Of a DNA stretch of 32,000 nt, positions 1-32,000 are shown piece after piece. The notes beneath the pieces are model-generated. The model ran no database searches. It saw nothing but the letters and a program-made list of their open reading frames with translations, and had not been told where the DNA came from. Every line of letters starts with the position of its first letter. The first letter of the stretch is position 1. Location: positions 30,001 through 62,000 of the forward strand of contig NJBF01000024.1 in assembly GCA_003144275.1 (NCBI GenBank). The letters are read 5' to 3'. Both the position numbers and the translations under genes were made by a program. Source of the stretch: Candidatus Heimdallarchaeota archaeon B3_Heim (GTDB taxonomy: Archaea > Asgardarchaeota > Heimdallarchaeia > Hodarchaeales > Hodarchaeaceae).

Positions 1-3000
1 AGTACGAGTCTAACAGTGAATGAAACCACTCTCGTGTTAACATGGCGAGAAAACACTACACTACAGATTTGGTACAATGATTCTGCTAATGTTCCAGTCT
101 CAAGCGCTTCAATAATCATAGATGGGGATAATGCTCACCCCGCTTTGTATGATCCTGGCTCAGGAGCCTATTATTATCAGCTTAATAGCACTCAATACAG
201 CGGAGTGGGAGATTATTTCAATCTCAACATCACTGCTCATCGAACTTATTATCAAAATCAGACTCTTTATTTCGACCTGACCATAATTCCCGCAGGTTCC
301 TCCATTGATGATGCATCTGTCAATCCTGTTGATTATCCGCTAGACATAACCAATGGATCAGTGTTCTCTTTTTGGGTCACCTGGTTCAGTGAGTATGGAA
401 ATCCTTTGAATGACTCAGATGGAATTGGAAGTTCTTCATCCGATGTTGTTTTAGACTCTACGAACCCAACAACAGGGAATCATACGTTTAAATTTGTACC
501 GACTACGATTGGTCCAATTAATGTCACGCTGACCTTCCAAATTAGCAATTACAATACTGCTATCTATCATATTAATGTCACCAGCATAGAAAATACGAGT
601 TTATCAGCAAATGCGACTACTATCGTGTTGAACTGGCGGGAGAATACTACTCTTGAGATATGGTATAATAATTCCTTCGGTAGTCCTATTGAAGATGCCA
701 CATTAATTGTAGATGGGGATACTGCTCATCCGGCCGTTTTTAATTATGGCACTGGTACATATTATTATCAGCTCAATAGCACTCAATACAGCGGAGTAGG
801 TACATACTTCAATCTCAATATAACTGCTAATCAAACCTATTATCAAAATCAGACTCTTTATTTCGACCTGACAATAAATCCAGCAGATTCATCTATTAAT
901 GATTCATCTGTTAACCCTGTAGACTATCCTCTTGATGTCACCAATGGGACTGCGTATTATTTCTGGGTCATTTGGTTCAGTGAGTATGGAGATCCGTTGA
1001 ACGACTCGGATGGAATTGGAAGTTCTTCATCCGATGTTGTTTTAGACTCTACTAATTCAGTAACAGGGAATCATACGTTTAAGTTTGTGCCAACAACGAT
1101 TGGTCCCATCAATGTTACCTTAACCTTCCAAATCAGTAATTACAATGCTGCTATCTTTCATATTAATGTCACTAGCATAGAAAGTACGAGTCTAACAGTA
1201 ATTGAGACTGCAATCGTGTTAATATGGCTGGAAAATGCTACACTACAAATTTGGTACAATGATTCCTCAAATACTCCTATCAATGGAGCTACGATAATCG
1301 TTGATGGAGACAATATTCATCCTGCTATTTTTAATTCTAGCTCTGGAGCTTATTATTATCAGCTTAATAGTACTCAATACAACGGAGTGGGATCATATCT
1401 CAATCTCAATATAACAGCTTACCGAACTTATTATCAAAATCAGACCCTCTACTTCGATTTAACCATCGACCCAGCAGATTCCTCAATTGATGATGCTTCT
1501 GTTGACCATGGAGACTATCCTCTTGAGATCACCAATGGGACTGCGTATTATTTCTGGGTCATTTGGTTCAGTGAGTATGGAGATCCGTTGAATGACTCGG
1601 ATGGAGTTGAGAGCTCTTCATCCGATGTTGTTTTAGACTCTACGAACCCAACAACAGGAAATCATACATTTAAGTTTGTACCAACCTCGATTGGCCCAAT
1701 CAATGTCACACTGACTTTTCAAATTAGCAATTACAATGCTGCTTTCTTTAATATTAATATAACCAGTATAGAAACCACGAGTCTAACAGTAAATGAAACC
1801 GCTATTGTACTAACTTGGCAGGGTAATACTACCTTACAGATTTGGTATAATAACTCAAGGAATAAGTCAATTGAAAGTGCAATCATTTCAGTAAATGGTG
1901 ATAATCAAAATGTGACCTATGATTCTAATTCAGGTGCCTATTACTTTCAACTTAATAGCACTCAATACAATGGAGTAGGATCATATCTCAATCTCGTTAT
2001 AACTGCTAATCAAACCTACCATCAAAATCAGACCCTCTATTTCAACCTAACCATAATTCCGGCTGATTCATCCATTACTGATGTATCTGTTGACCCAGTA
2101 GACTATCCTCTTGAGATCACCAATGGGACTGCGTTTTATTTCTGGGTTACTTGGCTTAGTGAATACGGAGATCCGTTGAACGACTCGGATGGAGTCGGGA
2201 TCTCTAGTTCAGATGGTATATTGGACTCTACGAACCCAACAACAGGGAATCATACGTTTAAATTTGTACCGACTACGATTGGTCCAATTAATGTCACGCT
2301 GACCTTTCAAATCAATAATTACAATGCTGCTATCTTTCATATAAATTTCACCAGTATAGAAAATACGAGTTTATCAGCAAATGCGACTACTATCGTGTTA
2401 ACCTGGCGGGAGAATACTACTCTTCAGATTTGGTACAATAATTCCGCAAATGATCCAGTTCCAAGTGCTATAATAATAATAAATGGGGATGATACTCACC
2501 CCGCTGTGTATGATCTTGGCTCAGGAGCTTATTATTATAACCTCAATAGTACTCAATATAGTGGAGTAGGAACTTATCTCAGTCTCAACATCACTGCTTA
2601 TCGAACTTATTATCAAAATCAAACGCGTTACTTTGACCTGACCATAAACCCAGCAGACTCCTCTGTTGGTGATACATCTGTTGACCCTTTAGACTATCCT
2701 CTTGAGATCACCAACGGGACAGCATATTACTTCTGGGTTACCTGGTTCAGTGAGTATGGAGATCCGTTGAACGACTCGGATGGAGTCGAGAGTTCTTCAT
2801 CAGATGTTGTTTTAGACTCTACGAACCCAACAACAGGGAATCATACATTTAAGTTTGTACCAACATCCAATGGCCCAATCAATGTCTCCCTAACCTTCCA
2901 AATCAGTAATTACAATGCTGCTATCTTTCATATTAATGTCACTAGCATAGAAAGTGCGAGTCTAACAGTAAATGAGACCACGATCATTTTAACTTGGCAG

Positions 3001-4430
3001 GAGAATACGACTTTACAGATATGGTATAATGACTCAAGGAATAACTCAATCGAAAGTGCATTAATCTCAGTTAATGGCGATGGTCAAAATGTGAGCTATG
3101 ATTCTAATTCAGGTGCTTATTACTATCAACTAAACAGCACTCAGTACAACGGAGTGGGAGACTATCTCAATCTCAACATCACTGCTTATCGAACTTATTA
3201 CCAAAATCAAACGCTTTACTTTGACCTGACAATAAAACCAGCAGATACCTCTTTTGATAACGCATCTGTCGACCCTGTGGACTATCCTATTGATGTCACA
3301 AATGGGTCTGCTTATTACTTCTGGGTTACCTGGTTCAGTGAATACGGAGATCCGTTGAACGACTCGGATGGAGTTGAAAGTTCTTCACCAGATGTCATAT
3401 TGGACTCTACGAACCCAACAACAGGGAATCATACATTTAAGTTTGTACCCACCACAATCGGCCCAATCAATGTCACATTGATCTTCCAAATCAGTAATTA
3501 TCTTACTGCTTTATTTCATATTAATGTCACTAGTATAGAAAGTACGAATCTGGTGGTAAATGAGACCAATATAGTGTTAATTTGGCGGGAAAATGCTACA
3601 TTACAGATTTGGTACAATGATTCTGCAATTACTCCAATTCCGAGTGCTACAATCATAGTAGGCGGAGATTATGCTCACCCCGCTGTGTATGATCCTGGTT
3701 CAGGAGCTTATTATTATCAGCTCAATAGCACTCAATACAGCGGAGTAGGAACCTATCTCAATCTCAATATCACTGCTTACCGTTCCTACTATCTAAACCA
3801 AACGATTTATTTTGACCTGACCATCAACCCAGCAGATTCGTATATTGATACTGCATCTATTGACCCTGTAGACTATCCTCTTGATGTCACCAATGGATCT
3901 GCTTATTACTTCTGGGTCACCTGGTTCAGTGAGTATGGAGATCCGTTGAACGACTCAGATGGAGTTGAGAGTTCTTCATCAGATGTTGTATTAGACTCTA
4001 CAAACCCAACAACAGGGAATCATACTTTTAAGTTTGTACCAACATCCAATGGCCTAATCAATGTCACTCTTACCTTTCAGATTAACAATTACAATACTGC
4101 TATCTTTCATATTAATGTCACTAGCATTGAAAGTACGAGCTTAACGTCAAATGAGACAAGTATCGTTTTGAACTGGCGGGAAAATGCTACACTACAGATT
4201 TGGTACAATGATTCTGCAATTACTCCAATCCCAAGTGCAACGATAATCATAGATGGTGATTATAGTCACCCCGCTGTGTATGATCCTGGTTCAGGGGCAT
4301 ATTACTATCAGCTCAATAGCACTCATTACGGAGGAGTAGGAACCTATCTCAATCTTAATGTCACTGCTTACCGTACCTATTATCTAAATCAGACGCTTTA
4401 CTTCGATTTAATCATAAACCAAGCAGATTC
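1..4430 (+). repeat. Intragenic tandem array: 7 full units of 591/588 bp plus a half unit
   Basis: Unit starts read directly at 1, 592, 1183, 1774, 2362, 2953, 3541 and 4132 (spacings 591, 591, 591, 588, 591, 588, 591). Each unit has an A half (TSL..N.T.IVL.W.EN.TLQIWYN...YFDLTI) and a B half (PADSSI...DYPL..TNG..Y.FWV.WFSEYGDPLNDSDG...NHTFKFVPT...NVTSIE). Confidence 0.95.
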
Positions 4431-6900
4431 TTCCATTGAAAACACATCATTAAAATCATTTCCAGAACTAAACAATGTCCCTTCAGATGAAAATTTCGAG
4501 TTTTGGCTAATCTGGCAGAGTGAATATAATGATTTTCTCAACGCCTCGGATGGAGTTTTAATCAATGGTACTCTCAATAATCATCCTGATGTTTATCTTT
4601 TCGATACTGATGCAAGTATTGGTAATCATTCATTTATTTTCTTCTATAGCGGAACAGCGATACTTACTTACAATTTAACGTTCATAATTGAAAACTATCT
4701 TAAACTAGAGTTCCTTATTCGCTTCAATGTCTATAATAGAACAATGATGATTGATAATGGGCTCTCTAATCCCATGAGTGGTCAAACCATAGATTTCCTA
4801 CAATACGGAGAATACTATTACTTTAGTGTTTTCATCAATGATAGTTCAACGAAATTACCTCTAAACACGACCATCCTAGACCTTCCTGATGGTGTAATTT
4901 TTCTTGATTATCCTACTGAAGGAAATCATTCTTTTAGGTATAATGCCTCAATAATCGGTAATTTTTCAAACTCAGTAATTGAATTTGCTTTACAAAATTA
5001 TAATACCTTACAATTCAACATATCTTTTATAGTCTCTCCACGTAATATGATATTAGATTCAATTAGGAGTACCCAACAATCTATTGATTATTTGCAGTAT
5101 GGAGATGTATTTTATTTCCTTGTATATATTAATGATAGTCGTACAGGAGCTCCTCTTAACATTTCTACCTTTAGTGAATTACCCCCGAACTTCTTCTTTG
5201 AAAATTTCTCTGTTACGAAAGGACACCTTTTCTGGTATCAAGCACTGGAAAGAGGAGATTTTATTTTCGAAATCAACTTTACCAAACAGAACTTTAACTC
5301 CTACCTTCATAATCTCATTTTCAATATTACAAAAGCCAATTCTGAACTAATTTCTTCCACCACCTCAATAACAACCTACTATTCAAATGATGTCGACTTC
5401 TCTCTGGTATGGCAATCTATTCCAAATCCAAATATAAGTTCAAGTCCAATACTAAGAATAATGAATACTAGCAGTATTATTATTCAACCCTCATCTCCAG
5501 AGTGGTTAAACAATATCATATTACATACATTGGAAAATGGTAATTATTCTTTTACTGTCCTCTCCAATCGAGTTGGTACTGTTGTTATTACAATCATTCC
5601 ATACTCCGACAATTACAATACAATTTCAATTGATATAGAAATAAACATACTACTTATGCCTACTTTCGATCCACAAATAAGTTTTCAGTCAGAGTTAGTT
5701 GTAGGTGAGTCATTGCTTATTTCATGTGATCAATGGAAATCTATCACTGACGTAAATGTTTCTATTGATAATTTTCAAATACTTAATAATAGTATATCAA
5801 TTGAGTATACTCCAGTTGATATAACTGAGTTTTCAATCGCTATTACACTCGATACTGAAGACTTTAGACAAGGATTCCATAACCTAACCCTTCTTGTTTC
5901 TAGTTATGGGTATGAAAACACTAGTTTAAGCATCTTTATTGAAATAATTGGCAGAGAAATCGAGATTGCAATTGAGATTTTTCCAGAAAATCTTAATCAA
6001 GGATCAGATTTCACGATTAGAGCTACACTGACATATGCTTCACTTCAAAGGGATTTAGGAGGGTTTGGCTCAGGAATATGCCTTGTACCTTTGAAAGGAG
6101 TTTCTGTATCATTTTTAGTCAATATTAAATACGAAAATGGCACTGTTCTTCCATTGGAGTATAATAATTATACAAATGCGTTAGGTGAAGCAGAATTTAC
6201 TGTGAATCGTATATATACCATTTCAGCTGTAGGAATAGAAAGTATTACAGTCACTTCAGGAGAAACAGCTTCAGGAAAAGGAAGTACTCAGTCTACTCCA
6301 CCTAATTTCTTTGATATGCACCAATTTGAAAAGAAAACTACTGAAATTCCTGAAGAGCTAATAATTTTAGGAATAATCGTCTTTCTGTTTGTCATCATCA
6401 TTGGATCTCCCATTGGTTTCTATACAATTCGAAAAAGAAAGAAAGGACAAAAAATCGTTAGTGATTCAAAAATCAAAATCTCTCCTAAACATACTCCAGA
6501 AGACCCTTCTGAAAAAGCTCCAGAGGTAACTCCAGCAATAAAAGAATTTGATGAAGCCAAAGTTCAGCCCCAGATAGAAGACAAAGTTGAAACTGAAAAA
6601 CGACAAACAAAACCCTCTCCCTGGATCGCTCAATTTCCCCCATCTGTTTCAGAGTGTGAAAAAGAAATTAGATATTTATTCATTCTAGTTTTAAGAAGGG
6701 AAGGTCAATGGCATGGAAGAACATCTTACAATTTCCTTCTTAAGAAGAGAACTGATGAGATTTCAGTAGCAAATCTAAGAAAGGTTTATACGATTCTTCC
6801 TCAACAAACAAGTTTTTTCAAGAAAGAAAAAACCTCGATTATTATCACAGAAGAGGGAAAAAGAGTAGCCTTAAGCATCTTAAAAAATAATGATCAGTAA
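1..6900 (+). CDS. Giant repetitive cell-surface glycoprotein (Ig-like tandem repeats, C-terminal TM helix, cytoplasmic tail with a wHTH-like domain); 5'-truncated by the window
   Basis: Frame 1 is open from base 1 (agt acg agt cta aca = STSLT, a repeat start), so the GTG at 16 is not the true start. The ORF has beta-rich repeats with about 11 N-x-S/T sequons each. A hydrophobic helix (LIILGIIVFLFVIIIGSPIGFYTI, ~6358-6429) is followed by RKRKK and a ~155-aa tail. Confidence 0.9.
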   Translation, partial: STSLTVNETTLVLTWRENTTLQIWYNDSANVPVSSASIIIDGDNAHPALYDPGSGAYYYQLNSTQYSGVGDYFNLNITAHRTYYQNQTLYFDLTIIPAGSSIDDASVNPVDYPLDITNGSVFSFWVTWFSEYGNPLNDSDGIGSSSSDVVLDSTNPTTGNHTFKFVPTTIGPINVTLTFQISNYNTAIYHINVTSIENTSLSANATTIVLNWRENTTLEIWYNNSFGSPIEDATLIVDGDTAHPAVFNYGTGTYYYQLNSTQYSGVGTYFNLNITANQTYYQNQTLYFDLTINPADSSINDSSVNPVDYPLDVTNGTAYYFWVIWFSEYGDPLNDSDGIGSSSSDVVLDSTNSVTGNHTFKFVPTTIGPINVTLTFQISNYNAAIFHINVTSIESTSLTVIETAIVLIWLENATLQIWYNDSSNTPINGATIIVDGDNIHPAIFNSSSGAYYYQLNSTQYNGVGSYLNLNITAYRTYYQNQTLYFDLTIDPADSSIDDASVDHGDYPLEITNGTAYYFWVIWFSEYGDPLNDSDGVESSSSDVVLDSTNPTTGNHTFKFVPTSIGPINVTLTFQISNYNAAFFNINITSIETTSLTVNETAIVLTWQGNTTLQIWYNNSRNKSIESAIISVNGDNQNVTYDSNSGAYYFQLNSTQYNGVGSYLNLVITANQTYHQNQTLYFNLTIIPADSSITDVSVDPVDYPLEITNGTAFYFWVTWLSEYGDPLNDSDGVGISSSDGILDSTNPTTGNHTFKFVPTTIGPINVTLTFQINNYNAAIFHINFTSIENTSLSANATTIVLTWRENTTLQIWYNNSANDPVPSAIIIINGDDTHPAVYDLGSGAYYYNLNSTQYSGVGTYLSLNITAYRTYYQNQTRYFDLTINPADSSVGDTSVDPLDYPLEITNGTAYYFWVTWFSEYGDPLNDSDGVESSSSDVVLDSTNPTTGNHTFKFVPTSNGPINVSLTFQISNYNAAIFHINVTSIESASLTVNETTIILTWQENTTLQIWYNDSRNNSIESALISVNGDGQNVSYDSNSGAYYYQLNSTQYNGVGDYLNLNITAYRTYYQNQTLYFDLTIKPADTSFDNASVDPVDYPIDVTNGSAYYFWVTWFSEYGDPLNDSDGVESSSPDVILDSTNPTTGNHTFKFVPTTIGPINVTLIFQISNYLTALFHINVTSIESTNLVVNETNIVLIWRENATLQIWYNDSAITPIPSATIIVGGDYAHPAVYDPGSGAYYYQLNSTQYSGVGTYLNLNITAYRSYYLNQTIYFDLTINPADSYIDTASIDPVDYPLDVTNGSAYYFWVTWFSEYGDPLNDSDGVESSSSDVVLDSTNPTTGNHTFKFVPTSNGLINVTLTFQINNYNTAIFHINVTSIESTSLTSNETSIVLNWRENATLQIWYNDSAITPIPSATIIIDGDYSHPAVYDPGSGAYYYQLNSTHYGGVGTYLNLNVTAYRTYYLNQTLYFDLIINQADSSIENTSLKSFPELNNVPSDENFEFWLIWQSEYNDFLNASDGVLINGTLNNHPDVYLFDTDASIGNHSFIFFYSGTAILTYNLTFIIENYLKLEFLIRFNVYNRTMMIDNGLSNPMSGQTIDFLQYGEYYYFSVFINDSSTKLPLNTTILDLPDGVIFLDYPTEGNHSFRYNASIIGNFSNSVIEFALQNYNTLQFNISFIVSPRNMILDSIRSTQQSIDYLQYGDVFYFLVYINDSRTGAPLNISTFSELPPNFFFENFSVTKGHLFWYQALERGDFIFEINFTKQNFNSYLHNLIFNITKANSELISSTTSITTYYSNDVDFSLVWQSIPNPNISSSPILRIMNTSSIIIQPSSPEWLNNIILHTLENGNYSFTVLSNRVGTVVITIIPYSDNYNTISIDIEINILLMPTFDPQISFQSELVVGESLLISCDQWKSITDVNVSIDNFQILNNSISIEYTPVDITEFSIAITLDTEDFRQGFHNLTLLVSSYGYENTSLSIFIEIIGREIEIAIEIFPENLNQGSDFTIRATLTYASLQRDLGGFGSGICLVPLKGVSVSFLVNIKYENGTVLPLEYNNYTNALGEAEFTVNRIYTISAVGIESITVTSGETASGKGSTQSTPPNFFDMHQFEKKTTEIPEELIILGIIVFLFVIIIGSPIGFYTIRKRKKGQKIVSDSKIKISPKHTPEDPSEKAPEVTPAIKEFDEAKVQPQIEDKVETEKRQTKPSPWIAQFPPSVSECEKEIRYLFILVLRREGQWHGRTSYNFLLKKRTDEISVANLRKVYTILPQQTSFFKKEKTSIIITEEGKRVALSILKNNDQ

Positions 6901-7368
6901 TAAACCTCATTACACATCTACAGAGGTAAAATTCTTAGATTATGAAAATATTGATTTGGAAGAATCCTCGCAATGCATAAGTCCATTTATTACTGATGAA
7001 GTCTAGACAATTACTGTGAATAACCTTAACAGAGTCTATTAGCATGTTTCTTTCTTTCTTCTTTTAATGGATTTCACATTTAAGAATGGATTATTTGTTC
7101 TTTTTTATACTGATTTTATTAATTGAAATTAGGCCAGTTTTATTAGTAAATAACCAATATCATACATATATCATTCCTAGCATATTCAAGTTCAAATTGA
7201 TTCTCATTATAACCAACTATATTAATTTAATAAATTGGACTGAGAATCCACCATAAATGAAACCAATTACAAGCCAGAAAAGATCAAGTTTAATTTTTAA
7301 CACAATAATATGCCTTTAAACTGGATTTAAGAATCATCTAAAAAAGAAAATGGAAAAGGGTTAATGAA

Positions 7369-10300
7369 ATGACTCATTGGAAGAAGATAACTAAGAAATA
7401 TTTGCCTAACCTGTTAATCATTTCGTCATTAATAATAACAATCATACCAATAAATATGATAACATCAATTTATCTAATTGAAAGTGTAGAAAAGGATATT
7501 TATGGTAATTCGATCTTGAAGGGATCTGAAGGATTTACCAAGATTCCTAGATTGACACAAGAATCTTTTACCTACTTTTCTTATGGAGGTGAGGGAAGGG
7601 GTGAAAATCTTGACCTTTCTTCTCAACCTTTTAACAATAGATTACCAGATTTCGCTATTAGATCTCAAAAAGGGGAAGGTGGAAGCTCTTTCACAGTTGA
7701 AGATTATTTAACTCTAACGGGGAGTGATGCTGTTCCTGTAAATGATAATCATTGGCAAACAAATCCAGAAGAACATGAAGACCAGTATCCACTAACCATT
7801 CCAGCAAATTTTGTTAATTCTTCATTGACGCTGAACATTTCCGATGTCATAGCTATAGATGACTGGCGATTGATTGAAAATGACAGTGACTCAGCTGACC
7901 CCCGTACTTCCACAATTTTTTCTGAGTTTGCGCAGGAATTTGTGGTTGAGGAAGATTATGTTAACGTCTCCTCACTTCGCTTGTTCATCGATATGGATGA
8001 TACGGATGGGGGTGATGGGCAGAAACCCCATGGAAAGCTTTTACTTCTGAATGACACCTCAGGATCCCCTGATGATAGTGACGTGCTTCATAGTCAAGCT
8101 CTAGAAAGCCATTCCTCCATAGCGGGACTACTTGATGGAAATGATTGGGCAGGTTGGTTGGATTATTCTATTTCCCCCGAAGTGATTCTTCCGAAAGGAA
8201 CGTATTGGTTCGCTTTAAATGATACAAAGGATGGGGGTACGGGAAGCTGGAATTGGCACACCGTGGATGATAGTGGTCAAATCGATAATGGAGATGTCTA
8301 TTTCAAATTTGATCATGGAGATTCTTGGGGACCATATATCGCTTGTGATATCGTCATGATGCCCAAAGTCTGCCCAGTTAAGAATATCAGTTCCACCTAC
8401 CCAGCGAAAGAATATACTGATCCAACAGCGTTGGTATTTCAGTATAAAACATCAATTGACGCTACAAATTTGAGTACATTTACTATGTTCGAGGGAAATA
8501 TGACCAGTGATAACATACACACTTTTAATGTAAATACCTCTGTTAATTTCACGTTATCTTGGTGGATTGAAGTCAATTACACAAATAATCCTATTATCCC
8601 CTCAGTTCACTATTTTGTGGAAAACACAACAACATTACCAAAATGGAATCTTACTTTTGTTACAAATATTGTTTCTACAGTCTATAACATTCGAAATCGT
8701 TCCATAAATGTTTTTAATTTACCTAATGATTGGGCTGAAGGAGCAATTTTCCATGATGGTTCATTAGTTTATAATTCAACCAATTCTGGAGGATTTAATG
8801 GATCTATAGGTTATAATGATGGAGATAGTAACCTGATTGTCAACGCTTCTACTCTTTCTGGAACAAAAACCTGGGATATTTCCTTTAATGCACCTAATTA
8901 CATTACAGAGTTCAACTGGTTTGATCAGATTCTTGGATCAAATGTTACTTTCGCCACTTCTATGGATACACTTAAACCAAAAATTACATTTAAAACACCA
9001 AATGAAGGAGGGTATAATTTTAGTGTCTGGATTGAGTCTCAATCAGGAACGAGGATCTATACGGATTGTAATAAAACTGTGGGTGAGATAGCTAATGATT
9101 GGAACATTACGGAAACAACTGCATCGTTACCTGTAGTCAATGGAACTTATCAGACATATGCATTCTGGGAGAATACCACAGAAAATCAAGTGGGCTTCTA
9201 TGCTCGCAATATTACTGTTTTTATCCATACTACACCTATTATAAACGCCCCAACAGAGGTAATTGAAGATACTTCATTAGAGATTATAGTCTATTATAAC
9301 GCGACTCACAATTCAACTGGAGTAAATAATGCTAATGTGACTGGTATGCCAGATTGGGGGGATCAAAAACCCGTTCAATTTGAACATTCATATTCTCCTC
9401 ATGGATATTACAACTATACATGGGATATTAATAGTTCTCATTTAGCAGGCCAACAACTCAATATAACAATTTTTCTTGAAATGCCTTGGCATATAAACCA
9501 TACAGTTGTTTGGAATACAACTGTTGTCTATACCAGTACAATCACGGCATTAGATGTTCCAAATCCTTTGATTTTAGAATACGGACAGAGTTACCTTCTG
9601 AGAGTCAATTATTCATCGGGAACCACATTTATCTCTGGAGCTACTATGATTGTAGATGGAGATAATGAAAATTTTACAGAAGAACCGAAACATTTCTCCT
9701 ATCTGCTATACACAACAAATTACAATAGCGGGGAAAGTTATTCTAATCTACTTATTCACCTCAATAACTCGGGTTATCTTTCGCAAGAATTGTATTTCAA
9801 CTTGACCATCACGGCGGGGCCAACAAGTGTTCATCAGGCCTATACACCTATAATAGCCTCTATTTATTATACTGAGAGTTATTCATTTGCTGTGTTCTAT
9901 GAAAATACTGTGGATAATGAAGGAATCACAAATGCGGATTCTTCTACCAGTCATCCATCAGCGATTGATTTCTGGTATTCTAATTCAAGTGGATATTACT
10001 TTTTCAATTTGAGTTCAAGTTCGCTATCTCTAGGTTCTTATACAATTAACGTTACTCTTAATCATTCTATCTATCAAGAAAATTTCATATTACTGACATT
10101 CAACATTGTGGAAATGTCTACACAACCTTTAGATTCTTATAGTATTAGTAGTGATCAAATTATGGTAGAAGAAACCATTACAGTAACTATAGATGAGTTT
10201 CAAACTTACAAATCAGATAGCATTGGTACAATAGATAACGCATCAATTCTGTTAAATGGCTCCTCTGTTGATCCTAGTCTTGTTTCTTTTTCATCAAATG

Positions 10301-11658
10301 CTCCGTTTTCAATAGTACTAGACACAGCAGGTGTCCAATATGGAAAATACAATATGACGATCATTTTAAGCATTTATGGATATGAAAACCAAGCAATTTC
10401 ATTTAATGTTTCTATAGATGGATATGAAACAGAAATAAGTGTTGAAATAAAACCTGGAACGAACATCCGACAAGGTGAAGACATTATTTTTATTGCTACT
10501 TTAGCTTATGTCACTGAAGGTGGAGCTGGAGCGGGGGTCACTCAACAGGTTCCCCTAGGAAGAGTAATTATCACCTTTTATATTGTATTAGAATACGATA
10601 ATGGGACTACACAAATCTACGAGGGAACAGAACTGACTGATGATTCAAGTTATCGAGCTACGTACACTATTGATGGTATCTATACTATAGATGCTGTTAA
10701 ACTCACAAACATTACAATCCACTCATCTCCTGGCTTATCAGGCTTACCTTATACTTATAAGATGTCAGCTACTGAATTAGAAACCTATGAAATCCTTCCA
10801 CCAGCAATAGACATTTTTGAATTAATCACTACTGTTTTAATTGCTGTGGTAGTTGTATTGATCTCTTTAGTCATTGCAGTTAGCACTATTCGTGTATTTC
10901 GTCGTAGAAGAAGATCCCGTAAACAACTCATTTTAAGACATGATATTGCTGTTGAGCAAAGCTTTGAAGACATAAAATCGATTCGTTTAATTTTAGCTCG
11001 TCATCAATCAGGCTTACAATTCTATTCAGAAAAAACCATTGCTGAGCTCCAAACAGATACTGATGCTTTGTCTGGTATGAGTGCTGCTTTGTCCTCTTTC
11101 ATGGAAGAACTGTCAGAAAGCATGACTTCCCAGTCTGAGGAGGTAAAAGAGCGTGATAAAATTGAATTTCTCAGTCGTGAGGGTTTACACATGTTAATTT
11201 GGCACGGTAATCATTCCAGTTTTATCATTATCTCCGAGGTGCGATTACCTGAGTATTTCCAATCTCATTTGAAAGCTTTGGGAAACGAACTTGAGGATAA
11301 ATACACGGCTGAATTGCAAGACTTCTATAGCAGCGACCAAATCCCTAATACCGTTGTTAAGAAGATGGTAAGGAAGTATATCCCTCTCCACTACTTTTCT
11401 GCTTACGTAGCAAACGAAGGAGTTCTCACACTTGATTCTGTGAAGTTATCACGAAAACAGGCTAAGATGTTCAACGAAATTAAGAAGGTGATGTTTAAAA
11501 TTGAAGGAGCCCATTATTTCTTCTCTGAACAAATTATTTCGCATCTTTCCAAACGGTATAAACGTAGTGAAGCCATAGAATTCCTGGATCAGGCGATTAA
11601 AATCAATCTACTTATTGAAGCTGAACAAGAAGATTTACTGCAGTTGACTAAACTTTGA
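7369..11658 (+). CDS. Large single-pass membrane glycoprotein with Ig-like ectodomain and cytoplasmic longin-like plus probable wHTH domain
   Basis: N-terminal hydrophobic signal/anchor; sequon-rich ectodomain; TM helix LITTVLIAVVVVLISLVIAVSTIRVF (~10822-10899) followed by RRRRRSRK. The cytoplasmic LILARHQSGLQFYS...DALSGMSAALSSFMEEL...IEFLSREGLHMLIWHG..SSFIIIS pattern is typical of longin/roadblock-type folds. Confidence 0.8.
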   Translation: MTHWKKITKKYLPNLLIISSLIITIIPINMITSIYLIESVEKDIYGNSILKGSEGFTKIPRLTQESFTYFSYGGEGRGENLDLSSQPFNNRLPDFAIRSQKGEGGSSFTVEDYLTLTGSDAVPVNDNHWQTNPEEHEDQYPLTIPANFVNSSLTLNISDVIAIDDWRLIENDSDSADPRTSTIFSEFAQEFVVEEDYVNVSSLRLFIDMDDTDGGDGQKPHGKLLLLNDTSGSPDDSDVLHSQALESHSSIAGLLDGNDWAGWLDYSISPEVILPKGTYWFALNDTKDGGTGSWNWHTVDDSGQIDNGDVYFKFDHGDSWGPYIACDIVMMPKVCPVKNISSTYPAKEYTDPTALVFQYKTSIDATNLSTFTMFEGNMTSDNIHTFNVNTSVNFTLSWWIEVNYTNNPIIPSVHYFVENTTTLPKWNLTFVTNIVSTVYNIRNRSINVFNLPNDWAEGAIFHDGSLVYNSTNSGGFNGSIGYNDGDSNLIVNASTLSGTKTWDISFNAPNYITEFNWFDQILGSNVTFATSMDTLKPKITFKTPNEGGYNFSVWIESQSGTRIYTDCNKTVGEIANDWNITETTASLPVVNGTYQTYAFWENTTENQVGFYARNITVFIHTTPIINAPTEVIEDTSLEIIVYYNATHNSTGVNNANVTGMPDWGDQKPVQFEHSYSPHGYYNYTWDINSSHLAGQQLNITIFLEMPWHINHTVVWNTTVVYTSTITALDVPNPLILEYGQSYLLRVNYSSGTTFISGATMIVDGDNENFTEEPKHFSYLLYTTNYNSGESYSNLLIHLNNSGYLSQELYFNLTITAGPTSVHQAYTPIIASIYYTESYSFAVFYENTVDNEGITNADSSTSHPSAIDFWYSNSSGYYFFNLSSSSLSLGSYTINVTLNHSIYQENFILLTFNIVEMSTQPLDSYSISSDQIMVEETITVTIDEFQTYKSDSIGTIDNASILLNGSSVDPSLVSFSSNAPFSIVLDTAGVQYGKYNMTIILSIYGYENQAISFNVSIDGYETEISVEIKPGTNIRQGEDIIFIATLAYVTEGGAGAGVTQQVPLGRVIITFYIVLEYDNGTTQIYEGTELTDDSSYRATYTIDGIYTIDAVKLTNITIHSSPGLSGLPYTYKMSATELETYEILPPAIDIFELITTVLIAVVVVLISLVIAVSTIRVFRRRRRSRKQLILRHDIAVEQSFEDIKSIRLILARHQSGLQFYSEKTIAELQTDTDALSGMSAALSSFMEELSESMTSQSEEVKERDKIEFLSREGLHMLIWHGNHSSFIIISEVRLPEYFQSHLKALGNELEDKYTAELQDFYSSDQIPNTVVKKMVRKYIPLHYFSAYVANEGVLTLDSVKLSRKQAKMFNEIKKVMFKIEGAHYFFSEQIISHLSKRYKRSEAIEFLDQAIKINLLIEAEQEDLLQLTKL

Positions 11659-11691
11659 CAAACCAAAATTGATGATTGGAGCAATTATCTT

Positions 11692-12615
11692 ATGATAGGG
11701 AATTATTATCGATTTTGGCTCATTAACGAGCAAGGTTTGTATATTATCGACCAAAAACTTCAACGTCAAATAATCCTTACAAAAACTGATGAAGATAAAT
11801 TGATTGCTGAACTTTATAATGATCCAGCTCTTGAAATGGATGATACTGCTATACTTCAGAAGAATCTACCTGAGTATGCGTTTTCTCGTTTATATTATCA
11901 GAAGTACAAGAAAGATTTATACATTCTTTTAGCAGACGAAATGATTGATATCACGGACATCGATTTACAGCTCCAAACTCGGCGAAAAGAGCGTGATACA
12001 CAACGAAAGAATTTAATAGGTATTGTAGTGGCAGCTTTTGATGATGCTAGGGGACCTAAGGTGGTTTATAGTCCCAGTTTCATTAATGAGGAAACTACAT
12101 TGTTACTAGCCGTACAAGGGCAGACAATATCCTATATGGGGAAACTAAACGAATTTAAGGCTGGATTTAAGGAACCTCTAAATGTTCCCAATCGTACGGA
12201 TATGATACATGTAAGTTACGATTTCTTGGTTCCTGCTCCAAATAGTAAAGATCCTAGAATTGCATTGACAGGCAGGGTAATGAACTTATTTTTACTATTT
12301 CCTCGCAATTTACCATATTTAAAGGAAAAATCATTTTTACAATTCATTGAATCATTTATTGAGGAGTGGGTCCGTAATTGGATCGACTTTCAGAAAGAGA
12401 ATGAGGGTAAATATCCAGTCAAATGGTTTGATGATCTCGTAGAAAATTTACGATCAACGGTAAATATTGCTATCGATTTAGCGACTCACGATGAAAGAGA
12501 AATAAGAAAACTAAAAGACTTTGTAATGGATATTCTAGCTCAAAATCAAGTCCTAACATATCAAGTCCAGAAGTTAAAGAAAAAAATTAGGAAGCTAGAA
12601 GGGAAGGAGCCCTAA
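11692..12615 (+). CDS. uDENN/NPRL2-like longin-domain protein with C-terminal coiled coil
   Basis: GIVVAAFDDARGPKVVYSP resembles the first strands of uDENN/NPR2/folliculin-type longins (hhhxxFDxxxGPxhxY). It also carries a later DPR...G...hhLLF motif and a heptad-like C-terminus (NQVLTYQVQKLKKKIRKLE). Starts 33 nt after the upstream gene, with GGAG ahead of the ATG. Confidence 0.65.
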   Translation: MIGNYYRFWLINEQGLYIIDQKLQRQIILTKTDEDKLIAELYNDPALEMDDTAILQKNLPEYAFSRLYYQKYKKDLYILLADEMIDITDIDLQLQTRRKERDTQRKNLIGIVVAAFDDARGPKVVYSPSFINEETTLLLAVQGQTISYMGKLNEFKAGFKEPLNVPNRTDMIHVSYDFLVPAPNSKDPRIALTGRVMNLFLLFPRNLPYLKEKSFLQFIESFIEEWVRNWIDFQKENEGKYPVKWFDDLVENLRSTVNIAIDLATHDEREIRKLKDFVMDILAQNQVLTYQVQKLKKKIRKLEGKEP

Positions 12616-12825
12616 TGTTCCTCACTGAATGCTATTAAATTGATACTATCATAATATAGCTTGTTTTGTTTTATTTTTTACATGCTTTCCAAATTTTATG
12701 CCCTTTATTCATAATGTCGGATCCAAGAGACGAATAAATGGAAAAGAGAGAAAATATGCACGAAGTTAATTCAATAAGCTACATAAATAAAGGTCAACAT
12801 AGTAGGTTAGACAATTCAAATCGAA

Positions 12826-12842
12826 TGAAGGAAATTCCTTCA
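12826..12842. promoter_or_regulatory. 17-bp palindrome (TGAAGGAA-A-TTCCTTCA), candidate operator upstream of the gelsolin gene
   Basis: Perfect 8-bp inverted repeat read directly; lies about 45 nt upstream of a BRE/TATA-like element. Confidence 0.4.
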
Positions 12843-12885
12843 CTGAAAAAATCTCTTTGATTTTGGTTAAAAGAGAGAATAAAAA

Positions 12886-12904
12886 TCGAAAACTACTTAT
12901 TAAC
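12886..12904 (+). promoter_or_regulatory. Putative BRE + TATA box of the gelsolin gene
   Basis: CGAAAA followed by CTTATTAA, about 25 nt upstream of ATG 12927, which fits archaeal spacing. Confidence 0.4.
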
Positions 12905-12926
12905 TCACATTAAAGGTTGATTGTTC

Positions 12927-14156
12927 ATGCGTGTGTTACATGTTCAAGGAAAAAAACTAGTTGAAATAAACAAGAAAAATGGATCCTTTGAATTCTTGAA
13001 TGGGGACGTATATATCATTGATAATTCTGATGTCTCCGCAGGCCTCAAGAAAAAGGTGTTCATCTGGTTAGGATCTCAAGCATATGCTGATGATAGAGCA
13101 GTTGGTGCTTGGGCTGCAAAACAATTGGATCTCGCTGATAAAGAAATAGATATCGACACTGAAGTCGAAGGAAATGAATCAGCTGAGTTTAAAGGATTAT
13201 TAGAATTCGTAGTCGTGACAGGAGACACACCTGGCTTTCTAAAGCACGTAGAAGTAAATAAAGAAGACATTAGCTATGCTCTTTACAGAGTCCGTGATAC
13301 TGATCTTTCAGATGGTTCATCATCAGATGATATAGCAATTGAAAAAGTACCTTTGAACCGTGAAAGCTTTGTCTCTGATGACGTATTTGTATTGGATGCT
13401 TTCGATGATCTGTATGTCTGGGTTGGTGCCAGCTCACAGATCGGTGAAAAAGTTGCAGGAAATCGTGTGGCACGGAAATTAGATGTAGATCGTGATAGAA
13501 CCCCCATGGTTTACCAAATTAGAGAAGGGTACGAACCAGAGGGTTTTTGGGATCTTTTTAATTCCATAAGCAGCAGTGGTTTAACACGGAAAGACGATTC
13601 ATCTGCTATTAGTGCAAGTATGAGTGGTTCTCTTACTGATCTAACTGCTCCAGTAGAACCAGCAACACCTCCTGCTGAATTAGCTCCTCCACCTTCTAGT
13701 ACTTCAACAGGTGAAATTTCAGGTCCACCACGAGAAGAACAATACGTTCCAAAACCTCCTCCAATAAAAGATGAACCTAAACCAAAACCCGAACCTACAC
13801 CCCAACCAGTTCAGACTGGTTTCGGAGTAGCGCCCACAGCCCCCGTACCATCTAGAAAGACCCAATATACTTTATATTATGTCGACGGTGAATTTACTGA
13901 ATTAGGGGGAAGTGAATCTGCAACTCTTGAGATCAATGAGTCCACAAAGACAGCTGTTCTTTCATTTGCGGGGGGGTCAAGTTTAATAGCCCAAAGAACT
14001 GCTGGCCGCCAAGCACGAGGTATTTGTAAATCAGGTTTCGCTGTTAAGGCAGGTTACAGAATTGGCATAAAATGTGACCTTCAAGAAGTTCGTGGGGAAG
14101 AGGACATGGAACAGCGAGTTCAAAGATATAGAGAAGAAGGACGCAAATACGTTTAA
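12927..14156 (+). CDS. Gelsolin-family actin regulator: two gelsolin domains, Pro-rich linker, degenerate third gelsolin-like domain
   Basis: Domain 1: FLNGDVYIID...VFIWLGSQA...EVEGNESAEF. Domain 2: SFVSDDVFVLD...LYVWVGASS..GEK...REGYEPEGFW. The ATG at 12927 is preferred to the TTG at 12921 in the ORF track. Confidence 0.88.
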   Translation: MRVLHVQGKKLVEINKKNGSFEFLNGDVYIIDNSDVSAGLKKKVFIWLGSQAYADDRAVGAWAAKQLDLADKEIDIDTEVEGNESAEFKGLLEFVVVTGDTPGFLKHVEVNKEDISYALYRVRDTDLSDGSSSDDIAIEKVPLNRESFVSDDVFVLDAFDDLYVWVGASSQIGEKVAGNRVARKLDVDRDRTPMVYQIREGYEPEGFWDLFNSISSSGLTRKDDSSAISASMSGSLTDLTAPVEPATPPAELAPPPSSTSTGEISGPPREEQYVPKPPPIKDEPKPKPEPTPQPVQTGFGVAPTAPVPSRKTQYTLYYVDGEFTELGGSESATLEINESTKTAVLSFAGGSSLIAQRTAGRQARGICKSGFAVKAGYRIGIKCDLQEVRGEEDMEQRVQRYREEGRKYV

Positions 14157-14170
14157 TTCTACTCCTTCAC

Positions 14171-14192
14171 TTTTTTTCCCTTTTTTTTTATA
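14171..14192. terminator. Oligo-T tract between convergent gelsolin and GH57 genes
   Basis: tttttttccctttttttttatag immediately after the gelsolin stop codon; archaeal intrinsic terminators are U-rich. Confidence 0.5.
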
Positions 14193-14210
14193 GTTTCTAA
14201 TCACTTATCT

Positions 14211-15419
14211 TCATAAGGATAAGACAATCTCATTATGTATTTGAAGCATTTCTTCTAGAATTAACGAAATCGTTTCGGGAACGTCAGAAAGAACATTCAA
14301 TGGAATACACCTTTTTGCGTTCACACTAGCCAGTAAAATTTCATTTAACCCCCGAAGAATCATATCAGGAGAAAACCATGGTCTTTTGGAAGCCCACCAC
14401 TGTTGACAGCTGTGTATTCCACGATCTAAAAAAGTACGAGCATTATCAAATAGTCGTTTTTGATCTGAATCCATTATTTCATAATATTTCTGGAGTAGAT
14501 TAACGGTCGTAAGGGCATACATTATGAACTGATGTTGTTTTTGATGTAATTCATTCGATGGTTCAAACCACAAGGGAAACGGTACATTTCTCTCTAAATC
14601 ATAAGGCATGGTACTCCAACTGGAAGCTCTTGGTATTTGGGTCTCCCCCTTGGGAAATTTTTCAACAATCTCAGACACTGTACACAAACGAATATCATGC
14701 CTTGAAGGTAAATCATGGAATAATGGTAATAAAAAGTCTTTAATAGAATGTTTAACATGGTGTCCGAATGTTTCTCCGTCCATTGCAAGAATAATATAAT
14801 AATCATGATCCTGTGCCTTGTATTTAAGTCGGTTTGCAAAAGCTTCTACATTGTTTAGCTTATCAAAAGCACAGTCAATTGAAATATAATCATCTCGAAA
14901 AACAAGATTTATCCCGCTTGAATGATGCTGTGAGATTACTGTTGTGGGAAAATCAGGCAAAGTATTTGCGATCCCTGATGCAATTACCCAATCAAACTTT
15001 AATTTTCTTAATGCAGGAAAAATTTCCTCGCTAATAGCCATTTCAGGAGGAAAAAAGCCTCTTGGTTTATACACACTCCCAAAGTATTTCTTATTAGTAT
15101 CATTATTCAGCTGAATTTGTCTAATTACTTCAGGTTCTGGAATGAGGGGTAATAGAGGATGAAACTTTGCAGAACCTGTGAAATCAATCTGATTCCGAGA
15201 TGCCAATGTTGTTATCTCTTCAATAATTTCTCCATATCCATAATCATCAAGTTGCTCTGTTAAAGTGGCATTAATGTTTAAGCTAATCTTTGTCTGAGGA
15301 TTTTCTTTAAGAGCATTAACAAGGGGACGGTAGGATTCATTGACAATCTTCTTGACGACAGGAGCTATCTGTACAGGAGGTTGATAGATATGCAATAGAA
15401 ATGCAAAGTATACAGTCAT
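14211..15419 (-). CDS. Glycoside hydrolase family 57 (alpha-amylase/amylopullulanase-like)
   Basis: GH57 conserved regions: LHIYQP, GFFPPEMA (catalytic Glu), AMDGETFGHH (catalytic Asp), SSWS. Confidence 0.9.
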   Translation of the reverse strand: MTVYFAFLLHIYQPPVQIAPVVKKIVNESYRPLVNALKENPQTKISLNINATLTEQLDDYGYGEIIEEITTLASRNQIDFTGSAKFHPLLPLIPEPEVIRQIQLNNDTNKKYFGSVYKPRGFFPPEMAISEEIFPALRKLKFDWVIASGIANTLPDFPTTVISQHHSSGINLVFRDDYISIDCAFDKLNNVEAFANRLKYKAQDHDYYIILAMDGETFGHHVKHSIKDFLLPLFHDLPSRHDIRLCTVSEIVEKFPKGETQIPRASSWSTMPYDLERNVPFPLWFEPSNELHQKQHQFIMYALTTVNLLQKYYEIMDSDQKRLFDNARTFLDRGIHSCQQWWASKRPWFSPDMILRGLNEILLASVNAKRCIPLNVLSDVPETISLILEEMLQIHNEIVLSL

Positions 15420-15449
15420 TTGAAATCCCCAGCTTTTGTTGGTTGATTG

Positions 15450-16199
15450 TTAGAATTTTCCCATCGCTTCCTTTAGAAGGACTCGTGTATCGTGACTGTA
15501 CCAACTATCAACAAACGATCTAATATGAGAATCTAATCCTGTTTTTATTTGATCAACTACTGGCATCTTTAAGTCAAGTTTGATCTTTGCAAAGGTTAAT
15601 GATGGATTTTTAGCCAATGATTGGCATTTATCCAATGAATATTCAAATAATTCATCAGGAGGAATAATTTCATCGATAATTCCAATTTCTAGAAGCGATT
15701 CAGGTGGGTGAAATTCACCGTTATAAACAAAATCTTTTGTATGCTCTGATCCAATCATATTTTCGAGAATCTGTAAAGCAGGATAAGGTACTGGTACTCC
15801 CAATTTAATTTCATTCAATCCCATAAGTTTCCTTTCCTGAGAAATGAATCTATAATCACAACAAAGCGCCAAGATGCACCCACCAGCTATGGCATGCCCA
15901 TTTATTATTGCAATAGTCGGTTTAGGGAATAGATATAATTCAATACATAATTCATTAAATGCAGTATAAAATTGAGTAAATTTCTCTCTAGTATATTCAT
16001 ATAATTCGGGAATGTTAAGCCCGATGGAGAAGAATTTCGTATTAGCGCTAGTTAGGATGATAGCCCTAATTTCCTCGTCACTACCCATCTCAAGTAATTT
16101 TGCTCTTAGTTCAGAGACCAATTTAGGGCCAATAGCATTTGTTACTTCATTATTTAATTCAATAACTGCGATTTTTTGCTTAATTGTAATTTTTAGCAT
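15450..16199 (-). CDS. Crotonase-family enoyl-CoA hydratase/isomerase (delta3-delta2 isomerase-like)
   Basis: FFSIGLNI, PKPTIAIINGHAIAGGCILALCCDYR, GLNEIKLG. Only one catalytic Glu is present. Confidence 0.9.
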   Translation of the reverse strand: MLKITIKQKIAVIELNNEVTNAIGPKLVSELRAKLLEMGSDEEIRAIILTSANTKFFSIGLNIPELYEYTREKFTQFYTAFNELCIELYLFPKPTIAIINGHAIAGGCILALCCDYRFISQERKLMGLNEIKLGVPVPYPALQILENMIGSEHTKDFVYNGEFHPPESLLEIGIIDEIIPPDELFEYSLDKCQSLAKNPSLTFAKIKLDLKMPVVDQIKTGLDSHIRSFVDSWYSHDTRVLLKEAMGKF

Positions 16200-16323
16200 G
16201 ATTCATACCCTCTGTTTGAAAATTTCTTTTAACTAATTCTCATTAAGAATGCCAAAGTTCTTTTATTTTCAGTTAATAAATCGACCTATCTTCAATCTAG
16301 TGCATCTTTTTTCGGTGAAAATT

Positions 16324-16488
16324 ATGTTAACATTTAAAGAAAAAGCAAGTTATGGTATAGGAAGGCTTGGATCATCTATTACTATTGATATGGCTGATCT
16401 TTTTACTGGTTTTGTCAGCACTCTTTCATCTATTTTCATTTTTGAATCAGAAAAAATAGAAGTTGTCTTTCTTTTAACATCGAATTAA
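16324..16488 (+). pseudogene. N-terminal remnant of a GPH/MFS sugar-cation symporter
   Basis: MLTFKEKASYGIGRLGSS matches the start of MelB/GPH-family TM1 (L+xKEKxSYGxGxxG). The ORF stops after about 55 codons instead of about 450. Confidence 0.5.
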
Positions 16489-16574
16489 ACGTAAAACAAT
16501 TTAATTAGTTATTTTCTCGCTAGTTTTGACTCGTTTACAAATTTAATATATATACGAATCCCCTAAGGTAATTT

Positions 16575-17855
16575 GTGATGATTGATATTAAAATTTTCCG
16601 TGAGAACCCAGAAATTATCCGTGAATCAGAAAAAAAGCGGTTTAATGACGTCTTACGCGTGGATAAAGTGATTAAATTCGATGAACAATGGCGTAAGCTG
16701 TTACAACAAGTTAATGATCTTCGTAAAGAACGAAATACAATTAGTCGTCAGATTGGTCCACTTAAGAAGAAAGGGGAAGATATTACTTCTCTAATGAAGC
16801 GAGTCAATAAGATCAAGACCGAAATTATAAGAATTGAGAAGAAAAGTAAGAAAGTTCTTGAAGAGCGGGACAGTTTGAGATATGTTATAGGAAATATTCT
16901 ATTACCTGGAGTTCCAATCGCTGAAAATGAGGAAGGCGATGTAACAATTCGAACTTGGGGAGACAAGATTAAATTTAAGTTCCCAATAAAGAGCCATACA
17001 GATCTAGTAGAATCGCTTGATTTAGCAGAGCTCGGAAAAGCGGCTGAAGTGAGCGGTTCAAGAACATTTTACCTGAAAAATGATTTGGTGCTTCTAAACC
17101 TTGCATTGATTCAGTATGCAATCCAGGTATTGTCAGAAAAAGGATTTATTCCTTTCTGGACACCTCCCTTTCTCCGAAGAGATGTTATGGAACGGGCAAG
17201 CGAATTATCAGATTTTGAGGAGCAGCTGTACCACGATAAGAATGAGGATGTTTTTTTCATTGCTACCTCAGAACAAACACTTGCTGCGTTGCATATGAAT
17301 GAGTTACTTGATGTGGATACTCTTCCACGGAAATATTGCGGTCTCTCGCAATGCTACCGAAGAGAAGCAGGATCACATGGGAAGGATACAAAAGGAATAT
17401 TTAGAGTACATCATTTTATGAAAGTTGAACAGTTCGTTTTTGCACATCCAGAATCATCAGAAGAGATGCAAGAAGAAATGATTAAGAACGCAGAAGATCT
17501 ATTTCAAGGATTAAAACTTCCTTATCGTATAGTTAACATCGCTTCAGGTGAACTCAATGCCAATGCAGCAAAAAAATATGACCTTGAAGCATGGTTCCCT
17601 GCTCAAAATGCGTATCGAGAATTGGTTTCTTGTTCAAATGTCACTGATTACCAAGCAAGAAAGCTAAATGTCACTACAGGAAAAGCTGGTGGAGAAAAAG
17701 CTTTTGTTCACACCTTGAACTCAACTGCAATTGCCATGGAACGAACTATATGTGCTCTATTGGAAAATTACCAGCAAGAAGATGGTTCCGTTGTAATACC
17801 TGAAGTATTACGCCCGTATATGCACGGAAAATCGATAATTGCATTGGTTGAATAG
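16575..17855 (+). CDS. serS: Seryl-tRNA synthetase
   Basis: MIDIK..RENPE, N-terminal coiled-coil arm, ATSEQ, motif 2 CYRREAG...GIFRVHHF.KVEQF, ELVSCSN.TDYQAR, motif 3 HTLNSTAIA.ERTI.ALLEN. Confidence 0.97.
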   Translation: MMIDIKIFRENPEIIRESEKKRFNDVLRVDKVIKFDEQWRKLLQQVNDLRKERNTISRQIGPLKKKGEDITSLMKRVNKIKTEIIRIEKKSKKVLEERDSLRYVIGNILLPGVPIAENEEGDVTIRTWGDKIKFKFPIKSHTDLVESLDLAELGKAAEVSGSRTFYLKNDLVLLNLALIQYAIQVLSEKGFIPFWTPPFLRRDVMERASELSDFEEQLYHDKNEDVFFIATSEQTLAALHMNELLDVDTLPRKYCGLSQCYRREAGSHGKDTKGIFRVHHFMKVEQFVFAHPESSEEMQEEMIKNAEDLFQGLKLPYRIVNIASGELNANAAKKYDLEAWFPAQNAYRELVSCSNVTDYQARKLNVTTGKAGGEKAFVHTLNSTAIAMERTICALLENYQQEDGSVVIPEVLRPYMHGKSIIALVE

Positions 17856-18011
17856 AGAGAGATTCACCTCCTCTTATCATTTTTCTTCTTTTTCGTATGA
17901 GATTTGGGGTTTTAAAGCAATTTAAAGCTATTAAATTATTATTTGCGAAAAATTGTATCAGATTCATTTAAATAGACTTTTTGGTCATGACTTCCTCTAG
18001 GTGAGATACTC

Positions 18012-18335
18012 ATGAGTTTTGAGGAACCCGTGGATGAAGCAAGTTTAAAAAAGCGTAAAATGCCTTTAATTAACACATTCCCTCCTCCTGTCGATTCAAG
18101 TGAACTAACACCAACAGAACAGCGAGTTTATCTTCAATTATCTCTTGAATTCAGCATTATTTTGGAAGAAGCCCCTAGTTTTCAGATGGGAGCTTATCAA
18201 TGGAATTTAATTCTTCCTAGTCGTCTCCAAACCTTCGCTTTGACAACTGAAACATGGGAAAAGCTATCCGCACTTGGTGATGGCTCTGAAGAGTTACAAG
18301 CTCAATTAGCAGATTTAGTAGAGCAATTTAATTAA
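18012..18335 (+). CDS. Hypothetical protein (107 aa)
   Basis: ATG preceded by an AGGTGA Shine-Dalgarno (~17999-18004); fills the gap between serS and the convergent PAC2 gene; no family recognised. Confidence 0.6.
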   Translation: MSFEEPVDEASLKKRKMPLINTFPPPVDSSELTPTEQRVYLQLSLEFSIILEEAPSFQMGAYQWNLILPSRLQTFALTTETWEKLSALGDGSEELQAQLADLVEQFN

Positions 18336-18347
18336 TTGATTATCTGG

Positions 18348-19136
18348 TTAGATGTACGTTTTATCTGGTTTACCGATTTGTTTTTCATCATCAACCGCAG
18401 CACTAGCTTGTCCTCTCATCGATAGGGCTAATTGTTCAATTTTTTCAGCCTGAGCTAGAATTGGTTCTATCCCAATATTTAACGATGGAACTAGTTGATT
18501 TAAAACTTCAATAATACGGGCAGCTGTTCGTATTTCAGGATAATGTTGCCGTACTTCCCCCAATAAAACGATAACCTCAGATTTATTGAACCAACCTTCA
18601 TTAAGTAATACCGCACTTAACCCCTTAATCACACCATGATTCAAGGGGGGGATTTGTTTAGAGTCCAATATCGCTCTACATGAATCAGTTGTTCCCACTC
18701 CGAAAAGTTTCACAGGTAATTGCTGTGGAGAATGTGCTTGTTCACTAACAAATCCTTCTATGGATAATATTCGACTGATTCCTTTCTCTTTTGCCCAGTT
18801 AAAAATTTTTCTTCCAATTTCACGAGTAATGGGAGCATACTGGGGTATCTCTGAGGCAAGAAGAGCGATTTTAATATCTTCATTTTTATTCGCATAAATG
18901 CGTATAGGAAATTTGGGTCTATTGAAATATACCATACAAACTGAGGGTAATTGACTACTATCTCCTACAGCCACCTGATCATAATTCCAATGTTCTGGTC
19001 TCCCACCAGCCTCTAGAATTATGTTAGCAACTATCAAAGCTAAACTACTTGTTGAAGGAAAACACTCAATTAGGGTTCCTCCAGCTAGGTCAATATCTGC
19101 AATGTCTCGTATCTCAAAATCATGAATAGCTTGCAT
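18348..19136 (-). CDS. PAC2-family proteasome assembly chaperone (PbaA/PbaB-like)
   Basis: GGTLIECFPS, P.FPIRIYA, LLASEIP, ILSIEG, FGVGTT, G.I.GLSAVLL...VIVLLGEV..HYP..R.AA. Confidence 0.85.
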   Translation of the reverse strand: MQAIHDFEIRDIADIDLAGGTLIECFPSTSSLALIVANIILEAGGRPEHWNYDQVAVGDSSQLPSVCMVYFNRPKFPIRIYANKNEDIKIALLASEIPQYAPITREIGRKIFNWAKEKGISRILSIEGFVSEQAHSPQQLPVKLFGVGTTDSCRAILDSKQIPPLNHGVIKGLSAVLLNEGWFNKSEVIVLLGEVRQHYPEIRTAARIIEVLNQLVPSLNIGIEPILAQAEKIEQLALSMRGQASAAVDDEKQIGKPDKTYI

Positions 19137-19217
19137 AATTTCTCTTATGAGATCTCGCTTCTAAAAAGGTTTTACTAAATGGGTAGAAAAAAAGGGAGGA
19201 GAGAGATTTATAGTGAC

Positions 19218-21443
<2,226 letters not shown>

Positions 21444-21461
21444 TTAATCTCTATAGGGTCT

Positions 21462-21881
21462 CTATTCAATATTCACTTTTGTTTTAGGCTTTTTGTTTGC
21501 ATAGGGAGCTGTAACCGTAAGAATTCCCGCTTTAAGCCTAGCATTAGTTTTCTCAGGATCAATTGGTTCTCTAAAGTGGAAATGGTTCTTATACTTCTTA
21601 TTTAATTCCTCATTCTCTGCATTTAACCATAATCCATCTGGAGTGACTTCTAGTTGAATATCCTCTTTTGAGACACCTGGAACCTCAAATGTAATTGTAT
21701 AAGCCTCATCATCTTTATTGACCTCTGCTCTACCATCAAAGCCATAATTACCAAAACCTTTAGATTTATGGAAAAATGGATGTTTTCCACCGGGAAATCC
21801 TTGTACAAAGATTTTAAAAGGATCAAATCCACACGAAATGTTAAATTCTTTATCTTTTCGTTCATCGTATTTTCTATTCAT
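21462..21881 (-). CDS. Small heat-shock protein Hsp20
   Basis: Alpha-crystallin pattern YTITFEVPGVSKEDIQLEV...A.LKAGILTVTAP and C-terminal V-x-I (KVNIE); directly upstream of cdc48. Confidence 0.9.
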   Translation of the reverse strand: MNRKYDERKDKEFNISCGFDPFKIFVQGFPGGKHPFFHKSKGFGNYGFDGRAEVNKDDEAYTITFEVPGVSKEDIQLEVTPDGLWLNAENEELNKKYKNHFHFREPIDPEKTNARLKAGILTVTAPYANKKPKTKVNIE

Positions 21882-21940
21882 TTTAATTCTTCCTTTAGAA
21901 CGTTATTTGTGATATTAAATCGTTTTATTGTTTGAATTAT

Positions 21941-21982
21941 TTTATTCACATATAGTTTATATATTTATCGAATGTGAATAAA
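21941..21982. promoter_or_regulatory. 11-bp inverted repeat flanking a TATA-like core upstream of hsp20-cdc48
   Basis: TTTATTCACAT (21941-21951) and ATGTGAATAAA (21972-21982) around a 20-nt spacer containing TTTATATA. Confidence 0.5.
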
Positions 21983-22324
21983 CGAATAATACGCATCCAA
22001 CGGTCGTAATTAAGAAAAAATAGCTGTAAAAATTCTTTATTTATGTTGTAAAATTTTCCTCCAGTAGATTTTTAATTTTAAGACCGAAATCACGTTCTTT
22101 TTATTGAATTTCAGCTTAATTAGTAAGGAAACGAATTTATTCACAATGTTACTAAAGTATATAACATAACTTATAGTGAGAAAATCTAGACTATTCAACT
22201 AATATGTTTTTTTTCATTTACCATAGACTTTAAGTTTAAATCCACTGCAAAATATACTTTTAACAATCACAAAAGTACCAAAGAGGTATGACTGTAAGAG
22301 CTTACATAAAATAGAGGTATTCAT

Positions 22325-23335
22325 TTGGCATCGGAAGGTCTAATCAAGCGTCCACTTCATTTTCGTAAAGATTTTGAAAGAATCGTTGCATTACTTGAAT
22401 TGGTATTCGCCGAAGAAATTGAAGCAAGGGGAATGGATATTAGGGCCGAATTAATCACTTATAAGAGATTATTTCCCTTATTCAAAATATTAGGTTTGTT
22501 TTCGAAGACATTTCGGTATACCATGAATGGATTTGTCTTCGAAACAAAGGATGAACAAATTATTGCCTCTGTGAACACCAGTTCACTAGGAAATCGCTGG
22601 GAAATAGCAATGGTTGCTACTCATCCTGATTATCGGAGAAAAGGACTAGCTAGGGATTTAGTTACTGATGCTATCAATTTTGTAAAGGATAAAAGGGGTA
22701 ACATGTGTGTGTTGGAGGTAAGATCGGAAAATACCCCCGCATATCATCTCTATCGCGATTTGGGATTTATTCATTATGATAGTATTGCAGAAATGAAATT
22801 ATCTCCGGATAATTGGCCAGAAAGCATCGATTTACCCATTCCTGATGAATATACAATAACCAAGATTAAGAGAGACAATCAAACAAGTATGCAAAGATAC
22901 CAATTACAGGTAAAAGAAACTTCAGAAGAGGTCCAACAATTTCTTCCTGTTGATAAAAAGCGGTTTAAAAGCTCTAAACTTAAAAATTTATTGCGTCCAA
23001 TAATGGTACGTCTTTTGTCCATGAAACTGAATTCCTGGCTTATTTATTTCAAAGAAGAACTTGTCGGGACAATTTTTGTTAATTTTAACAAATCAGGTAA
23101 GAACCCCCATAGAGTAGAACTGGTTATTGATCCAGATCATCAAGAAAAACTCGCCAAATCAATGTTATCCATTGCCTTAACGAAAATTAGTGACAGAGGG
23201 TTTACTAACAATAACACCCTAATAACTATTCGAAGTTCAAATTCTGATTTATTGGCTATTCTGAAAGAATCTGGATTTGAAATTGTTGAAAACAACCACA
23301 AATTAGGATTAAAATTAAAACCAACTTATTTCTAA
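22325..23335 (+). CDS. Tandem GNAT N-acetyltransferase
   Basis: VATHPDYRRKGLA acetyl-CoA motif, LEVRSENTPAYHLY..LGF; a second degenerate GNAT fold at the C-terminus. Confidence 0.88.
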   Translation: MASEGLIKRPLHFRKDFERIVALLELVFAEEIEARGMDIRAELITYKRLFPLFKILGLFSKTFRYTMNGFVFETKDEQIIASVNTSSLGNRWEIAMVATHPDYRRKGLARDLVTDAINFVKDKRGNMCVLEVRSENTPAYHLYRDLGFIHYDSIAEMKLSPDNWPESIDLPIPDEYTITKIKRDNQTSMQRYQLQVKETSEEVQQFLPVDKKRFKSSKLKNLLRPIMVRLLSMKLNSWLIYFKEELVGTIFVNFNKSGKNPHRVELVIDPDHQEKLAKSMLSIALTKISDRGFTNNNTLITIRSSNSDLLAILKESGFEIVENNHKLGLKLKPTYF

Positions 23336-23358
23336 TAAAATGAATTGGAAATAAGGTC

Positions 23359-24204
23359 TTAAGAGTTTTTTTGGAGGAATCGTGTCCAGTGATCGATAGA
23401 TCTTTTTCTTCTTTCAGGACGATCTGAATAATAATAATCGGGAAAATCAGGATCATCTTCAATTTCTTTGGGTTTTACACCCTGTTCGAGTTTCTTTCTT
23501 ATAAATTCGATACTACGTAAGAAAAATTCATTGATTTCAGTTAGATCTTTAACCGTTGCTGTTGGCCCATGACCGCTGACAATAATTGCTGGTTTTAGTT
23601 CTATCAAGGTTTCTATTACTTTTTGCCATGTTAATATATTGCATGACTCATCAGCTCCATAAGGGCCCTCTCTATTAAATACTAGATCACCAGCAATTAG
23701 TGTTTTAGTGTCAGGCTGCCATAGATATGTGCTACCATTGGTGTGACCATCAGCTTTGACTAGTTCCAGAGGCATCGGTCCATACAGTTGTAGCTTAGTC
23801 TCAAAACATATTGAAGCTTGTGTAAATTGAAAGTTTTTCACCCCATATCCTTCTTTCTCCCATTCATCTAATTCTTCTGGATCTATATTCTTCCAATAGT
23901 GTTTCTCAAATCCCATCATCATCGTTCTTATATCAGAATTTGCGATAATTGGAATATCGGTAAAGATCTAGTTTCCAAATACATGATCAGGGTGGTGATG
24001 TGTTAAAATTAATCCTGAAATAGGTTTTTCGTAATATTCTTGAACAGTGTGTCTCCATTCAGCTGCTAATTTCCAATTAACCATAGAATCAACTATATAC
24101 ACTTGTTCTCCTAAATTTATAGCCACACTATTCCCATAACCGACATCTGTCCAGATAATATGATCTTCAATTACATTAAACTTCATTCTCTTTTTCTCCG
24201 TCAC
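23359..24204 (-). pseudogene. Metallo-beta-lactamase-fold hydrolase interrupted by one in-frame TAG at 23968-23970
   Basis: The two ORF-track pieces are in the same frame: THHHPDHVFGN-TAG-IFTDIPIIANSDIRTMMM..., followed by GHTNGS, AGDLVF and GHG. The span is 846 bp (282 codons). The start could also be ATG 24186. Confidence 0.85.
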
Positions 24205-24250
24205 CAGTTGACCATTAACTTCATAAATATTTTCCTTTCCTATCTAAAAT

Positions 24251-24613
24251 ATGAATCATTTCAAACCTGCAGCAATTAAACCACTAATTGCTCTAGATGA
24301 TCTCAATAAAATAGATATTCGTGTTGGTACAATCGAAAAGGTTGAGGATATCCCAAAATCTGAAAAAATTGTCAAATTAAGTGTTAATTTTGGAGATCAC
24401 ATCAGAACTATTTTAGCTGGAATTAAACAAGAGCGTGAAAATCCTAAAGAAGTTGTAGGGAAGCAAGCATTATTCATTGTCAATCTAAAACCAAAGAAAA
24501 TGATGGGGGAAATTTCTGAAGGAATGCTCTTCGATATCGGCTATTCTGATAAGATCGTTCCAGTTTTAACCATTCCTGAAAGGAACGTACCAAATGGGAC
24601 ACGTGCGGAATGA
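24251..24613 (+). CDS. Stand-alone tRNA-binding OB-fold protein (Trbp111/CsaA/EMAP-like)
   Basis: IDIRVGTI..VE....SEK..KL.V.FG...RTILAGI, VNL.PKKM.G..SEGM, PNG.R. Confidence 0.9.
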   Translation: MNHFKPAAIKPLIALDDLNKIDIRVGTIEKVEDIPKSEKIVKLSVNFGDHIRTILAGIKQERENPKEVVGKQALFIVNLKPKKMMGEISEGMLFDIGYSDKIVPVLTIPERNVPNGTRAE

Positions 24614-24630
24614 CCTCTCAACAGAGAGGT

Positions 24631-26802
24631 TTACTTCTTTTTCATGGACTGTTTTTTATTCCGAATTTTAATGCCCTGAAAGGCATCAACCAGCGTTTCA
24701 TATAGTAATTCAATCAATAGCGGTATTTCTGTCTCAGAGAAACCTAGGGCTCTAGCAATTGCTATATCCAAATTTTCTCTCTTACTTTCATATATTTGGT
24801 CTGGAAGGGCCTTTACTTTTTCGGATCTGAGAATATCAAATGCCTCTAAAATATATTTTATGTCATTTGAGGAGCATTGAGAAATATCTAGGAAGATTTT
24901 CTCTCTCATATAATCAATGATTTGTAAACGACCATATGAACCACTAATCTCCCTTCTACTATTAATAAAGAGCAAAAAATAAAACGATGAATTCAACCAC
25001 GCCCCCAAAAATTTAGATTGGTGGTGATTTTTGTCAGTTAAGACGAAAAAATTCTTAGAAGCAGTTTTCTTCTCATCTAAGAAGAGTACATTATTAGTTG
25101 CACTAGTCAATCCAAATTTATCAACAAAGAACAGATATCCCCAAGGTTTCTTTGTCGTTAATTGATCTTCAAGATGATTTATCCATCTGGTTTTGAATTT
25201 CTTCCTTGCTGGATTCGCGTAATCTTGAGTTTTCCTAATATAAGTTTTCACTGGAGAAGTTAACTGATTTAATGGCTCTGAGACAGAAAGCGCATAATCT
25301 GCAATAGTTGGTGTTATGTACCCTTGATAATTACTCTGTTTACGTAAAGCGCTTACTAGATATTTCTCTGGTAGAATTAATTTTTCTTCTCTTGATATTA
25401 ATTCATAACCTTCATTTTTCTTCACAATTTGTGTCCAGATTTTATTTGGTAAGAAAAAGAAACCAGGACCATACATTTCAACCCCCCGTACGATCTTTAG
25501 ATCTAACTCTTCACCAGATCTTATTTTATTAGTTTTTAACAATTTCTGCCTTAGATCTAATATGTTTTCACTGTGAAAGTATCTCATCCAATTCCATTCA
25601 TTAAGCAGGTGTTTGGAATGAATTAATCGCGTAGATGAGATATTTTGTTGATTTTTTATAGAATTTCCGCAAATAAGAGAAAACTTAATCCCGTAATGAT
25701 TATCAGATGTTCGTTTAGTAGCAACTAAGATCAGTTCTTTGAAATCACTGCCTTCAGAAAAAGATTTAATCTCATCGGAAGTAAGAATTGAGTCAATTTC
25801 ATATTTTGACATCAAATAATTTTGAATACCTTTGGAATAATTTGACAAAAATGTTGATACAGGTAATATTGCACTCAGCGTTCCTCCATGTTTGAGAATC
25901 TGATCTGCTAGAAGAATAGAGTAAATGTGCAGTCCTGGTTGTCCAATTAGATATTTAATGTATTTTTGTATGAGGGGAACTAATACCTTTCTTTGACTGT
26001 CATCAATTCTGTGTGTTCTCGTGAAGGGGGGATTCATTAATACTAAATCAAAATCATTATCAAATGGTAACGAATTACTTCTCAATCTTGTTGGTAATCT
26101 TCTAAAAGCATCACCTATGGTCGCAATAAGTATACTAGGATCCAAATTATGTTTTTGCAATTTGATTAATATTCGAGAATATGCAATTACTACGGCAGAA
26201 GGAACAAGATCATTAATCCAAATAAGACTCGGAAAATTCATAGACATATTTTTTTCTTCTAAATAGGCCGAAATTAATCTTCCTGATCCACAAAACGGAT
26301 CTATGATTTTGGTAAACGACTTCTCCGTAAGATTTGAACAGATAATTCGTGCGGAGGGTAGTGTAGTATAATTAGCCGCTAATTTTTTCCGATAATTTCG
26401 TTCTAACGCATTCTGCACAATTGTACCAAAGATGTCACCATTGAGAATAGGTTCAATTTCTAGCGAATGGGGGGTGAAAAGAGAAAGGTCTTGTTTCAAA
26501 TCGGCCAGATAACTGAACACTTCTTTCAGAAATTTCCATAACGATATATTTTTTTCATATTTCCTTTCTAAAAATCTTAAACTCTCCATAACTGGTTCAT
26601 AATTATTTATCCTATCATTCTCTTTTATCAGTGATTTTATTATCCATAATCCTAAAGAAATAGAAATGATCAGTTCTTCTTTCGTTGAAATCAATTTTGG
26701 TAAAGAATCAAATCGCTTTTTATCATCAAAGGATTTAATCCAGTCATTGACATCCCTTTCTAATGAATTTTCAAACAATTCTGGATCTTGAATGCATTCC
26801 AC
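24631..26802 (-). CDS. N6-adenine DNA methyltransferase (gamma class, with C-terminal specificity region)
   Basis: DIFG......RKKLAANYT, motif I IIDPFCGSGRL, motif IV VLMNPPF, in gamma order, followed by a long TRD-like region. Confidence 0.85.
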   Translation of the reverse strand: MECIQDPELFENSLERDVNDWIKSFDDKKRFDSLPKLISTKEELIISISLGLWIIKSLIKENDRINNYEPVMESLRFLERKYEKNISLWKFLKEVFSYLADLKQDLSLFTPHSLEIEPILNGDIFGTIVQNALERNYRKKLAANYTTLPSARIICSNLTEKSFTKIIDPFCGSGRLISAYLEEKNMSMNFPSLIWINDLVPSAVVIAYSRILIKLQKHNLDPSILIATIGDAFRRLPTRLRSNSLPFDNDFDLVLMNPPFTRTHRIDDSQRKVLVPLIQKYIKYLIGQPGLHIYSILLADQILKHGGTLSAILPVSTFLSNYSKGIQNYLMSKYEIDSILTSDEIKSFSEGSDFKELILVATKRTSDNHYGIKFSLICGNSIKNQQNISSTRLIHSKHLLNEWNWMRYFHSENILDLRQKLLKTNKIRSGEELDLKIVRGVEMYGPGFFFLPNKIWTQIVKKNEGYELISREEKLILPEKYLVSALRKQSNYQGYITPTIADYALSVSEPLNQLTSPVKTYIRKTQDYANPARKKFKTRWINHLEDQLTTKKPWGYLFFVDKFGLTSATNNVLFLDEKKTASKNFFVLTDKNHHQSKFLGAWLNSSFYFLLFINSRREISGSYGRLQIIDYMREKIFLDISQCSSNDIKYILEAFDILRSEKVKALPDQIYESKRENLDIAIARALGFSETEIPLLIELLYETLVDAFQGIKIRNKKQSMKKK

Positions 26803-26974
26803 GCCCTTAGGTCATGGTATATTCCTATATGAAATCCTAATATGAAAGTAAAGAGTGAGGATGATTGATACACCGACTCAATGTATAAAATTTAAATTAA
26901 ATCCTTTTCTTCATAGAAACCTCAGAGAATCGAGAACGATTGGCTATCTCAAGAGAAATTCTGCAAAGTCAAAG

Positions 26975-26984
26975 TTTATAAATA
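26975..26984 (+). promoter_or_regulatory. Putative TATA box of the dCache/VWA operon
   Basis: TTTATAAATA preceded by a purine-rich AAAG, about 57 nt upstream of ATG 27041. Confidence 0.35.
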
Positions 26985-27040
26985 TTTTAACTGTTAGATT
27001 ACTTCGGATGAAATAAATGCAACATAGAGGGATCTACTAA

Positions 27041-28828
27041 ATGCTAAGTCTGAAATCAGCAATTTATATAATCATAGTCAGTATTATATCGGCTAGCTTA
27101 GTCTCCTCATTGGTAGTAATGAATACATTGTCAACTTCCTCACTCCCAACTGAAATTGAGGACAATGCCGAGGATAAGTTACTTATTACAACCACAATTC
27201 AAGCCCGTCAAATTGCCTCACAATTGGGCAGAACGGAATCTGTTATCAACGCGATGAGTGCTTTTGCAGAGCAAATATGGACTGATACTACGATTCCTGA
27301 CATTCCTAGTTTTTATCATGACGAAAACGTGCTTAATAACCCTCCAACCGATGTTTATTATGATGAGGTTTACGAGCGAAGACTTTCTCATCTCTACTCG
27401 GGTTATAAGATCGCCCCAACAGCATTTGAGGAATCATATCAAGACAGTTATTTAACAAGTATTCAAGAAACTGAAAATCCTTTATCACACATTAACAGTA
27501 CGGTGATGGCTGCAATCAACCGTTCAGCAAAAATGGACATGGTTTTCCGACAGCTCTATGAGGCTTATCCAGAACATGTTTGGCTCTATATGGGGTACGA
27601 GTATGGCTTTCATAGATCTTTTCCCTGGCATGGGCCATATTCTCGTACTTATGATCCAAGGACACGTCCTTGGTATATCGGAGCAATTACTGGAGCGAAA
27701 GATGCGGTTATCATCATGGATATAAGCGGAAGCATGCAGGGTACTCCACTTACAAATACCAAAACTGCAATGAAATCCGTACTGAAAACATTAGGACCTA
27801 AGGATCGATTTACTGTTCTCTCTTTTTCTGCCGATGTAGATGAGTGGGACAATACTTTACAAATCGCTTCTCCTTCAAATATCAATGATGCCTCTTCTTA
27901 CATCGATGATCGTAGCTCGGGAGGAAACACAAATATTAATAGCGCACTTCTAGAAGGTCTTGAAATTTTAGAAAAACATGGAACCTCTGATCGCACACCC
28001 ATGCTTATATTCATGACTGATGGTGAAGCGACCTCAGGCATAACAGAATCTGATTTAATATTATCTAACGTCGCTACTGCGAATGTAATGGGAGCTAGAA
28101 TGTTTGTTTTTGGATTAGGTACTGAAATTGATCAACAGCTCTTACTAAACCTTGGATCTCAAAATGATGGAGGGACAGTTTTTGTGTTCGATTCTGAAGA
28201 TCTAACAGATGCTATGAACCTTTATTATAAATTTTTTACCTCACAAATTGATAATGCTATTAGTTGGTCATGGCCTTACGTAGATGCGAGTGGTTGGGGT
28301 ATAGTAATAACTGCTTCCAAGCCAGTAACAGTTAATGGTACTCTATTAGGAGTCGTTGGAGCAGATTTAACTCTCAATTCACTCATAGACACACTTGCAG
28401 ATTTACAGCCTTCAGATAATGGTTACAACTTCATCTTTGATACAGGTAATATAGCTCTAATCCATCCTAGCTTTACCGATCTACCTATTGGAGATTGGCA
28501 AGAAGAAGAAGTAAGAGTACCTATTTCTACATTGGAAAGTTCCTCAAATAGCTTTATCTCTCTAGTTGATCGTGTTAATCTTGGGATCCCTACAGCAGGT
28601 ACAGTCTATTATGGTACCGAAAAACGTGTTGTGGCAATGGCTCCAATTGGAGAAACTTCCATGCACTTAGCTTCTGTAGCCCCAATCTTAGAATTTCTTG
28701 ATCCAACAACCATTACTGCATTAAAAGGAGTTAGCACCTTCGCTCTGCTTTGGCTTGGAGGCAGTATTTCTGTAGGTACAATAGCTGCACTAGTATTAGT
28801 GATAAAATTCAAGGAGGACTTTCATTGA
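27041..28828 (+). CDS. Membrane-anchored dCache_1 protein with inserted VWA domain (alpha2delta/CACHD1-like)
   Basis: TM at both ends. YDPRTRPWY (27650) runs directly into a VWA domain (KDAVIIMDISGS MIDAS, GGNTNI, FMTDG), after which dCache resumes (SWSWPYVDASGWGIVITASKPV...GVVGADL, GYNFIFD..G.ALIHP). Confidence 0.9.
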   Translation: MLSLKSAIYIIIVSIISASLVSSLVVMNTLSTSSLPTEIEDNAEDKLLITTTIQARQIASQLGRTESVINAMSAFAEQIWTDTTIPDIPSFYHDENVLNNPPTDVYYDEVYERRLSHLYSGYKIAPTAFEESYQDSYLTSIQETENPLSHINSTVMAAINRSAKMDMVFRQLYEAYPEHVWLYMGYEYGFHRSFPWHGPYSRTYDPRTRPWYIGAITGAKDAVIIMDISGSMQGTPLTNTKTAMKSVLKTLGPKDRFTVLSFSADVDEWDNTLQIASPSNINDASSYIDDRSSGGNTNINSALLEGLEILEKHGTSDRTPMLIFMTDGEATSGITESDLILSNVATANVMGARMFVFGLGTEIDQQLLLNLGSQNDGGTVFVFDSEDLTDAMNLYYKFFTSQIDNAISWSWPYVDASGWGIVITASKPVTVNGTLLGVVGADLTLNSLIDTLADLQPSDNGYNFIFDTGNIALIHPSFTDLPIGDWQEEEVRVPISTLESSSNSFISLVDRVNLGIPTAGTVYYGTEKRVVAMAPIGETSMHLASVAPILEFLDPTTITALKGVSTFALLWLGGSISVGTIAALVLVIKFKEDFH

Positions 28829-30084
28829 AATCATACTATGGGTTCTCACGTTTCTTGGAAGATTCTGAAGATTGGAAAGCTATTATGGGTGGGTTGCTAG
28901 TAGCGATTATTATTATTTCTACTGCTTGCGTTGGCATTTTTATTCTTAGTTCTCAACAAGCAATGATTTTGGAAGATACCCCACTCCGACAGGTAGAAGA
29001 TTTGCTTCATAACCAAGCAATAGAAAGCGCAGAATCTCTAGATGTGTTTTTTTCACGAATTGAAGGAATTACTAAGGTTGTTGGTGACTATGCTACCCAA
29101 TTGTGGGAAAAAAATGACTCTACTGGAAGACCAGTTTATTATCATAATTCAACATTTAATGCACCAACAGACTTCACTTATTCAGCTAAGCATTTCCAGG
29201 GTGTATCCTATACTTTTTCTGGTTATAAAGTCGCTCCCTCTGCTTACAACAACCAAAGTGATTACCTCACCCTAGCTGACGACCAAACTTTTGGTGATTG
29301 GTCTCCAGAAGTTACTCATACAATCAATCTATCAGCTGATATGGACTTCGTATTCCAACCTATGTATCAATCAATGGATGAAATTCTTTGGATTTACATG
29401 GGGACAGAGGTAGGTGTCCATCGATCTTATCCATATCACGGACCTTATAGCAAAGATTACGACCCCCGAATACGTTTATGGTATTTAACAGCTCTAGATA
29501 CAGCTACAGGAAAAGTAGCCTTTACGACGCCTTACGTCGATGCCAGTTCTGGAAAAGTAATTGTCACTAGCTTATATCCAGTTCGAGATCAGAGTGAGAC
29601 AACTATTGGAGTTGTAGGAATTGATTTCAAACTTACTACTATTCAATCAGCTGTAATGGAGATCAGTGTACGGAAAACTGGTAGAGCTTTTTTAATAAAT
29701 CGAGATTTTGAGGTACTAGCCCATCCTGCTCATACCTTACCAAACGCTACATGGCGAGAAACAGATCTCCAGGTACCTATTACAACGTTAGAGACGAATA
29801 ATGAAGAATTCCTTGATATTCTGGACCAAGCTCGAAATTACATTACAGTCCAAGAAATAATTGATTATGGTGGTTCCCTAGGAAAACAAATAGTTTCTTT
29901 GGTACCAATGAACAAAACTGATTTAATTCTCGGTTTAGCTCTTACACAACATGATACAACTGCCCCAACGGTCAAAATCTTTGAAAATTTCTTCTTTCTT
30001 GGACTAATAGCGATAGATATTGTGTTAGGGGTTGTAGTTGTAGCAGCATTTATTCAATATCGAAAGCTAGCTCACGAAATGTAA
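28825..30084 (+). CDS. Membrane-anchored dCache_1 amino-acid-sensor-type protein without VWA and without cytoplasmic output domain
   Basis: YDPRIRLWY-x-TTPYVDASSGKVIVT...GVVGIDF, GRAFLIN....VLAHP; TM at both ends. The likely start is the TTG at 28825, overlapping the upstream TGA (TTGA), with AGGAGG at 28812-28817. The ORF-track start at 28750 is unlikely. Confidence 0.88.
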   Translation: MKSYYGFSRFLEDSEDWKAIMGGLLVAIIIISTACVGIFILSSQQAMILEDTPLRQVEDLLHNQAIESAESLDVFFSRIEGITKVVGDYATQLWEKNDSTGRPVYYHNSTFNAPTDFTYSAKHFQGVSYTFSGYKVAPSAYNNQSDYLTLADDQTFGDWSPEVTHTINLSADMDFVFQPMYQSMDEILWIYMGTEVGVHRSYPYHGPYSKDYDPRIRLWYLTALDTATGKVAFTTPYVDASSGKVIVTSLYPVRDQSETTIGVVGIDFKLTTIQSAVMEISVRKTGRAFLINRDFEVLAHPAHTLPNATWRETDLQVPITTLETNNEEFLDILDQARNYITVQEIIDYGGSLGKQIVSLVPMNKTDLILGLALTQHDTTAPTVKIFENFFFLGLIAIDIVLGVVVVAAFIQYRKLAHEM

Positions 30085-30275
30085 AAGATGGATTTAAGAA
30101 ATAAGATCAGAATTACTAGTACTGAAGAGTGAAGTTACATCGTAGAGTTAGATATGAGAAACCGCTCTCATTAAACAGAATCTTATGGTTAGAAACTGAA
30201 TCTAATTCAAAAAAACTTCCAAAATTGATCACATCCCAAATCAAAATTCCATAAAGGGAATTGGGTTGTTCAGGA

Positions 30276-31745
30276 ATGGCAAAGAAGTATTATTGTGGCC
30301 TTTGCGAGACCAGTCATAATGCCCTAAAATCAAGACATCAGTGTAACCAATGTGCTCGTTTCTACTGTGATTCAGCACTAGAGGATGCACGAACAGTTGG
30401 TGTTACAACCTGCGTTTTTTGCGAAGGAAAATTATCTCCATTTTTTCTTACAACGAGCTTACAATATCTTGCGGAAGATAAAAGAGTAGTGGATTCTGAG
30501 GGGAATAGTGAGGATACAACAAGTTATTCAGAATTCAGTTTAACTCAAGAAAATCTGGAAATTTCTTCTGAATCGGCCACATTTCCTTCATATAATATTG
30601 AGATTGATCAAAGGGATTTGGAAATAATCTGGCTGCTGCAAGAAATAGTTGCCAAAGAGATTCCTTTAATAGAAAATGAAGATCTCATCCAAACAAATTC
30701 TGGATTCATTGTCAAAAATCAGCGTATCGTTGGTTTAAGCCTTTTCAAACTAGAGATAAGGCGAGTTCCTGTTGAGATTGGAGAATTAACAGAGTTAGAA
30801 AGGTTATTTTTACGAGAGAACAGAATTGATAAATTACCTGACTTGAGTAGTCTAAAGATCTTGCAAGAACTAGATCTAAGCTATAATCAATTAAGAGAAT
30901 TACCTGCTACTCTGGGTGATATCCCCTCCCTTACTACTCTGATTTTGAACAATAACCGACTAAAGAAAATTCCTATTTCTCTCACTAGCCTACAACTGAA
31001 GAAATTAAATTTGCAGGATAATCCTTGTTGGAATCATCAGCCTCGTAGTCGAAAATTGCAGCGTTGGATAGATAATTTAGTAAGTAATGGTTGTGAAGTA
31101 TTCGATACTCCTAGAGATGGTGAATACCTAAATATTGTCTTATCCCCAAGTGAAGTGGAATTCTTAGAAGAGATAGAACGATTAATTGATAAACAAATAA
31201 CGCATTCAGAAACAGCTGTCAATATATTAAATTTAGAACAATTAAAGAATTTTAAATTTGGATTTTGTTCTTCGTTCGAGAGAATTAAAGCTTTAGGATT
31301 AGGAAACCTAGGCCTTTCAACTTTACCACGTTCCATTCAGGGTTTAAATGCTATTGAAATGATAAATTTATCTCAAAATCGTTTTAGTCAACTTCCACTA
31401 GAATTATTTACCTTGGTGTCCTTACAAGGACTCAATTTAGAAGATAATATACTCGATACACTTGATAGCGGGATTAGAAGTTTAACAGAATTAAAAATAT
31501 TAGATCTACAAACGAATAATCTTAAACGAGTACCCAAATCGTTAGGAAATTTAAGAAAACTTGAAATTCTTATCTTGAAAGACAATGATCTTATATCACT
31601 TCCTTCTTCCCTTAAAGATCTTCAAAACCTCAAAATGATCGATCTTCGTGGGAATCCTATATGGAATGAACGAGAAGATCGGCGTGAATTACAAAAATGG
31701 ATTCGTGACTTAAAAAAACGACATTGTGAAATTGTAGGTTTATGA
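30276..31745 (+). CDS. Leucine-rich repeat protein with N-terminal RING-like zinc finger; two LRR modules
   Basis: CGLC-x12-CNQC-x4-CDSA-x11-CVFC, then LxxLxLxxNxLxxLP repeats in two blocks, each closed by L.(D/G)NP.WN...R.LQ.WI..L....CE. ATG 30276 is preferred to TTG 30261. Confidence 0.88.
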   Translation: MAKKYYCGLCETSHNALKSRHQCNQCARFYCDSALEDARTVGVTTCVFCEGKLSPFFLTTSLQYLAEDKRVVDSEGNSEDTTSYSEFSLTQENLEISSESATFPSYNIEIDQRDLEIIWLLQEIVAKEIPLIENEDLIQTNSGFIVKNQRIVGLSLFKLEIRRVPVEIGELTELERLFLRENRIDKLPDLSSLKILQELDLSYNQLRELPATLGDIPSLTTLILNNNRLKKIPISLTSLQLKKLNLQDNPCWNHQPRSRKLQRWIDNLVSNGCEVFDTPRDGEYLNIVLSPSEVEFLEEIERLIDKQITHSETAVNILNLEQLKNFKFGFCSSFERIKALGLGNLGLSTLPRSIQGLNAIEMINLSQNRFSQLPLELFTLVSLQGLNLEDNILDTLDSGIRSLTELKILDLQTNNLKRVPKSLGNLRKLEILILKDNDLISLPSSLKDLQNLKMIDLRGNPIWNEREDRRELQKWIRDLKKRHCEIVGL

Positions 31746-31781
31746 TCAGCATTTTCACTATTTTTATGATTACATTCAGGT

Positions 31782-32000
31782 TTATTTTTCAAGAACTATT
31801 CGAACAATATCTGCGTCTCTAAGAACATGACGTAGACCAACTTTCTGGCCGGGAAACTTAGCTGAACTACCCCAAATATTGGCAAAACGAAAATCATTCT
31901 TGAAACGACGGTGAAGCTTAATACAGATATCTTCAACCGTTGAATCCGTTGGAACAATCATCGGTTCATCAAAATCGGCCTTTTCTCCAGGTTTACGCAT
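31782..32000 (-). CDS. drg: C-terminal TGS domain of a DRG/Rbg-family GTPase (5' part outside the window)
   Basis: STVED.C.KLH..F...FRFA.IWG.SAKFPGQKVGL.HVL.D.DIV.I is the characteristic DRG TGS sequence. Confidence 0.9.
   Translation of the reverse strand: MRKPGEKADFDEPMIVPTDSTVEDICIKLHRRFKNDFRFANIWGSSAKFPGQKVGLRHVLRDADIVRIVLEK

Follow-up and report, generated by a model that had tools for sequence, protein, structure and literature searches.

Two adjacent genes of a Hodarchaeales (Heimdall-group Asgard) archaeon, designated here A and B, are best explained as a receptor-anchored longin/roadblock platform on the cytoplasmic side of the cell membrane, likely a GAP for a Rag- or Arf-like GTPase, a reading to which about even credence is given. 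The two genes probably form a conserved, co-transcribed unit, and the gelsolin gene that follows them, gene C, is a frequent yet separable neighbour. All three are consecutive plus-strand ORFs in the window, i.e., the whole 32,000-nt stretch of DNA that was analysed; their positions, and the gap of exactly 33 nt between A and B, agree with the original prediction. The features discussed below are:

7369–11658, plus strand: gene A, encoding a 1429-aa type I surface glycoprotein whose cytoplasmic tail combines a longin and a winged helix (ORF and translation)
7402–7482, plus strand: hydrophobic segment at the N-terminus, a signal or anchor, about aa 12–38 (hydropathy windows)
7483–10818, plus strand: ectodomain, aa 39–1150, sequon-rich and β-rich (sequon count, composition shuffles)
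10819–10893, plus strand: transmembrane helix, aa 1151–1175, followed by the polybasic stop-transfer RRRRRSRK (hydropathy, sequence)
10978–11388, plus strand: longin domain of A, aa 1204–1340 (AF2 model, VIA, Foldseek, invariant columns)
11383–11634, plus strand: winged-helix-like C-terminal domain of the A tail, aa 1339–1422 (VIA: 6ec8_A, 7ly4_A)
11659–11691, plus strand: 33-nt spacer between A and B, with GGAG at 11678–11681, 10 nt 5' of the B ATG (sequence)
11692–12615, plus strand: gene B, soluble protein of 307 aa in which a roadblock/longin core is followed by a GP-type longin and then a coiled coil (AF2, fold searches)
11692–12012, plus strand: domain 1 of B, aa 1–107, roadblock/longin-superfamily core (VIA)
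12013–12486, plus strand: domain 2 of B, aa 108–265, folliculin/SMCR8/NPRL2-type longin (VIA)
12052–12057, plus strand: GP motif, G121-P122, which opens β2 (121–126) after the loop following β1 (110–117) (DSSP)
12244–12276, plus strand: S185-x-D187-x-R189-I ... G194-R195 in the β3–β4 loop, candidate arginine finger(s) (alignments)
12487–12597, plus strand: C-terminal heptad coiled coil of B, aa 266–302 (long helices in the model)
12661–12679, plus strand: T-rich run 46 nt 3' of the B stop, a possible archaeal terminator judged from sequence only
12878–12920, plus strand: TATA-like AT-rich element (12878–12886) and GGTTGA (12915–12920) before the gelsolin ATG at 12927 (sequence)
12921–14156, plus strand: gene C, gelsolin of 411 aa (Pfam PF00626, linker composition, Atlas leads)

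The glycosylated ectodomain proposed for A is supported by 47 NxS/T sequons, as compared with 18.3 ± 3.8 expected from 2000 composition shuffles (maximum 31); the tail has only one. The membrane helix and its polybasic stop-transfer are arranged identically in all relatives of A, a family of proteins of 808–2498 aa with a common tail (51–92% identity). Their ectodomain heads diverge faster than the tails (27–75% versus 52–92% identity in this comparison), and each genome encodes one to six receptors with a tail of this type. No free-standing soluble copies of the tail were found, the search yielding only receptor fragments on short contigs. Pfam assigned no significant family to the ectodomain or the tail, and Atlas feature searches with the tail and the ectodomain tip gave scores of at most 0.86, which are leads only, among them Lectin-like/DUF4082 for the tip and TrmB/HTH for the winged-helix-like domain. 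The membrane-proximal stalk of A is shared with the giant protein encoded upstream (ORF 1–6900; 33% identity over 235 aa). The region is a surface-protein cluster.

The tail of A comprises the 254 aa that follow its single membrane helix, folded in the AF2 model into a longin domain and then a winged-helix-like domain. Just one of the five models of residues 1176–1429 was confident (pLDDT 76.8 versus 42–55); its order of elements, β-β-α-β-β-β-α, is that of a longin, with strands at tail residues 30–37 and 42–47, a helix at 56–79, strands at 89–95, 98–104 and 108–114, and a second helix at 121–142. A further helix, at 2–28, is a juxtamembrane segment outside the longin domain. In VIA comparisons tail residues 29–165 matched synbindin (Z 12.8), Sec22 (11.7), VAMP7 (11.3) and sedlin (10.6) over about 120 residues, as well as adaptor sigma/mu subunits, and Foldseek retrieved AP2 sigma (4e-5; probability 1.00). 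The longin tail originally located at 10970–11400 is thus placed by fold and matches within nucleotides 10978–11388. Its β1–β2 loop reads S-G-L and lacks a GP motif. The winged-helix-like domain matched 6ec8_A (Z 9.3, rmsd 2.1, 81 residues) and 7ly4_A (Z 7.3). It should be mentioned that the A tail is nearest in fold to the longins of SNAREs, TRAPP and adaptors; many of these are not GTPase regulators, and this speaks against a GTPase-regulating role.

Gene B is present in a single copy per genome; it has 53 close homologues, every one of Hodarchaeales type, and its orthologues diverge down to 51% identity. Pfam returned nothing significant for B, and the evidence on its domains comes from its AF2 model (pLDDT 82.5). 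Domain 1 matched Gse1 (Z 10.5), the LokiRagO roadblock (10.2), the Streptomyces Roadblock (10.0), Sec22 (9.9) and DENND1A (8.7), so that the roadblock folds (Gse1, LokiRagO, MglB, LAMTOR; Z 9–10.5) are tied with the Sec22 longin; it opens with a strand, not a helix, and has no match to Roadblock/LC7 (PF03259). Domain 2 matched 8yqg_B (Z 13.3), Lst4 (12.2), FLCN (11.1), C9orf72 (10.7), NPRL2 (10.0) and FNIP2 (10.0), and the longin fold of model residues 106–265 is closest to members of the longin-GAP family. The C-terminus is helical (243–302), its match to a GCN4-like zipper is weak (E 0.24), and B is probably dimeric via this modelled coiled coil. No DENN or TINI/CTD module follows the longin of B, which stops in the coiled coil. 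The 'uDENN-like' label given to B therefore holds for the fold superfamily and fails beyond it, there being no cDENN or dDENN within the 307 aa and DENND1A matching domain 1 only. The two roadblock/longin-type domains inside B could pair with each other, a point that also counts against the preferred reading.

At the level of sequence, Pfam and PDB profile searches linked neither A nor B to FLCN or to any solved longin. Profile searches of the A tail and B against PDB sequences gave chance-level matches only (the GCN4 zipper mentioned above; influenza HA2, E 0.013 or weaker), and hhalign detected no sequence relation between B and the A tail. Folliculin (PF11704) did not match B, and a genome-wide search with it gave only sub-threshold matches, on other receptor tails. 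The predicted complex of the tail with B scored 0.00 in a calculation without control runs, and weighs neither way.

The GP motif of B is invariant among orthologues, same-genome paralogues and remote homologues (22–28% identity), and R189 and R195 are likewise invariant in the alignments of all three, down to 22% identity. The β3–β4 loop that carries these arginines is, we presume, the loop that holds R164 of FLCN. The motif occupies the position by which it is defined in PMC12290439; there it is described as a specific mark of the GAP longins FLCN, NPRL2, SMCR8 and C9orf72 that is missing from DENND proteins, and it is also placed in a Heimdall longin class. Its presence in B therefore makes a GAP likelier than a GEF.

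Several traits of the pair recall the eukaryotic longin GAP complexes. FLCN–FNIP (Lst7–Lst4), NPRL2–NPRL3 of GATOR1 and SMCR8–C9orf72 provide the nearest solved folds for domain 2 (Z 10–12), and they share with B the GP motif before β2; the conserved β3–β4 arginine(s) of B are candidates for an arginine finger. A catalytic-type longin (B) stands here next to a GP-less one (the A tail), encoded 33 nt upstream, an arrangement that recalls FLCN/FNIP and NPRL2/NPRL3, and a paralogue of B is linked to Rag-type GTPase genes. Unlike the eukaryotic proteins, B starts with an extra roadblock/longin core and ends in a coiled coil with no DENN module, it has no sequence-level match (PF11704), and its partner longin forms the tail of a single-pass surface glycoprotein, whereas theirs is soluble and recruited to the lysosome. 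The Heimdallarchaeial FLCN/SMCR8-type longins (PMC12290439, Traffic 2025) resemble B in lineage and in signature motifs, the GP motif and an arginine finger for which B has candidates, and that paper proposes, as is considered here for B, that they are GAPs of Rag or Arf-related GTPases. In the available part of it those longins are soluble, and the roadblock-longin-coiled-coil build, an obligatory pairing with a receptor gene and the gelsolin neighbour are not reported.

The closest match of the B longin is the Roadblock-Longin protein of Lokiarchaeota (8yqg, 8yqk; Z 13.3, 146 of 157 residues), which according to the entry titles combines a roadblock and a longin in one chain, the roadblock coming first as in B to judge from the residue numbers; unlike this structural match, the B profile finds no sequence match to the Loki protein. 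The longin SNAREs Sec22b, VAMP7 and Ykt6, among the top matches of the A tail (Z 11.3–11.7), are likewise membrane-anchored with a cytoplasmic longin. They are, however, opposite to A in topology and size: a SNARE is tail-anchored, carries its longin at the N-terminus together with a SNARE helix and lacks an ectodomain, whereas in A an ectodomain of about 1100 aa precedes the membrane helix, the longin follows it and there is no SNARE motif. A roadblock-type platform is also found in bacteria: the Streptomyces conservon consists of a membrane sensor, a Roadblock protein, a DUF742 protein and a small GTPase, and its roadblock platform works together with the sensor in regulating the Ras-like GTPase. 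MglB is a roadblock-type platform regulating the Ras-like GTPase MglA (PMC10933270), and both MglB and the Streptomyces Roadblock match domain 1 of B (Z 9.3–10.0). Unlike in these systems, the platform here is fused to receptor A, its partner B carries a eukaryote-type GAP longin and the cluster has no GTPase gene.

The adjacency of A and B is kept throughout their clade: in all 17 loci of one Hodarchaeales genus in which both genes lie on one contig, B is directly 3' of the tail-bearing ORF on the same strand. The conservation across Heimdallarchaeia envisaged in the original prediction was not found; the B orthogroup is confined to one genus-level clade, where 18 of the 21 genomes have it, and none of the 61 genomes from the rest of the class does. 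The 17 loci are therefore not independent. Remote full-length homologues of B have no receptor neighbour, and no homologue of B lies beside the longin-tailed receptors of other Heimdall families or beside the paralogous receptors. The spacer between A and B is short in the relatives as well, from 6 to about 130 nt. In one genome, G055, the flanks of A–B are entirely different and the two genes are still together.

Gene C is a gelsolin, as proposed (PF00626, E 1.3e-24, 86.3 bits versus a cut-off of 21, two repeats). Its true start is probably the ATG at 12927, because MRV is conserved in locus L001 and the Atlas record begins there. The repeats (aa 1–235) are followed by a Ser/Pro-rich linker (aa 236–310, 29% proline) and a domain (aa 311–400) which Atlas structure and feature leads suggest is probably a third gelsolin-like one. 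The Asgard gelsolins ProGel, 1DGelX and 2DGel sever, cap and bundle actin in vitro (PMC7444086, PMC9433394), and by analogy with the assayed Thor, Loki and Heimdall proteins C would bind, sever or cap actin. It resembles 2DGel in its two N-terminal gelsolin repeats (Pfam), and differs from all three in the added linker of about 75 aa and C-terminal domain of about 90 aa.

In 18 of the 19 loci an orthologue of C (58–95% identity) follows B, with one gene inserted between B and gelsolin in L006; in G055 gelsolin is 146 kb from A–B, which bears out the earlier view of it as the weaker link. The spacer between B and gelsolin is 305 nt long and contains the T-run and gelsolin's own start signals. 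GGTTGA-ATG-CGT-GT is kept in L001 and the remainder of the spacer is unalignable; the sequences are too diverged for a conserved promoter to be demonstrable by alignment. Short contigs from one sediment RNA library, 90–99% identical to the locus (five of six at 95% or more), cover 10787–11572 in the A tail and 13311–13697 in gelsolin, at low depth and with DNA carry-over possible. None of them bridges two genes in this single low-depth library, in which the lack of cover of B and the remainder of A carries no weight.

Neither the window nor its contig carries a small GTPase gene; the genome encodes at least 30 elsewhere. The Arf-like GTPase and metallophosphatase pair that is syntenic in relatives was considered as a source of the client and is absent from this contig; the neighbourhood therefore names no client GTPase. 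The nearest paralogue of the B longin, a protein of 339 aa, is encoded convergently with a Gtr1/RagA-type GTPase gene (Pfam, 7.8e-37), 23 nt apart. The two genes are neighbours in at least 16 genomes, G055 among them, which speaks for a GTPase client.

In the preferred reading A would be a single-pass, heavily N-glycosylated protein with a fast-evolving ectodomain outside and a slow-evolving longin and winged-helix tail in the cytoplasm. B would dock on this tail, as FLCN does on FNIP or NPRL2 on NPRL3, and the complex would act on a Rag- or Arf-like small GTPase, more probably as GAP than as GEF, thereby coupling events at the cell surface to a GTPase switch; the single B protein may serve the other receptors with the same tail. 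It is unlikely that A–B is instead a structural or sorting unit without a GTPase, in which the longin tail traffics, clusters or anchors an abundant glycoprotein and a coiled-coil dimer of B cross-links or chaperones the tails. Such a role would fit the best matches of the A tail (synbindin, Sec22, VAMP7, sedlin and adaptor sigma/mu), longins being so used in SNAREs and adaptors, and also the predicted dimerising coiled coil of B, the resemblance of the ectodomain to the giant protein in a surface-protein cluster and the absence of a GTPase gene nearby. Against it stand the GP motif and arginine loop, invariant to 22% identity, the motif being tied to GAP longins in PMC12290439, and the coupling of the B paralogue to Rag-type GTPase genes.

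The position of gelsolin bears on two further explanations. The region is broadly syntenic within the clade, SerRS, PAC2, CDC48 and HSP20 being retained as well, and inherited synteny is the null hypothesis for gelsolin. That all three genes are unrelated in function and simply kept together in a young clade is highly improbable: every locus comes from one genus-level group, the housekeeping neighbours are likewise conserved and remote B homologues stand alone, but A and B persist in G055 where every other neighbour is different, their short same-strand spacers carry an internal GGAG, and B has diverged to 51% identity without leaving its place beside A in any of the 17 loci. At the other extreme lies the full outside-in module of the original prediction, an archaeal analogue of adhesion signalling in which ectodomain contact acts through a tail–B longin pair on a small GTPase and then on gelsolin and local actin remodelling; this is distinctly unlikely. 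In its favour, 18 of the 19 loci keep the trio amid flanking genes that vary (downstream MFS, GH57/ECH or nothing; upstream a giant adhesin or PfkB/LMWPc), A, B and gelsolin are missing together from the same three of 22 genomes, a point for the receptor-anchored platform as well, and the proline-rich linker of gelsolin could recruit partners; furthermore, PMC13716822 describes gelsolin-regulated actin crawling of Asgard cells, with an ARF GTPase co-purifying with Lokiactin, and names no adhesion receptors. The 305-nt spacer with its T-run and separate start signals, the distant gelsolin of G055, the inserted gene of L006 and the strong background synteny of a single clade argue against it. 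Very unlikely, too, is its statement as a pathway in which a longin–longin contact brings a folliculin-type longin GAP to the glycoprotein receptor, which switches a Rag/Arf-like GTPase of the plasma membrane and so steers gelsolin-dependent actin remodelling. With A–B read as a receptor-anchored platform, gelsolin would be an ordinary actin regulator of extended architecture with its own expression signals; a working link between it and A–B is possible and is the least supported step.

Longin and roadblock platforms, together with Rag and Arf GTPases, are central to membrane identity and nutrient signalling in eukaryotes, and matching the parts of Asgard platforms to their partners is very hard because GTPase and regulator genes rarely lie in operons (PMC10933270). 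Here gene order fixes one pairing, between a GAP-type longin and the tail of a surface receptor, and a paralogous longin is fixed next to a Rag-type GTPase gene; the two pairings thus provide concrete protein pairs for expression, binding and assay. Since PMC13716822 names no surface receptors or adhesion molecules, A–B, if it works as proposed, would also be a candidate for that role in actin crawling. Were the outside-in pathway true, it would be a prokaryotic forerunner of lysosomal Rag–longin and adhesion-to-cytoskeleton signalling in the closest archaeal relatives of eukaryotes. If the receptor-anchored platform is real, archaea would have coupled the folliculin-type switch to the cell surface before it became coupled to lysosomes.

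The original prediction had a surface receptor with a longin tail, a uDENN-like protein and a gelsolin encoded by three plus-strand ORFs; their coordinates match exactly those found here in the window, whose source genome is of the Hodarchaeales type (Heimdallarchaeia, Asgard) and 3.95 Mb in size.

The three ORFs of the locus
7369-11658, plus strand: receptor gene A, ORF of 1429 aa
11692-12615, plus strand: longin gene B, ORF of 307 aa
12921-14156, plus strand: gelsolin gene C, ORF of 411 aa

The spacer between A and B is 33 nt long, with GGAG located 10 nt 5' of the ATG of B, and that between B and C is 305 nt long, with a T-run at 12661-12679. Within the latter region an AT-rich element and GGTTGA precede ATG 12927, the likely true start of C.

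The product of A, for which no Pfam family was matched, begins with a hydrophobic segment, followed by an ectodomain of about 1100 aa and a single membrane helix (aa 1151-1175); behind a polybasic stop-transfer sequence comes a cytoplasmic tail of 254 aa. The ectodomain carries 47 NxS/T sequons, compared with 18.3 +/- 3.8 (maximum 31) in 2000 composition-preserving shuffles, and the tail carries one. The tail was modelled with AF2 from 28 homologues; the best model reached a pLDDT of 76.8 and the remaining four 42-55. In the best model, a juxtamembrane helix leads into a domain of beta-beta-alpha-beta-beta-beta-alpha topology, with a small alpha/beta domain at the C-terminus. The first of these domains is, according to the model, a longin, as had been proposed: VIA-align matched it to synbindin (Z 12.8), Sec22 (11.7), VAMP7 (11.3) and sedlin (10.6), as well as to Asgard longin and roadblock structures, and Foldseek to adaptor sigma subunits, zeta-COP, Sec22b and MglB. 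For the last ~80 residues the match is an RRE domain of winged-helix type (Z 9.3, rmsd 2.1, 81 residues). Upstream of A, at 1-6900 (plus strand), lies a gene, open at its 5' end, for a giant repeat-built surface protein of at least 2299 aa (3279-4139 aa in relatives) with one membrane helix (aa about 2114-2145) and a cytoplasmic tail of ~150 aa unlike that of A, formed by a charged linker and a small C-terminal domain. It shares with A a membrane-proximal stalk (33% identity over 235 aa); its Nup96 Pfam match rests on a short stretch only. At two related loci (L008:6578-7855 and L010:6796-7866, both plus strand) a separate protein of 356-425 aa, 42% identical between the loci, is encoded ahead of paralogous longin-tailed receptors; by eye it resembles the N-terminal 'tip' domain of the receptor family.

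In the AF2 model of B (pLDDT 82.5), two alpha/beta domains in tandem are followed by long C-terminal helices. For domain 1 (aa 1-107), roadblock and longin cores score much alike: Gse1 (Z 10.5), the roadblock domain of a Loki Rag-like GTPase (10.2), a Streptomyces Roadblock (10.0) and Sec22 (9.9). The top match of domain 2 (aa 106-265) is the longin domain of a Lokiarchaeota 'Roadblock-Longin protein' (Z 13.3), followed by Lst4 (12.2), FLCN (11.1), C9orf72 (10.7), NPRL2 (10.0) and FNIP2 (10.0); when the whole model was searched, the leading Foldseek hits were the multi-longin GEFs Mon1/Ccz1 and BLOC-3, with NPRL2 also among the hits. G121-P122 of B opens beta2 right after the loop following beta1, exactly the position of the 'GP motif' in PMC12290439, where the motif is described as present in FLCN, NPRL2, SMCR8, C9orf72 and one class of Heimdallarchaeial longins, and as absent from FNIP2, NPRL3 and the DENND, TRAPP and adaptin longins. 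The tail of A lacks it, since its beta1-beta2 loop reads S-G-L. Both the GP motif and a candidate arginine loop between beta3 and beta4 (S185-x-D187-x-R189-I...G194-R195) are invariant in 23 orthologues of B, in three stand-alone paralogues of ~340 aa in the same genome and in nine remote full-length homologues (22-28% identity) from Hodarchaeales and an Odinarchaeota-labelled MAG. B is therefore not a DENN protein, contrary to the 'uDENN-like' label; its model indicates a GAP-type longin that follows a roadblock/longin core and is itself followed by a coiled coil. Next to remote B-family genes of two different lineages there are convergent genes for proteins of 104/105 aa (L034:3759-4073 and L035:1787-2104, both minus strand), 32% identical to each other, which match Pfam V-ATPase_G with 35.0 and 34.3 bits (cut-off 28.6), possibly through coiled-coil bias; no ATPase operon is located nearby.

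The product of C contains two gelsolin repeats (Pfam Gelsolin, E 1.3e-24), a Ser/Pro-rich linker (29% Pro) and a domain of ~90 aa which, as a lead from an Atlas model and a feature search, is placed near small Asgard gelsolin-like proteins and eukaryotic gelsolin/villin (TM 0.67/0.79). Asgard gelsolins are documented (PMC7444086); compared with the characterised ProGel, 1DGelX and 2DGel, C is a longer variant. Between C and SerRS, at 14211-16199 (minus strand), lie genes for GH57 and an enoyl-CoA hydratase, a local replacement of the MFS transporter gene occupying this site in relatives. Farther downstream are two adjacent sensor genes, one with VWA and dCache_1 and the other with dCache_1 (27041-30084, plus strand), and a gene for a leucine-rich-repeat protein whose N-terminus weakly matches a prokaryotic RING finger (30261-31745, plus strand).

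A search of 83 genomes of the class found the B orthogroup, always as a single copy, in just one clade of genus level (18 of its 21 genomes, against 0 of 61 outside it), so that the neighbourhood, proposed for a check across Heimdallarchaeia, is conserved within this clade only. There, by comparison of coordinates, a tail-bearing ORF immediately precedes B in the same orientation at all 17 loci where the contig permits the test, and a gelsolin orthologue follows B at 18 of 19 loci; the B-linked type of A, B and the gelsolin are jointly absent from the same three genomes. Tail-bearing receptors occur in 1-6 copies in the clade, and weaker matches to the longin part of the tail alone were found in three other families, the distant proteins being laid out in the same way, from signal segment through membrane helix to a tail of ~260-290 aa, with 45-63 sequons. 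The three genes may alternatively be together by mere synteny. The genomes with A-B are all close kin, which limits the weight of the adjacency, as do the likewise syntenic SerRS, PAC2, CDC48 and HSP20 in relatives; furthermore, among the loci examined, B was found next to neither paralogous nor distant longin-tailed receptors, and no receptor next to remote B homologues. In one genome, G055, all flanks are rearranged: A-B, intact, is bordered by a DNA-alkylation-repair gene and GH3/GH94 genes, and the gelsolin gene, at a distance of 146 kb, is flanked by genes for a transporter and a P-type ATPase. A and B therefore hold together, the break being between B and the gelsolin, and it is probable that they form one functional unit. 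At another locus an extra 245-aa gene is inserted at the B-gelsolin junction; this and the separation in G055 bear out the earlier view of the gelsolin as the weaker link. The full outside-in pathway of the original prediction, joining receptor, longin protein and gelsolin, is an alternative, and a place for the gelsolin in the same pathway as A-B appears doubtful.

Another alternative is a structural or sorting role of A-B involving no GTPase. No small GTPase gene is present in the window or on its contig, and at least 30 Arf/Ras-like genes are found elsewhere in the genome. Asgard longins, roadblocks and Rag-like GTPases are documented (PMC10933270), and the nearest paralogue of the B longin domain, a GP-motif longin of 339 aa, is encoded on another contig, C49, 23 nt from a convergent Gtr1/RagA-type GTPase gene (Pfam 7.8e-37), with the gene for a giant receptor and another Rag-type gene alongside.

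The four-gene group on contig C49 of the same genome, 16000-30000
end of the gene for a receptor of 3079 aa whose tail is weakly folliculin-like
genes for two Gtr1/RagA-type GTPases (735 and 311 aa)
gene for the 339-aa longin, convergent with the second GTPase gene

At least 16 genomes of the clade, the scrambled G055 among them, show this pairing of the paralogous longin with a Rag-type gene, which points to Rag-like GTPases as clients of the longin family of B, an association that holds for the paralogue and not for B itself. About 9 kb downstream of the trio, relatives carry a metallophosphatase gene paired with a gene for an Arf/Ras-like small GTPase (L001:20011-20598, L002:12340-12918); at a further locus the GTPase gene (L008:4800-5345) is found 2.6 kb upstream of a paralogous receptor, and the orthologue in the genome studied is on contig C47.

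The most economical explanation combines an A-B unit, a role in GTPase regulation and a link to the gelsolin. The literature search found no published description of a single-pass receptor with a longin tail, nor of the pairing of such a receptor with a GAP-type longin. The tail of A evolves at about half the rate of the ectodomain, and such a slow tail beneath a fast ectodomain would fit a constrained inner interface coupled to a diversifying outer face. There is about an even chance that the A-B unit regulates a small GTPase while anchored in the membrane; B would then be the catalytic-type subunit and the receptor tail would serve as its GP-less partner and membrane anchor.

Follow-up and report, generated by a model that had tools for sequence, protein, structure and literature searches.

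The window, that is, the whole 32,000-nucleotide stretch of DNA analyzed here, carries two overlapping genes, A and B, followed by a third gene on the same strand. The features on which our analysis rests are the following:

27041..28828, + strand: gene A, an open reading frame of 595 aa comprising a transmembrane helix, a dCache_1 domain with an inserted VWA, and a second transmembrane helix; alpha2delta/CACHD1-like
27650..27676, + strand: N-terminal half of the amino-acid motif of A (Y204, R209, W211, Y212), matched by column to PctA Y121, R126, W128, Y129
27695..28228, + strand: VWA domain, A residues 219-396 (limits from the family HMM), within the distal module of the dCache_1 domain of A
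28277..28366, + strand: C-terminal half of the amino-acid motif of A (Y413 ... D442), downstream of the VWA and matched to PctA Y144, D173
28812..28828, + strand: coupling signal, consisting of AGGAGG (28812-28817), the TTG start of B (28825-28827), and the TGA stop of A (28826-28828)
28825..30084, + strand: gene B, an open reading frame of 419 aa counted from TTG, comprising a transmembrane helix, a dCache_1 domain without VWA, and a second transmembrane helix
30261..31745, + strand: neighbor gene for a soluble zinc-finger and LRR protein, the start probably being the ATG at 30276

The open reading frames, Pfam matches, and hydrophobic helices agree with the preliminary description, in which A had been read as a dCache_1 domain with an inserted VWA between two transmembrane helices and B as the same arrangement lacking the VWA. 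More specifically, the dCache_1 match of B (PF02743) reached 59.2 bits, over the 45-bit gathering score, and in A a VWA domain (PF00092; residues 221-388, E 2e-18) was flanked by a VWA_N-like segment (residues 153-195) and a dCache_1 match (residues 399-545) that scored 36.2 bits, under the 45-bit cut-off, because the inserted VWA splits the domain. Once the VWA was excised, A aligned to positions 11-329 of the 341 of the B-family dCache profile, with 225 bits. Both peptides that had been quoted as evidence that A and B are paralogues are present, and BLASTP aligned the two proteins with 35% identity (A1-223/B21-231, E 2e-33) and 26% identity (A385-590/B209-409, E 1e-19), a pattern from which it follows that B is A minus the VWA. 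In each polypeptide a hydrophobic helix lies at either end, and the cytoplasmic tails do not exceed 20 aa; the C-terminal transmembrane helix ends both chains, leaving tails of ~7-9 residues. The AF2 model of A had a pLDDT of 87.5.

The junction of the two genes reads ...AAGGAGGACTTTCATTGAA..., in which the TTG start of B overlaps the TGA stop of A and AGGAGG lies 7 nt ahead of the TTG. The overlap described earlier, or a near-abutment, is kept together with a Shine-Dalgarno sequence across 11 related loci, where the A stop and B start form ATGA, GTGA, or TTGA (n = 9), TAATG (n = 1), or TAA followed by 3 nt and ATG (n = 1), and where a GGAGG-type Shine-Dalgarno sequence stands just upstream of each B start. 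Stop/start overlap and Shine-Dalgarno sequence are more than chance. Similarity of B from residue 1 onward in three same-genus relatives supports the overlapping TTG start over an internal ATG, and coupled translation would yield A and B in matched amounts. Likewise, synteny and junctions bear out the conservation of the pairing in related genomes: the A-then-B order is kept in the window's own genus, in L116 and L118 (A 48-54% identical), in the Planctomycetota locus L037, and in a deep clade (L127-L129, L027, and L028), with B family members found on the same contigs as A family members. Within the genus, the pair is patchy, occurring in 4 of 22 genomes. A scan for sigma-70 promoters and terminators gave nothing over the shuffled expectation, the sigma-70 model being unsuited to an archaeon, and a search for RNA data matching the window returned nothing but DNA contigs of metagenomes from marine sediment and cold seeps (word share ≤0.27).

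Protein A is genuinely homologous to the dCache_1(VWA) module of eukaryotic alpha2delta/CACHD1, as is evident from the insertion point, the junction, the split motif, the MIDAS, and the Foldseek matches. When searched against the PDB by phmmer, A matched alpha2delta-1 (E 7e-18) in a single stretch, A152-484, that runs across VWA_N, VWA, and Cache, and matched CACHD1 with an E of 8e-21; in the PDB, every one of the best 14 Foldseek matches of A was to alpha2delta-1 or CACHD1 (TMq 0.58-0.65; lowest E 1.6e-32). The alpha2delta-type insertion of a VWA into a dCache, as proposed for A, is supported by phmmer, by Foldseek, and at the junction itself. In the eukaryotic chains (8fd7_D, 7vfs_B, 8s7c_A, and 9eq6_A), the VWA interrupts the distal module of dCache_1 at the same loop and with the same junction, and these chains further share the split amino-acid motif, the intact MIDAS, and the whole-chain fold of A. 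The junction common to archaeal and eukaryotic proteins reads YDPRxRPWYvxAxxGxKDvvxxxDxSGS, and the spacer from the motif W-Y to the MIDAS Asp measures 14 residues in 14 of 14 archaeal proteins and 14-15 residues in 65 of 66 eukaryotic proteins. By the criterion of a VWA fold with a DxSxS ... T ... D metal site, the MIDAS of A is intact (D227, S229, S231); among 18 family members, D227, S229, S231, and D327 are invariant and T326 is nearly so.

The dCache_1AA subclass is defined by residues equivalent to PctA Y121, R126, W128, Y129, Y144, and D173 (Gumerov et al. 2022), and the equivalents are complete both in A (Y204, R209, W211, Y212, Y413, and D442) and in B (Y212, R217, W219, Y220, Y237, and D267). 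In A the motif is split by the VWA, as has likewise been described for alpha2delta-1 (PMC8915833). Both pockets of the pair keep the motif, unlike those of the eukaryotic proteins, of which alpha2delta-1 keeps it in the first dCache only and CACHD1 has it mapped only in the C-terminal dCache (PMC8915833). The second dCache partner of alpha2delta/CACHD1 has its counterpart here in gene B, or in the second half of the fused protein P0016; it differs in being a separate gene, giving two polypeptides, and shares a chain with the first dCache only in the rare P0016. Whereas alpha2delta and CACHD1 have a signal peptide and are anchored by GPI or a single transmembrane helix, A and B each have two such helices, and they also lack a VGCC_alpha2 region detectable by Pfam and a known calcium-channel partner. 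No cysteine occurs in the ectodomains of the A family, or in B, versus 1.0-4.4% in the eukaryotic proteins. Alpha2delta associates with the CaV alpha1 channel and undergoes alpha2/delta cleavage and GPI anchoring; CACHD1 associates with Frizzled/LRP6.

Fused versions of the two genes were sought and found: P0016 is the single-chain A+B, with no transmembrane helices between the halves, and P0026 is an A-like domain without VWA joined to B. Over its two dCache domains and VWA, P0016 aligned collinearly with P0068, a protist alpha2delta-like protein from a metagenomic eukaryotic contig (28% identity over 772 columns, E 5e-58). Such protist proteins, which also include P0293 and P0294 of Pharyngomonas kirbyi, have the amino-acid motif in both halves and a C-terminal transmembrane anchor, as in P0016. 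In contrast to P0016, they contain cysteines (1.0-1.8%) and, as the P0016/P0068 alignment suggests, probably lack the long helix between the halves and have extra helical sequence at the N terminus. In the P0016 model, this helix (residues 587-621) is the stalk helix of B; its position between the two halves makes P0016 a simple fusion in tandem. Alpha2delta, by contrast, has a nested topology, with the stalk helix of the second dCache preceding the first dCache (PMC8915833). For folding, a joint alignment of fused, A, and B rows was discarded beforehand, as it put B rows on the first half. Superposition of the P0016 model on alpha2delta-1 covered ~960-990 columns with a TM of 0.42-0.46 and an rmsd of ~19 Å, and the model itself had a pTM of 0.54 and, in its second half, a pLDDT of 73, too low to judge mutual domain placement; an alpha2delta-like arrangement of the halves is therefore not reproduced. 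The preliminary reading of A and B as a split alpha2delta is supported in part.

Among solved structures, the best sequence matches of B are bacterial dCache_1AA receptors (PctA, PctB, PctC, CtaA, and Mlp24), the closest being PctA (E 1.5e-15). These share with A and B the double-Cache fold, the Y-R-W-Y ... Y ... D motif, and the order transmembrane helix, dCache, transmembrane helix; however, A and B are without HAMP, MCP, kinase, or cyclase output, A has the VWA, and both have an extra segment of ~70-90 residues. The nearest prokaryotic relatives of B occur in tandem pairs of the Heimdall class, in which a protein of ~900 aa (transmembrane helix, dCache, transmembrane helix, HAMP, TPR, VWA) is followed by one of ~500 aa (transmembrane helix, dCache, transmembrane helix, HAMP). 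They are likewise adjacent paralogous genes for dCache membrane proteins, one of them with a VWA; in these pairs, however, the VWA is C-terminal and cytoplasmic, past HAMP and TPR, both partners carry HAMP, and the R126 position of the amino-acid motif is often Glu. Members of this class generally tend to carry dCache genes in tandem pairs.

An interface between A and B, as had been anticipated, is predicted by a complex model of A28-565 with B42-390, in which the ipSAE of 0.74 (best control, 0.00) may owe something to the predictor's having memorized solved structures of dCache dimers and of alpha2delta. By a rough calibration, our own alignments having been used for A+B, 58 of 80 solved complexes attain this mark, as do 2 of 110 mismatched pairs. 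Three runs had at least 80% of their contacts in common, with a partner pLDDT of at least 84, and the predicted interface joins A42-86 and A167-176 to B56-103 and B172-184. The model thus supports binding of A to B as a prediction. We consider it improbable that A and B instead form homodimers, each like an ordinary dCache receptor, with the gene overlap ensuring co-expression only. Such an arrangement would be in keeping with solved bacterial dCache sensor domains, which are commonly homodimers, and the predicted interface consists of the canonical stalk helices that any dCache pair could offer; against it, the A-then-B order, the overlap, and the Shine-Dalgarno sequence have remained fixed while A diverged to ~26% identity, and the two covalent fusions of A-type with B-type domains are independent of each other.

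Our main reading, to which we assign a probability of roughly 0.6, is that A and B each provide one subunit of an alpha2delta-type complex that is anchored in the membrane and serves in sensing and adhesion outside the cell. As its sequence shows, each chain crosses the membrane twice and exposes almost nothing to the cytoplasm, and the two ectodomains are predicted to form a pseudo-symmetric dCache dimer held together by the long stalk helices. As both distal pockets keep the full motif, amino acids or similar amines are probable ligands of both, and the VWA of A, with its intact MIDAS, would by analogy to alpha2delta bind a protein partner or surface ligand via a metal ion. Since neither chain has a cytoplasmic output domain, any signal would have to be relayed by the membrane helices to a second membrane protein. 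Some relatives have cytoplasmic tails added to B; in Planctomycetota a receptor Ser/Thr kinase shares the operon with the A/B relatives, and in the deep Heimdall clade these are accompanied by a 710-aa polytopic membrane protein (protein X), which matched no Pfam family, produced no lead in an atlas search, and, used as a query, matched nothing in the genome of the window.

Of 301 Asgard genomes, 12 yielded full-length A, and all 12 belong to the window's class (Heimdall/Hodarchaeota in public records), which places the family in Heimdallarchaeia. In three families of that class, A-like genes are accompanied by a dCache partner; these include a deep, highly diverged clade at 22-31% identity. 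Exclusivity to the Asgard lineage, in contrast, does not hold, as a related module is present on two bacterial contigs, one from a Planctomycetota MAG and one other. The Planctomycetota locus was recovered, together with STK-dCache outgroups, by a pattern scan of genome contigs with the A-family alignment, which keyed on the generic amino-acid motif and returned mostly ordinary bacterial dCache receptors.

In the dCache tree, the A clade (97/99) and the eukaryotic clade of d1 and single dCache domains (97/82) are reciprocally separate, A lies inside no eukaryotic subgroup, and the backbone is without resolution. In a tree of VWA domains only, the Asgard VWA adjoins the eukaryotic alpha2delta VWA with weak support (19-70), and a strict clade costs 47.7 lnL (p-AU 0.10). 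On our main reading, A and eukaryotic alpha2delta/CACHD1 share one homologous VWA insertion event. A horizontal transfer, with the A family reaching Heimdallarchaeia from an early eukaryote that donated a single dCache(VWA) gene and B arising as a duplicated A that lost the VWA, seems to us quite unlikely. Eukaryotes abound in single dCache(VWA) proteins, which are common in protists (see also PMC8915833), the A family is clearly mobile, given its copies in bacteria, A+B is patchy within the genus, and A and B are each other's close paralogues, all of which would fit such a transfer. However, the separation of the two clades, the spread of A-like genes with a partner through three families, and the cysteine-free ectodomains of the A family speak against it, and the closeness of B to Heimdall HAMP-type dCache proteins exceeds what a recent copy of A that had lost the VWA would show.

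The dCache tree resolves the A clade; the grouping of B with the second eukaryotic dCache (d2) is neither favored nor rejected. None of four groupings was rejected by AU tests (p 0.43-0.50), in which 157 columns carry signal: B with eukaryotic d2 was 0.16 lnL lower and A with eukaryotic d1 was 1.1 lnL higher (both p 0.50), and the alternatives A+B and d1+d2 cost 8.1 and 4.9, respectively. It is a serious possibility, at somewhat less than even odds, that only A is related by descent to the eukaryotic proteins, B belonging to a Heimdall-specific dCache radiation and the second eukaryotic dCache to a separate duplication within eukaryotes, so that the two-dCache likeness would be parallel rather than a pre-fusion state. 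Consistently, a reduced tree joined B, B', and the Heimdall HAMP/TPR-VWA dCache proteins (87/80), and a split in the same tree (78/83) set eukaryotic d1, d2, and single-dCache domains with three bacterial rows apart from the archaeal and the other seven bacterial rows. Eukaryotic d2 domains did not favor the B profile over that of A (-1.1 bits; B preferred by 21, A by 15), and the class's habit of tandem dCache pairs and the tandem rather than nested topology of P0016 point the same way. On the other side stand the two groupings retained at p 0.50 and the somewhat higher likelihood cost of A+B and d1+d2, over few informative columns. Less probable, and doubtful in our view, is that alpha2delta/CACHD1 descends directly from the prokaryotic A+B pair, with the VWA inserted into an Asgard dCache_1AA before eukaryogenesis, the first dCache(VWA) derived from A, the second dCache derived from B, and the A ectodomain becoming joined into B. 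If this were true, the pseudo-dimer in every alpha2delta subunit would be the fossil of an archaeal heterodimer.

The only origin scenario for alpha2delta that we found in the literature searched is that of Gumerov et al. 2022, in which a bacterial dCache_1AA was transferred to eukaryotes, with VWA insertion and nesting of the second dCache around LECA (PMC8915833). That dating followed from every VWA-inserted dCache then known being eukaryotic (PMC8915833); as the dCache(VWA) architecture exists in Heimdall-class prokaryotes, it need not have arisen at LECA. The locus shows that prokaryotes, too, have a dCache interrupted by a VWA at this site and with this junction, a layout so far described only in eukaryotes. 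Prior reports of archaeal VWA-inserted dCache proteins, to which the preliminary description refers, were not found in the literature searched, nor were papers that link Asgard archaea in a relevant way to dCache, Cache, VWA, or alpha2delta; the limited coverage of the search makes this no proof of absence. Within Asgard archaea, the module clusters in the class to which the proposed closest relatives of eukaryotes belong; it is accompanied by a dCache partner of its own, and fused forms occur occasionally. The locus thereby opens the origin of alpha2delta to testing. Gabapentin and pregabalin act on alpha2delta subunits, and CACHD1 serves as a co-receptor in the Wnt pathway. The small, cysteine-free ectodomains of A and B, presumably expressible in bacteria, offer a model for the cooperation of a split amino-acid pocket with a MIDAS and for the role of the module before calcium channels existed.

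The extra segment of A and B lies between the stalk helix and the distal module and carries the motif Y-K-[ILV]-A-P-x-A-[FY], which is present in some eukaryotic d1 and d2 domains too. 'AP-x-A-Y-N-N' was tried as a marker of B and the second dCache of P0068 and was rejected: the looser motif is also found in A and in some eukaryotic d1/d2 domains and is therefore not discriminating. The zinc-finger and LRR neighbor (Pfam LRR_8, E 5e-20; weak Prok-RING_2) is not adjacent to the pair in L116, L118, L037, and L033. Its position downstream of B is conserved within the genus only, on the same strand in L024, L025, and L026, where the protein is 96, 58, and 50% identical, respectively.

The preliminary description of two overlapping, paralogous dCache genes, one interrupted by a VWA domain and both bounded by transmembrane (TM) helices, proved right in all checkable details when ORFs, Pfam domains and BLASTP similarities were inspected.

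27041-28828, + strand: gene A, an ORF of 595 aa
28825-30084, + strand: gene B, an ORF of 419 aa from a TTG start at 28825; the frame is open from 28750, and this start was judged the biologically sensible one
28812-28817, + strand: AGGAGG of the coupling signal, followed by the TTG of B (28825-27) and the TGA of A (28826-28)

At the A/B junction (AAGGAGGACTTTCATTGAA), AGGAGG lies seven bases 5' of the TTG, which overlaps the stop codon of A. In A, Pfam places VWA at residues 221-388 (E 2e-18), with a VWA_N-like segment before it (153-195) and the latter part of dCache_1 after it (399-545); B is assigned an unbroken dCache_1 (59 bits; cut-off, 45 bits). Each protein has a hydrophobic helix at both ends and next to no cytoplasmic sequence. 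In BLASTP, A and B align over two segments, A1-223/B21-231 (35% identity, E 2e-33) and A385-590/B209-409 (26% identity, E 1e-19); B therefore corresponds to A minus the VWA.

A is a genuine alpha2delta-type module. In phmmer searches against the PDB, A152-484 aligned in a single stretch with residues 176-533 of alpha2delta-1 (E 7e-18), and CACHD1 was matched at E 8e-21. For its AlphaFold model (pLDDT 87.5, pTM 0.79), the first 14 PDB matches ranked by Foldseek all belong to alpha2delta-1 or CACHD1 (best E 1.6e-32; TMq 0.58-0.65; ~560 columns), and VWA-only proteins follow, from about E 2e-16. Archaeal and eukaryotic proteins share the insertion junction YDPRxRPWYvxAxxGxKDvvxxxDxSGS, the distance from the motif W-Y to the MIDAS Asp being 14 residues in 14/14 archaeal and 14-15 in 65/66 eukaryotic proteins. 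The amino-acid motif, defined on PctA as Y121, R126, W128, Y129, Y144 and D173 (PMC8915833), is complete in A, where the VWA splits it (Y204, R209, W211, Y212 / Y413, D442) as it does in alpha2delta-1, and complete in B (Y212, R217, W219, Y220, Y237, D267); MIDAS residues are invariant across the A family. Read from sequence, the pair thus comprises two coupled genes for proteins of two-TM topology, each with a complete amino-acid motif, and an intact MIDAS. According to Gumerov et al., every eukaryotic dCache_1 protein has a VWA inserted in one dCache_1, an insertion that they place around LECA (PMC8915833); we found no report of a prokaryotic VWA-in-dCache case in the literature searched.

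When the A and B ectodomains were submitted to complex prediction with their own family alignments, an interface was predicted with an ipSAE of 0.74 (0.72-0.76 in three runs), whereas none of three controls exceeded 0.00; a passing score may come from the prediction's memory of solved relatives. Of 80 solved complexes, 58 attain the ipSAE mark, as do 2 of 110 mismatched pairs; these counts are rough here because alignments of our own were used. The runs had at least 80% of contacts in common, with a partner pLDDT of at least 84. The predicted interface corresponds to the classical dimer face of dCache domains: the stalk helices (A42-86, B56-103) contribute to it, as does the helix that precedes the distal module (A167-176, B172-184). 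These models support binding of A and B through their stalk helices as a heterodimer. Two gene fusions support A-B binding independently of the complex model. In P0016 (993 aa, ENA metagenome), A-type and B-type ectodomains are joined with no TM helices between them, and the chain has a single TM helix, towards its C-terminus, along with a zinc ribbon on the cytoplasmic side. In P0026 (863 aa; L034:2619-5210, on a contig of 53% GC and adjoining a sigma-70 gene), an A-type domain lacking the VWA is joined to a B-type domain, both TM helices being kept between. P0026 groups with the Planctomycetota A (100/96); either it lost the VWA or its lineage never had one.

The A-then-B order was present in 4/22 searched genomes of the genus. 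It recurs at the related loci L118 and L116 (A 54% and 48% identical to the window's A, respectively), at L037 in a Planctomycetota MAG (180-kb contig), and in a deep clade from other families of the window's class that has diverged strongly, to 22-31% identity. The stop of A overlaps or almost abuts the start of B in 11 loci, as ATGA/GTGA/TTGA (n=9), TAATG (n=1) or TAA, three bases and ATG (n=1), and a GGAGG-type Shine-Dalgarno site lies a few bases upstream of B in 11/11. B-family and A-family proteins share contigs throughout. Full-length A-like genes occur in 12 of 301 species-level Asgard genomes sampled, all of the window's class: 3/20 plus the window's own genome in family f1, 7/11 in f5 and 1/3 in f7; none was found in the two largest families (0/76 and 0/68). 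MAGs holding close A relatives are labelled Candidatus Hodarchaeota or Heimdallarchaeota. In one same-genus MAG (L025:1808-3595, G004:C161), an in-frame TGA breaks the A orthologue into ORFs of 195 and 370 aa, reflecting either a pseudogene or an assembly error; the adjoining B is intact. At L118:10462-11800, two same-strand genes come after the pair, one for an Arf/Ras-family (Arf-like) small GTPase and one for a receiver-domain protein; their products may act in signalling downstream of it.

The L037 contig (G041:C140) belongs to an 8.7-Mb Planctomycetota MAG and also carries an ECF sigma-70 gene; its GC content of 38-40% is close to the 35-39% of other contigs sampled from that MAG.

L037:4893-10110: operon with 4-nt overlaps throughout, encoding A (631 aa), B (414 aa) and a receptor Ser/Thr kinase of 694 aa

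In the kinase, a single TM helix separates the cytoplasmic kinase domain from an extracellular region of three repeats that bear a YEPNN...EDWF signature. The module looks to have reached bacteria by horizontal transfer, accompanied by a plausible output kinase. Both bacterial copies (L037, P0026) are nested within the crowns of clades A and B in a 156-row tree, which fits transfer from archaea to bacteria better than the reverse.

The deep clade has a different arrangement:

L127:3874-9944, L129:1545-7368, L027:4790-11375 and L028:4227-10635: coupled three-gene operons of X, then an A-like gene, then its partner B'
L128:1261-7394: the exception, with X upstream on the opposite strand

X is a protein of ~710 aa with 5-9 predicted TM helices and 30-32% identity between loci; it had no match in Pfam or the protein atlas, and could be a membrane partner of the alpha2delta-like pair. 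B' (631-883 aa) consists of TM, dCache, TM and a tail. The amino-acid motif is degraded in both g6 A-like proteins checked from this clade. Heimdall-class genomes also hold another type of pair that combines dCache with VWA, in which the VWA is on the cytoplasmic side:

L029:2687-6939 (- strand), L030:3302-7568 (+ strand) and L032:3715-7788 (- strand): tandem dCache/VWA pairs

The first gene encodes TM, dCache_1, TM, HAMP, TPR and VWA (~885-922 aa) and the second TM, dCache_1, TM and HAMP (~467-494 aa); similar 900/500-aa pairs occur in at least 8 genomes.

When 1.84 billion representatives were searched exhaustively with a profile, 690 proteins scored at E <= 1e-30. P0016 and P0026 are the only prokaryotic two-dCache chains in the top 150 of these, the others checked being eukaryotic (e.g., from Pharyngomonas and an MMETSP protist). 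P0016 is collinear with P0068 (987 aa), an alpha2delta-like protein from a eukaryotic metagenomic contig with Tim17, a C2-domain kinase and a GT22 glycosyltransferase among its neighbours: 772 columns align at 28% identity (E 5e-58), first half with first and second with second, including both flanks of the VWA insertion. In alpha2delta, however, the stalk helix of the second dCache lies ahead of the first dCache (PMC8915833), whereas the P0016 model has B's stalk helix (587-621) between the halves, which marks P0016 as an independent end-to-end fusion rather than a snapshot of the eukaryotic architecture. The model matches alpha2delta-1 over ~960-990 columns (E 2e-41) with a TM of only 0.42-0.46, an rmsd of ~19 Å and its own pTM of 0.54, so the mutual arrangement of its halves cannot be judged.

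For phylogeny, the VWA was excised and the dCache domains were aligned to the B-family profile (157 distal-module core columns). The 156-row tree has an unresolved backbone and four well-supported clades:

A family (Planctomycetota A and the first half of each fusion included): 97/99
B family (Planctomycetota B and the second half of each fusion included): 100/99
eukaryotic second dCache: 100/98
eukaryotic first and single dCache: 97/82

Approximately unbiased (AU) tests rejected none of four groupings, compared here with the free tree:

A with eukaryotic first dCache: lnL 1.1 higher, p-AU 0.50
B with eukaryotic second dCache: lnL 0.16 lower, p-AU 0.50
A with B: lnL 8.1 lower, p-AU 0.43
eukaryotic first with second dCache: lnL 4.9 lower, p-AU 0.44

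Eukaryotic first dCache domains favour the A over the B profile by 13 bits (30/35), and the second show no preference between the two. A reduced tree including B' joins B, B' and the Heimdall HAMP/TPR-VWA dCache proteins (87/80), and a 78/83 split separates the eukaryotic and three bacterial rows from the archaeal and other seven bacterial rows. In a VWA tree, the VWA of the A family falls beside that of eukaryotic alpha2delta with weak support. The shared insertion ties A to the eukaryotic first dCache; B may or may not correspond to the second. The preliminary interpretation is borne out in part: A+B represents the alpha2delta/CACHD1 architecture in a prokaryotic form made of two genes, so that the VWA-in-dCache invention is no longer confined to eukaryotes, but on the stronger suggestion, that the pair is the pre-fusion ancestor of alpha2delta, these data speak neither for nor against.

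In our working model, the ectodomains would pair through their predicted stalk-helix interface, amino acids or related amines may be bound in one or both distal pockets, and the MIDAS site, by analogy with alpha2delta, may hold a protein partner. As neither protein has an output domain, the complex would have to act via another membrane protein or as an adhesion/capture device. Candidate outputs among relatives are the co-operonic receptor kinase of L037, X, and the additional cytoplasmic tail found on B in L116 and P0016 and on the B' proteins.

The remaining window content is consistent with an Asgard genome, the first three genes below being eukaryote-like and typical of such genomes:

12921-14156, + strand: gelsolin-repeat protein gene
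18348-19136, - strand: PAC2 proteasome-assembly chaperone gene
19218-21431, - strand: Cdc48 gene
1-6900, + strand: giant ORF of at least 2299 aa, cut by the start of the window
7369-11658, + strand: giant ORF of 1429 aa
24631-26802, - strand: Eco57I-type restriction-modification methylase gene, divergent from gene A

Neither giant ORF has a convincing Pfam family, the sole match being a short, low-complexity-looking one to Nup96. The methylase gene beside A and the patchy occurrence of the pair in the genus hint that the region may be variable. Downstream of B lies a soluble zinc-finger/LRR gene, conserved at that position within the genus only.

Follow-up and report, generated by a model that had tools for sequence, protein, structure and literature searches.

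The alpha2delta subunits of CaV channels are the targets of gabapentin and pregabalin. In all four of them (alpha2delta-1 to -4, CACNA2D1-4; e.g. PDB 8hlp_F, 7vfs_B, 8fd7_D) a VWA domain is inserted in a hairpin of the first of two dCache_1 domains of the same chain, the VWA-bearing one being nested in the other. CACHD1 (VWFA and cache domain-containing protein 1; 8s7c_A, 9eq6_A) has the same VWA-in-dCache_1 core, two dCaches per chain and a true transmembrane anchor, and binds FZD5/LRP6, which are absent from archaea.

In the only systematic study of this design (Gumerov et al. 2022, PMC8915833) it is confined to eukaryotes, where it is broadly distributed, and the VWA insertion is dated to about the last common ancestor of eukaryotes (LECA), after import of the Cache domain from bacteria. 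The same study defines an amino-acid-binding motif, Y-x4-R-x-W(Y) ... Y-x27-34-D, reports that CACHD1 has a degenerate MIDAS and a first dCache without this motif, and describes protist proteins with a single dCache_1 plus VWA. The latter (e.g. P0096 from Arcella, 536 aa) are the nearest to the protein described below by domain inventory; they are nevertheless eukaryotic, share a clade with eukaryotic proteins that have two dCaches, separate from the Asgard one, and have no known operon partner. No paper tying Asgard archaea to the VWA-in-dCache_1 architecture was found in the literature.

Two further groups resemble the protein in one part only. The PctA-type dCache_1AA chemoreceptor domains (5ltx, 5t65) share its Cache fold and amino-acid motif, but have no VWA insert. 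The ITIH heavy chains and bacterial VIT-VWA proteins (6fpy) possess the VWA nearest to its own in sequence, structure and tree, but as a free-standing domain accompanied by a VIT domain, with no Cache host.

A VWA-in-dCache_1 protein in a Heimdall-class archaeon

Hodarchaeales and other Heimdall-class archaea are the closest known archaeal relatives of eukaryotes. The DNA examined here (the window) is a stretch of 32,000 nt from Candidatus Heimdallarchaeota archaeon B3_Heim (GTDB lineage Archaea; Asgardarchaeota; Heimdallarchaeia; Hodarchaeales; Hodarchaeaceae), corresponding to positions 30,001-62,000 of the forward strand of contig NJBF01000024.1 (GCA_003144275.1); coordinates count from window position 1. 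Gene A and its parts are as follows, with the basis of each assignment in brackets.

27041..28828, + strand: gene A (P0001), VWA-in-dCache_1 protein of 595 aa (ORF, translation, Pfam, AF2 model, structural matches)
27056..27121, + strand: N-terminal membrane helix, residues ~6-27, running into the long stalk helix 37-81 (hydrophobic stretch; model helices 4-32 and 37-81)
27149..27688, + strand: first part of dCache_1, residues 37-216, comprising the stalk helix and the first half of the distal module (VWA_N 153-195; alignment to alpha2delta-1 177-247; profile dN ending at 216)
27650..27676, + strand: N-terminal half of the amino-acid motif, Y204, R209, W211 and Y212 in YDPRTRPWY (PMC8915833 definition; family conservation)
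27689..28240, + strand: inserted VWA domain, residues 217-400, of ITIH/VIT-like sequence (Pfam VWA 1.9e-18; ITIH1 structural match; trees)
27719..27733, + strand: MIDAS DxSxS, D227, S229 and S231 (DISGS, D227-S231; invariant in 24/24 family members)
27929..27931, + strand: MIDAS threonine T297 in GGNT (T in 19/24, S in 5/24)
28019..28021, + strand: MIDAS aspartate D327 in TDG (invariant, 24/24)
28241..28708, + strand: remainder of dCache_1, residues 401-556, comprising the second half of the distal module and the membrane-proximal module (dCache_1 399-545; profile dC 401-556; alignment to alpha2delta-1 and PctA)
28277..28366, + strand: C-terminal half of the amino-acid motif, Y413 (28277-28279) and D442 (28364-28366), 28 residues apart (Y[x27-34]D rule of PMC8915833; alpha2delta-1 alignment)
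28733..28804, + strand: C-terminal membrane helix, residues ~565-588, followed by a 7-residue tail and no output domain (translation; model helix 555-589)

Pfam matches in gene A consist of a VWA domain at residues 221-388 (1.9e-18), flanked by dCache_1/MCP-like_PDC_1 (399-545) and by the C-terminal part of VWA_N (153-195). Residues 37-216 are the counterpart of the eukaryotic 'VWA_N' region. The first-pass annotation of this DNA had claimed that the region aligns with that of alpha2delta; it aligns to alpha2delta-1 177-247, and its VWA_N score in Pfam, 24 bits, is under the cut-off of 34.7. A membrane helix is located at either end of the protein, and the whole region in between is computed to be extracellular. 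The VWA sits without linkers in the alpha4-beta4 hairpin of the distal dCache_1 module, the loop that also hosts it in alpha2delta and CACHD1, and in the AF2 model (pLDDT 88.1, pTM 0.78) it lies within the distal Cache module and not outside it. A pseudogene or chance ORF was considered and dropped in view of the length of the gene, its operon and the invariant residues kept across the family down to 21% identity.

In a phmmer comparison against PDB chains, a single stretch of alignment joins residues 153-484 of gene A to human alpha2delta-1 (8hlp_F 177-533; E 1.4e-18). The alignment is gap-free across the N-junction (YDPRTRPWY...DISGS in gene A, YDVRRRPWY...DVSGS in alpha2delta-1), so that the offset between the motif Y and the MIDAS D is 23 in both proteins, in agreement with the equal RxWY-to-DxSGS spacing noticed earlier. 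The alpha2delta-1 sequence quoted in the first-pass annotation is identical to the 8hlp_F sequence printed in this alignment, and its peptide and coordinates proved exact (in frame in 27041-28828, with DISGS at 27719, the T of GGNT at 27929 and the D of TDG at 28019). According to Pfam and profile boundaries, both junctions coincide in Asgard and eukaryotic proteins: at the N-junction, model position 65-66 is the last of the Cache profile and the VWA profile begins at 1-5, and at the return junction VWA position 183-185 is followed by Cache position 3-5.

Structural comparisons gave a similar picture. In a Foldseek search of the PDB the best 14 matches of the gene A model belong without exception to alpha2delta-1 or CACHD1 (E 1.6e-32 to 3e-22, TMq 0.59-0.65; CACHD1 at 7e-27), these two being the only whole-length matches, and the first match after them covers the VWA alone (TMq 0.30). 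Whole-length superpositions by VIA yielded Z 28.9 with an rmsd of 6.2 A over 503 residues and Z 28.5 with an rmsd of 4.5 A over 475 residues, and Z 26.7 for CACHD1. Whole-model matches in the ESM Atlas (TM 0.51-0.68) are exclusively eukaryotic clusters, one of them from a diatom, whereas bacterial clusters match the VWA only (TM ~0.35). A language-model search of the Atlas produced scores below 0.9 throughout, directed towards generic Cache clusters, and its hits are treated as leads only.

The MIDAS is complete (D227, S229, S231, T297, D327), as had been proposed, and all of its residues except the threonine are invariant in the 24 family members. The amino-acid motif is complete as well (Y204, R209, W211 / Y413, D442) and split by the VWA insert; Y413 and D442 align with the Y and D of the alpha2delta-1 motif, and in alpha2delta the whole split motif (YxxxxRxWY...Y...D) aligns residue for residue and the MIDAS is likewise complete, as seen in alpha2delta-1 and -2. 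Across the Asgard A family the N-terminal half is conserved as Y 23/24, R 18/24, W 23/24 and Y 24/24, and the C-terminal half as Y 15/24 (plus three F) and D 20/24, R209 and Y413 being the positions not kept in divergent members. Gene A has the design of an alpha2delta/CACHD1-type VWA-in-dCache_1 module, with hairpin, motif and MIDAS as described in PMC8915833, and, unlike CACHD1, with both motif and MIDAS intact. This intact motif and the VWA-less partner gene described below had gone unmentioned in the first-pass annotation.

Like alpha2delta, gene A is extracellular, membrane-anchored and devoid of an intracellular signalling domain. It differs in having a single dCache_1 in its chain, in being anchored by two membrane helices, and in lacking the alpha2/delta cleavage, the GPI-type anchor region and the Cys-rich pattern; Pfam searches gave no match to VGCC_alpha2 (PF08473) at E<=0.1. 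The close match to alpha2delta claimed earlier stands for the insertion site, the flanks and the MIDAS, but the VWA itself is nearer to ITIH/VIT-type VWAs, and strict orthology with alpha2delta does not follow. ITIH1 matches the VWA of gene A with 80.9 bits and superimposes on it with Z 26.8 and an rmsd of 1.8 A over 184 residues at 30% identity; no VIT domain (PF08487) was matched by Pfam in gene A.

Gene B and the proposed role of the A-B pair

Gene A is followed by a VWA-less paralog and by a third gene on the same strand.

28809..28816, + strand: AAGGAGGA, ribosome-binding site of gene B, within the end of gene A (read from the sequence)
28825..30084, + strand: gene B, VWA-less dCache_1 paralog of 419 aa with two membrane helices (TTG start overlapping the stop of gene A, CATTGA)
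30261..31745, + strand: protein without a membrane helix, made up of a Zn-ribbon (Prok-RING_2-like) and two LRR blocks (Pfam; synteny in loci L005, L006 and L007)

The gene B start and the gene A stop overlap by 4 nt, and both this overlap and the length of 419 aa recur in relatives, suggesting from the layout of the DNA that gene B is translationally coupled to gene A. Gene B follows gene A in all 11 loci examined, and in some genomes the two are fused in a single chain (P0016, 993 aa; P0026); in P0016 the fusion is tandem, not nested, and carries a Zn-ribbon at its end. Gene B matches PctA (1.5e-15) and, in CACHD1, the second dCache, whose motif is intact (3.8e-10), and its own amino-acid motif (Y212, R217, W219, D267) is complete and found in 9/9 sequences. 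The second dCache_1 of the Asgard pair comes from a gene of its own, coupled to gene A, and does not wrap around the dCache_1 of gene A as it does in alpha2delta.

Prediction of the A-B complex gave an ipSAE of 0.67 against 0.00 for the best control, a mark that 58 of 80 solved complexes attained, as did 2 of 110 mismatched pairs. Since solved structures exist for dCache dimers and for the packed pair of dCaches in alpha2delta, this result may reflect likeness to those. The runs share at least 78% of contacts, and the pLDDT of the partner is at least 82. In the predicted complex A and B would pair along their stalk helices, leaving the VWA free.

The whole is best explained, with a probability of about one half, by an extracellular, membrane-anchored module of alpha2delta/CACHD1 type with two subunits, of which gene A supplies the one with the VWA. 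The pair would bind an amino acid, or a related ligand with amino and carboxyl groups, in its distal pockets and, with a divalent cation at the MIDAS, could clamp a third protein at one of its acidic residues. Cytoplasmic output domains being absent from both subunits, the pair is presumed to serve another membrane or surface component as an auxiliary or adhesion subunit, in the way alpha2delta serves CaV, rather than to be a classical transducer. The variation of R209 and Y413 in divergent family members counts against this reading. The metal-dependent docking on a membrane partner proposed by the first-pass annotation is a hypothesis drawn from the invariant MIDAS residues. For the voltage-gated or other channels that it had proposed to look for, an Ion_trans search of the B3_Heim genome (94% complete) returned one match of 20.2 bits, under the Pfam cut-off of 25 bits, and none above it.

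The pair might instead be a conventional sensor, in which the four membrane helices pass the signal of amino-acid binding by A and B on to a cytoplasmic partner, a candidate being the downstream Zn-ribbon/LRR protein acting on the 20-residue N-terminal tail of B, with the VWA serving only as a tether to the envelope. This cytoplasmic tail is conserved among close relatives of B, more distant B-like relatives have HAMP domains or cytoplasmic Zn-ribbon tails, the P0016 fusion ends in a Zn-ribbon, and the Zn-ribbon/LRR gene comes after A-B in L005-L007. However, the cytoplasmic tails of the window's A and B measure only ~7-20 residues. PctA has HAMP and MCP output, and dCache_1AA sensors have a cytoplasmic transmitter (MCP, kinase, cyclase and similar) after the second helix; A and B have no output domain, their tails there being 7 (A) and ~11 (B) residues long. 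The Zn-ribbon/LRR gene, moreover, adjoins A-B in the close relatives only, and its functional link to the pair is putative; in the f5 and f6 lineages it is not beside A-B, and A is preceded there by protein X (P0274), a polytopic membrane protein. We consider such a sensor highly unlikely. Protein X was not found in the B3_Heim genome with the P0274 query, and its AF2 model (pLDDT 51) was too poor for a structure search.

As a small, cysteine-poor, two-gene version of the module, A-B should be suited to in vitro work on amino-acid binding, MIDAS docking and Cache-Cache pairing.

Distribution and origin of the VWA insertion

The library search recovered 3409 proteins at E<=1e-10, with matches spanning both junctions down to 1e-53, values that place the likeness between gene A and alpha2delta far beyond chance. 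In this exhaustive search, which covered 1.84 billion representatives, every labelled match that spans both junctions and lies beyond the ~600-aa Asgard family comes from a eukaryote (Salpingoeca, Arcella, metazoan CACHD1-like proteins and eukprot entries); most metagenomic matches carry no taxon label, and the statement that the non-Asgard junction-spanners are all eukaryotic rests on the labelled subset, clade membership and Atlas taxa. These representatives and the Atlas clusters yielded no bacterial Cache domain with a VWA insert, and the best junction-spanning relatives outside the Asgard family are eukaryotic alpha2delta/CACHD1-like proteins, so that the objection of an alignment no better than to unrelated bacterial VWA-Cache proteins was not borne out.

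Within Asgard archaea the distribution is patchy and narrow (~12 of 400 genomes). Of the 21 genomes in the same genus, 4 contain full-length matches, congeners that are 94-99% complete lacking them; two more families within the class contain them too (1 of 3 and 7 of 12 genomes), and none were found elsewhere among the 400 genomes. Inside the class the family has diverged to 21-30% identity with its operon structure retained. This conserved family in Heimdall-class archaea challenges the eukaryote-only account of PMC8915833, or else represents a striking case of convergence.

The Asgard and eukaryotic clades are reciprocally monophyletic. In the VWA tree with outgroups the topology is (outgroup,(eukaryote,(Asgard, ITIH/VIT))), with support of 98/98 for the Asgard plus ITIH/VIT clade (83/92 once long branches are removed), and an AU test rejects an Asgard plus eukaryote VWA clade (lnL -15.2, p 0.0126). 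For the Cache flanks an Asgard plus eukaryote clade is not rejected (p-AU 0.746), the constrained tree being 15.4 lnL better than the quick free tree; as the latter had missed a better tree, reliance was placed on careful trees and AU tests. In the careful set the same clade is again not rejected (p-AU 0.275), and the careful Cache tree weakly groups A with B, its Asgard paralog (61/76), rather than with the VWA-bearing Cache of eukaryotes. Genes A and B are not claimed as orthologs of the first and second eukaryotic dCaches, respectively, the eukaryotic second dCache forming a long separate branch and the deep order being left unresolved by the Cache trees.

These trees could be read as the record of two insertions, a Heimdall-class lineage having independently placed an ITIH/VIT-type VWA in the alpha4-beta4 hairpin of a resident dCache_1 sensor, so that gene A would work like the alpha2delta core without being homologous to it as a composite architecture. 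The grouping of the VWA with ITIH/VIT and the rejected clade point in this direction, as do the motifs common to gene A and ITIH (TNIN.AL and TDG.pT.G.t....IL.NV, eukaryotic VWAs having indels of their own), the rank of ITIH1 as best VWA match in both sequence and structure, the position of the Cache part beside Asgard paralogs in free trees and the frequency of VIT-VWA-like genes in Asgard genomes. The termini of VWA domains also lie close together, and VWAs are inserted into other domains, e.g. in integrins. Convergence, however, would need two insertions into one and the same loop of one host subfamily (dCache_1 with the amino-acid motif), both with seamless junctions of equal length, the Cache flanks do not reject the joint clade, and the lack of a third, bacterial instance of VWA in Cache argues against the insertion being easy. 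On the VWA topology a single insertion needs a later excision that yielded the VIT-VWA family, which amounts to the same number of events as two insertions, so that convergence is no more parsimonious. Two separate insertions are possible, if doubtful.

A single event behind the Asgard and eukaryotic insertions appears somewhat more probable than not. The two sides have in common the loop, the seamless junctions, the same trio of VWA subfamilies and an M..YY terminal helix, and the Cache flanks are compatible with it; against it stand the VWA topology with its rejected clade, the weak grouping of A with B and the patchy Asgard distribution. With one event, the architecture would predate crown eukaryotes, or at least not be confined to them. 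It could then be that the A-B operon represents the archaeal precursor of alpha2delta/CACHD1, arising by a pre-LECA insertion in archaea that was followed by fusion of A-like and B-like chains (compare P0016), a scenario that we regard as unlikely in this complete form. Were it true, alpha2delta would be an Asgard-derived eukaryotic signature protein and not a LECA-era invention on a bacterial import.

The shared architecture could also reflect an ancient transfer, the module of stem or early eukaryotes having been acquired once by a Heimdall-class archaeon and split or duplicated into A-B. Such a history would fit the narrow Asgard occurrence and the broad eukaryotic one (PMC8915833 and the present searches), but Asgard sequences are not nested within the sampled eukaryotes in either the VWA or the Cache tree, and of the VIT-VWA clade, which is mostly prokaryotic, and the eukaryotic VWAs, it is the former that lies nearer to their VWA. 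The Cache of gene A, furthermore, clusters with VWA-less Asgard paralogs, some of them with prokaryote-type HAMP domains, and the depth of divergence within the class with the operon kept, together with the occurrence of PAC2 near the pair in two distant lineages, also speaks against acquisition by transfer, which is very improbable. A word-index search for longer fused relatives recovered just ITIH6 and one VIT-VWA protein.

Fold, ligand motif and metal site of the VWA-bearing Cache protein

The peptide on which the first-pass annotation based its comparison is present in an open reading frame of 595 aa (gene A), which is followed by a second dCache_1 gene (gene B).

Features of the window (coordinates, strand, description)
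1-6900, +, giant ORF of more than 2299 aa, running off the window start
7369-11658, +, giant ORF of 1429 aa, no Pfam match at 1e-4
12921-14156, +, gelsolin-repeat protein (1.3e-24), a typical Asgard eukaryote-like gene
24631-26802, -, Eco57I-type methylase, immediate upstream neighbour of A, opposite strand
27041-28828, +, gene A, ORF encoding the VWA-in-dCache_1 protein
27719, 27929 and 28019, +, MIDAS residues D227, T297 and D327 of A, from the translation
28825-30084, +, gene B, 419 aa, TTG start, dCache_1 without VWA, two membrane helices
30261-31745, +, Zn-ribbon/LRR gene 3' of B (Pfam), also at L005 3107-4576 and L007 4854-6341

Pfam places a VWA domain at residues 221-388 of A (1.9e-18), a dCache_1/MCP-like_PDC_1 match C-terminal to it (399-545) and, below cut-off, the C-terminal end of VWA_N at 153-195. 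According to profiles made from the family, the first half of the Cache stops at residue 216, the VWA occupies 217-400 and the second Cache half starts at 401. In eukaryotic relatives the Cache and VWA profile positions adjoin exactly as in A, indicating a common insertion loop with junctions devoid of linkers. Hydrophobic helices occur at both ends of the protein (about 6-27 and 565-588) and the C-terminal tail has 7 residues, so that A lacks a cytoplasmic output domain. The AlphaFold2 model, obtained with an alignment of 24 family members (pLDDT 88.1, pTM 0.78), consists of a long stalk helix, distal and proximal PAS-like modules and a Rossmann-type VWA projecting from the distal module; both model and profile boundaries thus bear out the proposed location of the VWA inside the dCache.

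The claimed closeness to alpha2delta was also recovered. Residues 153-484 align continuously with residues 177-533 of PDB chain 8hlp_F (phmmer against all PDB chains, E 1.4e-18), the human alpha2delta-1 sequence given in the first-pass annotation agrees with that of the PDB chain, and the spacing from YDPRTRPWY to DISGS in A equals, gap-free, that from YDVRRRPWY to DVSGS in alpha2delta-1. In a Foldseek search of the PDB, ranks 1-14 are occupied by alpha2delta-1 and CACHD1 (E 1.6e-32 to 3e-22, query TM 0.59-0.65, about 570 columns), the next match being ITIH1 over the VWA only (TM 0.30). VIA-align superposes A on alpha2delta-1 with Z 28.9 (rmsd 6.2 A, 503 residues) and Z 28.5 (475 residues at rmsd 4.5 A, residues 42-552 of the model matching 72-628 of the chain), and on CACHD1 with Z 26.7; the VWA alone matches ITIH1 with Z 26.8 (rmsd 1.8 A, 30% identity). 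All whole-model matches in the ESM Atlas (TM 0.51-0.68) are eukaryotic (alpha2delta-2, alpha2delta-3 and a diatom cluster), and bacterial clusters match over the VWA only.

The amino-acid motif described for PctA and alpha2delta (Y121, R126, W128 / Y144, D173; YxxxxRxWY...Y[x27-34]D; PMC8915833) is complete in A (Y204, R209, W211, Y212, Y413 and D442, with a Y413-D442 gap of 28 residues). So is the MIDAS (D227, S229, S231, T297 and D327), at precisely the nucleotide positions first proposed. Across the 24 family members D227, S229, S231 and D327 are invariant and position 297 is T or S, while R209, Y413 and D442 of the amino-acid motif are kept in 18, 15 and 20 members, respectively, making the MIDAS the most constrained feature of the family. 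Computation thus shows the topology, the composite fold, the intact ligand and metal motifs, and the coupling with B together with a predicted A-B pairing.

Distribution and relatives

The family members that have names come from Hodarchaeales, Kariarchaeaceae and other Asgard MAGs. In a survey of 400 genomes from the phylum, A had full-length matches in 4 of the 21 belonging to its own genus (several of the congeners with none are 94-99% complete), in 1 of the 3 from a second family of the class and in 7 of 12 from a third; the remaining genomes yielded only VWA-only, VIT-VWA-like genes. Identity within the family descends to 21-30%. The family is therefore narrow and patchy, yet old enough to have diverged to this extent. 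In one congener (G068, L006 1808-3595 / L016) A is split into ORFs of 195 and 370 aa by one TGA within the match; the copy is either broken or misassembled.

When 1.84 billion representatives were searched exhaustively with phmmer, 60 matches fell below 1e-30. The Asgard family of about 600 aa is followed, at 1e-53 to 1e-26, by proteins spanning both junctions, of two kinds: about 1000-1400 aa with two YDxxxRPWY motifs some 520 residues apart, and about 540-650 aa with a single motif. In both, as in the Asgard proteins, DxSGS lies 23-24 residues after the motif start. Those of these two kinds that carry labels come from eukaryotes (Salpingoeca kvevrii, Arcella intermedia, and hemichordates, cnidarians, sponges and annelids with CACHD1-like proteins), and a profile of 37 of these proteins recovered from bacteria only VIT-VWA proteins, over the VWA alone, from E-32. 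Within reach of these searches no bacterial Cache domain containing an inserted VWA was found. All eukaryotic dCache_1 proteins have been reported to carry an inserted VWA, and none of a prokaryotic set of 10,700 bacterial and 108 archaeal proteins does (Gumerov et al. 2022, PMC8915833); a literature search found no paper tying Asgard archaea to alpha2delta, CACHD1, VWA_N or Cache-VWA. The architecture of A holds and, within the searches made, is new for prokaryotes.

In four other proteins (P0090, P0113, P0141, P0146) a separate VWA follows the Cache on its C-terminal side and is not inserted in it. Also, a 12.1-kb metagenomic contig (L010, JGI 3300022707) encodes a eukaryote-type single-dCache protein with VWA (P0114, 608 aa); being gene-dense, with small genes on both strands and U-box, Sel1, AvrB_AvrC and sulfotransferase matches, it looks like a giant virus or intracellular symbiont rather than a eukaryotic chromosome.

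One insertion or two

The VWA and the Cache flanks were analyzed separately, the VWA tree being rooted with distant VWAs. The careful VWA tree reads (outgroup,(eukaryotic in-Cache VWAs,(Asgard in-Cache VWAs, ITIH/VIT VWAs))), with support of 98/98 for the Asgard-ITIH branch (83/92 after long-branch removal and realignment), and the AU test rejects an Asgard-eukaryote VWA clade (lnL -15.2, p 0.0126). Group consensus sequences agree: Asgard and ITIH VWAs have TNIN.AL and TDG.pT.G.t....IL.NV in common, eukaryotic in-Cache VWAs have their own indels, and a terminal M..YY helix is the sole feature common to Asgard and eukaryotic VWAs. This grouping would favor convergence, that is, two independent insertions; these would, however, have had to hit the same loop of the same host subfamily with the same seamless junctions twice, and convergence is considered less likely than one origin. 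Also, on the inferred VWA topology a single insertion followed by an excision founding the VIT-VWA proteins requires two events, as many as two insertions do.

In the Cache-flank tree the five clans (Asgard with VWA, Asgard without, eukaryotic first dCache, eukaryotic second dCache, PctA) form an unresolved star, with support of 61/76 for A plus B. A clade of Asgard and eukaryotic VWA-bearing flanks is not rejected, either in the large set (p-AU 0.746, the constrained tree being 15.4 lnL above the quick free tree) or in the careful set (p-AU 0.275). The probability given to one origin of the Asgard and eukaryotic insertions is about 0.5-0.6; this includes a small share for an improbable case, transfer from a eukaryote. 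Each of the two groups, Asgard and eukaryotic, occupies one side of a branch in all trees, which excludes that either recently acquired the protein from a sampled lineage of the other.

The A-B pair and its candidate partners

The start of B overlaps the stop of A (CATTGA) and is preceded by a AAGGAGGA site. A and B are the sole dCache_1 genes of their genome, and a B-type gene lies directly 3' of A in all 11 loci examined (own genus and two other families of the class), mostly overlapping it by 4 nt. Among solved structures B is closest to the amino-acid sensor PctA (1.5e-15) and next to the second dCache of CACHD1 (3.8e-10); the amino-acid motif of B does not vary across nine relatives. Its cytoplasmic N-terminus of about 20 residues (window 28825-28890), acidic and with a conserved W-K-A-I-M, is kept in the three close relatives and could be a docking peptide.

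Two metagenomic proteins fuse A- and B-type units. P0016 (993 aa, ENA metagenome) joins an A-type ectodomain to a B-type one with no intervening membrane helix; a single membrane helix and a Zn-ribbon tail complete the chain at its C-terminus. P0026 (863 aa, Logan) has an A-type unit with the VWA precisely deleted (RPWY...SDVFWSCPY), two membrane helices and a B-type unit; its VWA-less A-type unit is nested within the A clade of the Cache tree (support 100/99), indicating secondary loss. Prediction of the A-B ectodomain complex supports a heterodimer, with an ipSAE of 0.67 versus 0.00 for the best control (in calibration, 58 of the 80 solved complexes attain this mark and, among mismatched pairs, 2 of 110), although the pass may reflect likeness to the already solved Cache dimers and packed dCaches of alpha2delta. 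The runs share 78% or more of their contacts, with a partner pLDDT of 82 or higher, and the predicted interface follows the stalk helices (residues 46-86 and 167-176 in A, 60-89 and 172-184 in B) without involving the VWA.

In the proposed mechanism, the heterodimer would bind amino acids in its distal pockets while the cation-loaded MIDAS of A would capture an acidic residue of a third protein, much as alpha2delta engages an aspartate of the CaV alpha1 subunit (PMC9901441). Since neither A nor B has an output domain, the pair would modulate or tether that protein, by analogy with alpha2delta and CaV alpha1. A search of the genome for Ion_trans, prompted by the channel question in the first-pass annotation, gave no match above cut-off. 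In two other Heimdall-class families A and B form an operon with a preceding gene X (P0274), stop and start codons overlapping (L008 3874-6000; L018-L024). X encodes a conserved, polytopic membrane protein (about 700 aa) that contains two beta-sandwich inserts, matches nothing in Pfam and is the most obvious candidate membrane partner in those families; its AF2 model is unusable (pLDDT 51), and a homologue was looked for and not found in the genome of the window.

Alternatively, but with low probability, A-B might relay a signal to the cytoplasm: the Zn-ribbon/LRR gene after B and the HAMP and Zn-ribbon tails of distant B-like proteins speak for this, the missing output domains against it. The Zn-ribbon/LRR product is cytosolic; its Zn-ribbon is N-terminal and Prok-RING_2-like, and it has two blocks of leucine-rich repeats. 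Its gene follows B in this genus, being next to A-B only in the close relatives. Among the distant, VWA-less B-like proteins, HAMP follows the second membrane helix in P0083, P0100 and P0110, and a Zn-ribbon ends P0103 and P0148.

A PAC2 proteasome-assembly-chaperone gene occurs 1-8 kb from A-B both in the window (18348-19136, -) and in a distant family of the class (L008 3051-3782), and may be the remnant of a conserved neighbourhood.
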